This document shows, piece by piece, positions 1 through 64,000 of a stretch of 64,000 nt of DNA. The notes below the pieces were generated by a model. The model ran no database searches, was not told the origin of the DNA, and saw nothing but the letters and a program-made list of their open reading frames with translations. The stretch's first letter is position 1. The number at the start of each line of letters is the position of its first letter. The translations under genes were made by a program, and so were the position numbers. Source of the stretch: Brevundimonas sp. UBA5866 (GTDB lineage: Bacteria; Pseudomonadota; Alphaproteobacteria; Caulobacterales; Caulobacteraceae); assembly GCF_002432125.1 (NCBI RefSeq), contig NZ_DJFS01000018.1, positions 8,137-72,136 of the forward strand, written 5' to 3'.

Positions 1-957
1 GCCTTCGTCTTTCTCGCCGATATCGGCCTGTTTGGTGGTGGCCTGTTCCAGCCAGCCGTCGGGCAGGACTTCGGTGTCGCCGATCTTGCCGCCATCGAGG
101 ATGAACTGGCCCACGCGGCCCCAGTCGCGCAAGGTGGCGATGACGCAGCAGCCGCTGGCTTCCTGACCCGTCTCGTCGATCATCCAGCCGGAATCGCGCT
201 CCATCCCGTAGGGCTGCCACACCTTTTCGGACAGGTAGTCGGCTAATGGCTTGCCCGTGGCGCGGGTCAGAAGCACGCCGACCAGATTGGTCTCGCCCGT
301 TGAATAGTGCCAGCGCGTGCCGGGCTCAGCCGCGCGCTTCAGCTGGCGCATGTAATGCAGGGTCGGGTCCATGCCGCCCGTCTCGTGCTTGGTGAAGAAG
401 CGGGCCACGTCGGCGTTGGGGTCGGTATAGTCCTCGTTCCAGTCCGCGCCCGATGTCATGGTCAGAAGCTGACGCACGGTGACGCCGTCATAGGCGCTGC
501 CTGCCAGCTCGGGCAGGTAGCGGACGATGGGCGTCTCCAGGCTTTCGATATAGCCGTCCTTGATCGCCGCCCCGACCAGCGTCGAGGTCAGGGATTTGGC
601 GACCGAGAAGGAGGTCCAGCGGCCCTCGGGCGTGAAGCCGAGGCCGTACTTCTCGAAACGGATGCGACCGTCCTGAAGCACGAGGATGCCGGCGGTATGC
701 TCGCTCTGCATATAGGCATCGACGTCAAGGTCCAGCGGCTCTCCGGCGGGCAGGGGATGGGGGCGCTCGCCTGCTTTCACCACGCGATGGGGGACGATCT
801 GTTCCATGGCGCGAAAGCCGGCCTCGCGCGCGACCTGCGGCCAGAACAGCACCTGTGACGGGGTTTCCAGTGCGGGCAGGTCATCCTGTGCCACGGCGGG
901 CGAAACAAGCGCGGTGCCCAGGATCAGGCTGGCGGCAAGTGCGGAAAGTCGGCGCAT
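1..957 (-). CDS. serine hydrolase of the beta-lactamase/transpeptidase-like family (3' end runs off the window)
   Basis: Absent from the ORF track because it is open to the window edge. My own minus-strand translation from ATG at 957 gives MRRLSALAASLILGTALVSPAVAQDDLPALETPSQVLFW (signal peptide). Further in frame it reads RFEKYGLGFTPEGRWTSFSVAKSLTSTLVGAAIKDGYIES, with an S-x-x-K motif (SVAK). The opposite-strand ORF 307..858 is an Ala/Arg/Gly-rich shadow. Confidence 0.75.
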   Translation of the reverse strand, partial: MRRLSALAASLILGTALVSPAVAQDDLPALETPSQVLFWPQVAREAGFRAMEQIVPHRVVKAGERPHPLPAGEPLDLDVDAYMQSEHTAGILVLQDGRIRFEKYGLGFTPEGRWTSFSVAKSLTSTLVGAAIKDGYIESLETPIVRYLPELAGSAYDGVTVRQLLTMTSGADWNEDYTDPNADVARFFTKHETGGMDPTLHYMRQLKRAAEPGTRWHYSTGETNLVGVLLTRATGKPLADYLSEKVWQPYGMERDSGWMIDETGQEASGCCVIATLRDWGRVGQFILDGGKIGDTEVLPDGWLEQATTKQADIGEKDEG

Positions 958-992
958 GGAAAACCCCTCCGTTTCGGATTGCGACGACAGTA

Positions 993-1011
993 ATACGTCA
1001 AATCGACGTAT
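993..1011. promoter_or_regulatory. perfect inverted repeat ATACGTC-N5-GACGTAT in a divergent promoter region (candidate operator)
   Basis: Read directly at 993-999 / 1005-1011, between the hydrolase start (957) and the TonB-dependent receptor start (1160). The binding protein is unknown. Confidence 0.3.
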
Positions 1012-1159
1012 GTGTAACGTATGGTCCGAAGTCGGAGCGATCGTCACGCGGCTGCGGAAAAACGGTGTTGTTCCTGAGTTCGGTCGGTCGTCAGCCGTTC
1101 GCAATCGCTTCGTAGATCGCCCTTGCTCGACGCGGAGTGCGCGAGGCGAGGGATAAACC

Positions 1160-3508
1160 ATGAAACGACTGATGGCGGCTGTGTCCTTTACAGCCCTTTC
1201 TATGGCGATCTGTGCTCCGGCACTGGCGAGTGAGAGCGACGCGGCTCCGGTCGCGGCACCGCTGAGCGATTTGAATAGCGATAGCCCGCAACGCCTGTCG
1301 GACATCGTCGTCACCGCGACCAAGCGCGCCACCAATCTGCAGGACACGCCGATCTCGATTTCGGTGGCCTCGTCCGAGGACCTGACTAACCGCAATGTGC
1401 AGAGCTTGATGGACCTGTCGGATGGCAGTGTGCCGGGTCTGCGGATCACAACCTTTGAAGCGCGCCAGTCGGCGCTGACCGTCGGCATCCGTGGCATCGT
1501 TCCCAATGACGCCAACCAGCCCGCGCGTGAACAGGGCGTTGGCGTCTATATCGACGGCGTCTATCTGGCGCGCCAGCATGGTCTGGCGGCGGCGCTGCTG
1601 GACATCGACCGCGTGGAAGTCCTGAAGGGGCCGCAAGGCACGCTGTTCGGGCGCAATACCGAGGGCGGTGCCCTGTCGCTGATCACCAAGAAGCCGACGG
1701 GCGAGTTCGGCCTGCGGGCCGTGGCAGGGATTGGCAACCTCGATTCCTACAACTCCGAAGTCCACGTGGACTTCCCCGCGCTGGGCGACTTTGCCTTCAA
1801 GGTCGATGGTGTGATCTCGGTGCAGGGTCCGGTGACCAAGAACCGCCTGTCGGGCGAGCAGGGCTTTGGCGAATATGACCGCCGCGGCCTGCGCGGACAG
1901 GTGCGGTGGGAGCCGAGCGATACCTTCAGCGCCACCCTTGCCGCCGACATCAGCAAGGACAAGAACACGCCCTTCTACAGCCAGCTGCTGAACTGGAACT
2001 ATTTCAACCTTCCGGTGGTGCCGTTCACCTCCACCTCCATCCCGTCAGGCAGCATCCGCGACCTGTCGCCGCTGGTCGAGGTCGAGGGCAAGGAGCGTAT
2101 GCGGGTGGCCGATATCGGCGTGCCGCAGCAATGGAACATCAACGACACGCGCGGCATCGACCTGCACCTGTCGTGGCGTCCGAGCGATAATCTGGAAATC
2201 CGCTCCATCACCGCCTACCGCGATCTGGATGTGGACCAGTGGGACAATATCGGCGGGGCGCACCGTCCGCCGGTTGTCGGCCCGAACGCCAACTTCAGCC
2301 GCTATTCGCTGGCGGGCTTCTGGCAGCACCAGTTCAGTCAGGAACTGCAGGCGGTCGGCAATATCGGTGACCGTATCGATTATGTGGCCGGTCTCTACTA
2401 CTTCAAGGAAACCGTGTCGGACGACGCGGCGACACCGACGACCAACCGCTGGAACGCGGACGGCACGGGCTACACCATCCTTGACCCGACGCCGACGCTG
2501 CGCGGTTCGCGCTTCATCGATCGCGCCTCGACCGCCCATTCGGAATCCAAGGCCATCTACGGTCAGGCCACCTGGACGCCGGATATCCTGAACGATGCCC
2601 TGCACATCACGGTCGGCGGCCGTTTCACCTGGGACGACAAGGACGGCACGCTGGAGATCGTCAACAACGCGCTTCCGGTCGTGAACGGTGTGTCGGGCGA
2701 ACTGACGTTCGCCTCCTCGGTCGAGCGTTTCGACCCGCTGGTCACGGTGGCCTATGAGGCGAGCGAGAACGTCAGCGTCTATGCCAAATACTCGACCGGA
2801 TACCGTGCGGGCGGGGCGTCATCGCGCTCGCTGACCTATCGCTCGTTCGATCCGGAAGAGGTCGAAGCCTATGAGATCGGCATCAAGAGCGACCTGTTCG
2901 ACAACCGCGTCCGCCTGAACGCGGCGCTGTATGCGATGGACCGCACCGACAGCCAGCTGGATTTCAGCCTGATCACCGGCACCCGCAACACGCTGGAAAC
3001 GGTCAATGCGCCGGGCACGACCAAGATCCGCGGGCTTGAACTGGAGGGCCAGTTCCAAGCCACCGAGAACCTGCGTCTGTCGGCGTCCTACACCTATACC
3101 GACGCCAAGGTGCCGGACACGGCCAACCCGTTCACGGGCAAGGTCCAGCAGGTGTTCATCGCCTATACGCCGGAAAACGCCGCCAACTTCGCCGCCGACT
3201 GGGAATCGCCCTTCATGGGGGCGACGCTCAAGGCGCACATTGACGCCAACTATGCCGATGCCAGCTACAGCTTCGAGCAGTTCGACGTGAAGAACGACAG
3301 CTCCTTCATCGTCAACGGCCGCATCGCCATCGCCGACATCCCGACCAAGCCGGGCGGTCCCGATCTGGAGCTGGCGCTGTGGTCGCGTAACCTGCTGGAC
3401 AAGACCTTCGTGTACCGCCGCGACCCGTCCAACCGCCCGACCTTCGGGGACTATGGCAACTTCAACATGCCGCGCACTTTCGGCCTGCAGCTGACGGTCA
3501 GGTACTGA
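1160..3508 (+). CDS. TonB-dependent receptor (782 aa)
   Basis: Signal peptide MKRLMAAVSFTALSMAICAPALA. Plug-domain motif LSDIVVTATKRATNLQDTPISISV. Long Gly/Asp/Tyr-rich beta-barrel with the typical C-terminal aromatic end FGLQLTVRY. Confidence 0.9.
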   Translation: MKRLMAAVSFTALSMAICAPALASESDAAPVAAPLSDLNSDSPQRLSDIVVTATKRATNLQDTPISISVASSEDLTNRNVQSLMDLSDGSVPGLRITTFEARQSALTVGIRGIVPNDANQPAREQGVGVYIDGVYLARQHGLAAALLDIDRVEVLKGPQGTLFGRNTEGGALSLITKKPTGEFGLRAVAGIGNLDSYNSEVHVDFPALGDFAFKVDGVISVQGPVTKNRLSGEQGFGEYDRRGLRGQVRWEPSDTFSATLAADISKDKNTPFYSQLLNWNYFNLPVVPFTSTSIPSGSIRDLSPLVEVEGKERMRVADIGVPQQWNINDTRGIDLHLSWRPSDNLEIRSITAYRDLDVDQWDNIGGAHRPPVVGPNANFSRYSLAGFWQHQFSQELQAVGNIGDRIDYVAGLYYFKETVSDDAATPTTNRWNADGTGYTILDPTPTLRGSRFIDRASTAHSESKAIYGQATWTPDILNDALHITVGGRFTWDDKDGTLEIVNNALPVVNGVSGELTFASSVERFDPLVTVAYEASENVSVYAKYSTGYRAGGASSRSLTYRSFDPEEVEAYEIGIKSDLFDNRVRLNAALYAMDRTDSQLDFSLITGTRNTLETVNAPGTTKIRGLELEGQFQATENLRLSASYTYTDAKVPDTANPFTGKVQQVFIAYTPENAANFAADWESPFMGATLKAHIDANYADASYSFEQFDVKNDSSFIVNGRIAIADIPTKPGGPDLELALWSRNLLDKTFVYRRDPSNRPTFGDYGNFNMPRTFGLQLTVRY

Positions 3509-3530
3509 TCCGCCCTTTAAAGGGAGGAGG

Positions 3531-3558
3531 GGGGCTTCGCTGTCGCGGAGCCCCTTTG
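3531..3558. terminator. GC-rich hairpin between convergent genes (rho-independent terminator candidate)
   Basis: GGGGCTTCGC-tgtc-GCGGAGCCCC (one mismatch) followed by TTTGG. It lies between the TBDR stop (3508) and the LysE-family stop (3562). Confidence 0.6.
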
Positions 3559-3561
3559 GCG

Positions 3562-4185
3562 TTACGGCATGGCCCAGAACAACAGGCCGATGCCCAGCGC
3601 GATCAGAAGCGCGCCGATGATGCGGTCGATGGTGCGGCGGTTGCGGTTCACATACTGGCGCACCGCCTCGCGCGAGAGGAAGAAGGCGACCAGCGCGAAC
3701 CACATCAGATGGATGGCGGAAATCAGCGCGCCATAGGCCAGTTTGACCTGTACGGCGGTGTCGTGGCCGACCACCTGCGCGTACAGGCTGATGACGAAGA
3801 TGGAGGTCTTGGGGTTCAGGGCGTTGGTGACGAAGCCCAGCCAGAAATGGCGGCCCCGCCCTTCGGAGCCGGACGCTATGTCACCAGATGCGGCCTTGGC
3901 GCGGGCGGGCAGGATCATCCGCAGACCCAGATAGAGCAGATAGGCCACCCCCGCATAACGGATGATGTCCAGCAGATCGGGCACCCAGCGCGAGACCAGT
4001 TCCAGCCCGAATACAGCATAGGTGATGTGGACCCAGCAGGCCGTGGCCACGCCCACTGCGACGCACAGGCCTGCACGCTGGCCGTCCACCGCACTGGTCC
4101 GCGAGACCATGGCGAAGTCGGCACCGGGGCTGATGACGGCCAGTATGACGATACCGGCAAAGAGGGCGAGCTGTTCCATGCGCAT
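3562..4185 (-). CDS. LysE/RhtB-family amino-acid exporter
   Basis: About 200-aa polytopic protein with the N-terminal LFAGIVILAVISPGADFAMV and FVTNALNPKTSIF motifs typical of the LysE family. The track ORF starts at 4209, but internal ATGs at 4185/4179 are more likely because the AT-rich divergent promoter begins there. Confidence 0.8.
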   Translation of the reverse strand: MRMEQLALFAGIVILAVISPGADFAMVSRTSAVDGQRAGLCVAVGVATACWVHITYAVFGLELVSRWVPDLLDIIRYAGVAYLLYLGLRMILPARAKAASGDIASGSEGRGRHFWLGFVTNALNPKTSIFVISLYAQVVGHDTAVQVKLAYGALISAIHLMWFALVAFFLSREAVRQYVNRNRRTIDRIIGALLIALGIGLLFWAMP

Positions 4186-4239
4186 GTCCCATGATGGAAG
4201 ATGGCTCACAGATGACGCGGTATAGCTTGTTTGAAATCG

Positions 4240-4256
4240 AATAAGATACCGCTATT
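4240..4256. promoter_or_regulatory. LysR-type box candidate AATA-N9-TATT in the lysE/lysR divergent region
   Basis: AATAAGATACCGCTATT read at 4240-4256 in the only AT-rich stretch between the two divergent genes. It fits the T-N11-A architecture used by LysR-type regulators. Confidence 0.35.
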
Positions 4257-4290
4257 ATGTGAATTAAGCTCACATATCGGGATTGACCGT

Positions 4291-5154
4291 TTGCGCCTGC
4301 CGCCCCTGAACAGTCTGCGCGCCTTCGAGGCGGTGGCGCGTCGTGGATCGCTGGTGACGGCGGCGGCGGAACTGAACGTGACGCACGGGGCGCTGTCCAA
4401 ACAGATACGGCTGCTGGAGGAGGAGCTGGGCCACCCGCTGTTCGAGCGCCGCAATCGGGGCCTGCACCTGACGACGCGCGGGGCGTGGCTGGCGGAAAGG
4501 CTGGGGCCGCTGTTCGGCGGCTTGGCGCAGACGATGGATGCGTTCCGGCATCTGGATGCGGGGCCGCCCCCGCTGGTGGTGTCGTGCGAGCCGACGCTGT
4601 GCCTGCGTTTCCTGATTCCGGCGATGGTCGATCTGGAACAGGAAACCGGAATGGCCGTGCGGGCGCTGGCGGCGGGTGGTCCGGTGGATTTCGCCAGCCG
4701 GAACTATGATCTGGCCCTGCGCCGGCATGACTTCCCCCTGGCCGACGGCATCGAGGCCATTCCGCTGGTCGAGGAAAGGATGGGGCCGGTGGTGGCCCCT
4801 TCACTGGCGGATGCGGACCTGTCCACGGTCAACCGCCTGCACAGCCGCACGCGCCCCGGTGCGTGGAAGGAATGGCTGCGGAACCGCAAGGTCCGGTTCG
4901 AGGGGCCGGATATCCAGTACGAGCATTTCTATCTGACGCTTCAGGCGGCGCTTGCGGGGCAGGGCGTGGCGATGGCCTCGGTGCATATGGTGTCCAAGGC
5001 GCTGGAGCAGGGGCGGCTGGTCGCTCCCCACGGCTTTGCGCCCGACGGCACGGCCTATGTGCTGCTGCGTCCGTCGGGCAGGCCGGATGATCCGCGCGTG
5101 GACCGGTTGGTCGAGTGGCTGCGGGCGCGGATGCGGCTGCATCTTAACTTCTAG
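4291..5154 (+). CDS. LysR-family transcriptional regulator (GcvA-like)
   Basis: N-terminal HTH LPPLNSLRAFEAVARRGSLVTAAAELNVTHGALSKQIRLLEEELGHPLFERR plus a C-terminal substrate-binding domain. The gene is divergent from the LysE exporter. The track start (TTG 4231) lies in the AT-rich promoter, so TTG at 4291 (MRLPPLNSL) is my preferred start. Confidence 0.8.
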   Translation: MRLPPLNSLRAFEAVARRGSLVTAAAELNVTHGALSKQIRLLEEELGHPLFERRNRGLHLTTRGAWLAERLGPLFGGLAQTMDAFRHLDAGPPPLVVSCEPTLCLRFLIPAMVDLEQETGMAVRALAAGGPVDFASRNYDLALRRHDFPLADGIEAIPLVEERMGPVVAPSLADADLSTVNRLHSRTRPGAWKEWLRNRKVRFEGPDIQYEHFYLTLQAALAGQGVAMASVHMVSKALEQGRLVAPHGFAPDGTAYVLLRPSGRPDDPRVDRLVEWLRARMRLHLNF

Positions 5155-6856
5155 GGGCGGCCTTCCACTCTTCGATGTGTGGAAGGCGACGCAGGATCTT
5201 CGACTGCGGGTCGAGGATGATGTGGGCGCTGGCGGGGGCGCTGAACACCGCCGTACCACCGGGCATATCGACCGTGAGATGTTGGCCGTCGATCTCGACC
5301 TCGACGGGCAGGGTAAAAGACAGCTTCGATCCAGTCTGCCATGTCAGGCGCACGGCATCGGCGGATCGCGTCATAACCAGATCGGGCAGGGCGGCGTAAT
5401 AGAGGTAGGCGTCAAAGAACCAGCCCCATTCCTTGCCAGTCACCGCGTTGACGATGGCCAAATAGTCGGCGGTGGTGCGGTAGACGGGACGGAAATTTCC
5501 CGGCTGGGGATCGGCACGGTCATAGACCAGACGGCGCAGGCTTTCCTTGAAGGCGGCATCGCCGATGTGCATCCGCAGGGTGTGGGCGATCAGCGCACCC
5601 TTGTAATAGAGGTCCAGCGCCGGACCCGTCTCGGCCTTATAGACCGTGCCCGCTGCCTGAGGTTCGCCGGAAACCAGCGGGTGCGTGTTGGACAATGTAC
5701 GGCGCATGGTTTCCAGCTCGGCCTGCATCGCCCGCTCGCCGTGCAGCCAATAGGCGTAAAGCGGCTGCATATAGGTGCCGAACCCTTCATGCAGCCACAT
5801 GTCGTCCCACGACACATTGGTCATCTGGTTGCCGAACCATTCGTGCGCCAGTTCATGCTGGAGCAGCCAGTCGTATCCCTTGCCGTCCAGCTTGTAGCCG
5901 TTGCCATAGGCGTTGATCGTTTGGTGCTCCATGCCGAGGTGCGGGGTCTCTACCACTCCGACCTTCTCATCGGCGAAGGGATAGGGACCGACCCATTCCT
6001 CGAAGAAATCCAGCATCGACGGCAGTTGGTCGAACAGGCCCTGCGCCTTGTCCTGCGGCACGCTGTCCAGCGCCCAAAAATGCATCGGGATGGTGTTGCC
6101 GTAGCGGCTCTCATATTGGCCCGACAACTCCTGATAGGGGCCGAAATTGAGGGTGATGGCATAGGTGTCGGGATCGCGCGTGGTCCAGTGCCATGTGGTC
6201 GAGCCGTCGCCATGTTCCTGCTTGCTGACCAAGGTGCCATTGGCGGGGGCGGACAGGCCGGCGGGCACGGTGATGTACATGTCCACGCGGGCTGGTTCGC
6301 CCATCGGGTGGTCGATGCAGGGCCAGATCAGGTCACAGCCCTCGCCCTGGACGGCGGTGGCGATCCACGGCTTGCCATTCGATTGGCTCCAGACCCAGCC
6401 ACCGTCCCACGGAGCGCGGCTGGCAGGGTGCGGGCTGCCGCCATAGGCGATGTTCACCGCCACCGATTCTCCGGCTTCCAGCGAGCGCGGCAGGGGAATG
6501 GTCAGGCGGCCCTCGGGATTGGTCCAGTCCGTGATGTCGGTATCTCCGACCTGAATGCCGTCGATCGCGAATCGCGTATCCAGCTCCAGAACGATCGCCG
6601 AAACGGGGGACTGCGCCGTGAAATCCAGGCGGGCGTGGGCCTGAACCGTCTTGGCATCCGGATTGATGTCAAAGGCCAGGCGGGCGGAATCGAACCGGAC
6701 CGCCTCCTGTTCCGGTGTGCGGGGCGTACCGCTGGACAGGGTGAAGGGCGTCGCCGTGCGCTGTTCGGAGCTGGCAAGCGCTGGGGCCGTCACGGCCATA
6801 CAGGCCATAAGGGCGGTGCAGCACAACAGGGCGGGGCGGCGCAGGGGCATCTTCAA
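5144..6856 (-). CDS. secreted M1-family (gluzincin) aminopeptidase
   Basis: Signal peptide MKMPLRRPALLCCTALMACMAVTAPALA. HEXXH-(18)-E zinc site HELAHEWFGNQMT...WLHEGFGTY. The 3' end overlaps the convergent LysR gene by 11 bp. Confidence 0.9.
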   Translation of the reverse strand: MKMPLRRPALLCCTALMACMAVTAPALASSEQRTATPFTLSSGTPRTPEQEAVRFDSARLAFDINPDAKTVQAHARLDFTAQSPVSAIVLELDTRFAIDGIQVGDTDITDWTNPEGRLTIPLPRSLEAGESVAVNIAYGGSPHPASRAPWDGGWVWSQSNGKPWIATAVQGEGCDLIWPCIDHPMGEPARVDMYITVPAGLSAPANGTLVSKQEHGDGSTTWHWTTRDPDTYAITLNFGPYQELSGQYESRYGNTIPMHFWALDSVPQDKAQGLFDQLPSMLDFFEEWVGPYPFADEKVGVVETPHLGMEHQTINAYGNGYKLDGKGYDWLLQHELAHEWFGNQMTNVSWDDMWLHEGFGTYMQPLYAYWLHGERAMQAELETMRRTLSNTHPLVSGEPQAAGTVYKAETGPALDLYYKGALIAHTLRMHIGDAAFKESLRRLVYDRADPQPGNFRPVYRTTADYLAIVNAVTGKEWGWFFDAYLYYAALPDLVMTRSADAVRLTWQTGSKLSFTLPVEVEIDGQHLTVDMPGGTAVFSAPASAHIILDPQSKILRRLPHIEEWKAAPRS

Positions 6857-6904
6857 TCAATCCGTGAATCGCGGTTATGCAGCGAGCTTTACGGACGAAG
6901 AGGC

Positions 6905-6934
6905 AAAAGAAAAAGGCCGCTGTTTCCAGCGGCC
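6905..6934 (-). terminator. rho-independent terminator of rpmB
   Basis: GGCCGCTG-tttc-CAGCGGCC (6915-6934). On the minus strand it is followed by TTTTTCTTTT (6905-6914), 30 bp downstream of the rpmB stop. Confidence 0.8.
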
Positions 6935-6965
6935 TCTTCCAGAACTTCAAAATCAGCAGGGCTGA

Positions 6966-7262
6966 TTAGGCAGCGGCTTGTTCAGCCAGCTTGGCCTTGA
7001 CCTGACGCTTGATACGCAGGGCAGCAGCCGAGAGCTTCTCATCACGAGCCTTCACGATGAAGGCATCCAGACCGCCCTTGTAGTCGAGCGTGCGCAGGGC
7101 AGCGTTCGAAATACGCAGGGAGAAGGTTTGGCCCAGAGCGTCCGAGGTTACCTTGACCGTCTTCAGGGACGGCAGGAAACGACGCTTGGTCTTGATGTTC
7201 GAGTGGCTCACATTGTGGCCGACCATCGGGCCGATACCGGTGAGTTCGCAACGACGCGACAT
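6966..7262 (-). CDS. rpmB: 50S ribosomal protein L28
   Basis: MSRRCELTGIGPMVGHNVSHSNIKTKRRFLPSLKTV is the canonical L28 N-terminus. The track ORF is extended 40 codons upstream of this ATG. Confidence 0.95.
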   Translation of the reverse strand: MSRRCELTGIGPMVGHNVSHSNIKTKRRFLPSLKTVKVTSDALGQTFSLRISNAALRTLDYKGGLDAFIVKARDEKLSAAALRIKRQVKAKLAEQAAA

Positions 7263-7488
7263 CTTAAGATCCTCAAGGTCACATCCGCGCAAACGTTGCG
7301 GACGCATGAAAACAGGTGGCGCGTAAGGCTTTTGGCCCACGCGAGAGGGGGCCGTATAGAGGAAGGACTCACTTGGCGTCAAGCCGAGTCTGCCCCGGAG
7401 CCGGCGACGAAAGTGGATTCTGGCGATAAATATAAGGGATCGAAGCCGTTCACGCGCCGTTCAAACCCTCATAGCTATACCGGAGCCT

Positions 7489-7986
7489 ATGATGAGCCGT
7501 TCGAAAACCAAAACCGCTTCTCTCGCCTCCACCAAGGGCTTTCGCCTTGCGGCGCTGACATTCCCTCTGGTGGCGGGCGCAGTCCTGCTGGCGGCACCGA
7601 CCTCGGCTCCGCATGCACAGGCTGCCCGCAGCGAGGTCCTGCCCGGGTACTGGGAATACACAACCAGTGTGCTGGGGGTGCGTGACACAGAGCAGAAATG
7701 CGTGCGCCCCAGCGAGATAAACCGCTTCTTCGGCGGTCTTTCGACCCGCAAATGGCAGTGCACCTATCCGGTGCGCGAGGTCGGCGATGGCCGGACCCGT
7801 TTCGAGGGCACGTGTCAGGACCGCAAGGGCCGTCGCATCAATGTGCGCCTTGGCGGCACCTATCAGCCGGAATCGTTCCGCTTCACCGGCGGTGCCCAGC
7901 TGTCGCGCGGTACGCCCTATATTCCGGCCAGCATCACCGCCCGCCGTATCGCGGTCCAGTGTCCTGCCAACGCCGAATATTTCTGA
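7489..7986 (+). CDS. secreted DUF3617-like protein
   Basis: Signal peptide, then PGYWEYTTSV and spaced Cys residues (KCVRP, WQCTYP, GTCQDR, VQCP) as in DUF3617 lipoprotein-like proteins. The family assignment is from memory. Confidence 0.6.
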   Translation: MMSRSKTKTASLASTKGFRLAALTFPLVAGAVLLAAPTSAPHAQAARSEVLPGYWEYTTSVLGVRDTEQKCVRPSEINRFFGGLSTRKWQCTYPVREVGDGRTRFEGTCQDRKGRRINVRLGGTYQPESFRFTGGAQLSRGTPYIPASITARRIAVQCPANAEYF

Positions 7987-8010
7987 TCCCGGCCTGCAGG
8001 CCCGAGAACG

Positions 8011-8047
8011 AAAAAGCCCGCCGGAGCGATCCGACGGGCTTTTCTTT
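8011..8047. terminator. bidirectional rho-independent terminator
   Basis: AAAAAGCCCG-(14 nt)-CGGGCTTTTCTTT between convergent stops at 7986 and 8051. The A-run and T-run flank the stem. Confidence 0.7.
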
Positions 8048-8050
8048 AGG

Positions 8051-9097
8051 TCAGATGGTGCTGTTGTCGATGACGAAGCGGTATTTGACGTCGGATTTCA
8101 GCATCCGCTCATAGGCTTCCTCGATCTGCTCGGCGCGGATCATTTCGATATCGGATACGATGCCCTTTTCGGCGCAGAAATCGAGCATTTCCTGCGTTTC
8201 CTTGATGCCGCCGATCAGCGAGCCGGCGATGGAGCGGCGCCCCCCGATCAGGATCGACACGTTCGGCGATGGGTGGCCGTGTTCCGGCACGCCGACAAGG
8301 CACATGGTCCCGTTGATGGTCAGCAGTTTGGTGAAGGCATCCAGATCGTGGCTGGCCGCCACGGTATTGAGGATGAAGTCAAAGCTGCGGGCGTGGGCCT
8401 TCATCTGGGCCTTGTCCCTGGACACCACCACTTCGTCGGCACCCAGATCGAGCGCGGCCTGAACCTTGGATTCCGAGATGGTGAAGGCGACGACATGCGC
8501 CCCCAGCGCATGGGCCAGTTTGACGCCCATATGGCCGAGGCCGCCGATGCCGACGACGCCCACCTTCATACCCGGTCCGACCTTCCAGTGGCGCAGGGGC
8601 GACCAGGTGGTGACACCGGCGCAGAGCAGCGGCGCAACGGCAGCCAGTTGCTCGCGGGGGTGGGTGATTTTCAGGACAAAATCATCCTTGACGACGATGC
8701 GTTGGGAATAGCCGCCCAGGGTATGGCCCGGCGCATCCGGCGTTTTGGAATCATAGGTGCCGGTAAAGCCGTTCTCGCAGTACTGCTCCAGGCCTTCATC
8801 GCAGGAGTGGCAGTGTTGGCAGCTGTCGACCATGCAGCCGACGCCGACGGTGTCGCCTTCCTTGAAGCGGCTGACACCGCTGCCCACGGCGGACACGCGG
8901 CCGACGATTTCGTGGCCGGGGACGCAAGGATAGTTCACCGAGCCCCATTCGCCGCGGACCGTATGCAGGTCCGAATGGCAGATTCCGCAGTAGTCGATTT
9001 CGATCTGGACGTCGTGTTCGCCCACATCGCGGCGCGGGATCTCGATGGCTTCTACCGGACGATCGGCGGCGGTTGCGCCATAGGCTTTGACGGTCAT
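8051..9097 (-). CDS. zinc-dependent NAD(P)-alcohol dehydrogenase (YahK/AdhA-like)
   Basis: GICHSDLH catalytic zinc motif, a structural-zinc Cys cluster (CQHCHSCDEGLEQYC) and a GVVGIGGLGHMG Rossmann motif. Confidence 0.9.
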   Translation of the reverse strand: MTVKAYGATAADRPVEAIEIPRRDVGEHDVQIEIDYCGICHSDLHTVRGEWGSVNYPCVPGHEIVGRVSAVGSGVSRFKEGDTVGVGCMVDSCQHCHSCDEGLEQYCENGFTGTYDSKTPDAPGHTLGGYSQRIVVKDDFVLKITHPREQLAAVAPLLCAGVTTWSPLRHWKVGPGMKVGVVGIGGLGHMGVKLAHALGAHVVAFTISESKVQAALDLGADEVVVSRDKAQMKAHARSFDFILNTVAASHDLDAFTKLLTINGTMCLVGVPEHGHPSPNVSILIGGRRSIAGSLIGGIKETQEMLDFCAEKGIVSDIEMIRAEQIEEAYERMLKSDVKYRFVIDNSTI

Positions 9098-9341
9098 TCA
9101 GGAAACTCCGGTAATTATAGGTGCGCGTACACGGTTGTGCGCCTCACCTATATTGTACGTCATTCTAGCCTGTGCCGATGATGCGTCACAGTTATGAATG
9201 CGCAGGCGACCATAGAGGGGCGCGACATTGTGTACACCCCTGCGACGTTGCCTCGACGAACCTCAAGGCTGCATACCTGCGACATCCGTACCTCGAAAGG
9301 GGAGGGGCGGGTATTCCGGTTGTACCTGATGAGGAGATCGC

Positions 9342-10943
9342 ATGACGGACCTACAGCCCGCCACGCCCGAGCCGCCCGCCCGCAAACGTAATGCCTTCAC
9401 CCGCTTTCTGGATACGGTTGAATGGCTGGGAAATCTTCTGCCGCATCCTGTGACGCTGTTCTTTATTTTGGCGGCAGGCATGGTTCTGTTGTCGGGGCTG
9501 TTCGGTTGGTTGGGTGTCGCCGTCGAAGACCCGCGCCCAGCGGGGGCTGCTGGACGGGCCGATGATGGCATGATCCGCGCGGTATCGCTGCTGAGTGCCG
9601 ATGGCGTGCGCCGCATCTTCAGCAGCCTTGTGACCAATTTCACCAGTTTCGCGCCACTGGGCGTGGTGCTGACAGCCATGCTGGGTATCGGCGTAGCGGA
9701 AAAATCCGGTGTCCTTTCGGCGGCGGTGCGCGGCATGGTGCTGGGCGCGTCCAAGAATATGGTGACCGTGGTCATCGTGTTCGCGGGGGTGATGTCCAAT
9801 ACGGCGTCCGAGCTGGGTTATGTGGTCCTGATCCCGCTGGCAGGCGTGGTATATTATTCGCTGGGCCGTCATCCGCTGGCCGGTATGGCGGCGGCATTTG
9901 CCGGTGTATCGGGCGGCTATTCGGCCAATCTTCTGATCGGCACCATCGATCCGCTGCTGGCCGGTATCACCGAGGAAGCCGCGCGGCTGATCGATCCGAC
10001 CTATTCGGTCACGGCGACCGCCAACTGGTATTTCATGGCGGTCTCGACCTTCCTTGTGACCATCGTCGGTTGGGCCGTCAGCACCTATATCGTCGAGCCG
10101 AAACTGGGGGGCTACAACAAGGATGACGCCGACCCGACGGTGTTGGAAAAAGCCAGTGCCGAGCCACTGACCGCGCAGGAGAAGAAGGGCCTGAAGGTCA
10201 CCGGTCTGGTGCTGCTGGGCGTACTGGCGGTCATGCTGCTGACGGTGGTGCCGTCGTGGGGCGTGCTGCGCGATCCGGTGACAGGCGATGCCATGCGCTC
10301 GCCCTTCTTCAGCGGCTTTGCCGTGTGGATCTTTATCTTCTTCCTTGCTATGGGCTGGGCCTATGGCCGTGTGGTCGGGACGGTGAAGACGGACCGCGAC
10401 GTCATCGACGGTATGGCGCAAGCCATGAGTTCGCTGGGTCTTTATCTGGTCATCATCTTCTTTGCCGCCCAGTTCGTGGCCTTCTTCAACTGGTCCAACA
10501 TCGGCTCGATCACGGCGGTGAAGGGCGCCGAGATGCTGGAGACGGCGGGCCTGACCGGACCGATCGTCTTTGTCGGCTTCATCATCATCTGCGCCATCGT
10601 CAACCTGTCGATCGGTTCGGCATCGGCCCAGTGGGCGATGACGGCCCCGATCTTCGTGCCGATGCTGATGCTGGTCGGCTATTCGCCGGAAGTCATCCAG
10701 GCCGCCTACCGGATCGGCGATTCCACCACCAACATCATCACCCCGATGATGAGCTATTTCGGACTTATCCTCGCGTGGGCGGTGCGCTTCGACAAGAAGG
10801 TCGGCATCGGCACCATGATCGCGATGATGCTGCCGTATTCGATCTTCTTCACGATTGCCTGGACGATCCTGTTCTTCCTGTGGGTGTTCGGGTTCGGCCT
10901 GCCGGTGGGGCCGGGGGCACCGACCTTCTACAGCGTGGGCTGA
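9342..10943 (+). CDS. AbgT-family (p-aminobenzoyl-glutamate / antimetabolite) transporter
   Basis: 533-aa polytopic protein whose N-terminal RFLDTVEWLGNLLPHPVTLFFIL and overall composition match the AbgT/MtrF family. Confidence 0.85.
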   Translation: MTDLQPATPEPPARKRNAFTRFLDTVEWLGNLLPHPVTLFFILAAGMVLLSGLFGWLGVAVEDPRPAGAAGRADDGMIRAVSLLSADGVRRIFSSLVTNFTSFAPLGVVLTAMLGIGVAEKSGVLSAAVRGMVLGASKNMVTVVIVFAGVMSNTASELGYVVLIPLAGVVYYSLGRHPLAGMAAAFAGVSGGYSANLLIGTIDPLLAGITEEAARLIDPTYSVTATANWYFMAVSTFLVTIVGWAVSTYIVEPKLGGYNKDDADPTVLEKASAEPLTAQEKKGLKVTGLVLLGVLAVMLLTVVPSWGVLRDPVTGDAMRSPFFSGFAVWIFIFFLAMGWAYGRVVGTVKTDRDVIDGMAQAMSSLGLYLVIIFFAAQFVAFFNWSNIGSITAVKGAEMLETAGLTGPIVFVGFIIICAIVNLSIGSASAQWAMTAPIFVPMLMLVGYSPEVIQAAYRIGDSTTNIITPMMSYFGLILAWAVRFDKKVGIGTMIAMMLPYSIFFTIAWTILFFLWVFGFGLPVGPGAPTFYSVG

Positions 10944-10963
10944 GGCGAACCGAAAATGGAAAA

Positions 10964-10990
10964 GGGCCACCCGTCGGGTGACCCTTTTTT
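10964..10990 (+). terminator. rho-independent terminator after the AbgT gene
   Basis: GGGCCACCC-gtc-GGGTGACCC followed by TTTTTT. Confidence 0.8.
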
Positions 10991-10995
10991 GTGTT

Positions 10996-13900
10996 TCAGT
11001 CTAGGCGGACGCGGATCATTTCGCTGCTGTCGTAATCCTTGTTGGCATCGGGATCGGCGGCAAGGGCTTCGGCCATCAGGCTTTCCCCCTCAGTGACCTG
11101 ACCCGTTTCCTTCAGCATCATGCCAAGGCCGTATCTGGCCTTCTGATTGGCCGGGGCTAACTCCAGAGCGGTGCGATAGGTCGCGACAGCTTCGTCTTCC
11201 CGATTGGTCACATACAGAAGATAGCCGCGGCGGGTATGCAGATCAGCATCGTCTGCCTTCTGCGCGATAGCCCTGTTGCAGGCGTCCAGTGCGGCCTCGC
11301 GGCTATGCGTCATCAGGCGTTCGGAGACGCAGGCTTGAGCCGGTCTGTCGAGGTCGATCTGGGTCAGTTGTTTGAAGCGCGCCCTGTCCGTAGCGGCACC
11401 ACGGGTATCACCGCGCAGATCGCGGATGAGCGCGCGGTTGACCATCAGCGCGGGGAAGTCGGTTTCCACCGACAGGGCATCGGTCAGAATGGCTTCGGCC
11501 TTGGCGGGGTCCTTGGGGGTCAGTTCTGATGCGAAGCGCTGGGCCATGCCGATGAACAATGAGGTCTTGGCATCGGGATAGCCCAAAGCTTCGGCCACGA
11601 GTGCGGTCTGTTCGAGGGCCTGCTGCGGGCGGCCCATGCGAAGCAGAAGGCCGGCCACGGCACCCTTGGCCTCGATGTCCTGCGGCTTGATCGTCACGAC
11701 GCGTTCCAGATCGGCGAGGGCGCGGGTCGTTTGCCCCATCCGTTCATAGGCGGCGGCCCGGCGGTAAAGCGCATAGGTGTTTTCGGGCCACGCATTGATC
11801 GCGCCGGTAAAGGCCAGAAGCGCGTCCAGATCGTCTTCTTCTGTCTCGGCCAGACGGCCCTTGGCATGGAAGAGGATGGTTTCGTTGGGATCGGCGGCCT
11901 CGGCGGCGGCGATGTCCGCGCGGGCCTTGTCCACTTCGTTCAAAGACAGATAGGCGAGGGCACGATTGGCCAAGGCATTGGCGTGGGGCGTCGGGAAGCC
12001 TGCGATAGCGGCATCGAATTGGGCGATCGCGCCAGCGTAGTCGCCTGCGTTGTACAAGGCATAGCCACGACGCAGCGTAGCTTCCGGGTTATCCGCAGGC
12101 GCTTCCGTCAGCGTGGAGCGATCTGCCGCTGTCATGGTGTAGCCGCGGCGCAGACGCATGGTGGCCTTCAGGGTGTTGAAGCTGTCCATGCGCGATTGTT
12201 CGATGGCCCGCTCTGCACCGCTCATATAGGGCCGCAGCGCGATAGAGCCGCGATCCGTTTCCAGTCGGTTGCCGTTGCGTCTTACGGTCCGGAAATAGCG
12301 CGTGGCGCCGGCTTCGACCTCATAGGGCTCAACCGTCAGTTCGAGGGCGTCGTCTTCCTCGGGCAGTATGATGGTGGTCTGGAACGAGGAGGCCGAGGGG
12401 AATGAATTGGCATACAGGGCGTCTTTGAAACGCTCGCCGCGGTGTTCGTCCAGTCCCTTCCATGTGACGTGTGCCAGCGGGATGTTTATGGGGCCGTTGG
12501 ACCAGTCAAAAGCCACCCGTGCGGTGGCACTGGCGACAAACTCGTGGGTGGCCTCGCGGTATTCCCATTGGCTCTTCACGTCGGAAACCTGACCGAAGTC
12601 CTTGAGGAATTTGTTCCAGCGATCGTCATACCAGCGCGTCAGTTCGGTGTTGGGCACCGCGCTGATACCCGATTGCATTTCGGTGGCCGCATTGCCCCGC
12701 CCGTAATCGGTCAGGGTGACGCGGGCAGGGCTGTAGACACCGTCCGAAAAGTCGATCTCGATTTGAAGGGTGGGCTTGGCCTGCGATGGTACCCGCACCG
12801 GGATGTTCTCCAGGCGGGCGCGCTCGACGATGGGCAGGACATATTCGTGCACGATGGACTTGTCCGGCGTCAGGCTGCGGTCACCGATACGCGCGCCATC
12901 CATCAGATAGGTTTCGCCGTTGATAAGCGCCTTGACGATCACATGGTCGAAAGCGCCCACCATCGGCAGGTATTTGTCCAGCGGCAGATTTTCCGATGAG
13001 ACGAGCACCGGAACGGCGTCGATATCCAGTGCCTTCAGTATCGCCACCAGAAGAACGGTCTTGCCCTTGCAATCGCCCTGGCGGCTGGCCCAGACCTCGC
13101 TGGCCGAAGTCGGCAGCCAGCCGCCGTCTCCCAGCGCTATGGCCAGATAGCGCACCTCGTCCTGAACCAGTCGCAGGGCGGCCACGGCGCGCGCTTCGGG
13201 CGTGGCGTGCTCTGCTTTTATCCGCGCGACCTGTGCTGCCAGATCATCGGCAGCCGGCAGGGCGATGGCCTGCTGATAGGCGGGGCGGATGTAGTCCACG
13301 ATGCTTCCCCATTGGGGGATGCTGCTGATCTGCCAGCCGTAATCGGGAATGGAATAGGCGGAAACGGTTTGCGGGAAGGTCTCGGCCTGGACATCGGTCA
13401 GGCGCATGGTCATGACCTTGATGCCGTTCGCTTCCTGGATCGGTGGCAGGGTGGCGTGGGCACCGGCGCGGGTCTGGACCCTTAGAGTGGAAGGCCAACT
13501 GACCGTGGTGACCGCCAGATCCAGAGGAATGGGCGACACGGGCACATTCTGCATCTCCAGCGGATTGCCGAAGATGTCGAACTGCGTCCTGACCGAATAG
13601 GCAAAATCGATCACGTCGCCCACGCGGACGTCGGGTGCCAACAGAACGCCCGTCAGGAAGCCATTGATCTGAAGAGAGGATTCAAGACCTGTTTCACGGC
13701 GCAGTACGGTGAAATCGACCTTGTCAAGAAGCTCGATGGTTTCACCGGCGCGAATAATCCGCGCGTGATGGACCGAGGGCGTCTGTAAGGCGGGATTCCA
13801 TTCCAAGCCCAGCTGCGAGCCGTGTTGCAGCCCCAGCGACGAGAGGATCTTGATCCGCATGCGGATATAGCTCTCGTTGTGCGTCCCAAAATGCCGCACA

Positions 13901-14076
13901 TGGGATTCGGCCAGTTCGTAACGGAGATGCTGGGAAGCATCGTCCGGCATATTGGACAGATGCGGGGCAACCTCCGGCAGCCATTCCGGCGCTGGAGCGC
14001 GCAGGATGGTGTCCCCCGCCATAGCCGGAGAGGCGAGAAGCCACACCGCCGCAGCCATCATCAGTCTGTTTTTCAC
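10996..14076 (-). CDS. secreted DUF3857 / transglutaminase-like / TPR-repeat protein (1026 aa)
   Basis: Signal peptide MKNRLMMAAAVWLLASPAMA. Transglutaminase-like core RQGDCKGKTVLLVAILKALDIDAVPVLV...FDHVIVKALINGETYLMD (Cys-His-Asp). The C-terminal half contains repeated TPR-like A/L/Y-rich 34-mers. Confidence 0.8.
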   Translation of the reverse strand: MKNRLMMAAAVWLLASPAMAGDTILRAPAPEWLPEVAPHLSNMPDDASQHLRYELAESHVRHFGTHNESYIRMRIKILSSLGLQHGSQLGLEWNPALQTPSVHHARIIRAGETIELLDKVDFTVLRRETGLESSLQINGFLTGVLLAPDVRVGDVIDFAYSVRTQFDIFGNPLEMQNVPVSPIPLDLAVTTVSWPSTLRVQTRAGAHATLPPIQEANGIKVMTMRLTDVQAETFPQTVSAYSIPDYGWQISSIPQWGSIVDYIRPAYQQAIALPAADDLAAQVARIKAEHATPEARAVAALRLVQDEVRYLAIALGDGGWLPTSASEVWASRQGDCKGKTVLLVAILKALDIDAVPVLVSSENLPLDKYLPMVGAFDHVIVKALINGETYLMDGARIGDRSLTPDKSIVHEYVLPIVERARLENIPVRVPSQAKPTLQIEIDFSDGVYSPARVTLTDYGRGNAATEMQSGISAVPNTELTRWYDDRWNKFLKDFGQVSDVKSQWEYREATHEFVASATARVAFDWSNGPINIPLAHVTWKGLDEHRGERFKDALYANSFPSASSFQTTIILPEEDDALELTVEPYEVEAGATRYFRTVRRNGNRLETDRGSIALRPYMSGAERAIEQSRMDSFNTLKATMRLRRGYTMTAADRSTLTEAPADNPEATLRRGYALYNAGDYAGAIAQFDAAIAGFPTPHANALANRALAYLSLNEVDKARADIAAAEAADPNETILFHAKGRLAETEEDDLDALLAFTGAINAWPENTYALYRRAAAYERMGQTTRALADLERVVTIKPQDIEAKGAVAGLLLRMGRPQQALEQTALVAEALGYPDAKTSLFIGMAQRFASELTPKDPAKAEAILTDALSVETDFPALMVNRALIRDLRGDTRGAATDRARFKQLTQIDLDRPAQACVSERLMTHSREAALDACNRAIAQKADDADLHTRRGYLLYVTNREDEAVATYRTALELAPANQKARYGLGMMLKETGQVTEGESLMAEALAADPDANKDYDSSEMIRVRLD

Positions 14077-14145
14077 GGGATATCCTGCCGTTATGTTGCC
14101 ATAATCCGACTAACAGAACTGCAGGGCGGGGAATAGGGATGTGAC

Positions 14146-15051
14146 CTATTTGGAGCCGCGCTTCCGGATCAGGCCTTCCTGGGCGACGCTGGCGACCAGC
14201 TTTCCGTCGCGGGTGAAGATCTGGCCACGGTTGAAGCCACGTCCGCACGAGGCCGAGGGGCTGTCAGTGACGTACAGCAGCCAGTCGTCGGCGCGGAAGT
14301 CGTTGTGGAACCAGATGGCGTGGTCGAGGCTGGCAACCTGATAGGCCGGATCGAAAAAGCTGACGGCGTGAGGCAGGCCGCACGTGCTGAGCAGGGTCAT
14401 GTCCGAGGCATAGGCCAGAACGGCACGGTGCATGGCCGCATCGTCACCCAGCGCGCTGGCGGTACGGAACCACGAGGCATGGCGCGGCTCTTCCGGTGTC
14501 GGCGCCAGAGGATTGCGGACATAGACATGCCGGAACTCGATGGAGCGCGGGCGCAGGGCATAGTCACGCAAGCTGTCGGGCAGATGGTCTGCGACGGCGC
14601 GCCACAGATCGATTTCGGGCACCAGTTCCTCAGGCGCTGGGACAGCCGGCATCCGATCCTGATGCTCGAAACCGGTTTCTGGAACCTGGAATGACAGCAG
14701 CATATTCAGGATCGGCTCGCCGCCCTGCGAGGCGATGACGCGGCGGGTCGAGAAGGTGCGGCCATCATGGTCGCGGGCCACGCGATAAATGATCGGTCTG
14801 CCCTCTTGGCCCGGGCGCATGAAGTAACAGTGAAGGGAGTGGCAGGTGCCGCCCTCGACCGTTTGCTGGGCGGCCTGAAGAGCCTGTGCCACCACCTGGC
14901 CGCCATAAACCCGTCCCTTGCCGCCGGGCAGCGGGATGCCGCGATAAAGGTCTGTATCCAGCGTCTCGACGGTCAGCAGTTCAACCAGCGCATCGACGCG
15001 CGCCGGAGCCGAAGGCGAGGAAGGGTCCTTGGGGGAGGGCAGTTCAGTCAT
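14146..15051 (-). CDS. tesB: acyl-CoA thioesterase II
   Basis: Double hot-dog thioesterase II signature (LYRGIPLPGGKGRVYGGQVVAQAL ... HSLHCYFMRPG ... ASLDHAIWFH). ATG at 15051 (MTELPSPKD) is preferred over the track start at 15090. Confidence 0.85.
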   Translation of the reverse strand: MTELPSPKDPSSPSAPARVDALVELLTVETLDTDLYRGIPLPGGKGRVYGGQVVAQALQAAQQTVEGGTCHSLHCYFMRPGQEGRPIIYRVARDHDGRTFSTRRVIASQGGEPILNMLLSFQVPETGFEHQDRMPAVPAPEELVPEIDLWRAVADHLPDSLRDYALRPRSIEFRHVYVRNPLAPTPEEPRHASWFRTASALGDDAAMHRAVLAYASDMTLLSTCGLPHAVSFFDPAYQVASLDHAIWFHNDFRADDWLLYVTDSPSASCGRGFNRGQIFTRDGKLVASVAQEGLIRKRGSK

Positions 15052-15270
15052 CAGGCCTAAGAAATCCCGGCATCGAAAGGGAGGTTGCAATCATCGGCCC
15101 AGACACCTTGCGGTGCAAGCAAAAGCCGCTTCTTGACCCGGGGTAAGGCTCGGAAGAATGGCGGGAATTCGGAAAGGAAAGCGGGCCGCCCCGCTTCGGA
15201 GCGAACTTCCGGTCCCTAACTAGCAGCGGCTTTGTTCGGGGTGCGCAAAATCTTGCAACGATCACTGTCT

Positions 15271-15292
15271 ATTCCGCGCTTGGGCGCGGAAT
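15271..15292. promoter_or_regulatory. perfect 9-bp-arm hairpin/palindrome ATTCCGCGC-ttgg-GCGCGGAAT upstream of the second TonB-dependent receptor
   Basis: Read directly. It lies in the 350-bp AT-richer intergenic region about 150 bp upstream of the receptor start. Function unknown. Confidence 0.3.
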
Positions 15293-15440
15293 ATTTGCCT
15301 AATTTCGGCAGATATAGAAACGAAATAGCGCAAAATCGATCTTGAAACTGTCCATTGTGCGAACAGTCTTTCTTTCGCGGCAGCGAAAAGCGTACCGCAA
15401 TGCGAAGCCCTGAACCGACCAGGTAAGGGGAGAGTCGCGT

Positions 15441-18400
15441 ATGCGTATGGCAGGTCGTCATTCCAAAAGACGTCTGGCACATCGTGCTATTCTATCGGGG
15501 GCGTGTGCCTATGCGGCGCTTTCGGCGGGGGCGGCACTGGCACAGGACGCCGTCGATGGAGAGCAGGCGGTTCAGGTGAGCGAGATTGTCGTCACCGGCT
15601 CGCGCATCGCGCGCCGCGACTATGCCTCCAACAGCCCGCTGACTTCGGTGACGGCAGAGGCCATCGAAAACACCGGGCAGGTGACGGTTGAAAAGGCCCT
15701 GACCCAAATGCCCCAGTTTGCGGGCGCTATGGGCCAGAGCACTTCGGGCTCTTCCTCGACGGCTCTGAACGGGGGGCAGGCCTATGCCAGCCTTCGCGGT
15801 CTGGGCTCCAAACGCACGCTGATCCTGCTGGATGGCAAGCGCCTCCAGCCATCGAACCCCGACGGCTCGGTGGATCTGAACATCATCCCCGAAGCCCTGA
15901 TCGGCAATGTTGAGGTCATCACCGGCGGGGCCTCGACCGCCTATGGTTCGGATGCCACCGCAGGCGTGGTCAACTTCCGTCTCAAGCGCGATTTCTCAGG
16001 CGTTACGGTCGCGTCCCAGTATGGCGTTTCGGACTATGGCGACGGCGAGAGCTTCCGCCTGTCGGTGACGGCGGGTGACCGCTTTGCCGATGATCGCGGC
16101 CGGGCCGTCATTTCTCTGGACTATTCGATGCGCGACGTGGCCCTGCAGGCCGAGCGCGACTATTATTACCGCCGCAACCGCCAGTCCAGCACTGCCATCA
16201 TCGCCCAGGGCACCGCCTGGTTCGGCACCAACCGCCCGACGATCGCGGCGGTGAACGATCTGTTCGTCGGCCGGTATGGTGCCGCACCCATCGCGGGCGT
16301 CGGCGGTTTCTACAATGGCCAGATCGGCTTCAATACCGGGGACCGGACGGTGTTCAACCTGGGCACCTCGGCACCTGTCTCCAACCTGCGCGATGAAGAG
16401 AATGACGGGGCGTTCCTGAACGCTGCGGGCACCAACATGCTGTGGGGATGGACCCAGAACAGCGTGCAGAACGACAACCAGCGCTATTCGCTGTTCTCGC
16501 GCGTGGACTATGAGCTGGCCCCCAACCTCGACTTCTTCATCCAGGGGACCCTGACCAGCTATGAGTCCGAGGGTATTTTCAATCCCACGCTGGCGGGTCT
16601 GGCCTATGCGCTCAGCGTGCCGGTGACCAACCCCTATATCGGTGCTGACTTTGCCGGACTGTTGGCTTCGCGGCCTGATCCGACGGCGGATTTTTCCTTT
16701 TGGAAGGACCTCGATTTCGCGGGCAAGCGCCTGCAGAAATATGCCTATGACGTCTATCAGTTCATCGGCGGCCTGTCGGGCGATGTGGGTTTCAAGGATT
16801 GGACGTGGGAAGCCTATGCGGCGGTCTCGCGCTCGGACTTCGAGAATGTGCAGGCGGGCGGGGTTTCGCGTTCGGCCATCAGCCGGCTGCTCTACAGCCC
16901 GACGGGTGGGGCCGATCTGTGCGCGGGCGGCTTCAATCCGTTCGGTGCCCATGCGCCGTCGGCAGAATGCGTGAACTATGTCACCCGCCGCACCAAGAAC
17001 ACCAATGAGCTGACCCAGCGCATGGCCGAGGCCAGCGTGACCGGCGGCCTGTTCGAACTGCCTGCGGGCGAGGTGCGTTTCGCGGCGGGTGTGGGCTATC
17101 GCTACAACGACTTCGCCTTCGAGCCGGATACGCTGCTGGCACAGCCGGACGGCACCAGCGACGTTCTGGGCTATTCCGAACTGCGTCCTTCGTCGGGCGA
17201 TGTGGATGCGACCGAAATCTTCGCCGAGTTCCTCGTTCCGGTCCTCAAGGACCTGCCGCTAGTGAAACTGCTGGAAGTCGATCTGGGCTATCGCTATTCC
17301 AACTATAGCTCGGTCGGTGGTGTCCAGGCCTATAAGGCGGACATCAACTGGGAGGTGAACGACACCCTGCGCCTGCGCGGCGGCTATAACCGCGCCGTGC
17401 GTGCCCCCAGCGTGGGCGAGCTTTACGCCCCGATCTCGACCGCGACCGTCACCATCGGCACTGCCACACCGGCCAATACCGACGGCGATCCGTGCGACAC
17501 CCGCTCTTCCTTCCGCCAGGGTCCGAACGGCCAGAAGGTCGCCGACCTCTGCGTTGCTCTGGGCGTGCCGGAAACGATCATTGACACCTATCAGTTCGGC
17601 GCGGCACAGGTCTTTGCACTGACCGGCGGCAATCCCGATCTTCAGGAAGAAACGGCGGATACCTATTCGCTGGGCGCGGTCATTTCGCCCAGCTTTGACT
17701 CGCCGTGGCTGAGCAATATCACCGCCTCGGTCGACTGGTACCAGATCAAGGTGGCCGACGCCGTGGGGACGCTGGGTGTCGGCAATGCCATCCGCTATTG
17801 CTTCAATGACGGCGGCAACAACCCGACCTACGACAGGAACAACTATTACTGCCAGTTGCAGGACCGCAGCACGGTTGACGGCAATATGGTCAATCCGCTG
17901 CAACCTCTGCTGAACCTCGGCGCGTTCAATGTGACGGGTGTGGACCTGCAGTTCGACTGGCGTCTTCATCTGTCCGACCTGGGATTTGGCGATACCGGCA
18001 CGGTGACGCTGGGCTCGGCGGTATCCTATCTCCAGAGCTTCGAGATCCAGGCTCTGCCGGGGCCACCGGTCTATGACTATGCCGGGACCTGGGGCACCGC
18101 GATCGAGGCCAATGCCGGTCAGGCCCACCCCGAGTGGAAGGCCGTCACCAGCGTCGGCTATTCGCGCGACGGCTGGAACGTCGGCCTGCGCTGGCGGCAT
18201 ACCTCGGAGATGATCCATTCGGCGCGGGTGACCTCGCCGAACAGCACGACACGCGGGGTGGATGCCTATGATGTGTTCGACCTGAACGCCCGTGTGGACC
18301 TGCCGTGGCAGACTTCGTTGCGCTTTACAGTCACCAACCTGTTCAACACGGCACCGCCACAGGTCGGCGATGTGCGCGGAACCTATGACCCGCAGAACTA

Positions 18401-18449
18401 TGACGTTCTGGGCCGCTACTATTCGGTCGCGGTGACCAAGACGTTCTGA
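15441..18449 (+). CDS. TonB-dependent receptor (1002 aa)
   Basis: Signal peptide, plug motif QVSEIVVTGSRIARRDYASNSPLTSV, a long beta-barrel and the C-terminal YYSVAVTKTF. Confidence 0.9.
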   Translation: MRMAGRHSKRRLAHRAILSGACAYAALSAGAALAQDAVDGEQAVQVSEIVVTGSRIARRDYASNSPLTSVTAEAIENTGQVTVEKALTQMPQFAGAMGQSTSGSSSTALNGGQAYASLRGLGSKRTLILLDGKRLQPSNPDGSVDLNIIPEALIGNVEVITGGASTAYGSDATAGVVNFRLKRDFSGVTVASQYGVSDYGDGESFRLSVTAGDRFADDRGRAVISLDYSMRDVALQAERDYYYRRNRQSSTAIIAQGTAWFGTNRPTIAAVNDLFVGRYGAAPIAGVGGFYNGQIGFNTGDRTVFNLGTSAPVSNLRDEENDGAFLNAAGTNMLWGWTQNSVQNDNQRYSLFSRVDYELAPNLDFFIQGTLTSYESEGIFNPTLAGLAYALSVPVTNPYIGADFAGLLASRPDPTADFSFWKDLDFAGKRLQKYAYDVYQFIGGLSGDVGFKDWTWEAYAAVSRSDFENVQAGGVSRSAISRLLYSPTGGADLCAGGFNPFGAHAPSAECVNYVTRRTKNTNELTQRMAEASVTGGLFELPAGEVRFAAGVGYRYNDFAFEPDTLLAQPDGTSDVLGYSELRPSSGDVDATEIFAEFLVPVLKDLPLVKLLEVDLGYRYSNYSSVGGVQAYKADINWEVNDTLRLRGGYNRAVRAPSVGELYAPISTATVTIGTATPANTDGDPCDTRSSFRQGPNGQKVADLCVALGVPETIIDTYQFGAAQVFALTGGNPDLQEETADTYSLGAVISPSFDSPWLSNITASVDWYQIKVADAVGTLGVGNAIRYCFNDGGNNPTYDRNNYYCQLQDRSTVDGNMVNPLQPLLNLGAFNVTGVDLQFDWRLHLSDLGFGDTGTVTLGSAVSYLQSFEIQALPGPPVYDYAGTWGTAIEANAGQAHPEWKAVTSVGYSRDGWNVGLRWRHTSEMIHSARVTSPNSTTRGVDAYDVFDLNARVDLPWQTSLRFTVTNLFNTAPPQVGDVRGTYDPQNYDVLGRYYSVAVTKTF

Positions 18450-18456
18450 TGGACGT

Positions 18457-18490
18457 GGGAGCCGCGACTATTTGCGGCTCCCTTTTGCGT
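18457..18490 (+). terminator. rho-independent terminator after the TBDR
   Basis: GGGAGCCGC-(8 nt)-GCGGCTCCC followed by TTTTGCGTTT. Confidence 0.8.
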
Positions 18491-18570
18491 TTCCGGTGGA
18501 CGAAGCTTCACGGGCAAGGCGAGAGTGATGTTCTTGGGACAGCGCCATCGGCGCTGTGGAGGAGGAAAGT

Positions 18571-19869
18571 ATGAAAGTTTCGATGAAGAAGGGTCTGGCT
18601 GCCGGTGTGGTCGCAGCGCTGTTGGCTTCTGCGGGGGCGGCCTTTGCGGGCGAGGTCTCCTACATCCACGCAGGCCGCGTTCTGGCCGATCCGGCAACGG
18701 GCCGTGTGGCCGAGCGCCAGACGCTGGTGATCGAGGATGGCAAGGTCAAGGAAATCCGCGACGGCTTCGTCGGCGAGGGCAATGTCGTTGACCTGTCCGG
18801 CAAGTTCGTCCTGCCGGGCTTCATCGACAGCCACGTTCACCTGAACGGCCAGCAAGGCGACGGTGACCGTGCATCGCGGTTCACCACGACCTCGGCCGAT
18901 GCCGCCCTTCGTGGCGCCCAATACGCCAAGATCACCCTTGAATCGGGCTTTACGACCGTGGCGGATCTGGGGGGCAATATCGATGCCGTTGTCGGCCTGC
19001 GCAATGCCATCGCCCAAGGCCGTGTACCGGGCCCGCGCATCCTGGCCTCGGCCGGTACGGTGACCCCGCACGGCGGTCATGGCGATGCCAATGGCGTGCC
19101 GGAATCGCTGGTGCCGCACCTGCGCTCGTCGGGCGTCTGTTCGGGGCCGGACGACTGCCGCCGCGCTGTGCGTGAACGTGTCCGCTCCGGTGCAGACATC
19201 ATCAAGATCACGGCCACGGGCGGGGTTCTGTCCGACACCGGCGCGGGCCTGAACCAACAGTTCGCGGACGAGGAACTGCGCGCCATTGTCGAGACCGCCC
19301 ACTTCATGGGCCGTCAGGTCACCGCCCACGCCCACGGCACGGACGGCATCAACAGCTTCCTGCGGGCCGGTGGTGACTCGATAGAGCACGGCACCTTCCT
19401 CGACAACGAAACCATCCGCATGCTGAAGGCCAATGGCGGCTATCTGGTCCCGACCCTGCTGGCCGGCGATTTCGTTGCCCGTGAAGCCGTGCGTCCGGGC
19501 AATACCTTCACCGAGCACCAGCGCAAGAAGTCGTTGGAGGCCGGTCCGCTGATGCTGGACATGGCGCGCCGCGCCCACGCCGCGGGCGTCAAGATCGCTT
19601 TCGGTACCGACAACGGCGTGGCCCCGCACGGCACCAATGCCCGTGAGTTCCAACTGCTGGTGCAGGCGGGCCTGACCCCGCTGGAAGCCATCCAGACCGC
19701 GACGATCAATGCCGCCGACCACTTCCGTCTGGGTGACCAGATCGGCCGCATCACCGCAGGCTACAATGCCGACATCATCGCTGTCGAAGGCAATCCGCTG
19801 GAAGACGTGACCACCCTGATGGACGTCAACTTCGTCATGCGTGCGGGCAAAATCTACAAGCAGCAATAA
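18571..19869 (+). CDS. secreted metal-dependent amidohydrolase (imidazolonepropionase/Xaa-Pro-dipeptidase-like superfamily)
   Basis: Signal peptide MKVSMKKGLAAGVVAALLASAGAAFA after the SD GGAGGA. HxH metal site GFIDSHVHL, then later H (TAHAHG) and D (AFGTDNG) ligands. Probably functions with the upstream TBDR. Confidence 0.85.
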   Translation: MKVSMKKGLAAGVVAALLASAGAAFAGEVSYIHAGRVLADPATGRVAERQTLVIEDGKVKEIRDGFVGEGNVVDLSGKFVLPGFIDSHVHLNGQQGDGDRASRFTTTSADAALRGAQYAKITLESGFTTVADLGGNIDAVVGLRNAIAQGRVPGPRILASAGTVTPHGGHGDANGVPESLVPHLRSSGVCSGPDDCRRAVRERVRSGADIIKITATGGVLSDTGAGLNQQFADEELRAIVETAHFMGRQVTAHAHGTDGINSFLRAGGDSIEHGTFLDNETIRMLKANGGYLVPTLLAGDFVAREAVRPGNTFTEHQRKKSLEAGPLMLDMARRAHAAGVKIAFGTDNGVAPHGTNAREFQLLVQAGLTPLEAIQTATINAADHFRLGDQIGRITAGYNADIIAVEGNPLEDVTTLMDVNFVMRAGKIYKQQ

Positions 19870-19890
19870 GCCGCTCGAGAGACAGGGCAG

Positions 19891-19928
19891 GGGCCGCCTT
19901 CCGAAAGGAGGGCGGCCCTTTTCCTTTT
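19891..19928 (+). terminator. rho-independent terminator after the amidohydrolase gene
   Basis: GGGCCGCC-(12 nt)-GGCGGCCC followed by TTTTCCTTTT. Confidence 0.8.
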
Positions 19929-20000
19929 GGCGGGGGCGCAATCACCCGCGATTTGCTGTAGGGGGTGCGCCCCCCTGTTTCTGCCTGCCGGATCAAGCCT

Positions 20001-21311
20001 GTGACGTCTGCCACCATCGGTATCGACTTTGGAACCACCAATACGGTGGTGGCCATCAGCCATCCGGGGGGCGACACCCATGTCATGACGCTGGAAGGGC
20101 CGGAGGGTCTGGAGAAGGGCTGGCGTTCGGCGTTGGGGTTCCAGCTGGTGCACAATGCAGGTGGCGTGGCCGAGCGCGTCATTACCGCGGGGCCGTGGGC
20201 CATCGAGGCCTATCTGGAAGACCCGCTGGAGACGCGTTTCATCCAGTCGTTCAAGAATTTCGCCGCCAGCAGTGCCTTCACCGAGACGGTGATCGACAGC
20301 AAACGCTACAAGTTCGAGGACCTGCTGGCCGCCTTCCTGAAACAGGTGAAACACTATGGTGGCGAGGCGATGCACAACCTGCCGCCGCGCGTGATCGTAG
20401 GGCGGCCGGTGACCTTTGCCGGGGGCAATCCCAAGGAAGATCTGGCGCTGGAACGCTATCAGGCCGCGTTCGAGCAACTGGGCTTTGAAGATATCCGCTA
20501 TGCCTATGAACCGGTCGGCGCGGCCTTCTATTTCGCGCGGAACCTGATGCAGGCGGCAACCGTGTTGGTGGCCGACTTCGGCGGCGGTACGTCGGACTTT
20601 TCCATCATCCGTTTCGAGCCGACGCCGGATGGCTTGCGATCGACCCCTCTGGGCCGTGCGGGTGTGGGCATTGCAGGCGATGCCTTCGACTATCGCATCA
20701 TCGACCATCTGGTGTCGCCGGAACTGGGCAAGGGCACGCAATACACCAGCTTTGGCAAAACCCTGCCGATCCCGCAGCGCTATTACACCGCCTTTGCCAA
20801 ATGGGAGCAGCTGGCGCTGCTGCGGGCATCGCGCGACATGAAGGACATCCGCTTGCTGGTGCGCGATGCCGAGGAGCCGGAGAAGGTGGAGCGTCTGGTC
20901 GAGGTGCTGGACGACAACCACGGCTATGCCCTTTACCGCGCCGTTTCGGACCTGAAAGTGGCCCTGTCGTCCAAGGATGAGGCCCGGTTTGTGTTCACGG
21001 TGGGCGGCATTGATATCCGCGCCAATGTGACCCGCGCCGAATTCGAAGGCTGGATCGCGCCGGACCTAGAAGCGATGCAGAATGCGGTCGATCAGGCGCT
21101 GGCCGAAGCGGGTATCGAGGCCGGCGGCGTGGACCGCGTCTTCCTTACGGGGGGCACCTCGTTTGTGCCGGCGGTGCGCGAAATTTTCGTCAGCCGCTTC
21201 GGTCATGAAAAAATCGAAAGCGGCAGTGAATTTGAGTCGATCGCCTCCGGTCTGGCGCTTATCGGGAAAGAAACGGACCTTGATCTGTGGAGCGAGAGAA
21301 AATCATCCTAA
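20001..21311 (+). CDS. Hsp70-family ATPase, YegD-like
   Basis: IGIDFGTTNTVVA phosphate-1 motif, VADFGGGTSDFS phosphate-2 motif and VFLTGGTSFVPAV adenosine motif, with no substrate-binding domain. GTG at 20001 is preferred over the track start at 19965. Confidence 0.8.
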   Translation: MTSATIGIDFGTTNTVVAISHPGGDTHVMTLEGPEGLEKGWRSALGFQLVHNAGGVAERVITAGPWAIEAYLEDPLETRFIQSFKNFAASSAFTETVIDSKRYKFEDLLAAFLKQVKHYGGEAMHNLPPRVIVGRPVTFAGGNPKEDLALERYQAAFEQLGFEDIRYAYEPVGAAFYFARNLMQAATVLVADFGGGTSDFSIIRFEPTPDGLRSTPLGRAGVGIAGDAFDYRIIDHLVSPELGKGTQYTSFGKTLPIPQRYYTAFAKWEQLALLRASRDMKDIRLLVRDAEEPEKVERLVEVLDDNHGYALYRAVSDLKVALSSKDEARFVFTVGGIDIRANVTRAEFEGWIAPDLEAMQNAVDQALAEAGIEAGGVDRVFLTGGTSFVPAVREIFVSRFGHEKIESGSEFESIASGLALIGKETDLDLWSERKSS

Positions 21312-21564
21312 GGCATTATTTGCCTGTATGGTGACGCTTTGGGTGCATATTTGCGCAGACTTTGGTTGCGGTGCAGAAATAGGGGTGGATTTTTGCCGGA
21401 TCGTGGCTTAGTGAACGCCGCGATGGTTGAGATGCAGTTCCAGCTTGGACTCGCCCTTGGGCGACTTATGAGTGGCCGCCGGGGTTAACGGCTGCCTCGG
21501 TGGCGACGTGTCTGCGCCGCACATCTCCCGCTAAAAATCTGCTTACCCAAGAGAGGCGCATCCC

Positions 21565-23262
21565 ATGCTGCGCGACCCCTCGGTCAAATACCGTCCGTTT
21601 CCGCAAATCGACCTGCCCAATCGCCAATGGCCGTCCAAGACGATCACCAAGGCCCCGCGCTGGCTGTCCACCGATCTGCGCGACGGTAATCAGGCCCTGA
21701 TCGACCCGATGGACGCCGCCAAGAAGCAGCGTTTCTTCGACATGCTGGTGAAGATCGGCCTGAAGGAGATCGAGGTCGGCTTCCCGTCTGCGGGCGCGAC
21801 CGAGTTCGACTTCATCTCGGGCCTGGTGCGTAACGACAGCATCCCCGAGGATGTGATGGTGCAGGTGCTGACCCAGTCACGTCGCGACCTGATCCAGAAG
21901 ACGTTTGAATCGCTGGAAGGCGCGCGCACGGCGACCGTCCACCTGTACAATGCCGTATCGCCCGCATGGCGCGAAGTGGTGTTCAACATGGACCGCGCGG
22001 GCGTGAAGGCACTGGCCATCGAAGGCGCAAAGATGCTGCGCGAAGAGGCCGAAAAGCGTCCGGACACCGACTGGCGCTTTGAATATTCACCGGAAACCTT
22101 CTCGACCGCCGAACTGGATTTCAGCTTGGAAGTCGCCGAGGCCGTTCAGGACATTCTGGAGCCGACGGCTGGAAAGCCGATGATCCTGAACCTGCCGGCC
22201 ACAGTCGAATGCTCGACCCCCAACATCTATGCCGACCAGATCGAGTGGATGATCCGCAATCTGTCGCGCCGTGATGCGGTGGTGATCTCGCTGCACCCGC
22301 ACAACGACCGTGGTACGGGCGTGGCGGCGGCGGAGCTGGGTCTGATGGCCGGTGCCGACCGTATCGAGGGCTGTATCTTCGGTAACGGCGAGCGCACGGG
22401 CAATGTGGATATCGTGACGCTGGCGCTGAATATGTACACTCAGGGCGTCTCGCCGGAGCTGGACTTCTCAAACATGGAGGAGATCGTCCAGACGGTGGAG
22501 TTCTGCAACCAGATCCCCGTCCATCCGCGCCATCCCTATGCGGGCGAGCTGGTGTTCACGGCCTTCTCGGGCTCGCACCAGGATGCGATCAAGAAGGGCT
22601 TCGAGGCGCAGAAGAAGCGCAACGACCAGATCTGGAACGTGCCCTATCTGCCGATCGATCCGGCCGATATCGGTGCCAGCTACGAGGCCGTCATCCGCGT
22701 GAACTCGCAGTCCGGCAAGGGCGGCATGGCGTGGGTGCTGCAACAGGACAAGGGCCTGAAACTGCCCAAGGCCATGCAGGCCGACTTCAGCCGCGCGGTC
22801 CAGAAATTGGCCGACGAGACCAGCCGCGAGCTGACCAGCGCCGACATCTGGGACGCCTTCAAGAAGACCTATCGCGTCGAAGGCCCGCAGCAGTTCGAGC
22901 TGATGACCTTTGCCGAGCATGGCATCGCCAAGAGCGATGGCCAGCGCGTGTTCAGCGGCGATGTGAAGATCGGCCACAAGGTCCAGAACATCACCGGACG
23001 CGGCAACGGGCTGATCTCGGCCCTGCTGGACGGCATGCGCGAGGCGGGCGGTCCGGTGTTCGAGATCGTCGATTATCAGGAACACGCCATCGGCGCTGGC
23101 ACCGATGCCAAGGCCGCGGCCTATGTGCAGTGTCGCACGGCGGACGGCCAGACGGTGTTCGGCTTCGGCATGGATTCCGATGTGGCCACGGCTTCGGCCC
23201 GTGCGGTGATCAGCGCGGCCAATACCGCCTCTGCCCGTCAGGAACAGACGCTGGCGGCCTGA
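21565..23262 (+). CDS. leuA: 2-isopropylmalate synthase (long, LeuA type)
   Basis: TDLRDGNQ and HPHNDRGTGVA catalytic motifs, with a C-terminal regulatory domain. 565 aa. Confidence 0.95.
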   Translation: MLRDPSVKYRPFPQIDLPNRQWPSKTITKAPRWLSTDLRDGNQALIDPMDAAKKQRFFDMLVKIGLKEIEVGFPSAGATEFDFISGLVRNDSIPEDVMVQVLTQSRRDLIQKTFESLEGARTATVHLYNAVSPAWREVVFNMDRAGVKALAIEGAKMLREEAEKRPDTDWRFEYSPETFSTAELDFSLEVAEAVQDILEPTAGKPMILNLPATVECSTPNIYADQIEWMIRNLSRRDAVVISLHPHNDRGTGVAAAELGLMAGADRIEGCIFGNGERTGNVDIVTLALNMYTQGVSPELDFSNMEEIVQTVEFCNQIPVHPRHPYAGELVFTAFSGSHQDAIKKGFEAQKKRNDQIWNVPYLPIDPADIGASYEAVIRVNSQSGKGGMAWVLQQDKGLKLPKAMQADFSRAVQKLADETSRELTSADIWDAFKKTYRVEGPQQFELMTFAEHGIAKSDGQRVFSGDVKIGHKVQNITGRGNGLISALLDGMREAGGPVFEIVDYQEHAIGAGTDAKAAAYVQCRTADGQTVFGFGMDSDVATASARAVISAANTASARQEQTLAA

Positions 23263-23265
23263 TGC

Positions 23266-24336
23266 GTGCATCCTTTCGGGATGTGCAGCGCTGGTGATCG
23301 ATCGCGGACCTGTGTGCTAGACATGGGTCCGCTTTCGTTTCCGCAGGGGGCCTGTTTGAGATCGCGTACCGAAAAGCGCCGCTGGGCGTGGGGAAGCCTG
23401 TTCGTCAGTGTCCCGTTTTTGGCATGGACCTTTCTGGCTGTGCATTTCCAGCTGGGGGCGATGGGATGGTGGGTCTATGCGCTTCCGGTGCTGGTCGCGG
23501 CGATCGTACTGGCGGCATCCTTTAGGGGAGCCAAGCGGGCGTGGGCCGTACTGGGGATCATGCTGGTTACGGTCGTGGTGGCATGGGCACAGGTGCGTCC
23601 GCAACAGAACCGCGATTGGGCACCTGAGCTGTCGCGCGGCGTACAGGCTGAAATCGACGGCCCGATTGTGCGGTTGAGGAATGTCCGCGATTTCCGCTGG
23701 CGTACCCGCGATGATGGCGAGGCCCGCTGGATCACCAAAACGGTCGATCTGGATCGGCTGGAGCATGTGGATTTCATCCGCACGACATGGGCCAGCGAGG
23801 CCATCGCCCACACCATGATCAGCTTTGGTTTCAGCGATGGCCAGTATGTCGTCTTCTCCGCCGAGATCCGGCGCGAGAAGCACGAGAAGTTTTCCGAACT
23901 GGGCGGTTTCTTCAAAAAGTTCGAACTGGTCCTGATCGGGGCGACCGAGGAGGACATCGTCAAACTGCGCACCCATGCGCGCAACGAGGATGTGTCCATC
24001 TATCGCCTGAGCATGACACCGGAACAGCGGCGTGGCCTGTTCCTGTCCTATGTCGGTCTGGGCAATGATCTGGCCCGTGAACCGCGCTGGTACCAGACGA
24101 TCACGACCAACTGTACGACCGTGATCTGGAAGCTGGCGCGGGTTGTGGCACCGGGCCTGCCTATGGACTGGCGTATCCTGCTGTCGGGGTATACGCAGGA
24201 CTATCTGTATGATCTGGGCGTGATCGCCAATGACCGCCCGCTCGATGTCATAAAGGCCAGGGCCCGCATCACCGCCAAGGCCCGCGCCCTGCCCGGGGAT
24301 GCGGACTACTCCCGTGCCGTCCGTCAGGGGCTGTAA
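23266..24336 (+). CDS. DUF4105-like membrane-anchored protein
   Basis: N-terminal TM helices, then QQNRDWAPELSR...VRLRNVRDFRW...NCTTVIW, which resembles DUF4105 (Lnb N-terminal domain) proteins by memory. The start is uncertain (GTG 23266 or ATG 23323). Confidence 0.65.
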   Translation: MHPFGMCSAGDRSRTCVLDMGPLSFPQGACLRSRTEKRRWAWGSLFVSVPFLAWTFLAVHFQLGAMGWWVYALPVLVAAIVLAASFRGAKRAWAVLGIMLVTVVVAWAQVRPQQNRDWAPELSRGVQAEIDGPIVRLRNVRDFRWRTRDDGEARWITKTVDLDRLEHVDFIRTTWASEAIAHTMISFGFSDGQYVVFSAEIRREKHEKFSELGGFFKKFELVLIGATEEDIVKLRTHARNEDVSIYRLSMTPEQRRGLFLSYVGLGNDLAREPRWYQTITTNCTTVIWKLARVVAPGLPMDWRILLSGYTQDYLYDLGVIANDRPLDVIKARARITAKARALPGDADYSRAVRQGL

Positions 24337-24339
24337 GCC

Positions 24340-26406
24340 CTAGAGGTTGGTGACCAGTTCGGCGTGTCCTTCGGTACCCATATGTTCCAGATGCGGTTGC
24401 TGCCCCTTGCTCCAGGCCTTGATGCGGTGGCTGATACGATAGGCGACGGCGATGCCTTCGGGGGTTGTTGAAGGCGTGTCCGGTCTGGCGGTGCCGACGA
24501 AATCGACGGTCAGATCGTCGGGCGTTGCCGTCACTATGGCAAAGCCGTGCCCTCCCTGATCGGCAAAGGCCAGATGCGGGGCCAGCTGCGGGTTCGACAG
24601 GGCTTTGGCCGCTTCGACATCTCCGCTGCGGGCATATTCCAGACAGGCCTCGACACCGTGGCGCACCGCCATATTCATGGCCGGAAGCACCGGGCCCTGA
24701 TCGTTCTGCCTGACCAGATAAAGGGGCGACAGGGGGCGGTCCAAGGGCAGGGACGCTTCGGCAGCCTGGAATACCGAAGGGGTGGAAATGGAGCCGACCA
24801 CAAACTCCACAGCCACGGGGTCATAGTCGCACGGCGGGATATCGGCGGACAGATACCCTGCGAAGAAGGCGTGGCGATCCCCGACCAAGGAGACCATGTT
24901 GGTCACGCCCTGCGTCTTGGCAAAGTCGAGCAGTTCGCGCCGCTCTGCGGGATAGCCGCACCAGTCATCGGTGCCGGACAGGGCATAGCCCGCACTGGGC
25001 CATTTGGGCTCGAAATCCTTCGGCAGGTTCTGCATATCCGTGCGGCGATGCAGCATGCCGAAGGAGTTGCCCCACAGTTTCCAGCGGGCGGTGGACGAGA
25101 CAAGACGCTCCTTGAACCACTGCTTCTGGCGTTGGCCCAGAATGCTGCCGGGGGGCATATCCTTGTGCGGATTGGGGTGTGACGTACCGTCATAGGCGAG
25201 GGTCTGGGGGGCGCCGCCGGGATAGGCGCGGCCTGCATCCAGAACCTCGATCACCTCCTGGGGGGCGTACCAGGGGAAGTTTCGCGGCAGGAAGGGTGCC
25301 GCCGCGTTCTGCTCGGCTACAGGACGGGATTTGAACGAGCGGTTGTCCGTCAGGATCAGCTCGATGTTCGCGCCCCAGCGCAGTGCCCGATAGACATTGA
25401 GGCTGTTGATGGCGGTAAGGTTGTTCGGTTCGTGCGCCAGGCCGTGGTCGTCGAAACCCTCAAGAGGCGTATCGGTCACCGCAGGCGGAAGGAAGCGCCG
25501 CAGGGCATCGGTCGAGCCGATGACGCGGGCGGGAATATATTCAAACCACGCCTGATTGGCCGCGACCTTCAGCGACTGGGCCGGTGCGGGGCCGTCATAG
25601 TTGATCTGGCTCTGGAAGCAGCGGTTGGCGAACTCGTGATTGTCCCAGATGCAGATGAAGGGCCAACGGGCGCGGGCATCCTGGATATCGCGGTCGGCCA
25701 GATAGGCGCGATAGACGTGACGATAGTCCTCGACCGTGGTGGGCACCTGTATCGTGCCCACGCGGCGGCCGGTCGGAAGGGGGCCGATCTCGTTGACGTC
25801 GCGGCCTTGAACCTTGGGCTGGTCGGCGGGCGACCAGATCATTTCATAGATGAAGTCGCCCAGATGCAGCACAAACTGCAGCTGTTCCTGCGGCGGGCGC
25901 GACATGTCCTCCACGATCATGCGGCGCAGGGGCGTGGCGTGGCCGATGTTGATGTTCTGGCAACTGACAAAGGCGAAGCGGACGGGCGAGACGTCGGTGG
26001 TATCGGGCGCGGTAAAGGTGCGGCCTGTGCGGCTGGCATAGCCGTCATTGTCGACAAAGCGGTACCAGTACTGACGACCCGCCTTCAGGCCGCCCACGAG
26101 AACGCGGCAGGTCCAGTCGGCCTCGGCCAGGGGGATGACGGTTTCGCGCGTGATCACGGTGCGGAAATCGTCGAACTCGGACACTTCTACACGCAGGCTG
26201 TCGGCACGGCCGGGCCACCGGGGGCAGCGCGTCCACAGCAGCACATTGTCGCTCTGTGGATCAGCCGATGCGACACCTTCGGGAAAACGTTCGCGCGATA
26301 CGCCGCGCACCCCTGCGATGGCGGCAGCGGGTCCGGCCATGACCAGACTGGCTCCCACAGAAGCGGCAGCGGCAATGAGGAACTGGCGGCGGTCTGGCGG
26401 CGTCAT
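24340..26406 (-). CDS. phoD: alkaline phosphatase D-family phosphodiesterase (Tat-exported)
   Basis: Twin-arginine signal MTPPDRRQFLIAAAASVGASLVMAGPAAA. PhoD-like metallophosphatase body (FVSCQN, LHLGDFIYE, WDNHEF). ATG at 26406 is preferred over the track start at 26538. Confidence 0.85.
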   Translation of the reverse strand: MTPPDRRQFLIAAAASVGASLVMAGPAAAIAGVRGVSRERFPEGVASADPQSDNVLLWTRCPRWPGRADSLRVEVSEFDDFRTVITRETVIPLAEADWTCRVLVGGLKAGRQYWYRFVDNDGYASRTGRTFTAPDTTDVSPVRFAFVSCQNINIGHATPLRRMIVEDMSRPPQEQLQFVLHLGDFIYEMIWSPADQPKVQGRDVNEIGPLPTGRRVGTIQVPTTVEDYRHVYRAYLADRDIQDARARWPFICIWDNHEFANRCFQSQINYDGPAPAQSLKVAANQAWFEYIPARVIGSTDALRRFLPPAVTDTPLEGFDDHGLAHEPNNLTAINSLNVYRALRWGANIELILTDNRSFKSRPVAEQNAAAPFLPRNFPWYAPQEVIEVLDAGRAYPGGAPQTLAYDGTSHPNPHKDMPPGSILGQRQKQWFKERLVSSTARWKLWGNSFGMLHRRTDMQNLPKDFEPKWPSAGYALSGTDDWCGYPAERRELLDFAKTQGVTNMVSLVGDRHAFFAGYLSADIPPCDYDPVAVEFVVGSISTPSVFQAAEASLPLDRPLSPLYLVRQNDQGPVLPAMNMAVRHGVEACLEYARSGDVEAAKALSNPQLAPHLAFADQGGHGFAIVTATPDDLTVDFVGTARPDTPSTTPEGIAVAYRISHRIKAWSKGQQPHLEHMGTEGHAELVTNL

Positions 26407-26648
26407 ATGGCTTTTCGTGCGTTGATATCGCCTACAGTTGGAGCCTGTACCGCCGTTTTTCCAAGTTAATAAGGCGTAACAGTAATGGCGGTTTCGGCCT
26501 TGAAATGACGTGGCATAGAGGTCAACGTGGCCGGACAACCTTCGCCTGTGTCACCTGTGCGCGACGCTGTAGGGGTGTGGGGGCCGGCGAGGGGGGATCG
26601 GGTTGCAGGGCGCTGTGTCCTGTCCGGTAGAACCTTCGGAGCCGCGTT

Positions 26649-27863
26649 ATGACCGTTGCCGGGACACTCGCTGATCGACCTGTCGGCACGCCGAGGATTT
26701 TCGGCCTGTTCCTGAGATTGCTGTCGGCCAACTGGACGTGGGGGCAGCTGGATATAGTCCTGCCCAACGGCAATGAGCACCGGCTGGTCGGCCCCCGGCC
26801 CGGCCATCGTGCCGTGCTTCGGATCAAAAGCTACAGGATGGCGGGCCGTGTCCTGAAAGGCGGCGATATAGGTTTTGCCGAAGCCTATATGGCGCGCGAG
26901 TTCGATACGCCGCATCTGGCCGTGCTGCTGGAGACGCTGGCCAATAACTACGAGGGTATCCGCCGGCTGTTTGACGGCAACCGCATTGGACAGGTTGTGA
27001 ACTGGATCGGCCACCGGCTGAACCGCAACAGCCGCGAGGGCGCGCGGCGTAACATCCATGCCCATTACGACCTCGGAAACAGCTTCTATGCGTTGTGGCT
27101 GGACCGGACGATGACCTATTCTTCCGGACGGTACGGAGGGACGGTCCGTACGCTGGAAGAGGCGCAGACCGCCAAATACGCCTCGCTTGCGCGGATGATG
27201 GACCTGCGGGCAGGCGAGACGGTGCTGGAGATCGGATGTGGCTGGGGCGGCTTTGCCGAATATGCCGCCAAGGTGATCGGGGCCAAGGTGACGGGCATCA
27301 CCATCTCGCGCGAGCAATATGACTACACGCGTGAGCGGATGGTGCGACAGGGACTGAGCGAGCAGGTCGATATAAAACTGATCGACTATCGCGATGTTCA
27401 GGGACAGTTCGATCGGGTGGCCTCCATCGAAATGTTCGAGGCGGTCGGTCAGGAATATTGGCCAGCTTATTTCGGCAAGGTCCGCGAGGTCCTGCGCCCC
27501 GGTGGCCGGGCGGGGTTGCAGATCATCACTATCCGCAACGACCTGTTCGACGGCTATAACAAGCGCACAGACTTCATCCAGAAATACATCTTCCCCGGCG
27601 GGGTACTGCCTTCGGAAGAGAGTTTGGCATCGGTGGTGGCGGGGGCGGGACTGGCCACGCGGGCGGTCGAGCGGTTCGGTATCAGCTATGCCGATACTCT
27701 GGCGGCGTGGGGCAGACGTTTCAGTGCGGCGTGGCCGGATATCCAGCGGATACACGACCGTTTCGATGATCGCTTCCACCAGCTTTGGATGTTCTATCTG
27801 GCCTATTGCGAGGCCGGTTTCCGGTCCAGACGGATAGACGTCATCCAGATGGCCGTATCCTAG
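26649..27863 (+). CDS. cyclopropane-fatty-acyl-phospholipid synthase-family SAM methyltransferase
   Basis: HYDLGNSFYALWLD and SAM-binding VLEIGCGWGGFAEYAA motifs, and C-terminal FYLAYCEAGF. Confidence 0.85.
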   Translation: MTVAGTLADRPVGTPRIFGLFLRLLSANWTWGQLDIVLPNGNEHRLVGPRPGHRAVLRIKSYRMAGRVLKGGDIGFAEAYMAREFDTPHLAVLLETLANNYEGIRRLFDGNRIGQVVNWIGHRLNRNSREGARRNIHAHYDLGNSFYALWLDRTMTYSSGRYGGTVRTLEEAQTAKYASLARMMDLRAGETVLEIGCGWGGFAEYAAKVIGAKVTGITISREQYDYTRERMVRQGLSEQVDIKLIDYRDVQGQFDRVASIEMFEAVGQEYWPAYFGKVREVLRPGGRAGLQIITIRNDLFDGYNKRTDFIQKYIFPGGVLPSEESLASVVAGAGLATRAVERFGISYADTLAAWGRRFSAAWPDIQRIHDRFDDRFHQLWMFYLAYCEAGFRSRRIDVIQMAVS

Positions 27864-29467
27864 GCGCGGGCGGGCGCTTCGGGCAGGGGCAGGATCACGG
27901 CGAAACAGGCCCCCTGAAGGCTGTCGGCCAGATCAAGGTCGGCGTGGTTCGCCCGCAAAAGGGATCGGGCGATCGACAGACCCAGACCTGCACCGCCTTC
28001 GCTGCGACGGGTGGTGAAGAAGGGTTCGAACAGGCGGTGCGCATCGCCCTCTGCCACGCCCGGACCGTTGTCGCAGACATTCAGGACAATCCGGTCGGGG
28101 TGTTCCTCGGCCGTCAGGGTGACGGTGGTGGCCCCGATCTGGCGGCTGTTCTCCAGCAATATGGTCAGCACCATCTCCAGCGTGGCCTCGGGCACGGCCA
28201 CAAGCGGCAGACGGGCAGGCAGGCCGGTTTGGATGGCCAGAGCATTGCCGAGGGCGTCTGCGATACGGCGGGTCACGTCATAGAGGTTGGTGGCGACGCC
28301 CGCCTCGGGACGCGCCATGTCTGCACGGGCCAGATCCATCAGCCGCGATACCAGATCGGAAAGCCTGCGGGCATCGTCACCGATATTGGCGAGGAAACGC
28401 TCGCGCTGGGCGGGCTCCATATCGTCGGCATGGTCCTGCAGCAGTTCAACAGCGCCGCGAATACCGGCCAGCGGGGTTTTGAACTCGTGGCTGACAGCGG
28501 CGGCGAAGTCGCGCAGATAGCGCGAGCGGCGGTCTACGGCCTCGGCCATGCGGCCAAAGTCCTCGTACAGGTCGCGGATTTCCACGGCGGCGGTCGGCGG
28601 TGGTGGCGGAACCGTGCCGCCGCCAAAACTGACATCGCGGGTGGCGCGGCGCAGGCGCTCGATAGGGCGGGCGATACCGCGCGAGATCACGACAGCCAGA
28701 ACGGTCAGCAGGCCCAATATGGCGACTATGCCAAAGACAATCTTGCCGCGATCCTGATAGATGCCCTTGAACAGCGCACGCGGAGAGCGCGAGGTCAGGA
28801 TCACGCCCTCGACCTTGCCGTTCACGACCACCGGACGTGCATGGTGGATGCGCAGGGCCGAGGCACGGCTGAGCCATTCGAAAGAATAGCGGGGCTGATA
28901 GGCGGCGTTGCGGCGCAGGACCGTGGCGGGTCGCCCGGACAGTGCGGTGACCACTTCGGGCAGGTCGGCCCAGCTGCCACCGAAACCTTCGCCGCGAAGG
29001 ACAATGCCGTGACGGTCCAGAACGGTGAGCGAGGCCAGCGTGGTGCGCGAGGTTTCCTCGATGATCGGGTTCAGTTTCTCCATCACGGCCAGGGCTTGGG
29101 GATCGGCGGTGCGCGCGCTGGCAGGGGCGGCTGGTCTGGGCGGCAGAACTGGATCGGACCGCAGATCGATGGTGGCCGGAAAAGGCACATAATAGCCGGG
29201 TTTGCGGCGCAGTTCGGGGGTGACGGGCAAATGGACCGCGCCGGGCCAGATCGCCTCTGCCGTGGCCGAGATGGCGGCGGTCTGCGCGATCAGTTCAGCC
29301 TCGGTCTGGCGCACGAGCGTGTTTTCGTACACGCGCAGGAATATGGCACCCAGCCCCGGCAGCAGGGCGGCAAACAGCAGCACCGACAACAGGATGGTGC
29401 GCAGCCTCATGGCGGGCCAGTGCGCCCGTACGAAACCGCGCAGCCGCTCCACCCCGGCTGATGTCAC
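27860..29467 (-). CDS. sensor histidine kinase (two TM, HAMP, HisKA, HATPase)
   Basis: H-box AAVSHEFKTPL, N-box LLENS, G1 DNGPGV, G2 GAGLGLSIA. The GTG at 29467 overlaps the response-regulator stop (GTGA), suggesting coupling. ATG at 29410 is an alternative start. Confidence 0.85.
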   Translation of the reverse strand: MTSAGVERLRGFVRAHWPAMRLRTILLSVLLFAALLPGLGAIFLRVYENTLVRQTEAELIAQTAAISATAEAIWPGAVHLPVTPELRRKPGYYVPFPATIDLRSDPVLPPRPAAPASARTADPQALAVMEKLNPIIEETSRTTLASLTVLDRHGIVLRGEGFGGSWADLPEVVTALSGRPATVLRRNAAYQPRYSFEWLSRASALRIHHARPVVVNGKVEGVILTSRSPRALFKGIYQDRGKIVFGIVAILGLLTVLAVVISRGIARPIERLRRATRDVSFGGGTVPPPPPTAAVEIRDLYEDFGRMAEAVDRRSRYLRDFAAAVSHEFKTPLAGIRGAVELLQDHADDMEPAQRERFLANIGDDARRLSDLVSRLMDLARADMARPEAGVATNLYDVTRRIADALGNALAIQTGLPARLPLVAVPEATLEMVLTILLENSRQIGATTVTLTAEEHPDRIVLNVCDNGPGVAEGDAHRLFEPFFTTRRSEGGAGLGLSIARSLLRANHADLDLADSLQGACFAVILPLPEAPARA

Positions 29468-30189
29468 GCGTTCAGGCCCGCGCCCTGGGCACCGAGGCAC
29501 GGACCCAGCTGATAGCCGACGCCCGATCGGGTGCTGATCACATCGCCGCCGCCCAGAGCCGCAAACTTGGCCCGCAGATTGCGGACGTGGCTGTCGATGG
29601 TGCGGTCGGTCAGGGCAAAGCCCGGCCCGTGGATGCGGTCTATGATGGCATCGCGGGTAAAGACCATCTGGGGTTTGGCCGCGAGGGTCTTGATGATGCT
29701 GAACTCGGTCGCGGTCAGGGCCACCTCACGATCATCCCAGCGGGCGGCCCAGCCGTCGGTGTCAAGCGACAGGCGACCGATCTTTACGCCACCCGACGGT
29801 ACGGGCGGCGGCGACAGCACGGTGCGACGCAGGATGGCCGCGACGCGGGCCACCACTTCGCGCGGGCTGAAGGGTTTGACCACATAGTCGTCGCCGCCCA
29901 GTTCAATGCCGAGGATGCGGTCGATCTCGTCATCGCGTGACGACAGGAACAGCACGGGCAGGTCGCTCTGCGCGCGGATGCGGCGGCAGACTTCCAACCC
30001 GTCCATGCGCGGCATGTTGATGTCGAGGATGACCAGATGCGGCTCATAGGTCTCGATGGCGGCCAGAGCCGCTTCACCGTCACCGGCTTCGCACGTGGCA
30101 AGGCCGGCCTTGGCCAGCGCAAAGGCCAGAAGGTCCCGGATATGGGGATCGTCATCAACAATCAGGACAGTGCGCTGCATGATCCCCAT
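29464..30189 (-). CDS. OmpR-family response regulator
   Basis: Receiver domain VLIVDDDPHIRDLL...LDINMPRMDG plus a winged-helix DNA-binding C-terminus (STRSGVGYQL). The start is either 30189 or 30180; the track start at 30270 is over-extended. Confidence 0.9.
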   Translation of the reverse strand: MGIMQRTVLIVDDDPHIRDLLAFALAKAGLATCEAGDGEAALAAIETYEPHLVILDINMPRMDGLEVCRRIRAQSDLPVLFLSSRDDEIDRILGIELGGDDYVVKPFSPREVVARVAAILRRTVLSPPPVPSGGVKIGRLSLDTDGWAARWDDREVALTATEFSIIKTLAAKPQMVFTRDAIIDRIHGPGFALTDRTIDSHVRNLRAKFAALGGGDVISTRSGVGYQLGPCLGAQGAGLNA

Positions 30190-30254
30190 GTTCAGTCTCT
30201 GCTGCAAAAGGTCAACGGGGCGCGTGGGCAGGGCGGATATCGGGGTGTGCATGT

Positions 30255-31754
30255 TCATGTGCGGATCCAATCGGTATCGCAGGCAGGGGAAGGACAGGGG
30301 CGGGCGGCAAGCGCGTCAGGACGAATGGACCGGAGGCGGGACAGACGGCGGGCATCGCGCCATCTCCAGCTGCGCCAGTCGGCCTGGCGTTGCGTCAGGC
30401 TGAAGATCCGGTCATCGAGCATGGGCCGCACGGTGGCTTTGAAGGCGGGGTCGCCCGTGCGCTGTTCCATGCGGGCCAGTGAGAGAACCGAGGCACCGCC
30501 CAGCGTCATCAGATAGGGCAGGTCGAGAGGCTGGCCGTGGCCACCGGCTTCTCTGGCATGGGTGGTGTTCCATGCGGCCACGATGGGGCCGAGATCGATG
30601 GTGGCGGCCGTGAAAAGCACGATGGCACAGGCAGCCACATTGGTATTGATAAGCCAGCTGCCGGAGCGGTTTTTCAGCAGTCGCCAGCAGATCAGGCACA
30701 GGCCCACCGCCACCAGCACCATCCAGATCATGGCCGACAGGCGCAGACGTGTGAGCGAATAGACGTCGATGTATTCGGCTGTGCGCAGCAGGCTGGACGC
30801 GACCAGCAAAAGGTTCTGGCCGACCCACAGCACCACCAGCCGCCGGATCCACGGATTGTTGGCGGTCGTCGAGCCGGGGTGCAGAAAGACCAGAACGAAC
30901 AGACCGGCCAGCAAGGCGGTGAAGATCAGCGGATAGGCGCCGCGATGCGCATATTCCGCCAGTGTGATCTCCGCAGGCAGGCTGGCTCCGCTCCACAGGA
31001 AGGCCAGGTCCAGTCCGTTCTGCACAGCAAAGATCAGATTGAACACGACCAGCGAGGCCATGACCGAGGCTGCCGGAATGAAGGAGGTGTCACTGGAACG
31101 GTGCGGCAGGGCTATCAGCTTGCGACGCCAGCGGGGGCGAAACACGCCATAGGTCCCGATCAGCACAATGCCCCAGAATATCACCCGGGCGATCTGGTTC
31201 TCGCCCGGTCGGGGCACGCTCAGACGGCTGATGAAGTCGGCCAGAAGCGGATTGGCCATTGAAAACAGGCCGATAAAAACGACAGCACCGATAACGGGCA
31301 CGACAAGAAAATGCAGGACCCTGGCCGGTGCCACGCCCGCGCCTTTGCGGGTTTTGGCTCTCGACAGGGTGCGCAGATCAAGCGCCGGAGCGATGAAGGC
31401 ACCCAGTACATTCACGATAAGGCGCTGCGCCCAGCGCCACGCATCTTCATGCGGTCTGACACGTGCGGACTGCATGGCCACCATCAAGGCGATACCGAAC
31501 AATATCCATGCCAGAAGGCTGGGCCGGTCAATCATGACCGCTGACATCGCCAGCGCGGCGAGTGCGGCCCACTGTCCGCGTCGATCACCGCGCCATCCCT
31601 TGCGCACGCTTGCGGCCAGCACCAGCCACAGCAGACAGAAGACACCCAGCACCGATCCGGGAATGGTGTCGAAGACCAGAATATCCGCCGTGACCACGAG
31701 AAGCACGGCGGCAGAAATCTTGAACCAGAAACCGGATTGAATGGCAGTGATCAC
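30255..31754 (-). CDS. polytopic membrane protein (DUF4153/DUF4173-like) upstream of the two-component system
   Basis: About 12 predicted hydrophobic helices followed by a soluble C-terminal region. The family name is from memory only. Confidence 0.55.
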   Translation of the reverse strand: MITAIQSGFWFKISAAVLLVVTADILVFDTIPGSVLGVFCLLWLVLAASVRKGWRGDRRGQWAALAALAMSAVMIDRPSLLAWILFGIALMVAMQSARVRPHEDAWRWAQRLIVNVLGAFIAPALDLRTLSRAKTRKGAGVAPARVLHFLVVPVIGAVVFIGLFSMANPLLADFISRLSVPRPGENQIARVIFWGIVLIGTYGVFRPRWRRKLIALPHRSSDTSFIPAASVMASLVVFNLIFAVQNGLDLAFLWSGASLPAEITLAEYAHRGAYPLIFTALLAGLFVLVFLHPGSTTANNPWIRRLVVLWVGQNLLLVASSLLRTAEYIDVYSLTRLRLSAMIWMVLVAVGLCLICWRLLKNRSGSWLINTNVAACAIVLFTAATIDLGPIVAAWNTTHAREAGGHGQPLDLPYLMTLGGASVLSLARMEQRTGDPAFKATVRPMLDDRIFSLTQRQADWRSWRWRDARRLSRLRSIRPDALAARPCPSPACDTDWIRT

Positions 31755-32210
31755 GAAGCACCTCGGTCGTTGTCGAGATGGCTTATCGACCGCTGCCGTC
31801 GAGGCGTTATGGCGGGCGCGTCAAACTGCTGCGCAGGGATTGTGCAGAACCGGTGCAGATGCCGGTGCGTTGTTTGAAAGCATCCGCAGAACAGCGAGCG
31901 GGCGTTAGGCCCGTGCATCAGGCCGTCCTCACTGCCCACTCCATCCGTTAGGTCCGATTCCGGACTTATGGTGAAGTTGATTAACCGGGGCCGATCGGGC
32001 ACACCCGCATCCATATTGCCGGTGCGGTCAGATCCTTCTCAAGCGAAACAGCTTTGAAATCAGCACTATAAGGGACGAATGTGTTCCGGTTAAAAAGCTT
32101 CGGCAAATCCTTGATCTAGCATCGCGTCATTAACCGTAAGGCTTATTTTCAAACGGGGCCGTAAAGGCGGGAACGGTTCAGCTTTGCAAAGATTTACACG
32201 AGGCAACAAC

Positions 32211-32239
32211 TGTCATGTTTCGACACTGAAGACATGACA
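32211..32239. promoter_or_regulatory. inverted repeat TGTCATGT-N13-ACATGACA immediately upstream of the Crp/Fnr-like gene
   Basis: Read directly at 32211-32218 / 32232-32239, 24 bp upstream of the ATG at 32263. Candidate autoregulatory operator or 5' UTR hairpin. Confidence 0.3.
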
Positions 32240-32262
32240 TTCGTATTCCGGGGAGCGAATGA

Positions 32263-33033
32263 ATGGGGTCTGCGTCCAATAATTATTTGGTCAGTTCAAA
32301 GTCACTGTCTGTAGCGCCGTCGCCGTTATGGCATCCCGTCGTTGGATTGTTGCCTGAACAGGCCAAGGCCTTCTGTTTGAACCACGGGCGGTTTCTATCC
32401 CTTCAGCCGAATGAGTCGCCGCCGGACGGTGTGGTGTTCTTTTCGACCTTCGGGGCGTTGGGGGTGTTCGTGGATGACGGACCTATCTGCGTGGATACGG
32501 TCCTTCCCGGAGGCGTATGGGGATGGGGGCACACCATCGGCCGCAATCCCTTCAGGGCCAGTGCGCTGACACTGTGCGAGGGTTTCCATGTTCCGGCGGC
32601 CGAGCTGAGACGCAATCTGGATGAACTGTGGCTTACGCGATTGCTGAACGCCAACGAGACGCTGCGGGCCAAGCGTCTGGCATCCGAAGCGGCCTGCAAT
32701 GCCATGCACACCTGTCTGCAGCGCGTGGCCAAATGGATACTGCGACTGTGGCGCAGCGGCAGCGCCGACAATCTGAAAATCACCCAGAGCTTCATGGCCG
32801 AGATTACCGGCTTCCAGAGAACCAGCGTCAATGCGGCCTGCGGGGCCTTGCAGGACCGTGGGGTGGTGCGTGTTCAAAGAGGCCGTGTGACGGTGGTCAA
32901 CGAGGCCCTTCTGAGCCGGATCGCGTGCGGCTGCGACGCGATGAATTCGGCGAACCATCACGCCAATCACTCGCACAGGGTTGCCGCCAACAGCGCCGTG
33001 GCGACCCTGACCGAAAGATGCGCTAACGGATAG
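32263..33033 (+). CDS. Crp/Fnr-family transcriptional regulator (divergent)
   Basis: A cNMP-binding-like beta-roll region followed by a C-terminal HTH (ITQSFMAEITGFQRTSVNAACGALQDRGVVRVQRGRVTVVN). It follows a 500-bp lower-GC intergenic region. Confidence 0.65.
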   Translation: MGSASNNYLVSSKSLSVAPSPLWHPVVGLLPEQAKAFCLNHGRFLSLQPNESPPDGVVFFSTFGALGVFVDDGPICVDTVLPGGVWGWGHTIGRNPFRASALTLCEGFHVPAAELRRNLDELWLTRLLNANETLRAKRLASEAACNAMHTCLQRVAKWILRLWRSGSADNLKITQSFMAEITGFQRTSVNAACGALQDRGVVRVQRGRVTVVNEALLSRIACGCDAMNSANHHANHSHRVAANSAVATLTERCANG

Positions 33034-33078
33034 GATCAGCTTGGGGGTGCGGCGGTGAGGACCTTCGCACCCTTGATT

Positions 33079-34224
33079 TTATTCCGCGACGACACGAGGA
33101 AGGGTGACGACGAAACGGCTGCCCTGTCCTTCGCCTTCGCTTTCCACCTGCACCTGGCCGTTGTGGATATCCACCAGCTGTCTGACCAGCGCCAGGCCGA
33201 CCCCCAGACCATCGCGGGAGCGTTCATCCGGACCGCTCGACTGTGCGAACAGGTCGAAGATTTTTTCGCGTACTTTTTCGGGAATGCCGATGCCGTTGTC
33301 CTCGACGGCAATGCGGATCGTGCTGTCTTGGACGGTGCTGACCAGCCGGATCTGGCCCCCGGTCGGAGTATACTTGGCCGCATTGTTCAGCAGGTTGCTG
33401 ATGATCTGCGACAGGCGGGTGAAGTCGCCATGCAGCCATACCGGTTCATCCGGCGTGGAGACGCTCAGGGTGTGATTGCCCGCGTCGATCTTGGAACGGC
33501 TTATATCGACTGCTGAGGAAAGGACGCTTTGAAGGGTCAGCTTCTCGCGCTTCAGCGAGATCTTGCCCTGATCGATGCGGGCAACATCCAGAAGGTCCTC
33601 GACCAGACGTGTCAGGTGCTGGGCCTGGACTTTCATCCGTTTCTGGATGTCCTGCTGCCTTTCGGGGTCGTTGTAGCGTTCCAGCAAAGTGAACCCTGCC
33701 GTCAGCGCCATGATCGGATTGCGCAGTTCGTGGCCAAGTACGGCTATGAACTCGTTCTTGCGCTGATTGGTTTTGCGAAGGACGCTGGCATAGTTTTCAA
33801 GCTCGTCGCGCTGGGCGATGATTTCGCGGCGCTGGCGATACAGCTCGATGAAAACATTGACCTTGCTGCGTAAAATGTCGGCTTCGATCGGCTTCTGGAT
33901 GAAGTCCACGGCACCGGCTTCATAGCCGCGGAAGCGGCGCTGGATGTCGGCGCTGCCGGCTGTGACGAAGATGATGGGAATGGCGCGTACATTGATGTTG
34001 CCGCGCATATATTCGGCCAGCTGGAAGCCATCCATGCCGGGCATCTGTACGTCGAGCAGCGCCAGGGCCACATCATGGACCAGCAGGAGTTCCAGCGCCT
34101 CCTCGCCAGAGCGTGCCTTCAGGCAAACCACATCCTCGTTCGCAAGCAAGGCTTCCAGAGCGAGCAGATTTTCGTCCAGGTCGTCGACGAGAAGGATGTT
34201 GATCGGCTGTTCGGAAATGCTCAT
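33079..34224 (-). CDS. response-receiver / histidine-kinase fusion (REC-HisKA-HATPase)
   Basis: REC: ILLVDDLDENLL...LLDVQMPGMDG. H-box VLGHELRNPI. HATPase: EDNGIGIP, GLGVGLALV. Its ATG at 34224 overlaps the cheB stop (ATGA). Confidence 0.85.
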   Translation of the reverse strand: MSISEQPINILLVDDLDENLLALEALLANEDVVCLKARSGEEALELLLVHDVALALLDVQMPGMDGFQLAEYMRGNINVRAIPIIFVTAGSADIQRRFRGYEAGAVDFIQKPIEADILRSKVNVFIELYRQRREIIAQRDELENYASVLRKTNQRKNEFIAVLGHELRNPIMALTAGFTLLERYNDPERQQDIQKRMKVQAQHLTRLVEDLLDVARIDQGKISLKREKLTLQSVLSSAVDISRSKIDAGNHTLSVSTPDEPVWLHGDFTRLSQIISNLLNNAAKYTPTGGQIRLVSTVQDSTIRIAVEDNGIGIPEKVREKIFDLFAQSSGPDERSRDGLGVGLALVRQLVDIHNGQVQVESEGEGQGSRFVVTLPRVVAE

Positions 34225-34790
34225 GCGCGTACAATCGCTTCTAGATATTCGGCAATGCCCGGCAGAGGGATGACGGTGGCCGTGGGGCAAAGGGCGATAC
34301 CGGCCTCGGGCATGGTGCGTGCGTAGGCTGTATCGGGACATTCGATCAGGACAGTGCCTCCGGCGGCGGCAACCGCGGCCACGCCTTGTGCGCCATCCTG
34401 ATTGGCTCCGGTCAGGAGTACGGCCACAAGCCCCGCTCCATAGGTGTCGGCCGCGCTTTCAAACAGGACGTCGATAGACGGACGCGAGAAATTCACCAGC
34501 TCGTCCGAGGACAGCGACAGATCGCCATTCAACTCGACCAGCAGATGGTAGTCGGACGGTGCGAAGTAGACGACGCCGGGACGGGCGGCTTCCTTGTCCT
34601 CGGCCTCTTTGACCGCGATGTCGCAACGTGAATCCAGCAGGGGGGCCAGAAGGTTGCTGCGGTCGGCCGGAACGTGCAGCACGACAAATACCGGAACCGG
34701 AAACGTCTGTGGCAGGCGCGGCAGTAGCTCCAGCAAAGCCTGGACCCCGCCGGCGGAGGCCCCGATGGCTATGGCCGAAACGCCGCTCAC
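34221..34790 (-). CDS. cheB: CheB-type protein-glutamate methylesterase, catalytic domain only (no receiver)
   Basis: 189 aa with the Ser-His-Asp elements GASAGG, VVLHVP and TGANQDG. The gene overlaps cheR by 4 nt. Confidence 0.85.
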   Translation of the reverse strand: MSGVSAIAIGASAGGVQALLELLPRLPQTFPVPVFVVLHVPADRSNLLAPLLDSRCDIAVKEAEDKEAARPGVVYFAPSDYHLLVELNGDLSLSSDELVNFSRPSIDVLFESAADTYGAGLVAVLLTGANQDGAQGVAAVAAAGGTVLIECPDTAYARTMPEAGIALCPTATVIPLPGIAEYLEAIVRA

Positions 34791-35643
34791 CGTTCATTCC
34801 TCCGATAGATTTTCTCGGCGGGGCAGAACTCGTTGAAGGCCTCCACATGGCGTGAGAAACGCAGGGTCTCCTTGGAGCCGATACCCAGAAAGGCATTATG
34901 GCTGAGGGAATCCTTGAACAGGCCTACGGCGCGGTCCTGCAGTGTGCGATCGAAATAGATCATCACATTGCGGCATGAGATCAGCTGCATCTCGCCGAAA
35001 ACGGCATCCGAGACGAGGCTGTGGTCGGAAAAGACCACATTGGCGCGCAGGGCGCTGTCGAACACTGCCCGTCCATAGTCGGCAGTGTAATAGTCTGACA
35101 GAGACGAACGGCCGCCTGACTTCTGGTGGTTCTCGGTAAATTTGCGGATGCGGTCGAGAGGATAGATGCCGGCCTTGGCCGCCGACAGGGCATCGGGGTT
35201 GATGTCCGTTGCATAGAAGAGCGTGCGGTCAAACAGGCCCTCTTCCTTGAAGAGGATGGCCATCGAATACAGCTCTTCACCCGTGCTGCACCCGGCGATC
35301 CACACCTTGAGCGAAGGATAGGTGCGCAGATGCGGAATGACCTGTTCGCGCAGGGCCCGGAAATAGCTCGGGTCACGGAACATCTCGCTGACCTGGACCG
35401 TAAGGAAGTCCAACAGGCGCGTCAGCATGTCGGGATCATGCAGAACGCGTTCCTGTAGTGCCGTAATGGTAGGCAGGCCGAAATGGATGCGCGCCTGCAA
35501 GAGCCGTCGCTTGATCGAGGCGCGGGCATAGCGGCGGAAGTCGTAGTGATAGCGCAGGAAAACGGCCTCCAGCAGCAGCTGGATTTCGATATCCTCAACC
35601 GATGGCTGGGCCAGAGCGGACGCCGGTGTCGTCAGTCGTGCGG

Positions 35644-35659
<16 letters not shown>
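34787..35659 (-). CDS. cheR: CheR-type protein-glutamate O-methyltransferase
   Basis: CheR N-terminal helical domain (DFRRYARASIKRRL) and SAM-binding fold (KVWIAGCSTGEELYSMAI, ATDINP, ISCRNVMIYF). Confidence 0.9.
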
Positions 35660-39084
<3,425 letters not shown>

Positions 39085-39431
39085 TCCAGGCCACCCCGCC
39101 AGGACAGTTCGCGCCCCATTACCGCGATCCGTCAGTGTTTAAGAACTGTGCTGTCAGTGCTGACGGACGGTTCCATCGGCACAGGTCGTACTGCAACGCT
39201 AACCAAGCGCGGCGGTTCCTGTAGATTACTGCGCTATTTGAAAAAATCTTACAATTGCGATGACTTGTTTTTGTGGGGGCAATGACAGGGGGCGATCCCT
39301 TCGCAAAGCATTGCTATTTGTGGCCTGCTCGTGGATCGTGAGGGGCGAGAAACCGTCGCTTTCGGTTCAATCCGGTCCGGAACCCGCTGTCTATTTGCCG
39401 GTGGGGCCGGCCCTGTCAGGGTGTGATATTC

Positions 39432-40604
39432 ATGAGAGAAGCCGTCATCGTTTCCACAGCCCGCACGCCCATTGGCCGTGCCTATCGCGGGGCTTTCAAC
39501 GACACACCGTCGCCGACACTGGCGGGCCATGCCCTGCGTGCGGCAGCCGACAGGGCCGGGCTTGAAGGCGGCGAGATCGAGGATGTGCTTCTGGGCTGTG
39601 CCCTGCCGCAGGGCTACCAGCACACGATTGCCCGCAATGCGGTGCTTGCGGCGGGCCTGCCTGTTTCGGTCGCGGGCATGACGCTGGACCGGCAGTGCGC
39701 CTCGGGCCTGATGGCCGTGGCCACGGCGGCCAAGCAGATCATCACCGACCGCATGCAGATTACGGTCGGTGGCGGTGTGGAATCCATTTCCACCGTCCAG
39801 ACGGTCGAGATGCGCGTCCAAAGCGATCCGACGGTGTTGGAAAAAGCTCCCGATGCCTATATCGCCATGCTCAACACCGCCGAGATCGTTGGCAAACGCT
39901 ATGGGATCAGCCGCGAGGAATGCGACGCCTATGGCCTGATTTCACAGCAGCGCACGACCCAGGCCTATGAAGCCGGTGCCTATGCCGACGAATTGGCACC
40001 CATGCCGTCGCGCATGAAGGTGACGGACAAGGCCACGGGCGAGGTGTCCTACAAGGACGTGACCCTGACACGCGACGAAGGTTTCCGTCCCGACACCACA
40101 CTGGAGGGACTGCAAGCCCTGCGTGAGGTCATTCCGGGCGGGATCGTCACGGCGGGCAATGCCAGCCAGTTGTCAGACGGGGCTTCGGCCTGTGTGCTGA
40201 TGGAGGCGGGCGAGGCTGAGCGCCGTGGACTGCAGCCGATGGGGCGCTATGTCGGCATGGCGGTGGCCGGTGTGGAACCGGATGAAATGGGCATCGGTCC
40301 GGTCAAGGCCGTCCCGCCGCTGCTTGAGCGTTTCGGGCTGAAGGTCGAGGACATCGACCTTTGGGAACTGAACGAGGCCTTTGCCGTGCAGGTCCTTTAC
40401 TGCCAGAAGGTGCTGGGCATTCCGCTGGAGAAGATGAACGTCAACGGCGGTGCGATCTCGATCGGCCATCCCTATGGCATGTCGGGTTCGCGGATGGTCG
40501 GCCATATCCTGATCGAGGGCCGCCGCCGCAAGGCCCGTTATGGTGTGGTGACCATGTGCGTGGGCGGCGGCATGGGGGCCGCCGGACTGTTCGAAATCTA
40601 TTGA
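39432..40604 (+). CDS. acetyl-CoA C-acyltransferase (thiolase)
   Basis: [22 protein letters not shown]. Active-site Cys [10 protein letters not shown]-terminal [15 protein letters not shown] and MCVGGGMG. Confidence 0.95.
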
Positions 40605-40617
40605 CGGGGTCTATCGG

Positions 40618-40643
40618 GCGGGTGCGGATAAGGCCGCACCCGC
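40618..40643. terminator. perfect 10-bp-stem hairpin between convergent thiolase and SbcC-like genes
   Basis: GCGGGTGCGG-ataagg-CCGCACCCGC. There is no clear U-tract on either side, so terminator function is only plausible. Confidence 0.45.
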
Positions 40644-40657
40644 GTGGCAGCCTGTCG

Positions 40658-43279
40658 TTAGGGTTCCCACGACTGAAGCTTGAGAACATGGCCCCCGAGC
40701 TTCTGGAAGGCCCGCTGACGGCAGGTCAGGACGATGACCTGCTGGTCCTTGGCCTGACGGTGCAGGGCGTTGAACATGTGTTCGATGCGGTCGTCATCAG
40801 AGTAGACCAGAGCATCGTCCAGAACGACGGGAATGGGGCGGTTGTCGCGGGCCAGCAGGCGGGCGAAGGCCAGCCGTGTCAGGATCGACAACTGCTCGCG
40901 CATGCCGCCGCTCAGTTTGTCCACGGCCTCGTCCTGACCTTTGCGTATCAGGCTTTCGGGCAGCAGGGCCTGGTCGTCGAAGGTGATGGCCACATCCTCG
41001 AACAGCATGGACAGCAAGGGGCGCAGTTCTTCCATCACCGGCGCAAGGTACAGGTCCTTGGCTTCCTGACGGGCGCTTTCCAGGGCGCTTAACAGGCGTT
41101 GGAGGATGGCGATCTCGTGCTCGAACGCGCCCACACCCTGTTCGGCGGCTTCCAGTTCTTCGCGCCGCTCGTTGATTTTTTCCTCGACGGCTTCGTCGGA
41201 ACGGGCCTTGATCAGGGCGTTATGGCTGGCGATCTCGACCTGAAGCTGGTTGCTCTCTTTTTCGGCGGCCGATTTGACCGATTGGGCGCGCTGAAGATTG
41301 GCCTGGGCGAACTCGAAGTCGGTCGCCGAGCTTTCTGCCTCGCGCACCTTGGCTTCTGCCTCTTCCACGCGGGCCTGCTCGGCGAGCAGGGCGGCTTTCA
41401 ATTGCGCCAGCCTTGCCGGATGCTCGTCGGGCGCACCCAGTTGCTCGCCCATCTGCCTGAACCGGCTGTCCAGCGGGCTGTGGCGGGTGGAGATTTCGAC
41501 ATAGCGGTTGGTGGCGCTGTCGAGTGCCAGACTGCTGGTCTTCTGGGCTTCGATACAGGTGTGGCGGTGTGTTTTGGCGGCTTGGAACGCCGCCTCCAGG
41601 ACGTCGCATTCAGGCAGGTCTTCGGGCACGTCCCTCGCAGCCAGTTCGCAAGCGGACACCTCCTGTTGCAGGGCTTCGATACCGTCAGGAGCCAGCGCGC
41701 CCAGACGCGCCGTCTCGGTTTCGATGCGGCCCATGATGTCTCTGGCCTGATCCTGTCGCAGACGCGCCGCGGCCAGACTTTCGACGCCCAGCGCAGTCAG
41801 CAGCTGGCGATGCTTTTCTTCGCAGGCGGCCAGTTCGGCGGCATCGTCCACACTGTTCGAGCGCAGTTGGATGGTGCCGATGCCCGGAGCGGTCAGGGCG
41901 GTGCGACCGGAATAGTGGCGCTCCTGCGAGGGTTCGAGCGCGACGCCGTCCATCAGGATCCGGTGGCTGGCTCCGCTGTCGTATTCGACGATGACGGACG
42001 GCCGGGCGTTGTCGCGGATGGTCCGCAGTTTGAGCAGGGTGTTCTCCAACTCCTGCAACTCGGCCAGCGCGCTGTCGGGAACGGTCTTGGCCGACAGGTC
42101 GGCCCTCAGCGATTCAATCGCAGTGCGTGAGGACAGGGCTTTGTCGAGACTGTCCTTCAGGGTCTGCAGACGTTTGGCGGCCTCGGTCGCGCGTTGGAAA
42201 AGGTCGTGTTTCTCCAGAGCGGACCGCGCGTCGGCTTCGGCCTTTTCGGCGGCGCTTGCGGCTTCGCGGGCGCGATGCTCAGCGTCCTTGGCCTCTTCAC
42301 GATGGCGGGTCGCTTCGACGAGAAGCGGTTCCAGCGTCTTCAGCTCTTGCGTGACGGTGGCATAGGCTTCCAGTGCGCTCTGGAACTGATCCAGTTCGCG
42401 CTGTGCCGCGTCACGATTGGTCAGTGCCAGCTTCAGCTCGGCCTTCAGGCGTTCCAGAACCTCATGCCGCGATTTGGCGGCTTCGAATTGGCTTTGGGCC
42501 GTGGCCAGTGCCGCGTCACGCGCTGCAACCTCTTCAGGGCTGTTGAGCTCCTTGAGGCGACGGTTCTGGCTGGCTCTTTGATCGAGAGCGACGCGCAGGG
42601 CGTCCACATCCGCGCCCAGCTTTTCGATTTCGGACCGAAGCCGGTCACGCTTATCGAGTGCGGCATGATACCGGCCGCCGACCTTCGGGCGTCCCGTGGC
42701 CGTGACCAGTTCTTTCAGAGCGGCCTCGGTCGCGGACTGGATTTCGGCCATACGCCGCCCGCCGGTGATGGCTTCGACCTCGCCCTGTACGGAATGGAGC
42801 AGGTCGGTGCGGGCCGTGGTTTCGTTCTCGTCCTCGGCCTTCGTGCGGCGTTCCCAGCCGGTGACGCCCTGTTTGACCCAAAGTAGCGCGGCAGGTCCGC
42901 TGGTGGCGTCACCCAGCAGTTCACCGATGAAGCCCTCGGCCTCGTCCGCCTGTGCGATCAGGCGGCCGCTGTCCAGATCGACCACCTGGGCCACCGCCTT
43001 GCCGAGGAACTGTTTGGTGATGCGATAGCGCCCCTTGGCCGTGGTGATGTCGGCTTCCACACGGGGGGAGCCGCCGCTGTAGGGACGAAGCGACATCACA
43101 TCCGCCGAACGGCTGGAATGTTTGGCGAAGAACAGGGCGGTCAGGGCCTCGAAACTGGTCGATTTGCCGAACTCGTTCGGTGCGGCCAGGACGTTTACGC
43201 CATCGCTCAGTCCTTCGATGGAGACGCCATGTCCGTCAAAGCGTTTGACGTTGAAAAGGCGCAGGGCATCGAGCCTCAT
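40658..43279 (-). CDS. Rad50/SbcC-like coiled-coil ABC ATPase without a zinc hook (873 aa), third gene of the operon
   Basis: N-terminal Walker A APNEFGKST (aa 33-41) and about 600 aa of Ala/Glu/Leu/Arg-rich coiled coil. C-terminal signature KLSGGMREQL and Walker B/D-loop PVVLDDALVYSDD. Its ATG overlaps the upstream stop (ATGA). Confidence 0.8.
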   Translation of the reverse strand: MRLDALRLFNVKRFDGHGVSIEGLSDGVNVLAAPNEFGKSTSFEALTALFFAKHSSRSADVMSLRPYSGGSPRVEADITTAKGRYRITKQFLGKAVAQVVDLDSGRLIAQADEAEGFIGELLGDATSGPAALLWVKQGVTGWERRTKAEDENETTARTDLLHSVQGEVEAITGGRRMAEIQSATEAALKELVTATGRPKVGGRYHAALDKRDRLRSEIEKLGADVDALRVALDQRASQNRRLKELNSPEEVAARDAALATAQSQFEAAKSRHEVLERLKAELKLALTNRDAAQRELDQFQSALEAYATVTQELKTLEPLLVEATRHREEAKDAEHRAREAASAAEKAEADARSALEKHDLFQRATEAAKRLQTLKDSLDKALSSRTAIESLRADLSAKTVPDSALAELQELENTLLKLRTIRDNARPSVIVEYDSGASHRILMDGVALEPSQERHYSGRTALTAPGIGTIQLRSNSVDDAAELAACEEKHRQLLTALGVESLAAARLRQDQARDIMGRIETETARLGALAPDGIEALQQEVSACELAARDVPEDLPECDVLEAAFQAAKTHRHTCIEAQKTSSLALDSATNRYVEISTRHSPLDSRFRQMGEQLGAPDEHPARLAQLKAALLAEQARVEEAEAKVREAESSATDFEFAQANLQRAQSVKSAAEKESNQLQVEIASHNALIKARSDEAVEEKINERREELEAAEQGVGAFEHEIAILQRLLSALESARQEAKDLYLAPVMEELRPLLSMLFEDVAITFDDQALLPESLIRKGQDEAVDKLSGGMREQLSILTRLAFARLLARDNRPIPVVLDDALVYSDDDRIEHMFNALHRQAKDQQVIVLTCRQRAFQKLGGHVLKLQSWEP

Positions 43280-44400
43280 TTCGATGTCTCCTGAAGGTGG
43301 CGGTACAGCCGCGACAAAGCCGATCCCGCGACAGAGCGGTCCTGTGCGGACAGGGCCGCATTGTTCACATCGGCCATCAGGGCGTTGGCCGCCTCGCGCA
43401 GGGCGCCGGACAGCTCGATACTGTCCAGATCGGATGGATCATATTCGATCTCAAGGTCGTCCAGTGACAGGTCGAACCATGCGAAGTCGTGACGCGTCTG
43501 CTCGGCGCGGTCCAGCAGGGCCGAGTGTTCGGCCACGCGTGTGTGGCCGCTGGCCCTGACCTTCCACAGGCTGTGACGTCGCTGTCCCATCTCCGGCAGG
43601 ATGGCGTCCAATGCCGCCGGGGCCGAACTGGCCGTCATCAGGTGTAGGTCATGGCTGCGCCAGTCAAACGTGCCGGTGGGCACTGCCTTCATTTCCGGCT
43701 TTGCCCCGCGCGCGGCGATGGAGACGACAAAGGCCTCGCCCGGGCGATTGTGCTTGAAGCGATCCGGCTCCGGCGTGCCGCTGTAGTAGGTGCGATCGTC
43801 CACCTGCATGGCACCGTGCCAGTCGCCCAGCGCCAGATAATCCAGCCCCGACTGGCGCGCGCGATCCGGCGCGATGACGTCGTGGGTCGAGGCGTCTTCG
43901 GTAAAGTTCTGGATGGCCCCGTGGGCTAGTCCGATCCGCAGGGCGGTATCGTCCAGACCGCTTTCGCCCATCCATTCGGTCAGGTCACGGCCCGGACGCC
44001 TGAAGGTACAGGGCGCGGGCAGCACATAGGCGTTCGGCCCCACCGAAATCGGTGACGGCTCGACCGCCAGAATGACGTTGGGGGGCGCATCACCCGCCAT
44101 GCGCTGCCAAAGCTCGCTGGCCTGAAGCGAGTCATGGTTGCCCGGCAGTATGATCCAGTGGATGTCCTCGTGCTGGGCCATCTCCGTCATCGCCTGACGT
44201 CGGACATCGGGCGCGGGTGTCTCGCTGTCGAAGGTGTCGCCGGCCAGCAGGACCGTCGGGGCGTTCTGCTCACGTGCATGGCGCGCCAGCTTGCCCAGCA
44301 CCGCATGGCGTGCCTCGCGCAGACGGCCCGGCAGATCGCCTTCGAAATTGCCGAACCGCTTGCCGAGGTGAAGGTCGCTTGAGTGGATAAACCTGAACAT
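43276..44400 (-). CDS. Mre11/SbcD-like calcineurin-fold metallophosphoesterase (374 aa), second gene of the operon
   Basis: Phosphoesterase motifs in order: SSDLHLG, LLAGDTFD, LPGNHD, GLAHG, LGDWHG. Its start is 2 nt after the helicase-nuclease stop. Confidence 0.8.
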   Translation of the reverse strand: MFRFIHSSDLHLGKRFGNFEGDLPGRLREARHAVLGKLARHAREQNAPTVLLAGDTFDSETPAPDVRRQAMTEMAQHEDIHWIILPGNHDSLQASELWQRMAGDAPPNVILAVEPSPISVGPNAYVLPAPCTFRRPGRDLTEWMGESGLDDTALRIGLAHGAIQNFTEDASTHDVIAPDRARQSGLDYLALGDWHGAMQVDDRTYYSGTPEPDRFKHNRPGEAFVVSIAARGAKPEMKAVPTGTFDWRSHDLHLMTASSAPAALDAILPEMGQRRHSLWKVRASGHTRVAEHSALLDRAEQTRHDFAWFDLSLDDLEIEYDPSDLDSIELSGALREAANALMADVNNAALSAQDRSVAGSALSRLYRHLQETSK

Positions 44401-44402
44401 GG

Positions 44403-47400
44403 CTACTCTGGCAGTTGGGCGGCGAGGTGCGCGCGCGCACGCTCTATAGCCTCATCCAGCCGCGCCCGCGATGGCGTCGCCAGACGCTCCAGACCCAGCA
44501 GGCGGGACAGTTCGCGTGTCGGGTCCGGCTCTTCCAGCAGATCGCGGTGCGTGACAACGACGTGCGCCAGTTCGGCCAATGGAATATCCGCAACCGAACG
44601 CCGCGCGTCGTCTCCGACAGGCTGACGGTAGGGTACGAGATCGGACACGCTTCCAGCGGCCCACACGAATTCCCCGCTGGATTCAAATGTGAGGTCGCAG
44701 GTCTTCAGATGCATCTCGATACGCTCTCTGATCCTTGAACCAGTTTTCAGCCAGCCGTGAGCCCGAGCGATCCTCTGGCACAGAATGTCTTTCCGCACGG
44801 GGGCCTCGGTCGCCATGACCGCATCGATCATCGCTTGAAGCGTCGGGCGATAGACAAAGTCGTAAAAGCTGTCCGGATCGGCACTGAAGGAAGAAAGGTC
44901 GGTCAACCGATAGACCGGCGCATCCGTGGGCGGGGCAGCCGACGCGGCGCTGTGGGGTTCGTCCACGGGGCTGTCCGTAACCTTTTCGGGCTCTGGTTCA
45001 AAACCTGAGGGCACATCGGGCAGCAAAAGCGGATCATCGCGGATTTCCACGATGTCCTCGACCTCGTGACCCATGTCCCAGTGCGCCGTGGTCCGGGTGT
45101 CTTCGGCGCGGCGGTCACGGCATGCGGCCAGCAGGTCCTGCAGGTCTTTGTCCAGGCGCTCGGCGCAGGCGGCGTGGTCATGCCACCAGTCGGTGGACCA
45201 GACGCGCAGTATGTTCCAGCCCAGCCCCCTGAGAACCTGCTCGCGCACCTTGTCGCGGTCACGGGCGGTGGCTGCACTGTGATAGGTCGCGCCGTCGCAT
45301 TCCACACCCGCCAGATAGGCACCGGGCAGGTCGGGATGGCGCACGCCGAGGTCGATACGGAAGCCGGACATGCCGACTTGAGGCACGACGATCCAGCCGC
45401 GCTTTTCCAGTTCGGCGGCGACGGCTTCCTCGAACGGTGAATCAAACCCGCCCATAGAGTCCGTGGCTTGGGCCGCAAGGGCGATGCCGCCGCGTTCGGC
45501 ATAGTCGAGGAAGGTCTTCAGATGATGGACGGCCAGCGCCTTGGTGCGCGTGATGTCGATCTGGTCGGCGGTGAAGCCGGAGAAGACGATCAACTCCTGT
45601 CGTGCACGAGTCACGGCCACGTTCAGGCGCTTCTCGCCGCCCTCTTTGTTGAGCGCGCCGAAGTCCATTGTCAGCCTTCCGGCGGCATCCTTCCAGAAGG
45701 TGATCGAAAACAGGATCACATCGCGCTCATCACCCTGAACATTTTCAAGGTTCTTGACGATGGTGGGTTCGACCCGCTCCTCCGCGAAGAACCATTCCAG
45801 TTCCGGCTCATTACGCCGCGCCACGTCCAGCAGGTCCATGATCAGGCTCTGCTGCTGGGCGTTGAAGGTGATGACCCCCAGTGTCGGACGGCTGCTTTCC
45901 GGCAGGGCCAGCCATGAGCGCATGCGGAGGACGGCTTCGTCGGCGATGGCCTGGGCTTCAATGCGGTTGGTGCGCGACTTGCCTCGGTCGTAGATGCCGT
46001 TCGGAACCTTGCGCAGCTGTACCGCGCGGTCATCGACCTGTGGCGACGGGAAGGTGACCAGCCTGTTCTGGTAATAGTGATGGTTGGAGAAGGCGATCAG
46101 TGACTCGCTGCGGCTGCGATAGTGCCAGCGCAGGTCACGTACGGGGATGCCCGAGGCCTTGGCCTCGTCGAGGATGCTCTCCAGATCTTTTTCATGATCT
46201 TCGACGTCCTCCTCTTCTTCATTTCGGCCGAAGAAGCTGGTCGGCGGCAGCTGTTTGGGATCACCGACAATGATGGTTTGACGGGCGCGGGCGATGGCCC
46301 CGACGGCATCCCAGGTCGTGATCTGTGACGCCTCGTCAAAGATCACCACGTCGAACAGTGTCTGGTTCGGCGGGAAATACTGGGCGATCGACAGGGGTGA
46401 CATCAACATACAGGGGGCGAGTTTGCCGAAATAGTTCGGCATTCGCCCAATCATGTCGCGGATGGACTGGCTGGGGCGTTGCAGTTCCATCTGGTGGCGC
46501 AGCAGCCCCAGTTCGGAGTTGCGCGGCACGCTTTGGACCGGCGGAAGGTCGCGGTTCAGGGCGGCGATAACGCGCTGGGCCGCGTGTTTGCGCACCATGT
46601 CGTCGATCTCGCGGAACTCCGAGATCATGTTTTCATGCTGGAAGCGCCTGAAGCTATTGAGCTCCGGCACACTGTCCATCACCTGGGGCAGCCACCATCG
46701 GACATAGGCCAGGGTAAAGCGGGCACGGCTTTCTTCTGGCGGGATGTCACCGCGCTCCACCGCTTCGACCACGCTGGACAGGCCGTGCGCCACGGCCTGA
46801 CGGCGGGTGTGGCACCAGCTGGACCAGTTTCGCAGCAGACGCTTCTGCTGGTCCAGTTCATCCAACTGTCGGGACAGATCGGCCAGCCCGTCGGGGGTAT
46901 CTCCCCACGGGGGTGTACGCTCGGAAAGGGCGGCGAAGTCTTTCAGCGCGATGTTGAAGGCCTCTGTCGCCGCGATCAGGCGCTTGGCGACGGGGACGAC
47001 GTTGTCGCCCATGTGTTCAGACCCCAACCACTGGCTGATACGGGTGATCAGGGCGGATATGTCGGCAGTCTCGCGCCCCGGCAGACGCAGGGCCGCGCGC
47101 AGGCTGGCGGCGAGCTGGAGCCGATCGGCAACCTCCTGGATCGGCGTGTCGAGGCCGCGCACAGGCAGGGGCAGCCCGTTCAGTCCATTGGCCTCGATCA
47201 GGCCCAACTGTTCGCGCATTACCCGCAGCCGTCCCAGATCGGTGTCCGGATTGACGGTTCCGCTCTCGGCATAGGATTGCAGCAGGCGCGTGATCTTGCG
47301 GCGTCCCAGTGCGGACATCGGCCAGAAGGAGGCCGAGGCTTCGCGCCATTCGCGGTCCAGCCGGTCCAGCTCTATGGTAGCCAGCGACGAGGGCGTAAAG

Positions 47401-50348
47401 CGTGCCCCCATCTGCGCTTCGTTATCGCGATAGATGCCGATCGCGGCTTCGAGATTTTTCAGGTCTTCGGCACAGCGCCCATAGGCCTGATGGAAGGCGA
47501 TGGACACATCATGTCCTTCGGCCTGGACAAGGGCATGCGCCAAAGCCCTGCATGCCGTGAGTTCGGTCGATACCGGATGGTCTGCCGCCGACAGGCCCAG
47601 CGACTGGCGCAAGGCGTCCAGCGCATTTTCCAATACATCCGCCGCCGTACGCAGACCGCGACCGGACGCCAGCAGGGCGTCCTGCCTGCCGCTGGTCCAT
47701 TCGGCGATGTCGACCAGATGCAGCGACGGGTGCCGCTCGATCGAGGCGTAAACCTTGCCGAGCTGATCGGCGATGTCCTCGAGTTTGGCCAGTGTGACCG
47801 CGTCGACATCCTGCGGCTTGGGCCAGTCCAGAACGGGGGTGTAGACGTCCCTGTCACGCAGTTTCAGGCCAAGCGCGCGATAGGCGGTCCAGCCATTCGG
47901 ATAGGGGTGGTGCAGGGCCGTGACATAGGCGTTCAGCTGATCACGGCGAACCTTGAGGCGCTCGTTGATCGTGATCCATTCTTGGGCGTCAGTTTTGACG
48001 CTGTTCTCCCATGCCGCCTTGAGCTGGGACAGGAACTGCCTGCGGTCGGCCTTGTTCGAGTGCAGTTCGATACAGAAATCGCCGAGACCATGCTCTCGCA
48101 GACGGCGATAGACCACGTCGAGAGCGGCGGTCTTTTCAGCGACAAACAGTACCGATTTCCCGACCGCCAGACAGTTGGCGATCATATTGGCGATGGTCTG
48201 GCTCTTGCCGGTGCCGGGCGGGCCGACGATGACGAAGTCGCGCCCTTGTGCCGCGGCGAGGCTGGCCGCGGTCTGCGATGAATCCGACGGCAGAAGGCAG
48301 ACGATATCGGCCGGATCATAGGTCTGGTCGAGCGTGTTCTCGTCAATAAAGGTGCCAGACCCGTCGCCGCCATTTTCAAAGGGTTTGTCGGGCGTATCGA
48401 TCAGGTGTTTGACGACGCGGTTCTGACGAAGCGCATCGGTCCGTTCGACCAGATCCTTCCACATCAGGAATTTGGCGAACGAGAAGGTCGAGAGCGCGGC
48501 TTCGTCCACGACCTCCAGACCCGGCGCATCGCGGACGGCCAGACGCGCCGCGGCCAGAAGCTGCGGTACATCCACACCGTTGTCGTCCATCGGCAGGTCG
48601 GCGAGATGGTGCAGCTTCAGTTCGAACTCCCGCTCCAGAAACTGCAGCAGGGTCGAGTTGAAGCGCGGCTCGTCCTCGTGGAAACGGATACGGAACGGCG
48701 CATTGGCGCTGCGGCGCTCCAGCTTGACCGGCACGAGCAGAAGCGGGGCGCGATAGGTTTTCTGGTCTTCGGCCTTTCGCTTCCAGCGCAGGAAGCCGAC
48801 GGCCATGAACAGGGTGTTTGCGCCCCCTTCGGCCAAGTCGTTCTTGACCTGTCTGTGCAGGTCGATCAGGCGCGCGTTGAGCTGGGGCCCGTCCAGCGGA
48901 GAAGCCAGTTCGTCGCGCTGCAACGCCTCGGCGGCAAAGTGGCGCTGAATGTCGCGCCCGTGAACCTCGCGGTAGAGTTCGGCATCACGCTCTCCCAGAG
49001 GATTCTGTTCCGGCAGGGAGATGATCTGGACCGCCGCTCCCCCCGCCAGACGGTCTTCGAGATAGGCCACATCCGGGCAGATGAAGGGGATTGTCTTCTT
49101 CGTTTCCGGAAAGTTCAGCAGGCGGTTGCGCAGCGTCAGGTCCAGAAGCTTCTTCTGCCAACGGTCGATACGGCCCGAGGCGGTGGTGGGCTTTTGCTCG
49201 ACCTGGTCGCCGGCAAGATGATCAAAGGTCGGCGCTGCGGGCAACGGAAGGTCGCTGACGGGAACGGCTGCGTCATCGGCTTCCGTCATGGCGCGAGCCA
49301 TCGGCTGATGCGAGGCGAGGGGGGTAATCCCGCCACTGCGCGCGCGCCGCACATCGATGGACGCCACGAAGGCACCGGCCTCTTCCTCGCTCATGCGATT
49401 GTCCAGAGCGCGCTGCGCCTGTTCAAACGTCATGGCGGGGCGGTGGGTCACGCCCGTTGTCTCGAACACAATCATCTCGCGCGAGGCGAGCGCCTTGCGA
49501 ACCTCCATCTGGTCCGTTTCGATCGAGTTGGCGAAGGTTTTGGAGGTCAGCCACACACCCACGGCGGCATGGCCGTGGAACATCAACACAACGGGATGAA
49601 GGCCGGTGGCCTCCAGCGCGGAGGCGAACAGAAGCGTGGTATCGAGACAGGTGCCCAGCTTTTCCTGTTCGATCGTCAGGGGGCGGCGGACCTTCTGGCC
49701 GCGATGCTCGAAGCTCGCAGGGGGCTCGGCATAGAAAATGCCCATGCCGGTCACAGCAGAATAGACCGCAGCGGTCAGCATATAGGCGCGTTTGGGATCG
49801 TTGGTCTGATAGCCGTCAAGGCCGCTGGGCAGGCCGTGGGCCGCCAGCCGCTCTGCCGCCTTTCTCAGCACCCCCGAGATGGCCGGGTCATTGGGCATGA
49901 CAAAGGCGGGCAGCAGTTGCGCCATGTCATTCACACCGCCCCATTCATCGCGCGCCAGCAGGCGCACGGGGAAGGTCTGTTCCTGCAGAACCTCGGAGCC
50001 GCATGTCAGCCGCAGGGAAATTTCACCGCGCTCGGCCTCATTCAGTCCGGCCAGATAGTCGGCGTCCAGCACGATGCGACGGTCGGAAATCTGGATGCGG
50101 TCGAGGGGGAGGAGGCGGTCGATCTGCCAGACTTTCGGCCGCAGAAATGCCGGTGACGACACCAGCTCCAGCCGACAGTTCTCGTAGGTCGCCTCTCCGG
50201 GGTTCTGGATTTCAACCGACCGGAGAACGGGGACAGCGTTCTGATACGAAGCGTAGGTGAAGCTGCCAGCGATGTCGGCTGTGAAACCGGGCGTGCGAAC
50301 CTCGTGCAGGTCCTTTTCGGGCGCGCTGATTTCCTTGTCGATTTCCAC
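44403..50348 (-). CDS. 1981-aa multidomain protein: transglutaminase-like N-domain, DUF4011-like region, split Upf1-like SF1 helicase, Vsr/DUF559-like endonuclease, DUF3320-like tail (Hhe-like); first gene of the operon
   Basis: All motifs were read from the track translation and spot-checked on the DNA. TGase-like core: KLGTC(234)LDTTLLFASALEATGLHPVVLMFHGH(260)AAVGVWL...IVFE(296)TTG. DUF4011-like: RIDRWQKKLLDLTLRNRLLNF (aa ~392). Helicase: Walker A GPPGTGKS (709-716), Walker B VIFDEASQ (1335-1342), GDPKQLPPT, and motif VI RLNVAVTRAR (~1574-1583). Nuclease: FRID(1666)LGV...GVE(1683)CD(1685)GATYH. GTG start at 50348. Confidence 0.85.
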   Translation of the reverse strand: MEIDKEISAPEKDLHEVRTPGFTADIAGSFTYASYQNAVPVLRSVEIQNPGEATYENCRLELVSSPAFLRPKVWQIDRLLPLDRIQISDRRIVLDADYLAGLNEAERGEISLRLTCGSEVLQEQTFPVRLLARDEWGGVNDMAQLLPAFVMPNDPAISGVLRKAAERLAAHGLPSGLDGYQTNDPKRAYMLTAAVYSAVTGMGIFYAEPPASFEHRGQKVRRPLTIEQEKLGTCLDTTLLFASALEATGLHPVVLMFHGHAAVGVWLTSKTFANSIETDQMEVRKALASREMIVFETTGVTHRPAMTFEQAQRALDNRMSEEEAGAFVASIDVRRARSGGITPLASHQPMARAMTEADDAAVPVSDLPLPAAPTFDHLAGDQVEQKPTTASGRIDRWQKKLLDLTLRNRLLNFPETKKTIPFICPDVAYLEDRLAGGAAVQIISLPEQNPLGERDAELYREVHGRDIQRHFAAEALQRDELASPLDGPQLNARLIDLHRQVKNDLAEGGANTLFMAVGFLRWKRKAEDQKTYRAPLLLVPVKLERRSANAPFRIRFHEDEPRFNSTLLQFLEREFELKLHHLADLPMDDNGVDVPQLLAAARLAVRDAPGLEVVDEAALSTFSFAKFLMWKDLVERTDALRQNRVVKHLIDTPDKPFENGGDGSGTFIDENTLDQTYDPADIVCLLPSDSSQTAASLAAAQGRDFVIVGPPGTGKSQTIANMIANCLAVGKSVLFVAEKTAALDVVYRRLREHGLGDFCIELHSNKADRRQFLSQLKAAWENSVKTDAQEWITINERLKVRRDQLNAYVTALHHPYPNGWTAYRALGLKLRDRDVYTPVLDWPKPQDVDAVTLAKLEDIADQLGKVYASIERHPSLHLVDIAEWTSGRQDALLASGRGLRTAADVLENALDALRQSLGLSAADHPVSTELTACRALAHALVQAEGHDVSIAFHQAYGRCAEDLKNLEAAIGIYRDNEAQMGARFTPSSLATIELDRLDREWREASASFWPMSALGRRKITRLLQSYAESGTVNPDTDLGRLRVMREQLGLIEANGLNGLPLPVRGLDTPIQEVADRLQLAASLRAALRLPGRETADISALITRISQWLGSEHMGDNVVPVAKRLIAATEAFNIALKDFAALSERTPPWGDTPDGLADLSRQLDELDQQKRLLRNWSSWCHTRRQAVAHGLSSVVEAVERGDIPPEESRARFTLAYVRWWLPQVMDSVPELNSFRRFQHENMISEFREIDDMVRKHAAQRVIAALNRDLPPVQSVPRNSELGLLRHQMELQRPSQSIRDMIGRMPNYFGKLAPCMLMSPLSIAQYFPPNQTLFDVVIFDEASQITTWDAVGAIARARQTIIVGDPKQLPPTSFFGRNEEEEDVEDHEKDLESILDEAKASGIPVRDLRWHYRSRSESLIAFSNHHYYQNRLVTFPSPQVDDRAVQLRKVPNGIYDRGKSRTNRIEAQAIADEAVLRMRSWLALPESSRPTLGVITFNAQQQSLIMDLLDVARRNEPELEWFFAEERVEPTIVKNLENVQGDERDVILFSITFWKDAAGRLTMDFGALNKEGGEKRLNVAVTRARQELIVFSGFTADQIDITRTKALAVHHLKTFLDYAERGGIALAAQATDSMGGFDSPFEEAVAAELEKRGWIVVPQVGMSGFRIDLGVRHPDLPGAYLAGVECDGATYHSAATARDRDKVREQVLRGLGWNILRVWSTDWWHDHAACAERLDKDLQDLLAACRDRRAEDTRTTAHWDMGHEVEDIVEIRDDPLLLPDVPSGFEPEPEKVTDSPVDEPHSAASAAPPTDAPVYRLTDLSSFSADPDSFYDFVYRPTLQAMIDAVMATEAPVRKDILCQRIARAHGWLKTGSRIRERIEMHLKTCDLTFESSGEFVWAAGSVSDLVPYRQPVGDDARRSVADIPLAELAHVVVTHRDLLEEPDPTRELSRLLGLERLATPSRARLDEAIERARAHLAAQLPE
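45174..45443 (-). other. restriction-endonuclease-fold (Vsr/DUF559/MTES_1575-like) domain of the 1981-aa protein
   Basis: SPFEEAVAAELEKRGWIVVPQVGMSGFRIDLGVRHPDLPGAYLAGVECDGATYHSAATARDRDKVREQVLRGLGWNILRVWSTDWW. The D...ExD...(Y/H) pattern is typical of this fold. Confidence 0.65.
49329..50348 (-). other. N-terminal transglutaminase-like (papain-fold) domain region of the 1981-aa protein
   Basis: The Cys234 codon (TGT) was verified at 49647-49649 and the His260 codon (CAT) at 49569-49571. An acidic residue (Glu296) sits in the IVFETTG context where TGase-like proteins carry Asp. Confidence 0.6.
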
Positions 50349-50387
50349 CCTATTTCCCCCTAGTCCCCAGTGTCGGAATCCATGAAC

Positions 50388-50407
50388 CCTTTGTCAGATA
50401 TCAAAGG
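50388..50407. promoter_or_regulatory. inverted repeat CCTTTG-N8-CAAAGG upstream of the helicase-nuclease operon (candidate operator/promoter element)
   Basis: Read directly. It is centred about 50 bp upstream of the GTG at 50348, inside the only AT-rich patch of the 133-bp intergenic region. Confidence 0.3.
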
Positions 50408-50481
50408 TATTAAGGCTCTGTAAAATCAACCATAGATTGGGGGTTGGCTTTTTGAGGATGTGGAGGGGGCTGCGCTCCTGA

Positions 50482-52072
50482 CTAGAAAATCTTGCGTATT
50501 TCGAAGGTAACCGTTCGACCGAGCGGATCGAAATATGCGGATTGATAGTTGAGGGGCGTCCTGCCCGCTCCATCGCGCAATTCGATGCGGCTGTTCAGCA
50601 GATTGTCGATTTTCAGCGTGGCTCTTGCGCCCTTCAGCAAATCGGCCGCGCCGGTCCCCCGGAACTGTTCTGCAAGGTTCGCGAAGAGGCTGAGGTTGAG
50701 GCTTGTAAGATCGGAAAAGTCCAAAGCGTCGTCGGGACTGCCGAAACCGTTCGTCTCGCTTCCACTTTGCCATACGGCGCTCACACGCGCGCCCAGGCCG
50801 CGCCTGAAGGCACCGGCTTGAAGTTCCAGTTTGTGGCGACGGCTGCCGCCCCTGAAACTGAGGCCTGACCCGTCGAGCAGGTCCAGTGTGGTGCCACCGT
50901 CCTGAAGGCGGAGTTCATCCTTTAATCGCCATGTGTGGTAGAAGCTGATGAACAGACGGCTGCTCAACACTTCCATGCGTCGGGCCGCGGGGCTTCCCGG
51001 CAGGACCTCAACGACTACGACACCGGGCGGGAGCTTGCGCCTCATCTCCGCCTCGCTGGCGTAAACCCGACTCCCGTGGCTTTGCACGCCGGGCGGCAAA
51101 GGCGGTTGTGACCCAAGCATGCGCGTGAAGTTGAGCCCCCAACGCAGTTCCTACTGATCCGACCTCGAAAAATTCACTGGCCGACTGTCAATCGCCAGAA
51201 GGCGGCCATCGCTGTCGCGCGTGAAGCGGTCTGGAAACGCTGCCTCGATTTCGGGCGTAGCCGTCGGGAAGGGGGCGATAGGATTGTCGATCCGCGTCAC
51301 CACATAATCGACGCTGGCGGTGAAATCGGCCCTTGCGAACGGTTTGGCGTCCAGACCCAGGCTGAACACACGGCGGTTATCGGGCGAAAGAGCCGCATTG
51401 CCTCCGGACAGGCGGGTCACATCGACGACCTCGCCACGCGCGAAATCGAATACACGCAGGTTGGGCGTCAACTGAGGCGGAGCGCCCAGCTGCTCCAGCG
51501 TGGGGCCCCCTCTTCGTGGGTCGCCGATGCGATCAGATTGATCGTCGCAAGCGGCGACCAGTTGAGGCCATATCCATAGGTTTGCAGCGTCCCGAAGTCA
51601 GAAAGTTTCTCCAGATTGAAGTTCGCATTGACCGAAAGCGCAGCAAGGCGGCTTTCTTGCCCCTGGCCGATACCGAATACGGGCAGGGTGACAGATCCCT
51701 GCACGACGCCGGTTTCGCGGGACATCGTGTTGCGGCTCGCAAGGTCGGGACGGTTGGAGCTGTTTCTGGATTCTTGGGCTTCAAATCCGGCACGCATGGT
51801 GGCCGAGAGCGGGCCTGCGGGCAGTTGAAGCATGGGTCCGCTCAGAAGCAGATCGCTGTTGGCGCGGCTGTTGACCGCGCGTGACGTCTCGCGGAACGCC
51901 TGACGTCCTGCGATGTCCGACAGGGTCTCGGTATCATTGCGGCTATAGTTTCCGGTGAGCGTCCAACTCCATTCCCCGACCCGGCCGCCTTGCGTCGTTC
52001 CCATCTGGAGGATGCGCGTTTCGCTGTCCCGCACCAGGGCCGTGGTGGCTTCCGGCCCTAAAAAGGGATGTC
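50482..52072 (-). pseudogene. decayed TonB-dependent receptor (C-terminal ~530 codons only; one frameshift, one in-frame stop, 5' truncation)
   Basis: Three consecutive minus-strand ORFs (51468..52034, 51151..51471, 50482..51120) read as one beta-barrel ending TVTFEIRKIF. The in-frame TAG is at 51151-51153. A +1/-1 shift lies near the G4C5 run at 51502-51510; restoring the frame gives HEEGAPTLEQLGAPPQLTPNLRVFDF. No signal peptide or plug is present, and the reading frame hits TGA at repeat copy A. Confidence 0.75.
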
Positions 52073-52074
52073 GG

Positions 52075-52192
52075 GACCACTTAAGACCTGCTCACATAGA
52101 GCCCGCCATCGTTGGGCTTTGAAAATATGACCAGATAAGGCGACCACTTAAGAGCTGCTCAAATTGGATCGAAACCACTTAAGACCTGCTCA
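52075..52192 (+). repeat. three direct copies of a 20-bp motif (G/A)ACCACTTAAGA(C/G)CTGCTCA
   Basis: Copy A is at 52075-52094, copy B at 52142-52161 (one mismatch) and copy C at 52173-52192. Spacers are 47 and 11 bp. Each copy ends in CA-3' on the plus strand. Confidence 0.9.
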
Positions 52193-54646
52193 TTTCTTCG
52201 AGTAGAAGTTGGTGATGCGATAACTCGATGGATTGAGTCCCTTACGGACTTGGTTCCAGGTTAAAGGCATCGAGAACGGGGCACCTGGTCTGCCCCGAGG
52301 TGAGTATGGCGCGACCGCGGTCGCTTTGCGGTCATTGCGTAGATAGTCGATGAAGATGCGGCCCTCGCGCTCTTTCTTGGACATGCTGATGAGATAGCGA
52401 TCAGGCGCGTTGGCAGCCATGACGCGGGCGAACTCGCGGGCAAAGGCCTTGGCCTCGGTCCAGTCCATGTCGAGATGCTCGACATAGGTGGTGACGTGCA
52501 GACCCTTGCCGCCGGTGGTTTTGCAGTGGCTGTCCAGTCCGAGATCTTTCAGTCGGTCGCGGACTTCCTTGGCTGCGGTAATCACGTCGTCGAACGACAC
52601 GTCCGGTGCGGGATCCAAATCGAAGATCAACCGCTCGGCCTTTTCAGGCTTATAGGGCACACAGTTCCAAGGGTGGATCTCGACGGCTGAAATCTGGGCT
52701 GCAGCAATCAGGCCTTCCACGGTGGCGATGCGGATATAGGGCTTCGGATCACCTTTAATCTCGACCGCTTCGATCAGCGGGGACTGGCCCTTGGCCGGAT
52801 GGCGCTGGAAGAAGCTTTGGCCCTCGATTCCGTCGGGCATGCGAATTATGGAACAGGGGCGACCGCGTATGTGCTCCAGCATTTGCTCGCCCACCCGCTC
52901 GTAATACTCGGCCAATTCGCGCTTGGTGATGGCGGGGGTGTCCTTGGTGGCAGGCCAGAGAATCTTGTCGGGGTTGGACAGATGTACGCCACGTAGCGGC
53001 GCAGTCGGTTTCGCAGGAGAGGCTTTGGGAGCAGCCTCTGGTTCATCCAACGCGACGTCCTTGGGGGCCTTGTCCTCACGCAAGCCCTTGAACGAAGCCT
53101 GTCGGATAGCCCCCGTACGGGTGAAGCCCTCAAAGGCGATCTCGGCGACCAGAACGGGTTTGACCCAATGGACGCCGGCAATGGTTTTCGGTCCATCGGG
53201 GAAGGGGCTTTGGTCCGTTTCGGCGGCCTTGAGCTTGGGCATGATCTGATCGACCGTCTTGCGACCAAAACCTGTGCCAATCCGTCCAACATGCACGAGT
53301 TTGCTGTCGCGATAGACGCCTGCGATCAGGGAGCGGAATGCGCTGCCGGTTGTGGCCCATCCGGCAATGACGACTTCCTGACCCTGTCGGCATTTTGACT
53401 TTACCCAGTCGTCGCTGCGGCCAGAACGATAGGCGGCGGCGAGGCGCTTGGAGATAATGCCCTCCAAATCCAATCTACAGGCCGACTGCAACAGGGCGGT
53501 CCCCGTTGTCTGAAAATGTTCAACGTAGCGGATAGACCCGGTGGCCTTGGCTAATCGCTTGGCCAGTTCTGCCTTGCGGTCTCTGAGGGGAAGGCCGCGG
53601 ATGTCCTGACCTCCGTCGTGCAGAAGGTCGAACGCGTAATAGGTCAGCGGCGCGTGGCTTTCGCCGCCCAGAACGGCTTGAAGCAGGGTAAAGCTCGGCC
53701 TGCCGTCTTCGTCCAAGGCCACCGCTTCGCCATCGTAAATGCCGTCCTTCAGGCCCTTTGCATCGGCGGCAATCGTGGGGAACCGCTTGGTCCAGTCTAG
53801 GCCTTTGCGGGTGCGGATAACGGGCTTGCCGCCTTCGACCCTCAGTTGCAGTCGATAGCCATCGAACTTGATCTCATGTGCCCACGCGTCTCCTGCTGGA
53901 GGGGTAGCGACGGAAGAGGCCAGTTGAGGTTCGATAAAATCCGGCAGCGGCGACACCTTTGCCCTTTTGGACTTCGCTGAGGATTTTGCAGGTGTGGGCT
54001 TCTTCTGTTTTGCGGTCCCACGCGGCAGGGTGATGAAGGGCTCCACCACAGCGGGTTTGGCGTCGGCGATCTGCTTCATGGTGCGCGATGATGCGACCGA
54101 CTTGTCGCGGGTGGTCGGCCCGCCGCGGTTTCCGGCCTTAGCGGCGCTGTCCTTGTGCTTGATCAGCATCCACGGTTTGCCCTTTTCGCCGGCCTTGGGT
54201 TTTAGCCTTACCAGCACCCACGAGCCGTGCATGCGGGTGCCCTCCATCACGAACTTTAGTTCGCCCTTCTCCAGGTGGCGCTCCACATCCTCGAAGCCGT
54301 GCTCCGGGATCCAGAGGCCTCTGTCCCAGATCATTACGGTGCCGCCGCCGTATTCCTGTTTGGGAATGGTGCCTTCAAAGTCGCCATAGTCGAGCGGGTG
54401 ATCCTCCACCGCCATGGCCAGCCGCTTATCTGCCGGATCAAGGGATGGACCTTTTGGAACGGCCCATGACAGGAAGGTGCCATTCCACTCCAGCCTCAGG
54501 TCAAAGTGCAGGCGGCTGGCGTCATGCTTGTGAATGACAAAGCGCAGTCGATCCGATGGCGCGATCTCCGCCCCGATGCCGGAAGGCTCCTCCGTTCGGG
54601 AGAAGTCGCGCATCTTGCGATAGGTTTCCAAGCGGGGATTGGGCAT
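52190..54646 (-). CDS. ligD: multidomain NHEJ DNA ligase D (phosphoesterase - ATP-dependent ligase - polymerase/primase)
   Basis: PE domain RFVIHKHDASRLHFDLRLE. Ligase adenylation motif HEIKFDGYR. Pol/primase domain LSNPDKILWP...FFQRH...FDLDP. ATG at 54646 follows the SD GGAGG. The track start at 54682 lies inside the putative promoter. The TGA stop is the last 3 nt of repeat copy C. Confidence 0.9.
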   Translation of the reverse strand: MPNPRLETYRKMRDFSRTEEPSGIGAEIAPSDRLRFVIHKHDASRLHFDLRLEWNGTFLSWAVPKGPSLDPADKRLAMAVEDHPLDYGDFEGTIPKQEYGGGTVMIWDRGLWIPEHGFEDVERHLEKGELKFVMEGTRMHGSWVLVRLKPKAGEKGKPWMLIKHKDSAAKAGNRGGPTTRDKSVASSRTMKQIADAKPAVVEPFITLPRGTAKQKKPTPAKSSAKSKRAKVSPLPDFIEPQLASSVATPPAGDAWAHEIKFDGYRLQLRVEGGKPVIRTRKGLDWTKRFPTIAADAKGLKDGIYDGEAVALDEDGRPSFTLLQAVLGGESHAPLTYYAFDLLHDGGQDIRGLPLRDRKAELAKRLAKATGSIRYVEHFQTTGTALLQSACRLDLEGIISKRLAAAYRSGRSDDWVKSKCRQGQEVVIAGWATTGSAFRSLIAGVYRDSKLVHVGRIGTGFGRKTVDQIMPKLKAAETDQSPFPDGPKTIAGVHWVKPVLVAEIAFEGFTRTGAIRQASFKGLREDKAPKDVALDEPEAAPKASPAKPTAPLRGVHLSNPDKILWPATKDTPAITKRELAEYYERVGEQMLEHIRGRPCSIIRMPDGIEGQSFFQRHPAKGQSPLIEAVEIKGDPKPYIRIATVEGLIAAAQISAVEIHPWNCVPYKPEKAERLIFDLDPAPDVSFDDVITAAKEVRDRLKDLGLDSHCKTTGGKGLHVTTYVEHLDMDWTEAKAFAREFARVMAANAPDRYLISMSKKEREGRIFIDYLRNDRKATAVAPYSPRGRPGAPFSMPLTWNQVRKGLNPSSYRITNFYSKK

Positions 54647-54665
54647 CGGGACCTCCGCAGCAGCT

Positions 54666-54690
54666 AACGATCCCGACGGCATTGCGCTCC
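54666..54690 (-). promoter_or_regulatory. EcfG/general-stress-type promoter candidate GGAGC-N16-CGTT upstream of ligD
   Basis: On the minus strand, GGAGC lies at 54690-54686, followed by a 16-nt spacer and CGTT at 54669-54666, about 20 nt upstream of the ATG at 54646. This is one mismatch to the alphaproteobacterial GGAAC-N16/17-CGTT consensus. Confidence 0.45.
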
Positions 54691-54764
54691 AACATCCACA
54701 GAATTTGGATGGGCGCGTGAATCCTTACGGGCGTACGGCGCGTTTAGGTGGGAGGGAGGCGCAA

Positions 54765-54998
54765 ATGACCGCAATGGATACAGCAGAGTTGAACCAATAC
54801 CGTGTCACGGCCACTGATCATCCGACGCGGATTGTCCAAGAGCCGACAGTCGAAGCGGCAGCGATCACCTATATCGAGGATTTCATCACGTCCCCCCCGG
54901 TGCCCGAGTTGCGGCTTTGGGTGACGGATATTGAGGACGGCCAACAGCACTGTTTCCTGCTCGATCTCGAGACGGGGGAAGTGGAAGCCTGCGTCTGA
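54765..54998 (+). CDS. small acidic hypothetical protein (77 aa) between ligD and ku
   Basis: ATG at 54765 is preceded by GGGAGGGAGG. Product: MTAMDTAELNQYRVTATDHPTRIVQEPTVEAAAITYIEDFITSPPVPELRLWVTDIEDGQQHCFLLDLETGEVEACV. I do not recognise a family. Confidence 0.4.
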   Translation: MTAMDTAELNQYRVTATDHPTRIVQEPTVEAAAITYIEDFITSPPVPELRLWVTDIEDGQQHCFLLDLETGEVEACV

Positions 54999-55027
54999 AA
55001 GAACGATTTGGCGCAAAGGCCGTTTGT

Positions 55028-55053
55028 GGAAAGTCGCTTTTGATCAGGCTGTT
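55028..55053 (+). promoter_or_regulatory. weak EcfG-type promoter candidate GGAAA-N17-TGTT upstream of ku
   Basis: Read directly, 18 nt upstream of the ku ATG (55071). Two mismatches to the consensus. Confidence 0.3.
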
Positions 55054-55070
55054 CACAACGAGGTGCGTCC

Positions 55071-55931
55071 ATGGCTCCCAGACCCAGTTGGCAAGGTCAC
55101 TTGAAGCTGTCGTTGGTGACCTGTCCGGTAGCGCTCTATACCGCGACCTCTACGGGCGGCGATGTCCACTTCAACTTGATTAATCCGAAGACCAATAACC
55201 GGATCAAGATGATTACAACCGATCCTGATACGGGGCCGATTTCGCGTTCGGATCTGGTGAAGGGATATGAGGTTTCAAAGGGTGAATACGTCCTGCTGAC
55301 CGACGAAGAGATCAAGTCGGTCAAGCTGGAAAGCAACAAGACCATCGACATCGAGAGCTTTGTCCCAGCCAAGGATATCGACCGGATCTATTGGGATAAT
55401 CCCTATTTTCTCGCCCCTGATGGCAAGATTGGACAGGACGCCTTTAACGTCATTCGCACGGCGATGGAGAAGTCAGGCAAGATCGCCTTGGCGCGTGTTG
55501 TTATGTCGACCCGCGAGCGGTTGTTGGCGCTGGAGCCGCGCGGCAAGGGCATCTTGGCCTACACGCTGCGCACCGATGACGAGGTGCGACAACCGGACGA
55601 AGTATTTGGCGGCATTTCCACGGCGAAGGCTGACGCCGACATGATCAAGATCGCCGAGAAGATCATCGAGCAGAAAGCTGGCCCCTTTGATCCCAGCAAG
55701 TTCAACGACCGTTATGAGGAAGCGTTGAAAGCTCTGATCGCTGACAAACAAAAGGGCAAGAAGCCCGCCAAGATCGCCGCGCCCAAGGAAGACAATGTTG
55801 TGGACCTGATGGCGGCTTTGCGGGCCAGTCTGAACGCCAAGGCGGGGCGGGCGGCCAGCAAACCTGCTTCCAAGCCGTCGACTAAAGCGGCTTCTAAAGC
55901 CAGCAAACCGCGCACACGCAAGGCGGGATGA
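55071..55931 (+). CDS. ku: Ku DNA-end-binding protein with a basic Lys/Ala/Ser/Pro tail
   Basis: N-terminus RPSWQGHLKLSLVTCPVALYTA is the canonical bacterial Ku start. The C-terminal tail is AKAGRAASKPASKPSTKAASKASKPRTRKAG. Confidence 0.9.
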   Translation: MAPRPSWQGHLKLSLVTCPVALYTATSTGGDVHFNLINPKTNNRIKMITTDPDTGPISRSDLVKGYEVSKGEYVLLTDEEIKSVKLESNKTIDIESFVPAKDIDRIYWDNPYFLAPDGKIGQDAFNVIRTAMEKSGKIALARVVMSTRERLLALEPRGKGILAYTLRTDDEVRQPDEVFGGISTAKADADMIKIAEKIIEQKAGPFDPSKFNDRYEEALKALIADKQKGKKPAKIAAPKEDNVVDLMAALRASLNAKAGRAASKPASKPSTKAASKASKPRTRKAG

Positions 55932-55937
55932 TCTGTC

Positions 55938-56954
55938 GTGGGGAGCGATGCTGCCGTGACAGAAGACTTACCGGCCGGACTGCGCTGGTGTTCGGACGAA
56001 ATAGAAGGCATCCGCCGTAAACGCGCCGGTCGAGGCTTCTGCTATCTTGACCCCGATGGCACCCGTGTGACTGACGAAAAGGTGTTGGCGCGTATTCGCG
56101 CCTTGGCGATACCACCTGCGTGGACGCAGGTCTGGATTTGTCCCCACAGGAACGGCCACATCCAGGCGACCGGGCGTGATGCACGCGGACGGAAGCAGTA
56201 TCGCTATCACCCCAATTGGATCACAGCGCAGTCGGAGAACAAGTTTGCCCGCATGCCAGCCTTTGCGGCGGCCCTGCCCAGGCTGGAAGCGGCTATTGAA
56301 ACGGGCCTCGCCCGCCGCAAGTTCGATCAGGAAAAGGTGGTAGCCACAGCTATGCGCCTGATGGAGCTAAGCCTGATCCGTGTGGGCAATGCCCGCTATT
56401 CTCGCGAGAACAGCAGCTTTGGCCTGACGACCCTGCGCAAACGCCATATCGAGGTAAGCGGCACAGAGCTGCGGCTGCGTTTCCGGGGCAAGAGCGGGAT
56501 TGTCCATGACCTGAATGTGCAGGATCGCCGTTTGGCTACGGGCGTGCGGCGCCTCAGCGAACTGCCGGGGCAAACTCTGTTTCAGTACGAGGATGACGAA
56601 GGACAGTTCCACGCTGTCACTTCGGACGACATCAACGCCTTTATCCGCGAACACATGGGCGGGGATTTTTCGGCCAAGGATTTTCGGACCTGGGCCGCGA
56701 CCGTCTGCGTCGCCCGGGCGCTTTGCGATACCGATCCGCCCACATCGGCGGCGGATGCCAAGCGCAAGGCCAATACCTGCATCCGAGAGGCGGCGTCCCT
56801 GTTGGGCAATACGCTTGCCGTTTGTCGAAGCGCGTACGTCCACCCGCGGGTTATCGACATGTTCGAGCGTGGCGAGATTGCCGAGGCACTGCCTCGCACC
56901 TCGGCCAAATCATTCGAACGCGCATTAGCCAAGGCATTGGCCGTCGACGGTTGA
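55938..56954 (+). CDS. DNA topoisomerase IB (poxvirus-like bacterial type)
   Basis: IRALAIPPAWTQVWICPHRNGHIQATGRDARGRKQYRYHP, SAKDFRTWAATV and the active-site Tyr context LAVCRSAYVHP. The gene starts 6 nt after the ku stop. Confidence 0.85.
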   Translation: MGSDAAVTEDLPAGLRWCSDEIEGIRRKRAGRGFCYLDPDGTRVTDEKVLARIRALAIPPAWTQVWICPHRNGHIQATGRDARGRKQYRYHPNWITAQSENKFARMPAFAAALPRLEAAIETGLARRKFDQEKVVATAMRLMELSLIRVGNARYSRENSSFGLTTLRKRHIEVSGTELRLRFRGKSGIVHDLNVQDRRLATGVRRLSELPGQTLFQYEDDEGQFHAVTSDDINAFIREHMGGDFSAKDFRTWAATVCVARALCDTDPPTSAADAKRKANTCIREAASLLGNTLAVCRSAYVHPRVIDMFERGEIAEALPRTSAKSFERALAKALAVDG

Positions 56955-57002
56955 ACGCAAGCCCTTATGGAACAGAACCGATCACACAGGGAGATATGCA
57001 CC

Positions 57003-57896
57003 ATGGAGAACCGGTCATCGATGCAGGATCCGCGGGAACAGTATCCTCGGCCCCCGTTTCCGGATCAGGAACAGACAGCACCGGGTCTGGTCAAGTGCAT
57101 GACACCGGCCCCGGACCATGGCGAGACAAGTTATCGCGGGCATGGCCGACTGGCGGGGCGTCGTGCCCTGATAACTGGCGGCGATTCCGGCATCGGGCGC
57201 GCCGTCGCTATAGGGTTTGCGAGAGAAGGTGCCGATGTCGCTATAGCTTATCTACCGTCCGAAGAAGCTGATGCGGCCGAGGTCATCAAACTGATCGAAG
57301 CGGAAGGCGTAAAGGCTTTGGCACTGGCCGGTGACGTTCGTGACGAGGCGTGGAATGAAACCATGGTCGCACGCACGGTTGATGCGTTCGGCGGGTTGGA
57401 CATCCTCGTAGTCAATGCGGGACGCCAGCAATACCGCGATGATCTGTCGGAGTTTTCGACCAGCGATTTCGACGCGACGATGAAGACCAATCTCTATGCC
57501 CTGCACTGGTTATGTCAGGCGGCGATGCCGGTCATGCCCGCAGGTGCCGCCATCATCACGACAGCGTCTATTCAGGCGTATGAGCCCAGTGACATCCTGC
57601 TGGACTATGCAACCACGAAGGGCGGCATCGTTACCTATACGAAGGCGTTGGCAAAACAGGCGATCGAGCGCGGCATTCGCGTCAATGCCGTCGCCCCCGG
57701 TCCATTCTGGACAGTGCTTCAGCCCAGCGGCGGGCAACCCGACGAAAAGGTCCGGAATTTCGGCGCGCATAGTGCTTTTGGCAGACCCGGACAGCCGGTC
57801 GAGATCGCGCCCGTCTATGTTCTTCTGGCGTCACAGGAAGCCAGTTTCGTCACTGGTGAAGTATGGGGCGTGACCGGTGGCGCGGGCATCGGCTAG
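57003..57896 (+). CDS. short-chain dehydrogenase/reductase of the YghA / general-stress-protein-39 type
   Basis: QYPRPPFPDQEQTAPGLVKCMTPAPDHGE leader typical of this subfamily, ALITGGDSGIGRAVA cofactor motif and YATTKGG (YxxxK). The start is at 57003 or 57021. Confidence 0.9.
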   Translation: MENRSSMQDPREQYPRPPFPDQEQTAPGLVKCMTPAPDHGETSYRGHGRLAGRRALITGGDSGIGRAVAIGFAREGADVAIAYLPSEEADAAEVIKLIEAEGVKALALAGDVRDEAWNETMVARTVDAFGGLDILVVNAGRQQYRDDLSEFSTSDFDATMKTNLYALHWLCQAAMPVMPAGAAIITTASIQAYEPSDILLDYATTKGGIVTYTKALAKQAIERGIRVNAVAPGPFWTVLQPSGGQPDEKVRNFGAHSAFGRPGQPVEIAPVYVLLASQEASFVTGEVWGVTGGAGIG

Positions 57897-57910
57897 AGCG
57901 CATTAAGGCC

Positions 57911-58729
57911 ATGGGACTTAGCAAAGCCAACCATAAGGAGCGGGATTCCTATTGGCGCGATCTCGGGCGTGCCTTTGGCGGTGCGTTGTTGTTCTCGCTG
58001 CCATTGTTGATGACGATGGAGATGTGGCGACTGGGCATGACTTTGGAGCCTTGGCGTCAGCTACTGTTCCTGCTGGCCAGTTTGCCAGTGCTTTACGGTC
58101 TGGCCCATTATGCCGGTTTCACGCCCAGTCGGGGTAGTTGGGATAATCTGGTCGAGGTGGCCGCTGCCCTATGTGTCGCGGCAGTTACGGGTGCGGTTCT
58201 ATTGGCGCTAACGGGCGCTTGGGAGTTGGGAAACGTTCGCGTCGCAATGGGGCAGCTGACCTTGCAGCTTGTGCCCGCTGCCATAGGAGCCCTGCTCGCA
58301 CGCAAACAGCTGGCGGCCGACAGCAAACAGGACGGTGTGCGCAAAGGTGATTTTCTTGGCGAACTGTTCTTGATGATGGCCGGTGCGCTTTTTCTGGCTC
58401 TGAGCCTCGCTCCGACAGAGGAAATGCAGCTCATCGCTTACCGGATCGGCCCCGAGGCGACATTGGTGGTGATGGGGTTGTCGTTACTCCTGCTCCACAT
58501 CTTCGTGTTTGAAGTGGGCTTTGCCGGTCAGGAAGAACGGGAGACCCCATTGGGCGCGTTATTGCATTTTACCATCCCCGGCTATGCCATTTGCCTGTTG
58601 GCCAGCATGGGTATTCTGACGCTTCTGGGCATGAATGATGCGCATGGCACGGGGGCAATCATGGCCAATACGGTTGTGCTGGCATTTCCTGCATCGTTGG
58701 GCGCGGCCGCAGCGAGGCTTTTGGTATGA
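57911..58729 (+). CDS. integral membrane protein (TIGR02587-like by memory)
   Basis: Product begins MGLSKANHKERDSYWRDLGRAFGGALLFSLPLLMTMEMWRLG, followed by about 6 hydrophobic helices. The gene starts 14 nt after the SDR stop. Confidence 0.6.
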   Translation: MGLSKANHKERDSYWRDLGRAFGGALLFSLPLLMTMEMWRLGMTLEPWRQLLFLLASLPVLYGLAHYAGFTPSRGSWDNLVEVAAALCVAAVTGAVLLALTGAWELGNVRVAMGQLTLQLVPAAIGALLARKQLAADSKQDGVRKGDFLGELFLMMAGALFLALSLAPTEEMQLIAYRIGPEATLVVMGLSLLLLHIFVFEVGFAGQEERETPLGALLHFTIPGYAICLLASMGILTLLGMNDAHGTGAIMANTVVLAFPASLGAAAARLLV

Positions 58730-59103
58730 GGTTGGGTTTAAAGCGCCGGCCACGGCCCCGATTTACACGCATTAAGGCTGTCGTCGCCGGGTTGGGCTTG
58801 GTGATCGTTCTGACTTGCGTGACCGTTCTAGTGATCGAAAGCCTGAAGGGTGGAGAGCAGGCCCTTTTATCGGCGCGTGTGCTCGACACAGCTCTCACTA
58901 CGGAAGGTCGTCAGCTTAGCGTGCAGATCGACAACAAAGGCGGGCGAACTGCGTCCGAGGTTACTGTCACGGCTGCAACCGCCAAGGAAGCAGTTCAGGC
59001 CGTTATCGACTATGTCCCAGCGCGCGGAAGCCGTGACGTTGTTATTCGCGTCCCCGCTGAAGGCGAGGTAGAGATCACTGTCGACAGTTGGATCGACCCT
59101 TAA
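58726..59103 (+). CDS. single-pass membrane protein partner (TIGR02588-like by memory)
   Basis: ATGA overlap with the upstream gene. One N-terminal TM segment (VVAGLGLVIVLTCVTVLVI), then a soluble beta-rich domain. Confidence 0.5.
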   Translation: MRLGLKRRPRPRFTRIKAVVAGLGLVIVLTCVTVLVIESLKGGEQALLSARVLDTALTTEGRQLSVQIDNKGGRTASEVTVTAATAKEAVQAVIDYVPARGSRDVVIRVPAEGEVEITVDSWIDP

Positions 59104-59114
59104 ACATCAGTGGA

Positions 59115-59288
59115 TTATGGATGGCGTTTAAAGGTGTCGCCCACTTCCTTCGCATCGGGGCCATCCGGTCCGGCACGTTTGCGGGACTCGGCTTGCGTTT
59201 TTTGCGCCTTCTTAGCCGAAGCATCGGGAGTTGATTTAGTTACAGGTACGGCACCGTTACGTGTGCGGCCCGACGATTGATCAGACAT
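59115..59288 (-). CDS. small basic hydrophilic protein (57 aa)
   Basis: Product: MSDQSSGRTRNGAVPVTKSTPDASAKKAQKTQAESRKRAGPDGPDAKEVGDTFKRHP. Its ATG at 59288 overlaps the end of the upstream small gene by 8 nt. Confidence 0.45.
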   Translation of the reverse strand: MSDQSSGRTRNGAVPVTKSTPDASAKKAQKTQAESRKRAGPDGPDAKEVGDTFKRHP

Positions 59289-59481
59289 TGGGTTTCTCCT
59301 GAGGGGCTTGTGCTGAAGGTGGGGTGGATGTGTCGTTGGATTGGGTCCTAAAAAACGCCATCGCAGCGATGGCCACATAGACCACAGCGAACAGGGCTAG
59401 AAGAGCCATCAAGAACCGGATGAGTGATCGCGGCTTCTTGAGTACGGCAGGCTTTTCATCATCAACATCGGACGGGGTCAT
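59281..59481 (-). CDS. small single-pass membrane protein (66 aa)
   Basis: Product: MTPSDVDDEKPAVLKKPRSLIRFLMALLALFAVVYVAIAAMAFF..., with a GGAAC-N17-CATC motif upstream. Confidence 0.45.
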   Translation of the reverse strand: MTPSDVDDEKPAVLKKPRSLIRFLMALLALFAVVYVAIAAMAFFRTQSNDTSTPPSAQAPQEKPNV

Positions 59482-59507
59482 TTTGCGCGTCCCTTCTGTG
59501 CCTAAGG

Positions 59508-59533
59508 GATGCCTGTGCGAACTTAATTGTTCC
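59508..59533 (-). promoter_or_regulatory. EcfG-like promoter candidate GGAAC-N17-CATC upstream of the small-protein pair
   Basis: On the minus strand, GGAAC lies at 59533-59529, followed by a 17-nt spacer and CATC at 59511-59508, about 27 nt upstream of the ATG at 59481. The -35 is perfect and the -10 is imperfect. Confidence 0.35.
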
Positions 59534-59780
59534 AAAATGTCGTTCACTAAGTCGGATGGGCTACCCAACAAGAAGACTAGTTAGCGGTAGAGGTCGGCGT
59601 CTGGATTGGTCTTTCCCATAGGATCTGGCTGGCGATGACTGAGTAGGTAATGCCCTTGAGGCTCAAACATCGACGATGCCGGGCGTTAAATGGGCGGCAC
59701 GTGGTTGCCTGCGTCGATTTTCGGGGAGGCAAAGAACACATCAGTTCACACTCTCCAAAGTGACCCACTCTTGTTTGGGA

Positions 59781-59798
59781 GACCACTTAAGCTGAGCA
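59781..59798 (+). repeat. fourth, partial copy of the 52.1-kb repeat (GACCACTTAAG then CTGAGCA)
   Basis: The first 11 nt are identical to copies A/B. The second half contains TGAGCA, the reverse complement of the TGCTCA found in copies A-C. Confidence 0.6.
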
Positions 59799-59841
59799 CT
59801 CGAGTGCAGATTAAAGCCCCGCGATACTACCAATATGGTGT

Positions 59842-59991
59842 TCAGCAGGCCTTGCAGGCACGGTCTTGGCGAGCGACCCCGACCAAGCCGCCGAGCACGC
59901 CGCAGCCGATAAATACGGCTGCCAGAATCCCGTCCACCCATCCATCCAGCGCATAGTTGGCCCCTTGGTCAGGCCGAAAGGGATCTGCCAT
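59842..59991 (-). CDS. possible 49-aa membrane peptide (below the ORF-track length cutoff)
   Basis: My own translation: MADPFRPDQGANYALDGWVDGILAAVFIGCGVLGGLVGVARQDRACKAC. There is one hydrophobic helix and no further support. Confidence 0.25.
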   Translation of the reverse strand: MADPFRPDQGANYALDGWVDGILAAVFIGCGVLGGLVGVARQDRACKAC

Positions 59992-60062
59992 TGGCCGAGA
60001 TTCCCGTGGGCCGGAGTCGCTACCTAGGCCAGCCGCTGAGGATCATCTCCATGCCCGGCGCG

Positions 60063-60088
60063 GGAACGCTACAGTTTGGCACCGCATT
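60063..60088 (+). promoter_or_regulatory. EcfG-like promoter candidate GGAAC-N17-CATT
   Basis: GGAAC at 60063-60067 and CATT at 60085-60088, 22 nt upstream of the ATG at 60110, which has the SD AAGGAG. Confidence 0.4.
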
Positions 60089-60109
60089 TCCTTCTAAAAG
60101 GAGATTGCA

Positions 60110-60523
60110 ATGTCAGGCACATACAGCGACCCCAAAGGCCACGAGAGACACGTGCCAGGTAAAGTGGACCACGCCCCCGATCCATCCAAAGACGTGATGG
60201 TAGACGGCAACGGCAGCCCGACAAAGATTGGCACTGAAACGCTTATGAATGGCGATCCGGGCGAGGACACTCGTGGCGTAGGTCAAGAAAATATCAGCGC
60301 AAAGCCCGTAGGGGGCCCGGACAAATGCGAACCTATCGAAGCTGATCGAGGGCCCCGACGAGTCAGTGCCTTAGCGGGGCAAGGCCGCCAGCATATAATC
60401 GACCGGCGACAGGCTACCGGCCTTCAAGAAGGCGATCCGAACAAAAAACCTGCGACTTCTAATGTTCGAGAGCAACGTCAGTATCCTGAGGGCAATACGC
60501 CCAAGGTTGGCTCTGCCGATTAG
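60110..60523 (+). CDS. hydrophilic, Gly/Pro/Asp/Lys-rich probable stress protein (137 aa)
   Basis: Product begins MSGTYSDPKGHERHVPGKVDHAPDPSKD. Low-complexity, disordered-looking composition with a strong SD. No recognisable family. Confidence 0.5.
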   Translation: MSGTYSDPKGHERHVPGKVDHAPDPSKDVMVDGNGSPTKIGTETLMNGDPGEDTRGVGQENISAKPVGGPDKCEPIEADRGPRRVSALAGQGRQHIIDRRQATGLQEGDPNKKPATSNVREQRQYPEGNTPKVGSAD

Positions 60524-60694
60524 AGCACAGTCGTTCCATCTTTTGGGCATTTGAGCCCATGGCTAGACTGGTAACGACGGACGGCCGGTTGGCTTAGTCC
60601 TCTGTGTCAGTCTGTTAGCGGTCACTCTCGCCTGCAATCCGAACCAATCGTGGGTGGCGGGCTTCTTTCAAAGTACCTAATGGAGGAAGTTCAC

Positions 60695-60892
60695 ATGACC
60701 GACGCGACCAACAATCCCACCGATGATCAATCGAAAGATCCGAAAGACCTCGATGGGCTGCAAAAGCAGGCTCGAGAAGAAACCTTCAAGGCCGAGCGAG
60801 AACGAGACACCCAACCGGACGACAGAAATCCGACCCAGCAGACATTCAAGCCTAGCGCGCCCGGCGTCCCGCCTGTTGGAAATCCCGACTGA
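60695..60892 (+). CDS. small hydrophilic probable stress protein (65 aa)
   Basis: Product: MTDATNNPTDDQSKDPKDLDGLQKQAREETFKAERERDTQPDDRNPTQQTFKPSAPGVPPVGNPD. The ATG follows the SD GGAGGA. The track ORF starts 15 codons earlier. Confidence 0.5.
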   Translation: MTDATNNPTDDQSKDPKDLDGLQKQAREETFKAERERDTQPDDRNPTQQTFKPSAPGVPPVGNPD

Positions 60893-61170
60893 TTGCCACG
60901 AATTAAGCCGCTAGGCGGTCGCCTGAATGGGTGCGGTTTGCGTTTGTGAACTCGTTAATTCCGGTGCCTCTTGGCGGCTTAATCAGTTGGTCGTGGCCAT
61001 TCCGACATTTGAGTTTTGGAACGCCACGACCTTCGACATGCTCACCTCGATGTCGAGCCACCTAGCCGCCGACCCGCTCTCGAGAACTTAAATCGGTAGA
61101 ACTCTTTGACGGCCTCGGCTAGTTATGAAGTTGGTTGAGCGACAACCTAACCCGTAACTCTGGTGGATAT

Positions 61171-62217
61171 TTAGAGCGTAGCTAGTTCTCGGTTACCGAT
61201 GTGCCGGCCATAGGCTGTGCTGATTGCCTTCTTGTTTTCCAAGGCTTCAATAATACTGTCAGCAAAGTTTGTGTCGTAAAGCTGGTACAGGTTGTTGATG
61301 CCCCCAGGCGTGAAGACATTTATTTCGAGCAACTTGTCTCCGACAATGTCGAGCCCGACGAGGAACATTCCATCCTGAATCAGTTTGGGTCGGACCGTTT
61401 CAGCGATCTCCAGCATAGTCGCGTTTACCTCTACCGGTGCCGGACCGCCGCCAACATGTATATTGGATCGAATATCCCCTTTAGCTGGCACGCGGCGGAA
61501 CGCAGCGTATTTCCCGTCGCGGATGATCGGGCACCCGTTCATCAGGAAGAACCTTACATCGCCTTCTCCAGCTTCGGGGATGAAGGCCTGAGCAATCAGG
61601 TAGCCTTCTTCGCTCACAGCCTCGAAAATCTGATTCAGATTCTGGTCTTTTGGCGAGGAAATCTTGAAGACGTTCTTTCCGCCTGATCCTTGCAGGGGTT
61701 TGACGATGACGCCCTTTTTCTGGCCCTGAATGAAAGCTCTGATTTCATCGATGTTCTTAGAAATAAGCGTTTGAGGCCGGACCGAAGCCGGGAAATCCTG
61801 AAAATAGAGTTTGTTCTGGGCGTGAGCGAGCCCGTCGGGATCGTTGACTACAAGGACGCCGCGCTGGGCCGCCATTCGCCCAAATATAATCCCAACATTT
61901 GCCGCCCAAGGTCGATCAATCGCATCGAGCGAGGGATCGTTACGCAGGAAGAGAACATCGATTTCACTCATATCAAACAGGCGTTTTGTAGCGTCACTGC
62001 TTATGAGCGCCCGGTGAAAAGTTTCGGGTTTCTTATAGCTGCCAGATGGTAGCTCCAGGCCGCTGAGCGCAAGGCTGTCATCGGGAGAAAGGACGAAATC
62101 CGAAGGGGTAACATAACAGATTTCATGCCCACGATTCATTGCTGCCAACGCCAGAATAGTCGTGGTGAAACGGGGCGTTTCGCCCTCGATAGAGTTGACG
62201 AAGAATGCGATGCGCAT
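61171..62217 (-). CDS. ATP-grasp enzyme, glutathione-synthetase (GshB)-like
   Basis: MRIAFFVNSIEGETP pre-ATP-grasp N-domain, plus ATP-grasp motifs VIVKPLQGSGGKNVF, DVRFFLMNG and LEINVFTPGG. GC content is clearly lower than the bulk of the window. Confidence 0.8.
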   Translation of the reverse strand: MRIAFFVNSIEGETPRFTTTILALAAMNRGHEICYVTPSDFVLSPDDSLALSGLELPSGSYKKPETFHRALISSDATKRLFDMSEIDVLFLRNDPSLDAIDRPWAANVGIIFGRMAAQRGVLVVNDPDGLAHAQNKLYFQDFPASVRPQTLISKNIDEIRAFIQGQKKGVIVKPLQGSGGKNVFKISSPKDQNLNQIFEAVSEEGYLIAQAFIPEAGEGDVRFFLMNGCPIIRDGKYAAFRRVPAKGDIRSNIHVGGGPAPVEVNATMLEIAETVRPKLIQDGMFLVGLDIVGDKLLEINVFTPGGINNLYQLYDTNFADSIIEALENKKAISTAYGRHIGNRELATL

Positions 62218-62225
62218 GAGGCCTC

Positions 62226-63971
62226 CTAGGCAGCAATAAGGTCTAGAGGTGAAAGCCCGGTCTTCAGACGGGCCAGTCTTTGATCAGCTCCCGGCAGGTC
62301 AAGAAACTGCGGCATGATTTGCGGACGTTTGAGCAGGCCTCGTAAGCTTAACTCCTGCATTACCGACAGATGCGAAGACGCGATCTTGCCCATCCAAAAT
62401 GAATCGAGCGCACCGCCCCTCGAGAGGTGATCCAGAAGTTCCAGCAGTCCGCGCAGATAGATGGCATCCTTGGCAAGGCCACCGCCGCGATGGACACGAA
62501 GGGCAATGTTGAAGGCATTTCTGTCGGAGAAGCCGTGTCCCCTATGGAGCATCGAAAAGGTGTCAACGAAGCTTGCGCCGTTAAGCATTCCGTCGACGGC
62601 GCATACTCGGGCCGCGAGAAGGCGAAGGCGTGAGACGGTCATTCCCCCCGCGAGGTATTCCGCCAACACAGCCAATCCTTCTTGCGCGCCTTCATAGCCT
62701 GCCAACCCGCTGCGGAATATTTTCAACCCGTGACCTGAGCCGTTGAAGTAGGTCAGCAAATGGACGCCCACTTCGTGGCTTAGCAAGGCTTCCACCCGCG
62801 CCTTAGACATGGAGGTGTGTCGTGAGATGAGCAGCTCGCCGTTACTCACCATCATGCCAGCAGGGAGGTCGTCCCGCACGCAAACCGACGCCGCAAAGCC
62901 TTTGGCCTGCGCTGAATAACGATCAATCATCGTTTGAGCGCGCCTTTCAAGAAACCGGTAATCGACAGTGTCGGCATCGTCGTCCGGTTTAGCACCGGCG
63001 GTTGCTTGCAATATGTCGTGCGCTACCTGACTAAGGCGAGGTTCAATGGAGCGATAGAGAGCGCTTCCCAAATCCACAAACTGACGTGCGCCACGCGCCG
63101 CTAGCATAGAGAGTTGTAGATCGAGTTCAGTTTGTTTCTCACGGTAAAGCGTCGTGAGAACGGGGTCCTCAAACCTTTCCAGACTGATCGAAAAGAGAGC
63201 TTTTTTGCTCTCCCCGATATTGAAAGCGAGCGGACGATAAAGAAAATGAGGAGCCCGCTCAAAGTTTAGAGCTTTGAAGTCGGCCCAAGCATCTTCTGAA
63301 TTAATAGGCGTAACGGACAACAGAAAGTCGAACCGGCTCGCGATTTCGTCGATGGCCCGGTCAGCACGCTGGACCGCATCGACGAAGACGCGGCGCCCCA
63401 GAGCTCTATGGCTGGCAGGCTCTAGACACGTTTCTTTGCGCGTAAATTCTGCTGCGGATTGGAGAACGGCGTCGACAATATTCGACACCAGCCTATCGCG
63501 TAACTCAGGATAGACCTCATTCGACTGTGGGACCTTATAGATCGGTGCGAACCGAAGAGTGATGACCGGAAAGGCCGGAAGCTTGCGGGCAAGGCTAGCC
63601 TGGGTGTCATCCGCTAGTTTCAAGCGATTAATAAGGGGCGTGCGATAGCGTGCGTCGGCAGTCTGAATGCCGCTGATAAGAGCAGACAAAGCTTGCTGAG
63701 TGGCCTTGTCCGCAGGTGCCGACGCTGTAACGGTAAAGGGAGACAGGTAGGGGGCATCTTTGGCGAGGCCGTCTTTAGCCAGTTCCCCAATATCGATGAC
63801 CATAAAAGCACCGAAGCGCTCGGTCATCGCGGCCCCAACCAGCCGTATTACCTTCACGGCGTCTGAGAGGTTGGCAACACGAAGATAGGATGCATTTGCC
63901 ATCACCACGTCGCGTGCCACTGGCGCTCGGTGACCAACTTGCACTGCAATGAACGGCATAGGCCGATCCAT
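62226..63971 (-). CDS. QEGLA-motif protein (DUF1704 / flavohemoglobin-expression-modulating family; predicted metallo-carboxypeptidase-like)
   Basis: HEVGVHLLT (HExxH) and GYEGAQEGLAVLAEYLAG motifs. It lies 8 bp upstream of the ATP-grasp gene on the same strand. Confidence 0.75.
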   Translation of the reverse strand: MDRPMPFIAVQVGHRAPVARDVVMANASYLRVANLSDAVKVIRLVGAAMTERFGAFMVIDIGELAKDGLAKDAPYLSPFTVTASAPADKATQQALSALISGIQTADARYRTPLINRLKLADDTQASLARKLPAFPVITLRFAPIYKVPQSNEVYPELRDRLVSNIVDAVLQSAAEFTRKETCLEPASHRALGRRVFVDAVQRADRAIDEIASRFDFLLSVTPINSEDAWADFKALNFERAPHFLYRPLAFNIGESKKALFSISLERFEDPVLTTLYREKQTELDLQLSMLAARGARQFVDLGSALYRSIEPRLSQVAHDILQATAGAKPDDDADTVDYRFLERRAQTMIDRYSAQAKGFAASVCVRDDLPAGMMVSNGELLISRHTSMSKARVEALLSHEVGVHLLTYFNGSGHGLKIFRSGLAGYEGAQEGLAVLAEYLAGGMTVSRLRLLAARVCAVDGMLNGASFVDTFSMLHRGHGFSDRNAFNIALRVHRGGGLAKDAIYLRGLLELLDHLSRGGALDSFWMGKIASSHLSVMQELSLRGLLKRPQIMPQFLDLPGADQRLARLKTGLSPLDLIAA

Positions 63972-64000
63972 AAACAGTCGGCCTCTACCATTAAGATCGA

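What the first reader, a model, noticed from the sequence alone, without database searches (positions are those of the whole stretch)
40658..50348. Tightly coupled three-gene operon: giant Hhe-like helicase-nuclease plus Mre11/SbcD-like plus Rad50/SbcC-like proteins (candidate defence or DNA-end-processing system)
Three minus-strand genes are packed with almost no spacing, so co-translation as one module is very likely. The helicase TAG is 2 nt from the SbcD-like ATG, and the SbcD-like stop overlaps the SbcC-like start (ATGA).

Gene 1 (1981 aa) combines a papain-fold transglutaminase-like domain, a DUF4011-like region, an Upf1-like SF1 helicase, a Vsr/DUF559-like endonuclease and a DUF3320-like tail. 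From memory, the DUF4011-helicase-Vsr core matches the single-gene Hhe antiphage system of Gao et al. 2020. I do not recall Hhe being described with an N-terminal transglutaminase-like domain or with an obligately linked Mre11/Rad50-type pair.

Functionally the trio mirrors the archaeal herA-nurA-mre11-rad50 end-resection operon (helicase, nuclease, Mre11, Rad50). Two hypotheses compete: (a) an extended Hhe-type defence system that senses or degrades foreign DNA ends, or (b) a dedicated double-strand-break resection machine.

The locus sits at the edge of an accessory region containing a decayed receptor gene, a repeat array, an NHEJ island and a GC drop.
Basis: partly seen in the sequence, partly recalled or inferred. 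Interest (0 to 1): 0.85.

Follow-up and report, generated by a model that had tools for sequence, protein, structure and literature searches.

The report
ProA defence gene plus Mre11–Rad50 pair
A giant helicase-nuclease gene from an already named anti-phage family (ProA) is joined in one movable three-gene operon to its own unusual Mre11/Rad50-like DNA-end-processing pair, an apparently undescribed but non-obligatory extension of a known kind of bacterial defence gene.

Summary
Three minus-strand ORFs of 1981, 374 and 873 aa lie at 40658-50348, with a 2-nt gap and then an ATGA overlap.

Gene 1 is not an orphan Hhe relative. It passes the curated NCBIfam equivalog "anti-phage protein ProA" (2178 bits, cutoff 1500) and matches PADLOC candidate PDC-S37. 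It fails the Hhe cutoff. Its transglutaminase-like N-terminus is a family feature noted in 2013.

Genes 2 and 3 are a divergent SbcD/Mre11-like nuclease and a Rad50/SMC-like ATPase. The ATPase has no zinc hook and no H-loop histidine.

Among 72 assessable ProA loci, 43 carry the same collinear, tightly coupled trio. Nothing else nearby is conserved. A Brevundimonas MAG shares 93.5% DNA identity over exactly the three genes, with unrelated flanks.

The link is not obligatory:
- ProA is solo in Klebsiella, Thioclava and Burkholderia.
- The pair occurs alone.
- Deletion remnants of either partner exist.

Related loci lie beside Cas9, PDC-S06-like ATPases, recombinases and relaxases. They never lie beside Ku/LigD.

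Best reading: a mobile ProA defence cassette with an accessory Mre11/Rad50-like module. It is a new variant of a known kind, of moderate interest. I could not find the ProA source paper.

The parts
44403..50348 (-). Gene 1, ProA: a 1981-aa anti-phage-family helicase-nuclease
   Evidence: It passes NCBIfam NF058533 antiphage_ProA at 2177.7 bits against a cutoff of 1500, with residues 31-1955 matching profile positions 1-1903. PADLOC PDC-S37 scores 1209 bits and Hhe 575 bits.
49956..50288 (-). ProA residues 21-131: N-terminal beta-sandwich
   Evidence: The AlphaFold model shows strands 21-131 with pLDDT about 80-90.
49341..49913 (-). ProA residues about 146-336: transglutaminase/papain-like core with C234 and H260
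   Evidence: C234 sits at the N-terminus of helix 234-247, and H260 starts strand 260-266. The top PDB fold hits are TG2, TG3, FXIII and protein 4.2 at E about 5e-4; the roughly 115 aligned columns may be the neighbouring beta-sandwich rather than this core. C234, H260 and E296 are invariant, including in the Klebsiella and Longimicrobiales proteins. Pfam DUF553 hits are weak.
48636..49151 (-). ProA residues 400-571: DUF4011
   Evidence: Pfam PF13195, 157.7 bits.
45582..48278 (-). ProA residues 691-1589: Upf1-like SF1 helicase. Walker A is GPPGTGKS (K715). An insert of about 550 aa is variable around residues 800-1200. Motif II is DEAS (1338-1341).
   Evidence: Pfam AAA_30/AAA_19 at 691-750, AAA_11 at 1330-1371 and AAA_12 at 1392-1589.
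45144..45434 (-). ProA residues 1639-1735: Vsr-like (MTES_1575) endonuclease with invariant D1666, E1683, D1685, H1690 and K1700
   Evidence: Pfam PF18741, 120.9 bits.
44724..44873 (-). ProA residues 1826-1875: DUF3320 (predicted winged helix)
   Evidence: Pfam PF11784, 62 bits. It is described as a wHTH in PMC3710099.
43276..44400 (-). Gene 2: a 374-aa SbcD/Mre11-like metallophosphoesterase
   Evidence: Pfam Metallophos. The closest solved relative is E. coli SbcD, at E 2e-7 for the single sequence and 8e-11 for the profile. Conserved motifs are D9-x-H11, G54-D55, G87-N-H-D90, H160 and G192-D-W-H195, the last in place of GHxH.
40658..43279 (-). Gene 3: an 873-aa Rad50/SMC-like ABC ATPase. It has long coiled-coil arms, a beta-rich apex (about 428-473) instead of a zinc hook, and C853-R854-Q855 in place of the H-loop His.
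   Evidence: Weak SMC_N, AAA_27 and SbcC_Walker_B hits and weak Rad50 PDB hits. Conserved features are Walker A G38-K39, Q137, S790-G-G and D821-D822, with no CxxC. Fold hits are Smc5/6, MukB, Rad50, JetC and LmuB.
40618..40643 (.). Perfect 10-bp GC stem with a 6-nt loop, lying between the convergent stops of gene 3 (40658) and the thiolase gene (40604). It is a terminator-like operon end without a U-tract.
   Evidence: Unique in the window. The 66-nt context folds at -27.7 kcal/mol, z = -4.2.
50349..50481 (-). A 133-nt intergenic region upstream of ProA, the presumed promoter and RBS region. It lies outside the segment shared with the Brevundimonas copy.
   Evidence: Sequence. No sigma-70 consensus match was found. 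Homology to L001 starts only at 50264.

Best explanation
This is a horizontally mobile three-gene defence cassette.

Gene 1 is ProA, a member of a named anti-phage family of giant single-chain proteins. It comprises a beta-sandwich plus transglutaminase-like Cys/His domain, DUF4011, an Upf1-like SF1 helicase, a Vsr-like endonuclease and a DUF3320 winged helix.

In one alphaproteobacterial ProA clade, ProA is translationally coupled to a dedicated, divergent Mre11/SbcD-like nuclease (gene 2). Gene 2 is in turn coupled to a hook-less Rad50/SMC-like ATPase (gene 3).

Proposed mechanism (inferred): ProA recognises invading DNA, translocates on it and cuts it with the Vsr-like nuclease. The Mre11/Rad50-like complex binds DNA ends or blocked or hairpin ends, either those of incoming linear DNA or those made by ProA. 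It processes them in an ATP-dependent way and so reinforces or broadens restriction. The pair is an accessory module rather than an essential subunit.

Shown here: family membership, domain and motif integrity, operon coupling, co-inheritance, mobility and context.

Inferred: every biochemical step, the order of action, and the anti-phage phenotype of this particular copy.
For: Family membership:
- ProA equivalog passed over the full profile.
- PDC-S37 HMM match at 1209 bits.
- A Klebsiella plasmid homologue also passes ProA.
- Catalytic residues are invariant in ProA, gene 2 and gene 3.

Coupling and co-inheritance:
- 43 of 72 assessable ProA loci carry the collinear trio, with -4 to +14 nt spacing and an NTGA overlap in 40 of 42.
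- Genes 2 and 3 are the only neighbours conserved across lineages.
- Pairwise identities of the three proteins co-vary at r = 0.94-0.97.
- dN/dS is 0.12-0.24 for all three genes against the Brevundimonas copy.
- That copy shares 93.5% nt identity over 40701-50264 only, in an unrelated genomic context.

Older or independent associations:
- A divergent ProA (46% identity) has a divergent pair (37% and 28%) in convergent orientation in L076.
- A non-orthologous Metallophos + AAA_27 pair lies divergently upstream of ProA in six Mesorhizobium loci that lack genes 2 and 3.
- Solo pairs nest inside the trio clade. One still carries ProA residues 1-133 fused just upstream.

Defence and mobile-element context elsewhere:
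- Cas9 and Cas1 in 4 loci.
- PDC-S06/AAA_13 ATPases in 13 loci.
- Serine recombinases and an integrase in B. diminuta.
- MobA, ParA and Fic in Rhizobium SL42.
- 480 plasmid records.
Against: - The link is not obligatory. ProA is solo in Klebsiella, where it is IS-flanked, and in Thioclava and Burkholderia. It is also solo in 16 of 72 assessable close loci.
- At least four independent deletions removed genes 2 and 3 while ProA stayed intact and under purifying selection. dN/dS is 0.10 between two Rhizobium copies that have different deletion junctions.
- The pair persists alone in housekeeping-like contexts.
- No ProA segment is specific to pair-associated proteins.
- This window's own flanks carry no recognisable defence genes.
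- Genes 2 and 3 have no PADLOC or NCBIfam defence model.
- No experiment or paper on ProA could be retrieved. The anti-phage label rests on the curated HMM name.
Confidence: 0.55

Rival explanations
1. Two independent modules happen to share an operon. ProA is a self-sufficient single-gene defence protein. Genes 2 and 3 are an alphaproteobacterial SbcCD-type repair complex that processes hairpins, blocked ends and crosslinks, with no role in ProA's action. The linkage reflects co-transfer and co-expression only.
For: - PADLOC treats the ProA-type protein as a single-gene candidate, PDC-S37.
- ProA is solo in many lineages.
- The pair is alone beside aroA-cmk-rpsA in a Mesorhizobium chromosome, and on conserved R. 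leguminosarum chromid positions, in 69 Rhizobium plasmid records against 26 with ProA.
- Either partner survives loss of the other.
- There is no pair-specific ProA segment.
Against: - Tight translational coupling is kept across 43 species-level representatives.
- Solo pairs are nested within the ProA-linked clade, and at least one is visibly derived by ProA deletion.
- The association recurs with a different SbcCD-like family and in a different orientation.
- The cassette transfers as exactly three genes.
Confidence: 0.25
2. The whole trio is a DNA double-strand-break end-resection and repair machine, not an immune system. It would be analogous to the addAB-sbcDC operon of Bacillus subtilis (my recollection, not checked here) or to the archaeal herA-mre11-rad50-nurA operon.
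For: - The logic of helicase plus nuclease plus Mre11 plus Rad50 fits.
- In this window the operon lies next to LigD, Ku and topoisomerase IB.
- Sources annotate genes 2 and 3 as a DNA repair exonuclease and SbcCD ATPase.
Against: - No Ku or LigD occurs in any of 80 related loci.
- Distribution is patchy: 363 hits among 185,579 species representatives.
- Flanks are variable, and many copies sit on plasmids or mobile elements or beside CRISPR.
- Gene 1 meets a curated anti-phage equivalog.
- ProA has a variable central region (33-51% identity within the trio clade, against 70-87% in most other regions), as is usual in defence proteins.
Confidence: 0.08
3. The pair is a self-protection or damage-control module. 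It repairs or limits collateral host DNA damage caused by ProA, acting like an immunity or antitoxin partner rather than attacking the invader.
For: - Co-expression is tight and stoichiometric.
- Mre11/Rad50-type complexes are primarily repair factors (established knowledge).
- ProA carries a potentially self-harming nuclease.
Against: - ProA remains intact and under purifying selection after several independent deletions of the pair.
- ProA is solo on many plasmids, so it is not evidently toxic without the pair. An unlinked copy of the pair exists in some of those species, however.
Confidence: 0.1

Closest known systems
ProA anti-phage protein family (NCBIfam NF058533.1) = PADLOC candidate PDC-S37
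   Same: Gene 1 matches the full-length profile above the curated cutoff. It has the same length and domain order as the Klebsiella plasmid homologue that also passes.
   Different: PDC-S37 is, by PADLOC's naming as I recall it, a single-gene candidate, and the Klebsiella ProA is solo. Here, and in 43 related loci, ProA is co-operonic with an Mre11/Rad50-like pair for which neither library has a model. I could not find the source publication for ProA.
Hhe (Gao et al. 2020, from memory; NCBIfam NF042953, PADLOC PDLC02194)
   Same: Both share the DUF4011, Upf1-like SF1 helicase and Vsr-like nuclease core. There are strong partial HMM matches of 799 and 575 bits.
   Different: Gene 1 falls below the Hhe equivalog cutoff of 2000, and the best-scoring stretch covers only residues 1122-1755. 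ProA is a sister family with a transglutaminase-like N-terminal domain.
Giant HEPN/transglutaminase/SF1-helicase/Vsr/wHTH proteins of the MTES_1575 type (Anantharaman et al. 2013, PMC3710099)
   Same: Both have a transglutaminase-like peptidase, an SF-I helicase, an MTES_1575 Vsr nuclease and a DUF3320 wHTH in one polypeptide. That work predicted a modification-independent defence protein.
   Different: No HEPN domain was detected here. That work did not report an Mre11/Rad50-like partner in the passages I read.
Bacterial SbcCD / Mre11-Rad50
   Same: Gene 2 keeps the Mre11 phosphoesterase motifs, and its nearest solved relative is E. coli SbcD. Gene 3 has Walker A and B, a Q-loop, a signature motif and long antiparallel coiled coils. 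The nuclease-then-ATPase gene order with overlapping genes is the same.
   Different: Gene 3 has no CxxC zinc hook but a beta-rich apex instead. Its H-loop His is replaced by an invariant C-R-Q. Gene 2 has GDWH instead of GHxH. Both score below the curated SbcD and Rad50 cutoffs. The profile of gene 3 finds no PDB sequence at E <= 1e-3.
addAB-sbcDC operon of Bacillus subtilis and archaeal herA-mre11-rad50-nurA (my knowledge, not tested here)
   Same: A helicase-nuclease is encoded in one operon with an Mre11-type nuclease and a Rad50-type ATPase.
   Different: Those are vertically inherited repair loci. Their helicases are AddAB (SF1A with a RecB nuclease) or HerA (an FtsK-like hexamer). Here the helicase is Upf1-like with a Vsr nuclease, and the locus is patchy and mobile.
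SMC/Rad50-like ATPases in defence systems: Lamassu LmuB, Wadjet JetC
   Same: The best PADLOC hit of gene 3 is LmuB (48.5 bits). The fold search finds LmuB and JetC among SMC-like matches. The shared concept is a coiled-coil ABC ATPase that senses DNA ends or topology for an associated nuclease.
   Different: No LmuA or LmuC, and no JetA, JetB or JetD, is present. The partner nuclease is Mre11-like, and the similarity is weak and generic.

Membership tests
ProA (NCBIfam NF058533.1, equivalog) | Whole-protein score above the curated cutoff, with end-to-end profile coverage | tested here: met
   2177.7 bits against a cutoff of 1500. Residues 31-1955 match profile positions 1-1903 of 1903.
ProA (NCBIfam NF058533.1, equivalog) | Domain order: transglutaminase-like N-terminus, DUF4011, SF1 helicase, MTES_1575 nuclease, DUF3320, with catalytic residues intact | tested here: met
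   Pfam domains. N-terminal fold and Cys/His (model of moderate confidence). K715, D1338/E1339, E1683 and D1685 are invariant in 22 homologues.
ProA (NCBIfam NF058533.1, equivalog) | Confers anti-phage protection | not testable with these tools
   This rests on the curated family name only. No ProA paper was found in 10 literature searches.
PADLOC PDC-S37 (single-gene defence candidate) | Match to the PDC-S37 HMM over most of its length | tested here: met
   1209.5 bits. Residues 392-1971 match model positions 8-1533 of 1550.
Hhe (NCBIfam NF042953.1) | Whole-protein score above the curated equivalog cutoff | tested here: not met
   799.4 bits against a cutoff of 2000. The best stretch covers residues 1122-1755 only.
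Hhe (NCBIfam NF042953.1) | DUF4011 + SF1 helicase + Vsr-like nuclease core | tested here: met
   Pfam PF13195, PF13086/PF13087 and PF18741.
SbcD/Mre11 nuclease | Calcineurin-like phosphoesterase motifs I-V (DxH, GD, GNHD, H, GHxH) | tested here: met
   D9/H11, G54/D55, G87-N-H-D90, H160 and G192-D-W-H195 are conserved in 42 orthologues. The first His of motif V is replaced by Asp.
SbcD/Mre11 nuclease | Score above curated SbcD/Mre11 family cutoffs | tested here: not met
   TIGR00619 sbcd scores 61.5 against 77.65. All Mre11 and SbcD equivalogs are far below their cutoffs.
SbcC/Rad50 ATPase | Walker A, Q-loop, signature motif, Walker B/D-loop | tested here: met
   G38-K39-S-T, Q137, S790-G-G and D821-D822 are invariant in 25 homologues.
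SbcC/Rad50 ATPase | Long antiparallel coiled coil between the N- and C-terminal head halves | tested here: met
   The AlphaFold model has helices 203-424 and 479-759 at pLDDT mostly 80-92. Fold hits are SMC, MukB and Rad50.
SbcC/Rad50 ATPase | CxxC zinc hook at the coiled-coil apex | tested here: not met
   The protein has no CxxC and no conserved Cys in the apex. The apex is a beta-rich segment at 428-473.
SbcC/Rad50 ATPase | H-loop histidine after the last head strand | tested here: not met
   The position holds an invariant C853-R854-Q855. The alternative Mesorhizobium pair has a canonical T-H-H there.
SbcC/Rad50 ATPase | Score above curated family cutoffs | tested here: not met
   SMC_N 30.5 against 40, and SbcC_Walker_B 22.7 against 27. 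Only AAA_27 passes, at 26.7 against 22. Rad50 equivalogs score below 32 bits. The profile against PDB gives no hit.
Lamassu | LmuB SMC-like ATPase together with an LmuA effector and LmuC | tested here: not met
   Gene 3 hits LmuB weakly (48.5 bits). Genes 1 and 2 hit no Lmu model.
Archaeal HerA-NurA-Mre11-Rad50 operon | HerA FtsK-type hexameric ATPase and NurA nuclease | tested here: not met
   Gene 1 is an Upf1-like SF1 helicase with a Vsr-like nuclease. There are no HerA or NurA hits.

The most novel reading that the evidence does not exclude
An Mre11/Rad50-type complex has been remodelled, with no zinc hook, a beta-rich apex and a C-R-Q H-loop. It has been recruited as a dedicated immune component that senses or processes the ends of invading DNA for the ProA helicase-nuclease. 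ProA plus the pair would then be an undescribed three-component defence system, and ProA-type proteins would depend on an end-processing partner supplied in cis or in trans. Supporting this, unlinked copies of the pair exist in Rhizobium species and in Ancylobacter, where ProA has no adjacent pair or only a remnant of one.
Probability: 0.3. Interest if true: 0.7.

Novelty: new variant of a known kind. Interest (0 to 1): 0.5.

Why it matters
Mre11-Rad50/SbcCD is the universal DNA-end-processing machine. SMC-like ATPases are already known to act as sensors in Lamassu and Wadjet.

A defence helicase-nuclease that repeatedly travels with its own remodelled Mre11/Rad50-like pair would link classical end resection to immunity. 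It would also give a handle on how ProA- and Hhe-type giant proteins act; I retrieved no mechanistic work on either.

The natural series of trio, ProA-only and pair-only loci, with visible deletion scars, is a ready-made genetic dissection of which parts are needed.

For annotation, gene 1 should be called ProA rather than 'DUF3320 protein'. In this clade, genes 2 and 3 should not be assumed to be housekeeping SbcCD.

Tried and rejected
- **ProA literature.** Ten full-text searches found no ProA paper, so the experimental basis of the name is unverified. Terms were ProA/ProB/ProC with anti-phage, antiphage, defence, Hhe, SbcC; PDC-S37; DUF3320; DUF4011; and Vsr + transglutaminase. Gao et al. 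2020 is not held.
- **E. coli RefSeq annotation.** I looked for a 2026 ProA annotation with named neighbours. The Klebsiella ProA DNA finds nothing in E. coli genomes with megablast or blastn.
- **Empty-site search.** I queried the flanking thiolase against metagenome contigs. The tool returned an error and the single scan was consumed.
- **Phage carriage.** Only one truncated fragment turned up in 2.9 million viral contigs, so this is not a phage-borne system.
- **Other conserved partner genes of ProA.** None exists beyond genes 2 and 3.
- **NHEJ linkage.** No LigD or Ku occurs in 80 loci. Rejected.
- **ProA segments specific to pair-associated proteins.** None found.
- **Insertion signatures flanking the cassette.** There are no inverted repeats. 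The only direct repeat, 14 bp, has one copy inside the intact thiolase gene, so it is not a target-site duplication.
- **Promoter and repeats.** There is no sigma-70 promoter match and no tandem repeat array in 38-64 kb.
- **Gene 3 profile against PDB.** No hits.

Full report
**Observation**

The window contains three minus-strand ORFs: 44403-50348 (1981 aa, GTG start), 43276-44400 (374 aa) and 40658-43279 (873 aa). An independent gene call on the source contig, JGI metagenome 3300014020, gives the same three genes.

The first is TAG-cc-ATG and the second is an ATGA overlap. A perfect 10-bp GC hairpin at 40618-40643 lies between the convergent stops of gene 3 and a thiolase gene. No sigma-70 consensus was found upstream.

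**Gene 1**

Pfam finds these domains:
- DUF4011 (residues 400-571).
- The Walker-A half of an SF1 helicase (691-750).
- AAA_11/AAA_12 (1330-1589).
- The Vsr-like MTES_1575 nuclease (1639-1735).
- DUF3320 (1826-1875).

PADLOC's best model is the candidate PDC-S37 (1209 bits, residues 392-1971), ahead of Hhe (575 bits). NCBIfam is decisive. The equivalog NF058533 'anti-phage protein ProA' scores 2177.7 bits against a cutoff of 1500 and aligns end to end (residues 31-1955 to profile positions 1-1903). Hhe scores 799 bits, below its cutoff of 2000. Gene 1 is therefore a ProA, a sister family of Hhe.

The N-terminal 390 residues have no Pfam hit above threshold. DUF553 'transglutaminase-like' is weak in 7 of 15 members. 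Three lines still support the assignment:
- A moderate AlphaFold model (pLDDT 65) shows a beta-sandwich (21-131) followed by an alpha/beta core. C234 sits at the N-terminus of a helix and H260 starts the next strand pair.
- Its best PDB matches are animal transglutaminases at E about 5e-4. The roughly 115 aligned columns may correspond to the shared beta-sandwich only.
- C234, H260 and E296 are invariant even in ProA proteins from Klebsiella and Longimicrobiales.

This domain combination was already described for MTES_1575-type giant proteins and predicted to be defensive (Anantharaman et al. 2013, PMC3710099). K715, D1338/E1339, E1683 and D1685 are invariant in 22 homologues. The central region around residues 800-1200 is the most variable part.

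**Genes 2 and 3**

Gene 2 is a Metallophos protein. Its nearest solved relatives are E. coli SbcD and Mre11 (E 2e-7 for the single sequence, 8e-11 for a profile). Motifs DxH, GD, GNHD and H are conserved in 42 orthologues. GDWH replaces GHxH. It stays below the curated SbcD cutoff and has no PADLOC hit.

Gene 3 has an invariant Walker A, Q-loop, signature motif and Walker B. Its AlphaFold model has two coiled-coil arms of about 220-280 residues. Fold hits are Smc5/6, MukB, Rad50, JetC and LmuB. It departs from canonical Rad50 in three ways:
- It has no CxxC zinc hook. The apex (428-473) is beta-rich.
- The H-loop histidine is replaced by an invariant C-R-Q.
- Curated Rad50, SbcC and SMC models are not met, and a family profile finds no PDB sequence.

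The pair is therefore Mre11/Rad50-like in architecture but not a canonical SbcCD.

**Is the trio a unit?**

A scan of one genome per species found 363 ProA relatives among 185,579 species, nearly all Alphaproteobacteria. The best 80 loci were analysed. Eight of the 80 end too close to ProA to assess. The remaining 72 break down as follows:

| Arrangement | Loci |
|---|---|
| Collinear ProA-gene 2-gene 3 trio | 43 |
| Pair in convergent orientation (L076: ProA 46%, pair 37% and 28% identity) | 1 |
| Only a decayed 5' remnant of gene 2 | 6 |
| A different Metallophos + AAA_27 pair, divergently upstream (all Mesorhizobium) | 6 |
| No pair within the flank | 16 |

Further evidence for a unit:
- In the 43 trios the ProA-gene 2 spacing is -4 to +14 nt. 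Gene 3 overlaps gene 2 by NTGA in 40 of 42.
- Clustering of all neighbours shows that genes 2 and 3 are the only ones conserved across lineages.
- Pairwise identities of the three proteins co-vary at r = 0.94-0.97.
- All three genes are under purifying selection against the closest copy, with dN/dS 0.12-0.24.
- That copy, in a Brevundimonas MAG, shares 93.5% nt identity with window 40701-50264 and nothing outside it. Its flanks encode unrelated chromosomal genes. The three genes have therefore moved as a cassette.

**Not obligatory**

ProA occurs alone:
- ProA homologues lie on 480 plasmid records.
- The Klebsiella form (243 records, 41% identity) also passes the ProA model. It is solo and IS-flanked.
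- Thioclava and Burkholderia copies are also solo.

The pair occurs alone:
- On R. leguminosarum chromids and an Agrobacterium plasmid.
- Beside aroA-cmk-rpsA in a Mesorhizobium chromosome.
- In Terrihabitans and Aquamicrobium.
- In Ancylobacter aquaticus, where the pair lies about 16 kb from ProA on the same contig.

In a gene 2 tree these solo pairs nest inside the ProA-linked clade. In Chelatococcus the 'solo' pair is preceded by a 148-aa ORF that is ProA residues 1-133 and ends 3 nt before gene 2. That is a deletion scar.

Conversely, gene 2 remnants downstream of intact ProA have different junctions in different lineages. ProA dN/dS between two such Rhizobium copies is 0.10. ProA shows no segment specific to pair-associated proteins. 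The ancestral state of this clade is therefore the trio, and either half can persist without the other in cis.

**Defence or repair?**

The LigD/Ku/topoisomerase-IB genes next to the operon in this window have no counterpart in any of the 80 related loci.

Related loci instead lie next to:
- Cas9 and Cas1 (4 loci).
- PDC-S06/AAA_13 ATPases (13 loci, three different forms).
- A UvrD-M78 peptidase fusion.
- Large serine recombinases and an integrase (B. diminuta).
- MobA, ParA and Fic (Rhizobium SL42).
- VapBC and an ATPase/S8-peptidase pair (Rhizobium Pop5).

Together with the curated anti-phage name, the PADLOC candidate status, the plasmid load and the patchy distribution, this favours defence. 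Phage carriage is negligible. The window's own flanks contain nothing recognisably defensive.

**Mechanism (inferred)**

ProA probably recognises foreign DNA, perhaps through the wHTH and the variable insert. It translocates as an Upf1-like helicase and cuts with its Vsr-like nuclease. The conserved Cys/His domain may regulate or act as a second effector.

The Mre11/Rad50-like complex, co-translated with ProA, most plausibly binds and processes DNA ends or blocked or hairpin termini. These could be the ends of incoming linear DNA or ends made by ProA. None of this is shown.

I give 0.55 to an accessory functional module in a defence cassette, 0.25 to two independent co-travelling modules, about 0.1 to a self-protection role and under 0.1 to a pure repair machine.

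**Novelty and limits**

Gene 1 is already known: ProA, PDC-S37 and the 2013 domain description. The dedicated hook-less Mre11/Rad50-like pair is not represented in PADLOC v2 or NCBIfam r20. I found no description of it.

I could not find the ProA source paper either (ten searches). I also could not run DefenseFinder or a multimer prediction. The planned empty-site search failed with a tool error.

I therefore rate this a new variant of a known kind, interest 0.5.

Noticed in passing
window 52190-54682 (LigD) and upstream to about 58700 (Ku, topoisomerase IB, SDR, DUF2391; L081 1620-8159): A complete NHEJ cluster (four-domain LigD plus Ku) with a bacterial type IB topoisomerase lies directly upstream of the cassette. 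No related ProA locus has it, so the adjacency looks coincidental.
   Followed up: partly
window 50482-52034 (-): Three small same-strand ORFs (212, 106 and 188 aa) lie between LigD and ProA. They have no Pfam or NCBIfam hit. They are absent from the Brevundimonas copy and so are not part of the cassette.
   Followed up: partly
window 40385-40398 and 50303-50316: A 14-bp exact direct repeat, CGTGCAGGTCCTTT, has one copy inside the intact thiolase gene and one in ProA codons 11-15. By rough calculation about 6e-4 such matches are expected by chance between the two roughly 400-nt flanks. It is not a plausible target-site duplication and remains unexplained.
   Followed up: partly
L017, L018, L021-L023, L029, L036, L040, L046, L060, L062, L067, L068 and L086 (flanks of ProA): AAA_13 / PDC-S06-like (PrrC/RloC-type) ABC ATPases lie next to ProA in three unrelated forms and positions: upstream on the minus strand in Mesorhizobium, upstream on the plus strand in Brevundimonas, and immediately downstream in L036 and L046. 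This is either a defence-island hallmark or a second recurrent partner.
   Followed up: partly
L019, L034, L036, L046, L064, L072 (e.g. L064 1521-6247, minus strand): A non-orthologous SbcCD-like pair is transcribed divergently from ProA in Mesorhizobium loci that show no genes 2 and 3 downstream (L019 ends 263 bp after ProA, so its downstream side could not be checked). It comprises a 419-aa Metallophos protein with a canonical GHIH motif and a 1156-aa AAA_27/YhaN-like ATPase with a canonical T-H H-loop. All six are one genus, so this may be a single event.
   Followed up: partly
L010, L020, L038, L051: A type II-C CRISPR locus (Cas9 plus Cas1) lies within a few kb of ProA.
   Followed up: partly
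window 40701-50264 compared with L001 10028-19597: Identity to the Brevundimonas copy is mosaic, at 88-99.6% per 500 nt. Synonymous divergence is two to three times higher in ProA (dS 0.29) than in genes 2 and 3 (0.10-0.135). This suggests recombination within the cassette.
   Followed up: partly
ProA residues about 800-1200 (window about 46750-47950): The insert in the first RecA-like helicase domain is much more variable than the rest of the protein: 33-51% identity within the trio clade against 70-87% in most other regions. It may be a specificity or target-recognition region.
   Followed up: no
literature (PMC10250203): In Pseudomonas aeruginosa a large DUF4011 gene is a core gene present in every isolate. 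It forms the right flank of core defence hotspot cDHS1. DUF4011 giants can therefore also be fixed, vertically inherited genes.
   Followed up: no
window 58000-64000: GC falls from about 0.62-0.64 to 0.54-0.57 towards the right end of the window. This may be another acquired segment. I did not examine it.
   Followed up: no
L083 3915-7422 (Rhizobium sp. Pop5 plasmid): An 'ATP-binding protein' and an S8-family peptidase, plus a VapBC pair, lie just upstream of the trio. This may be another defence module.
   Followed up: no
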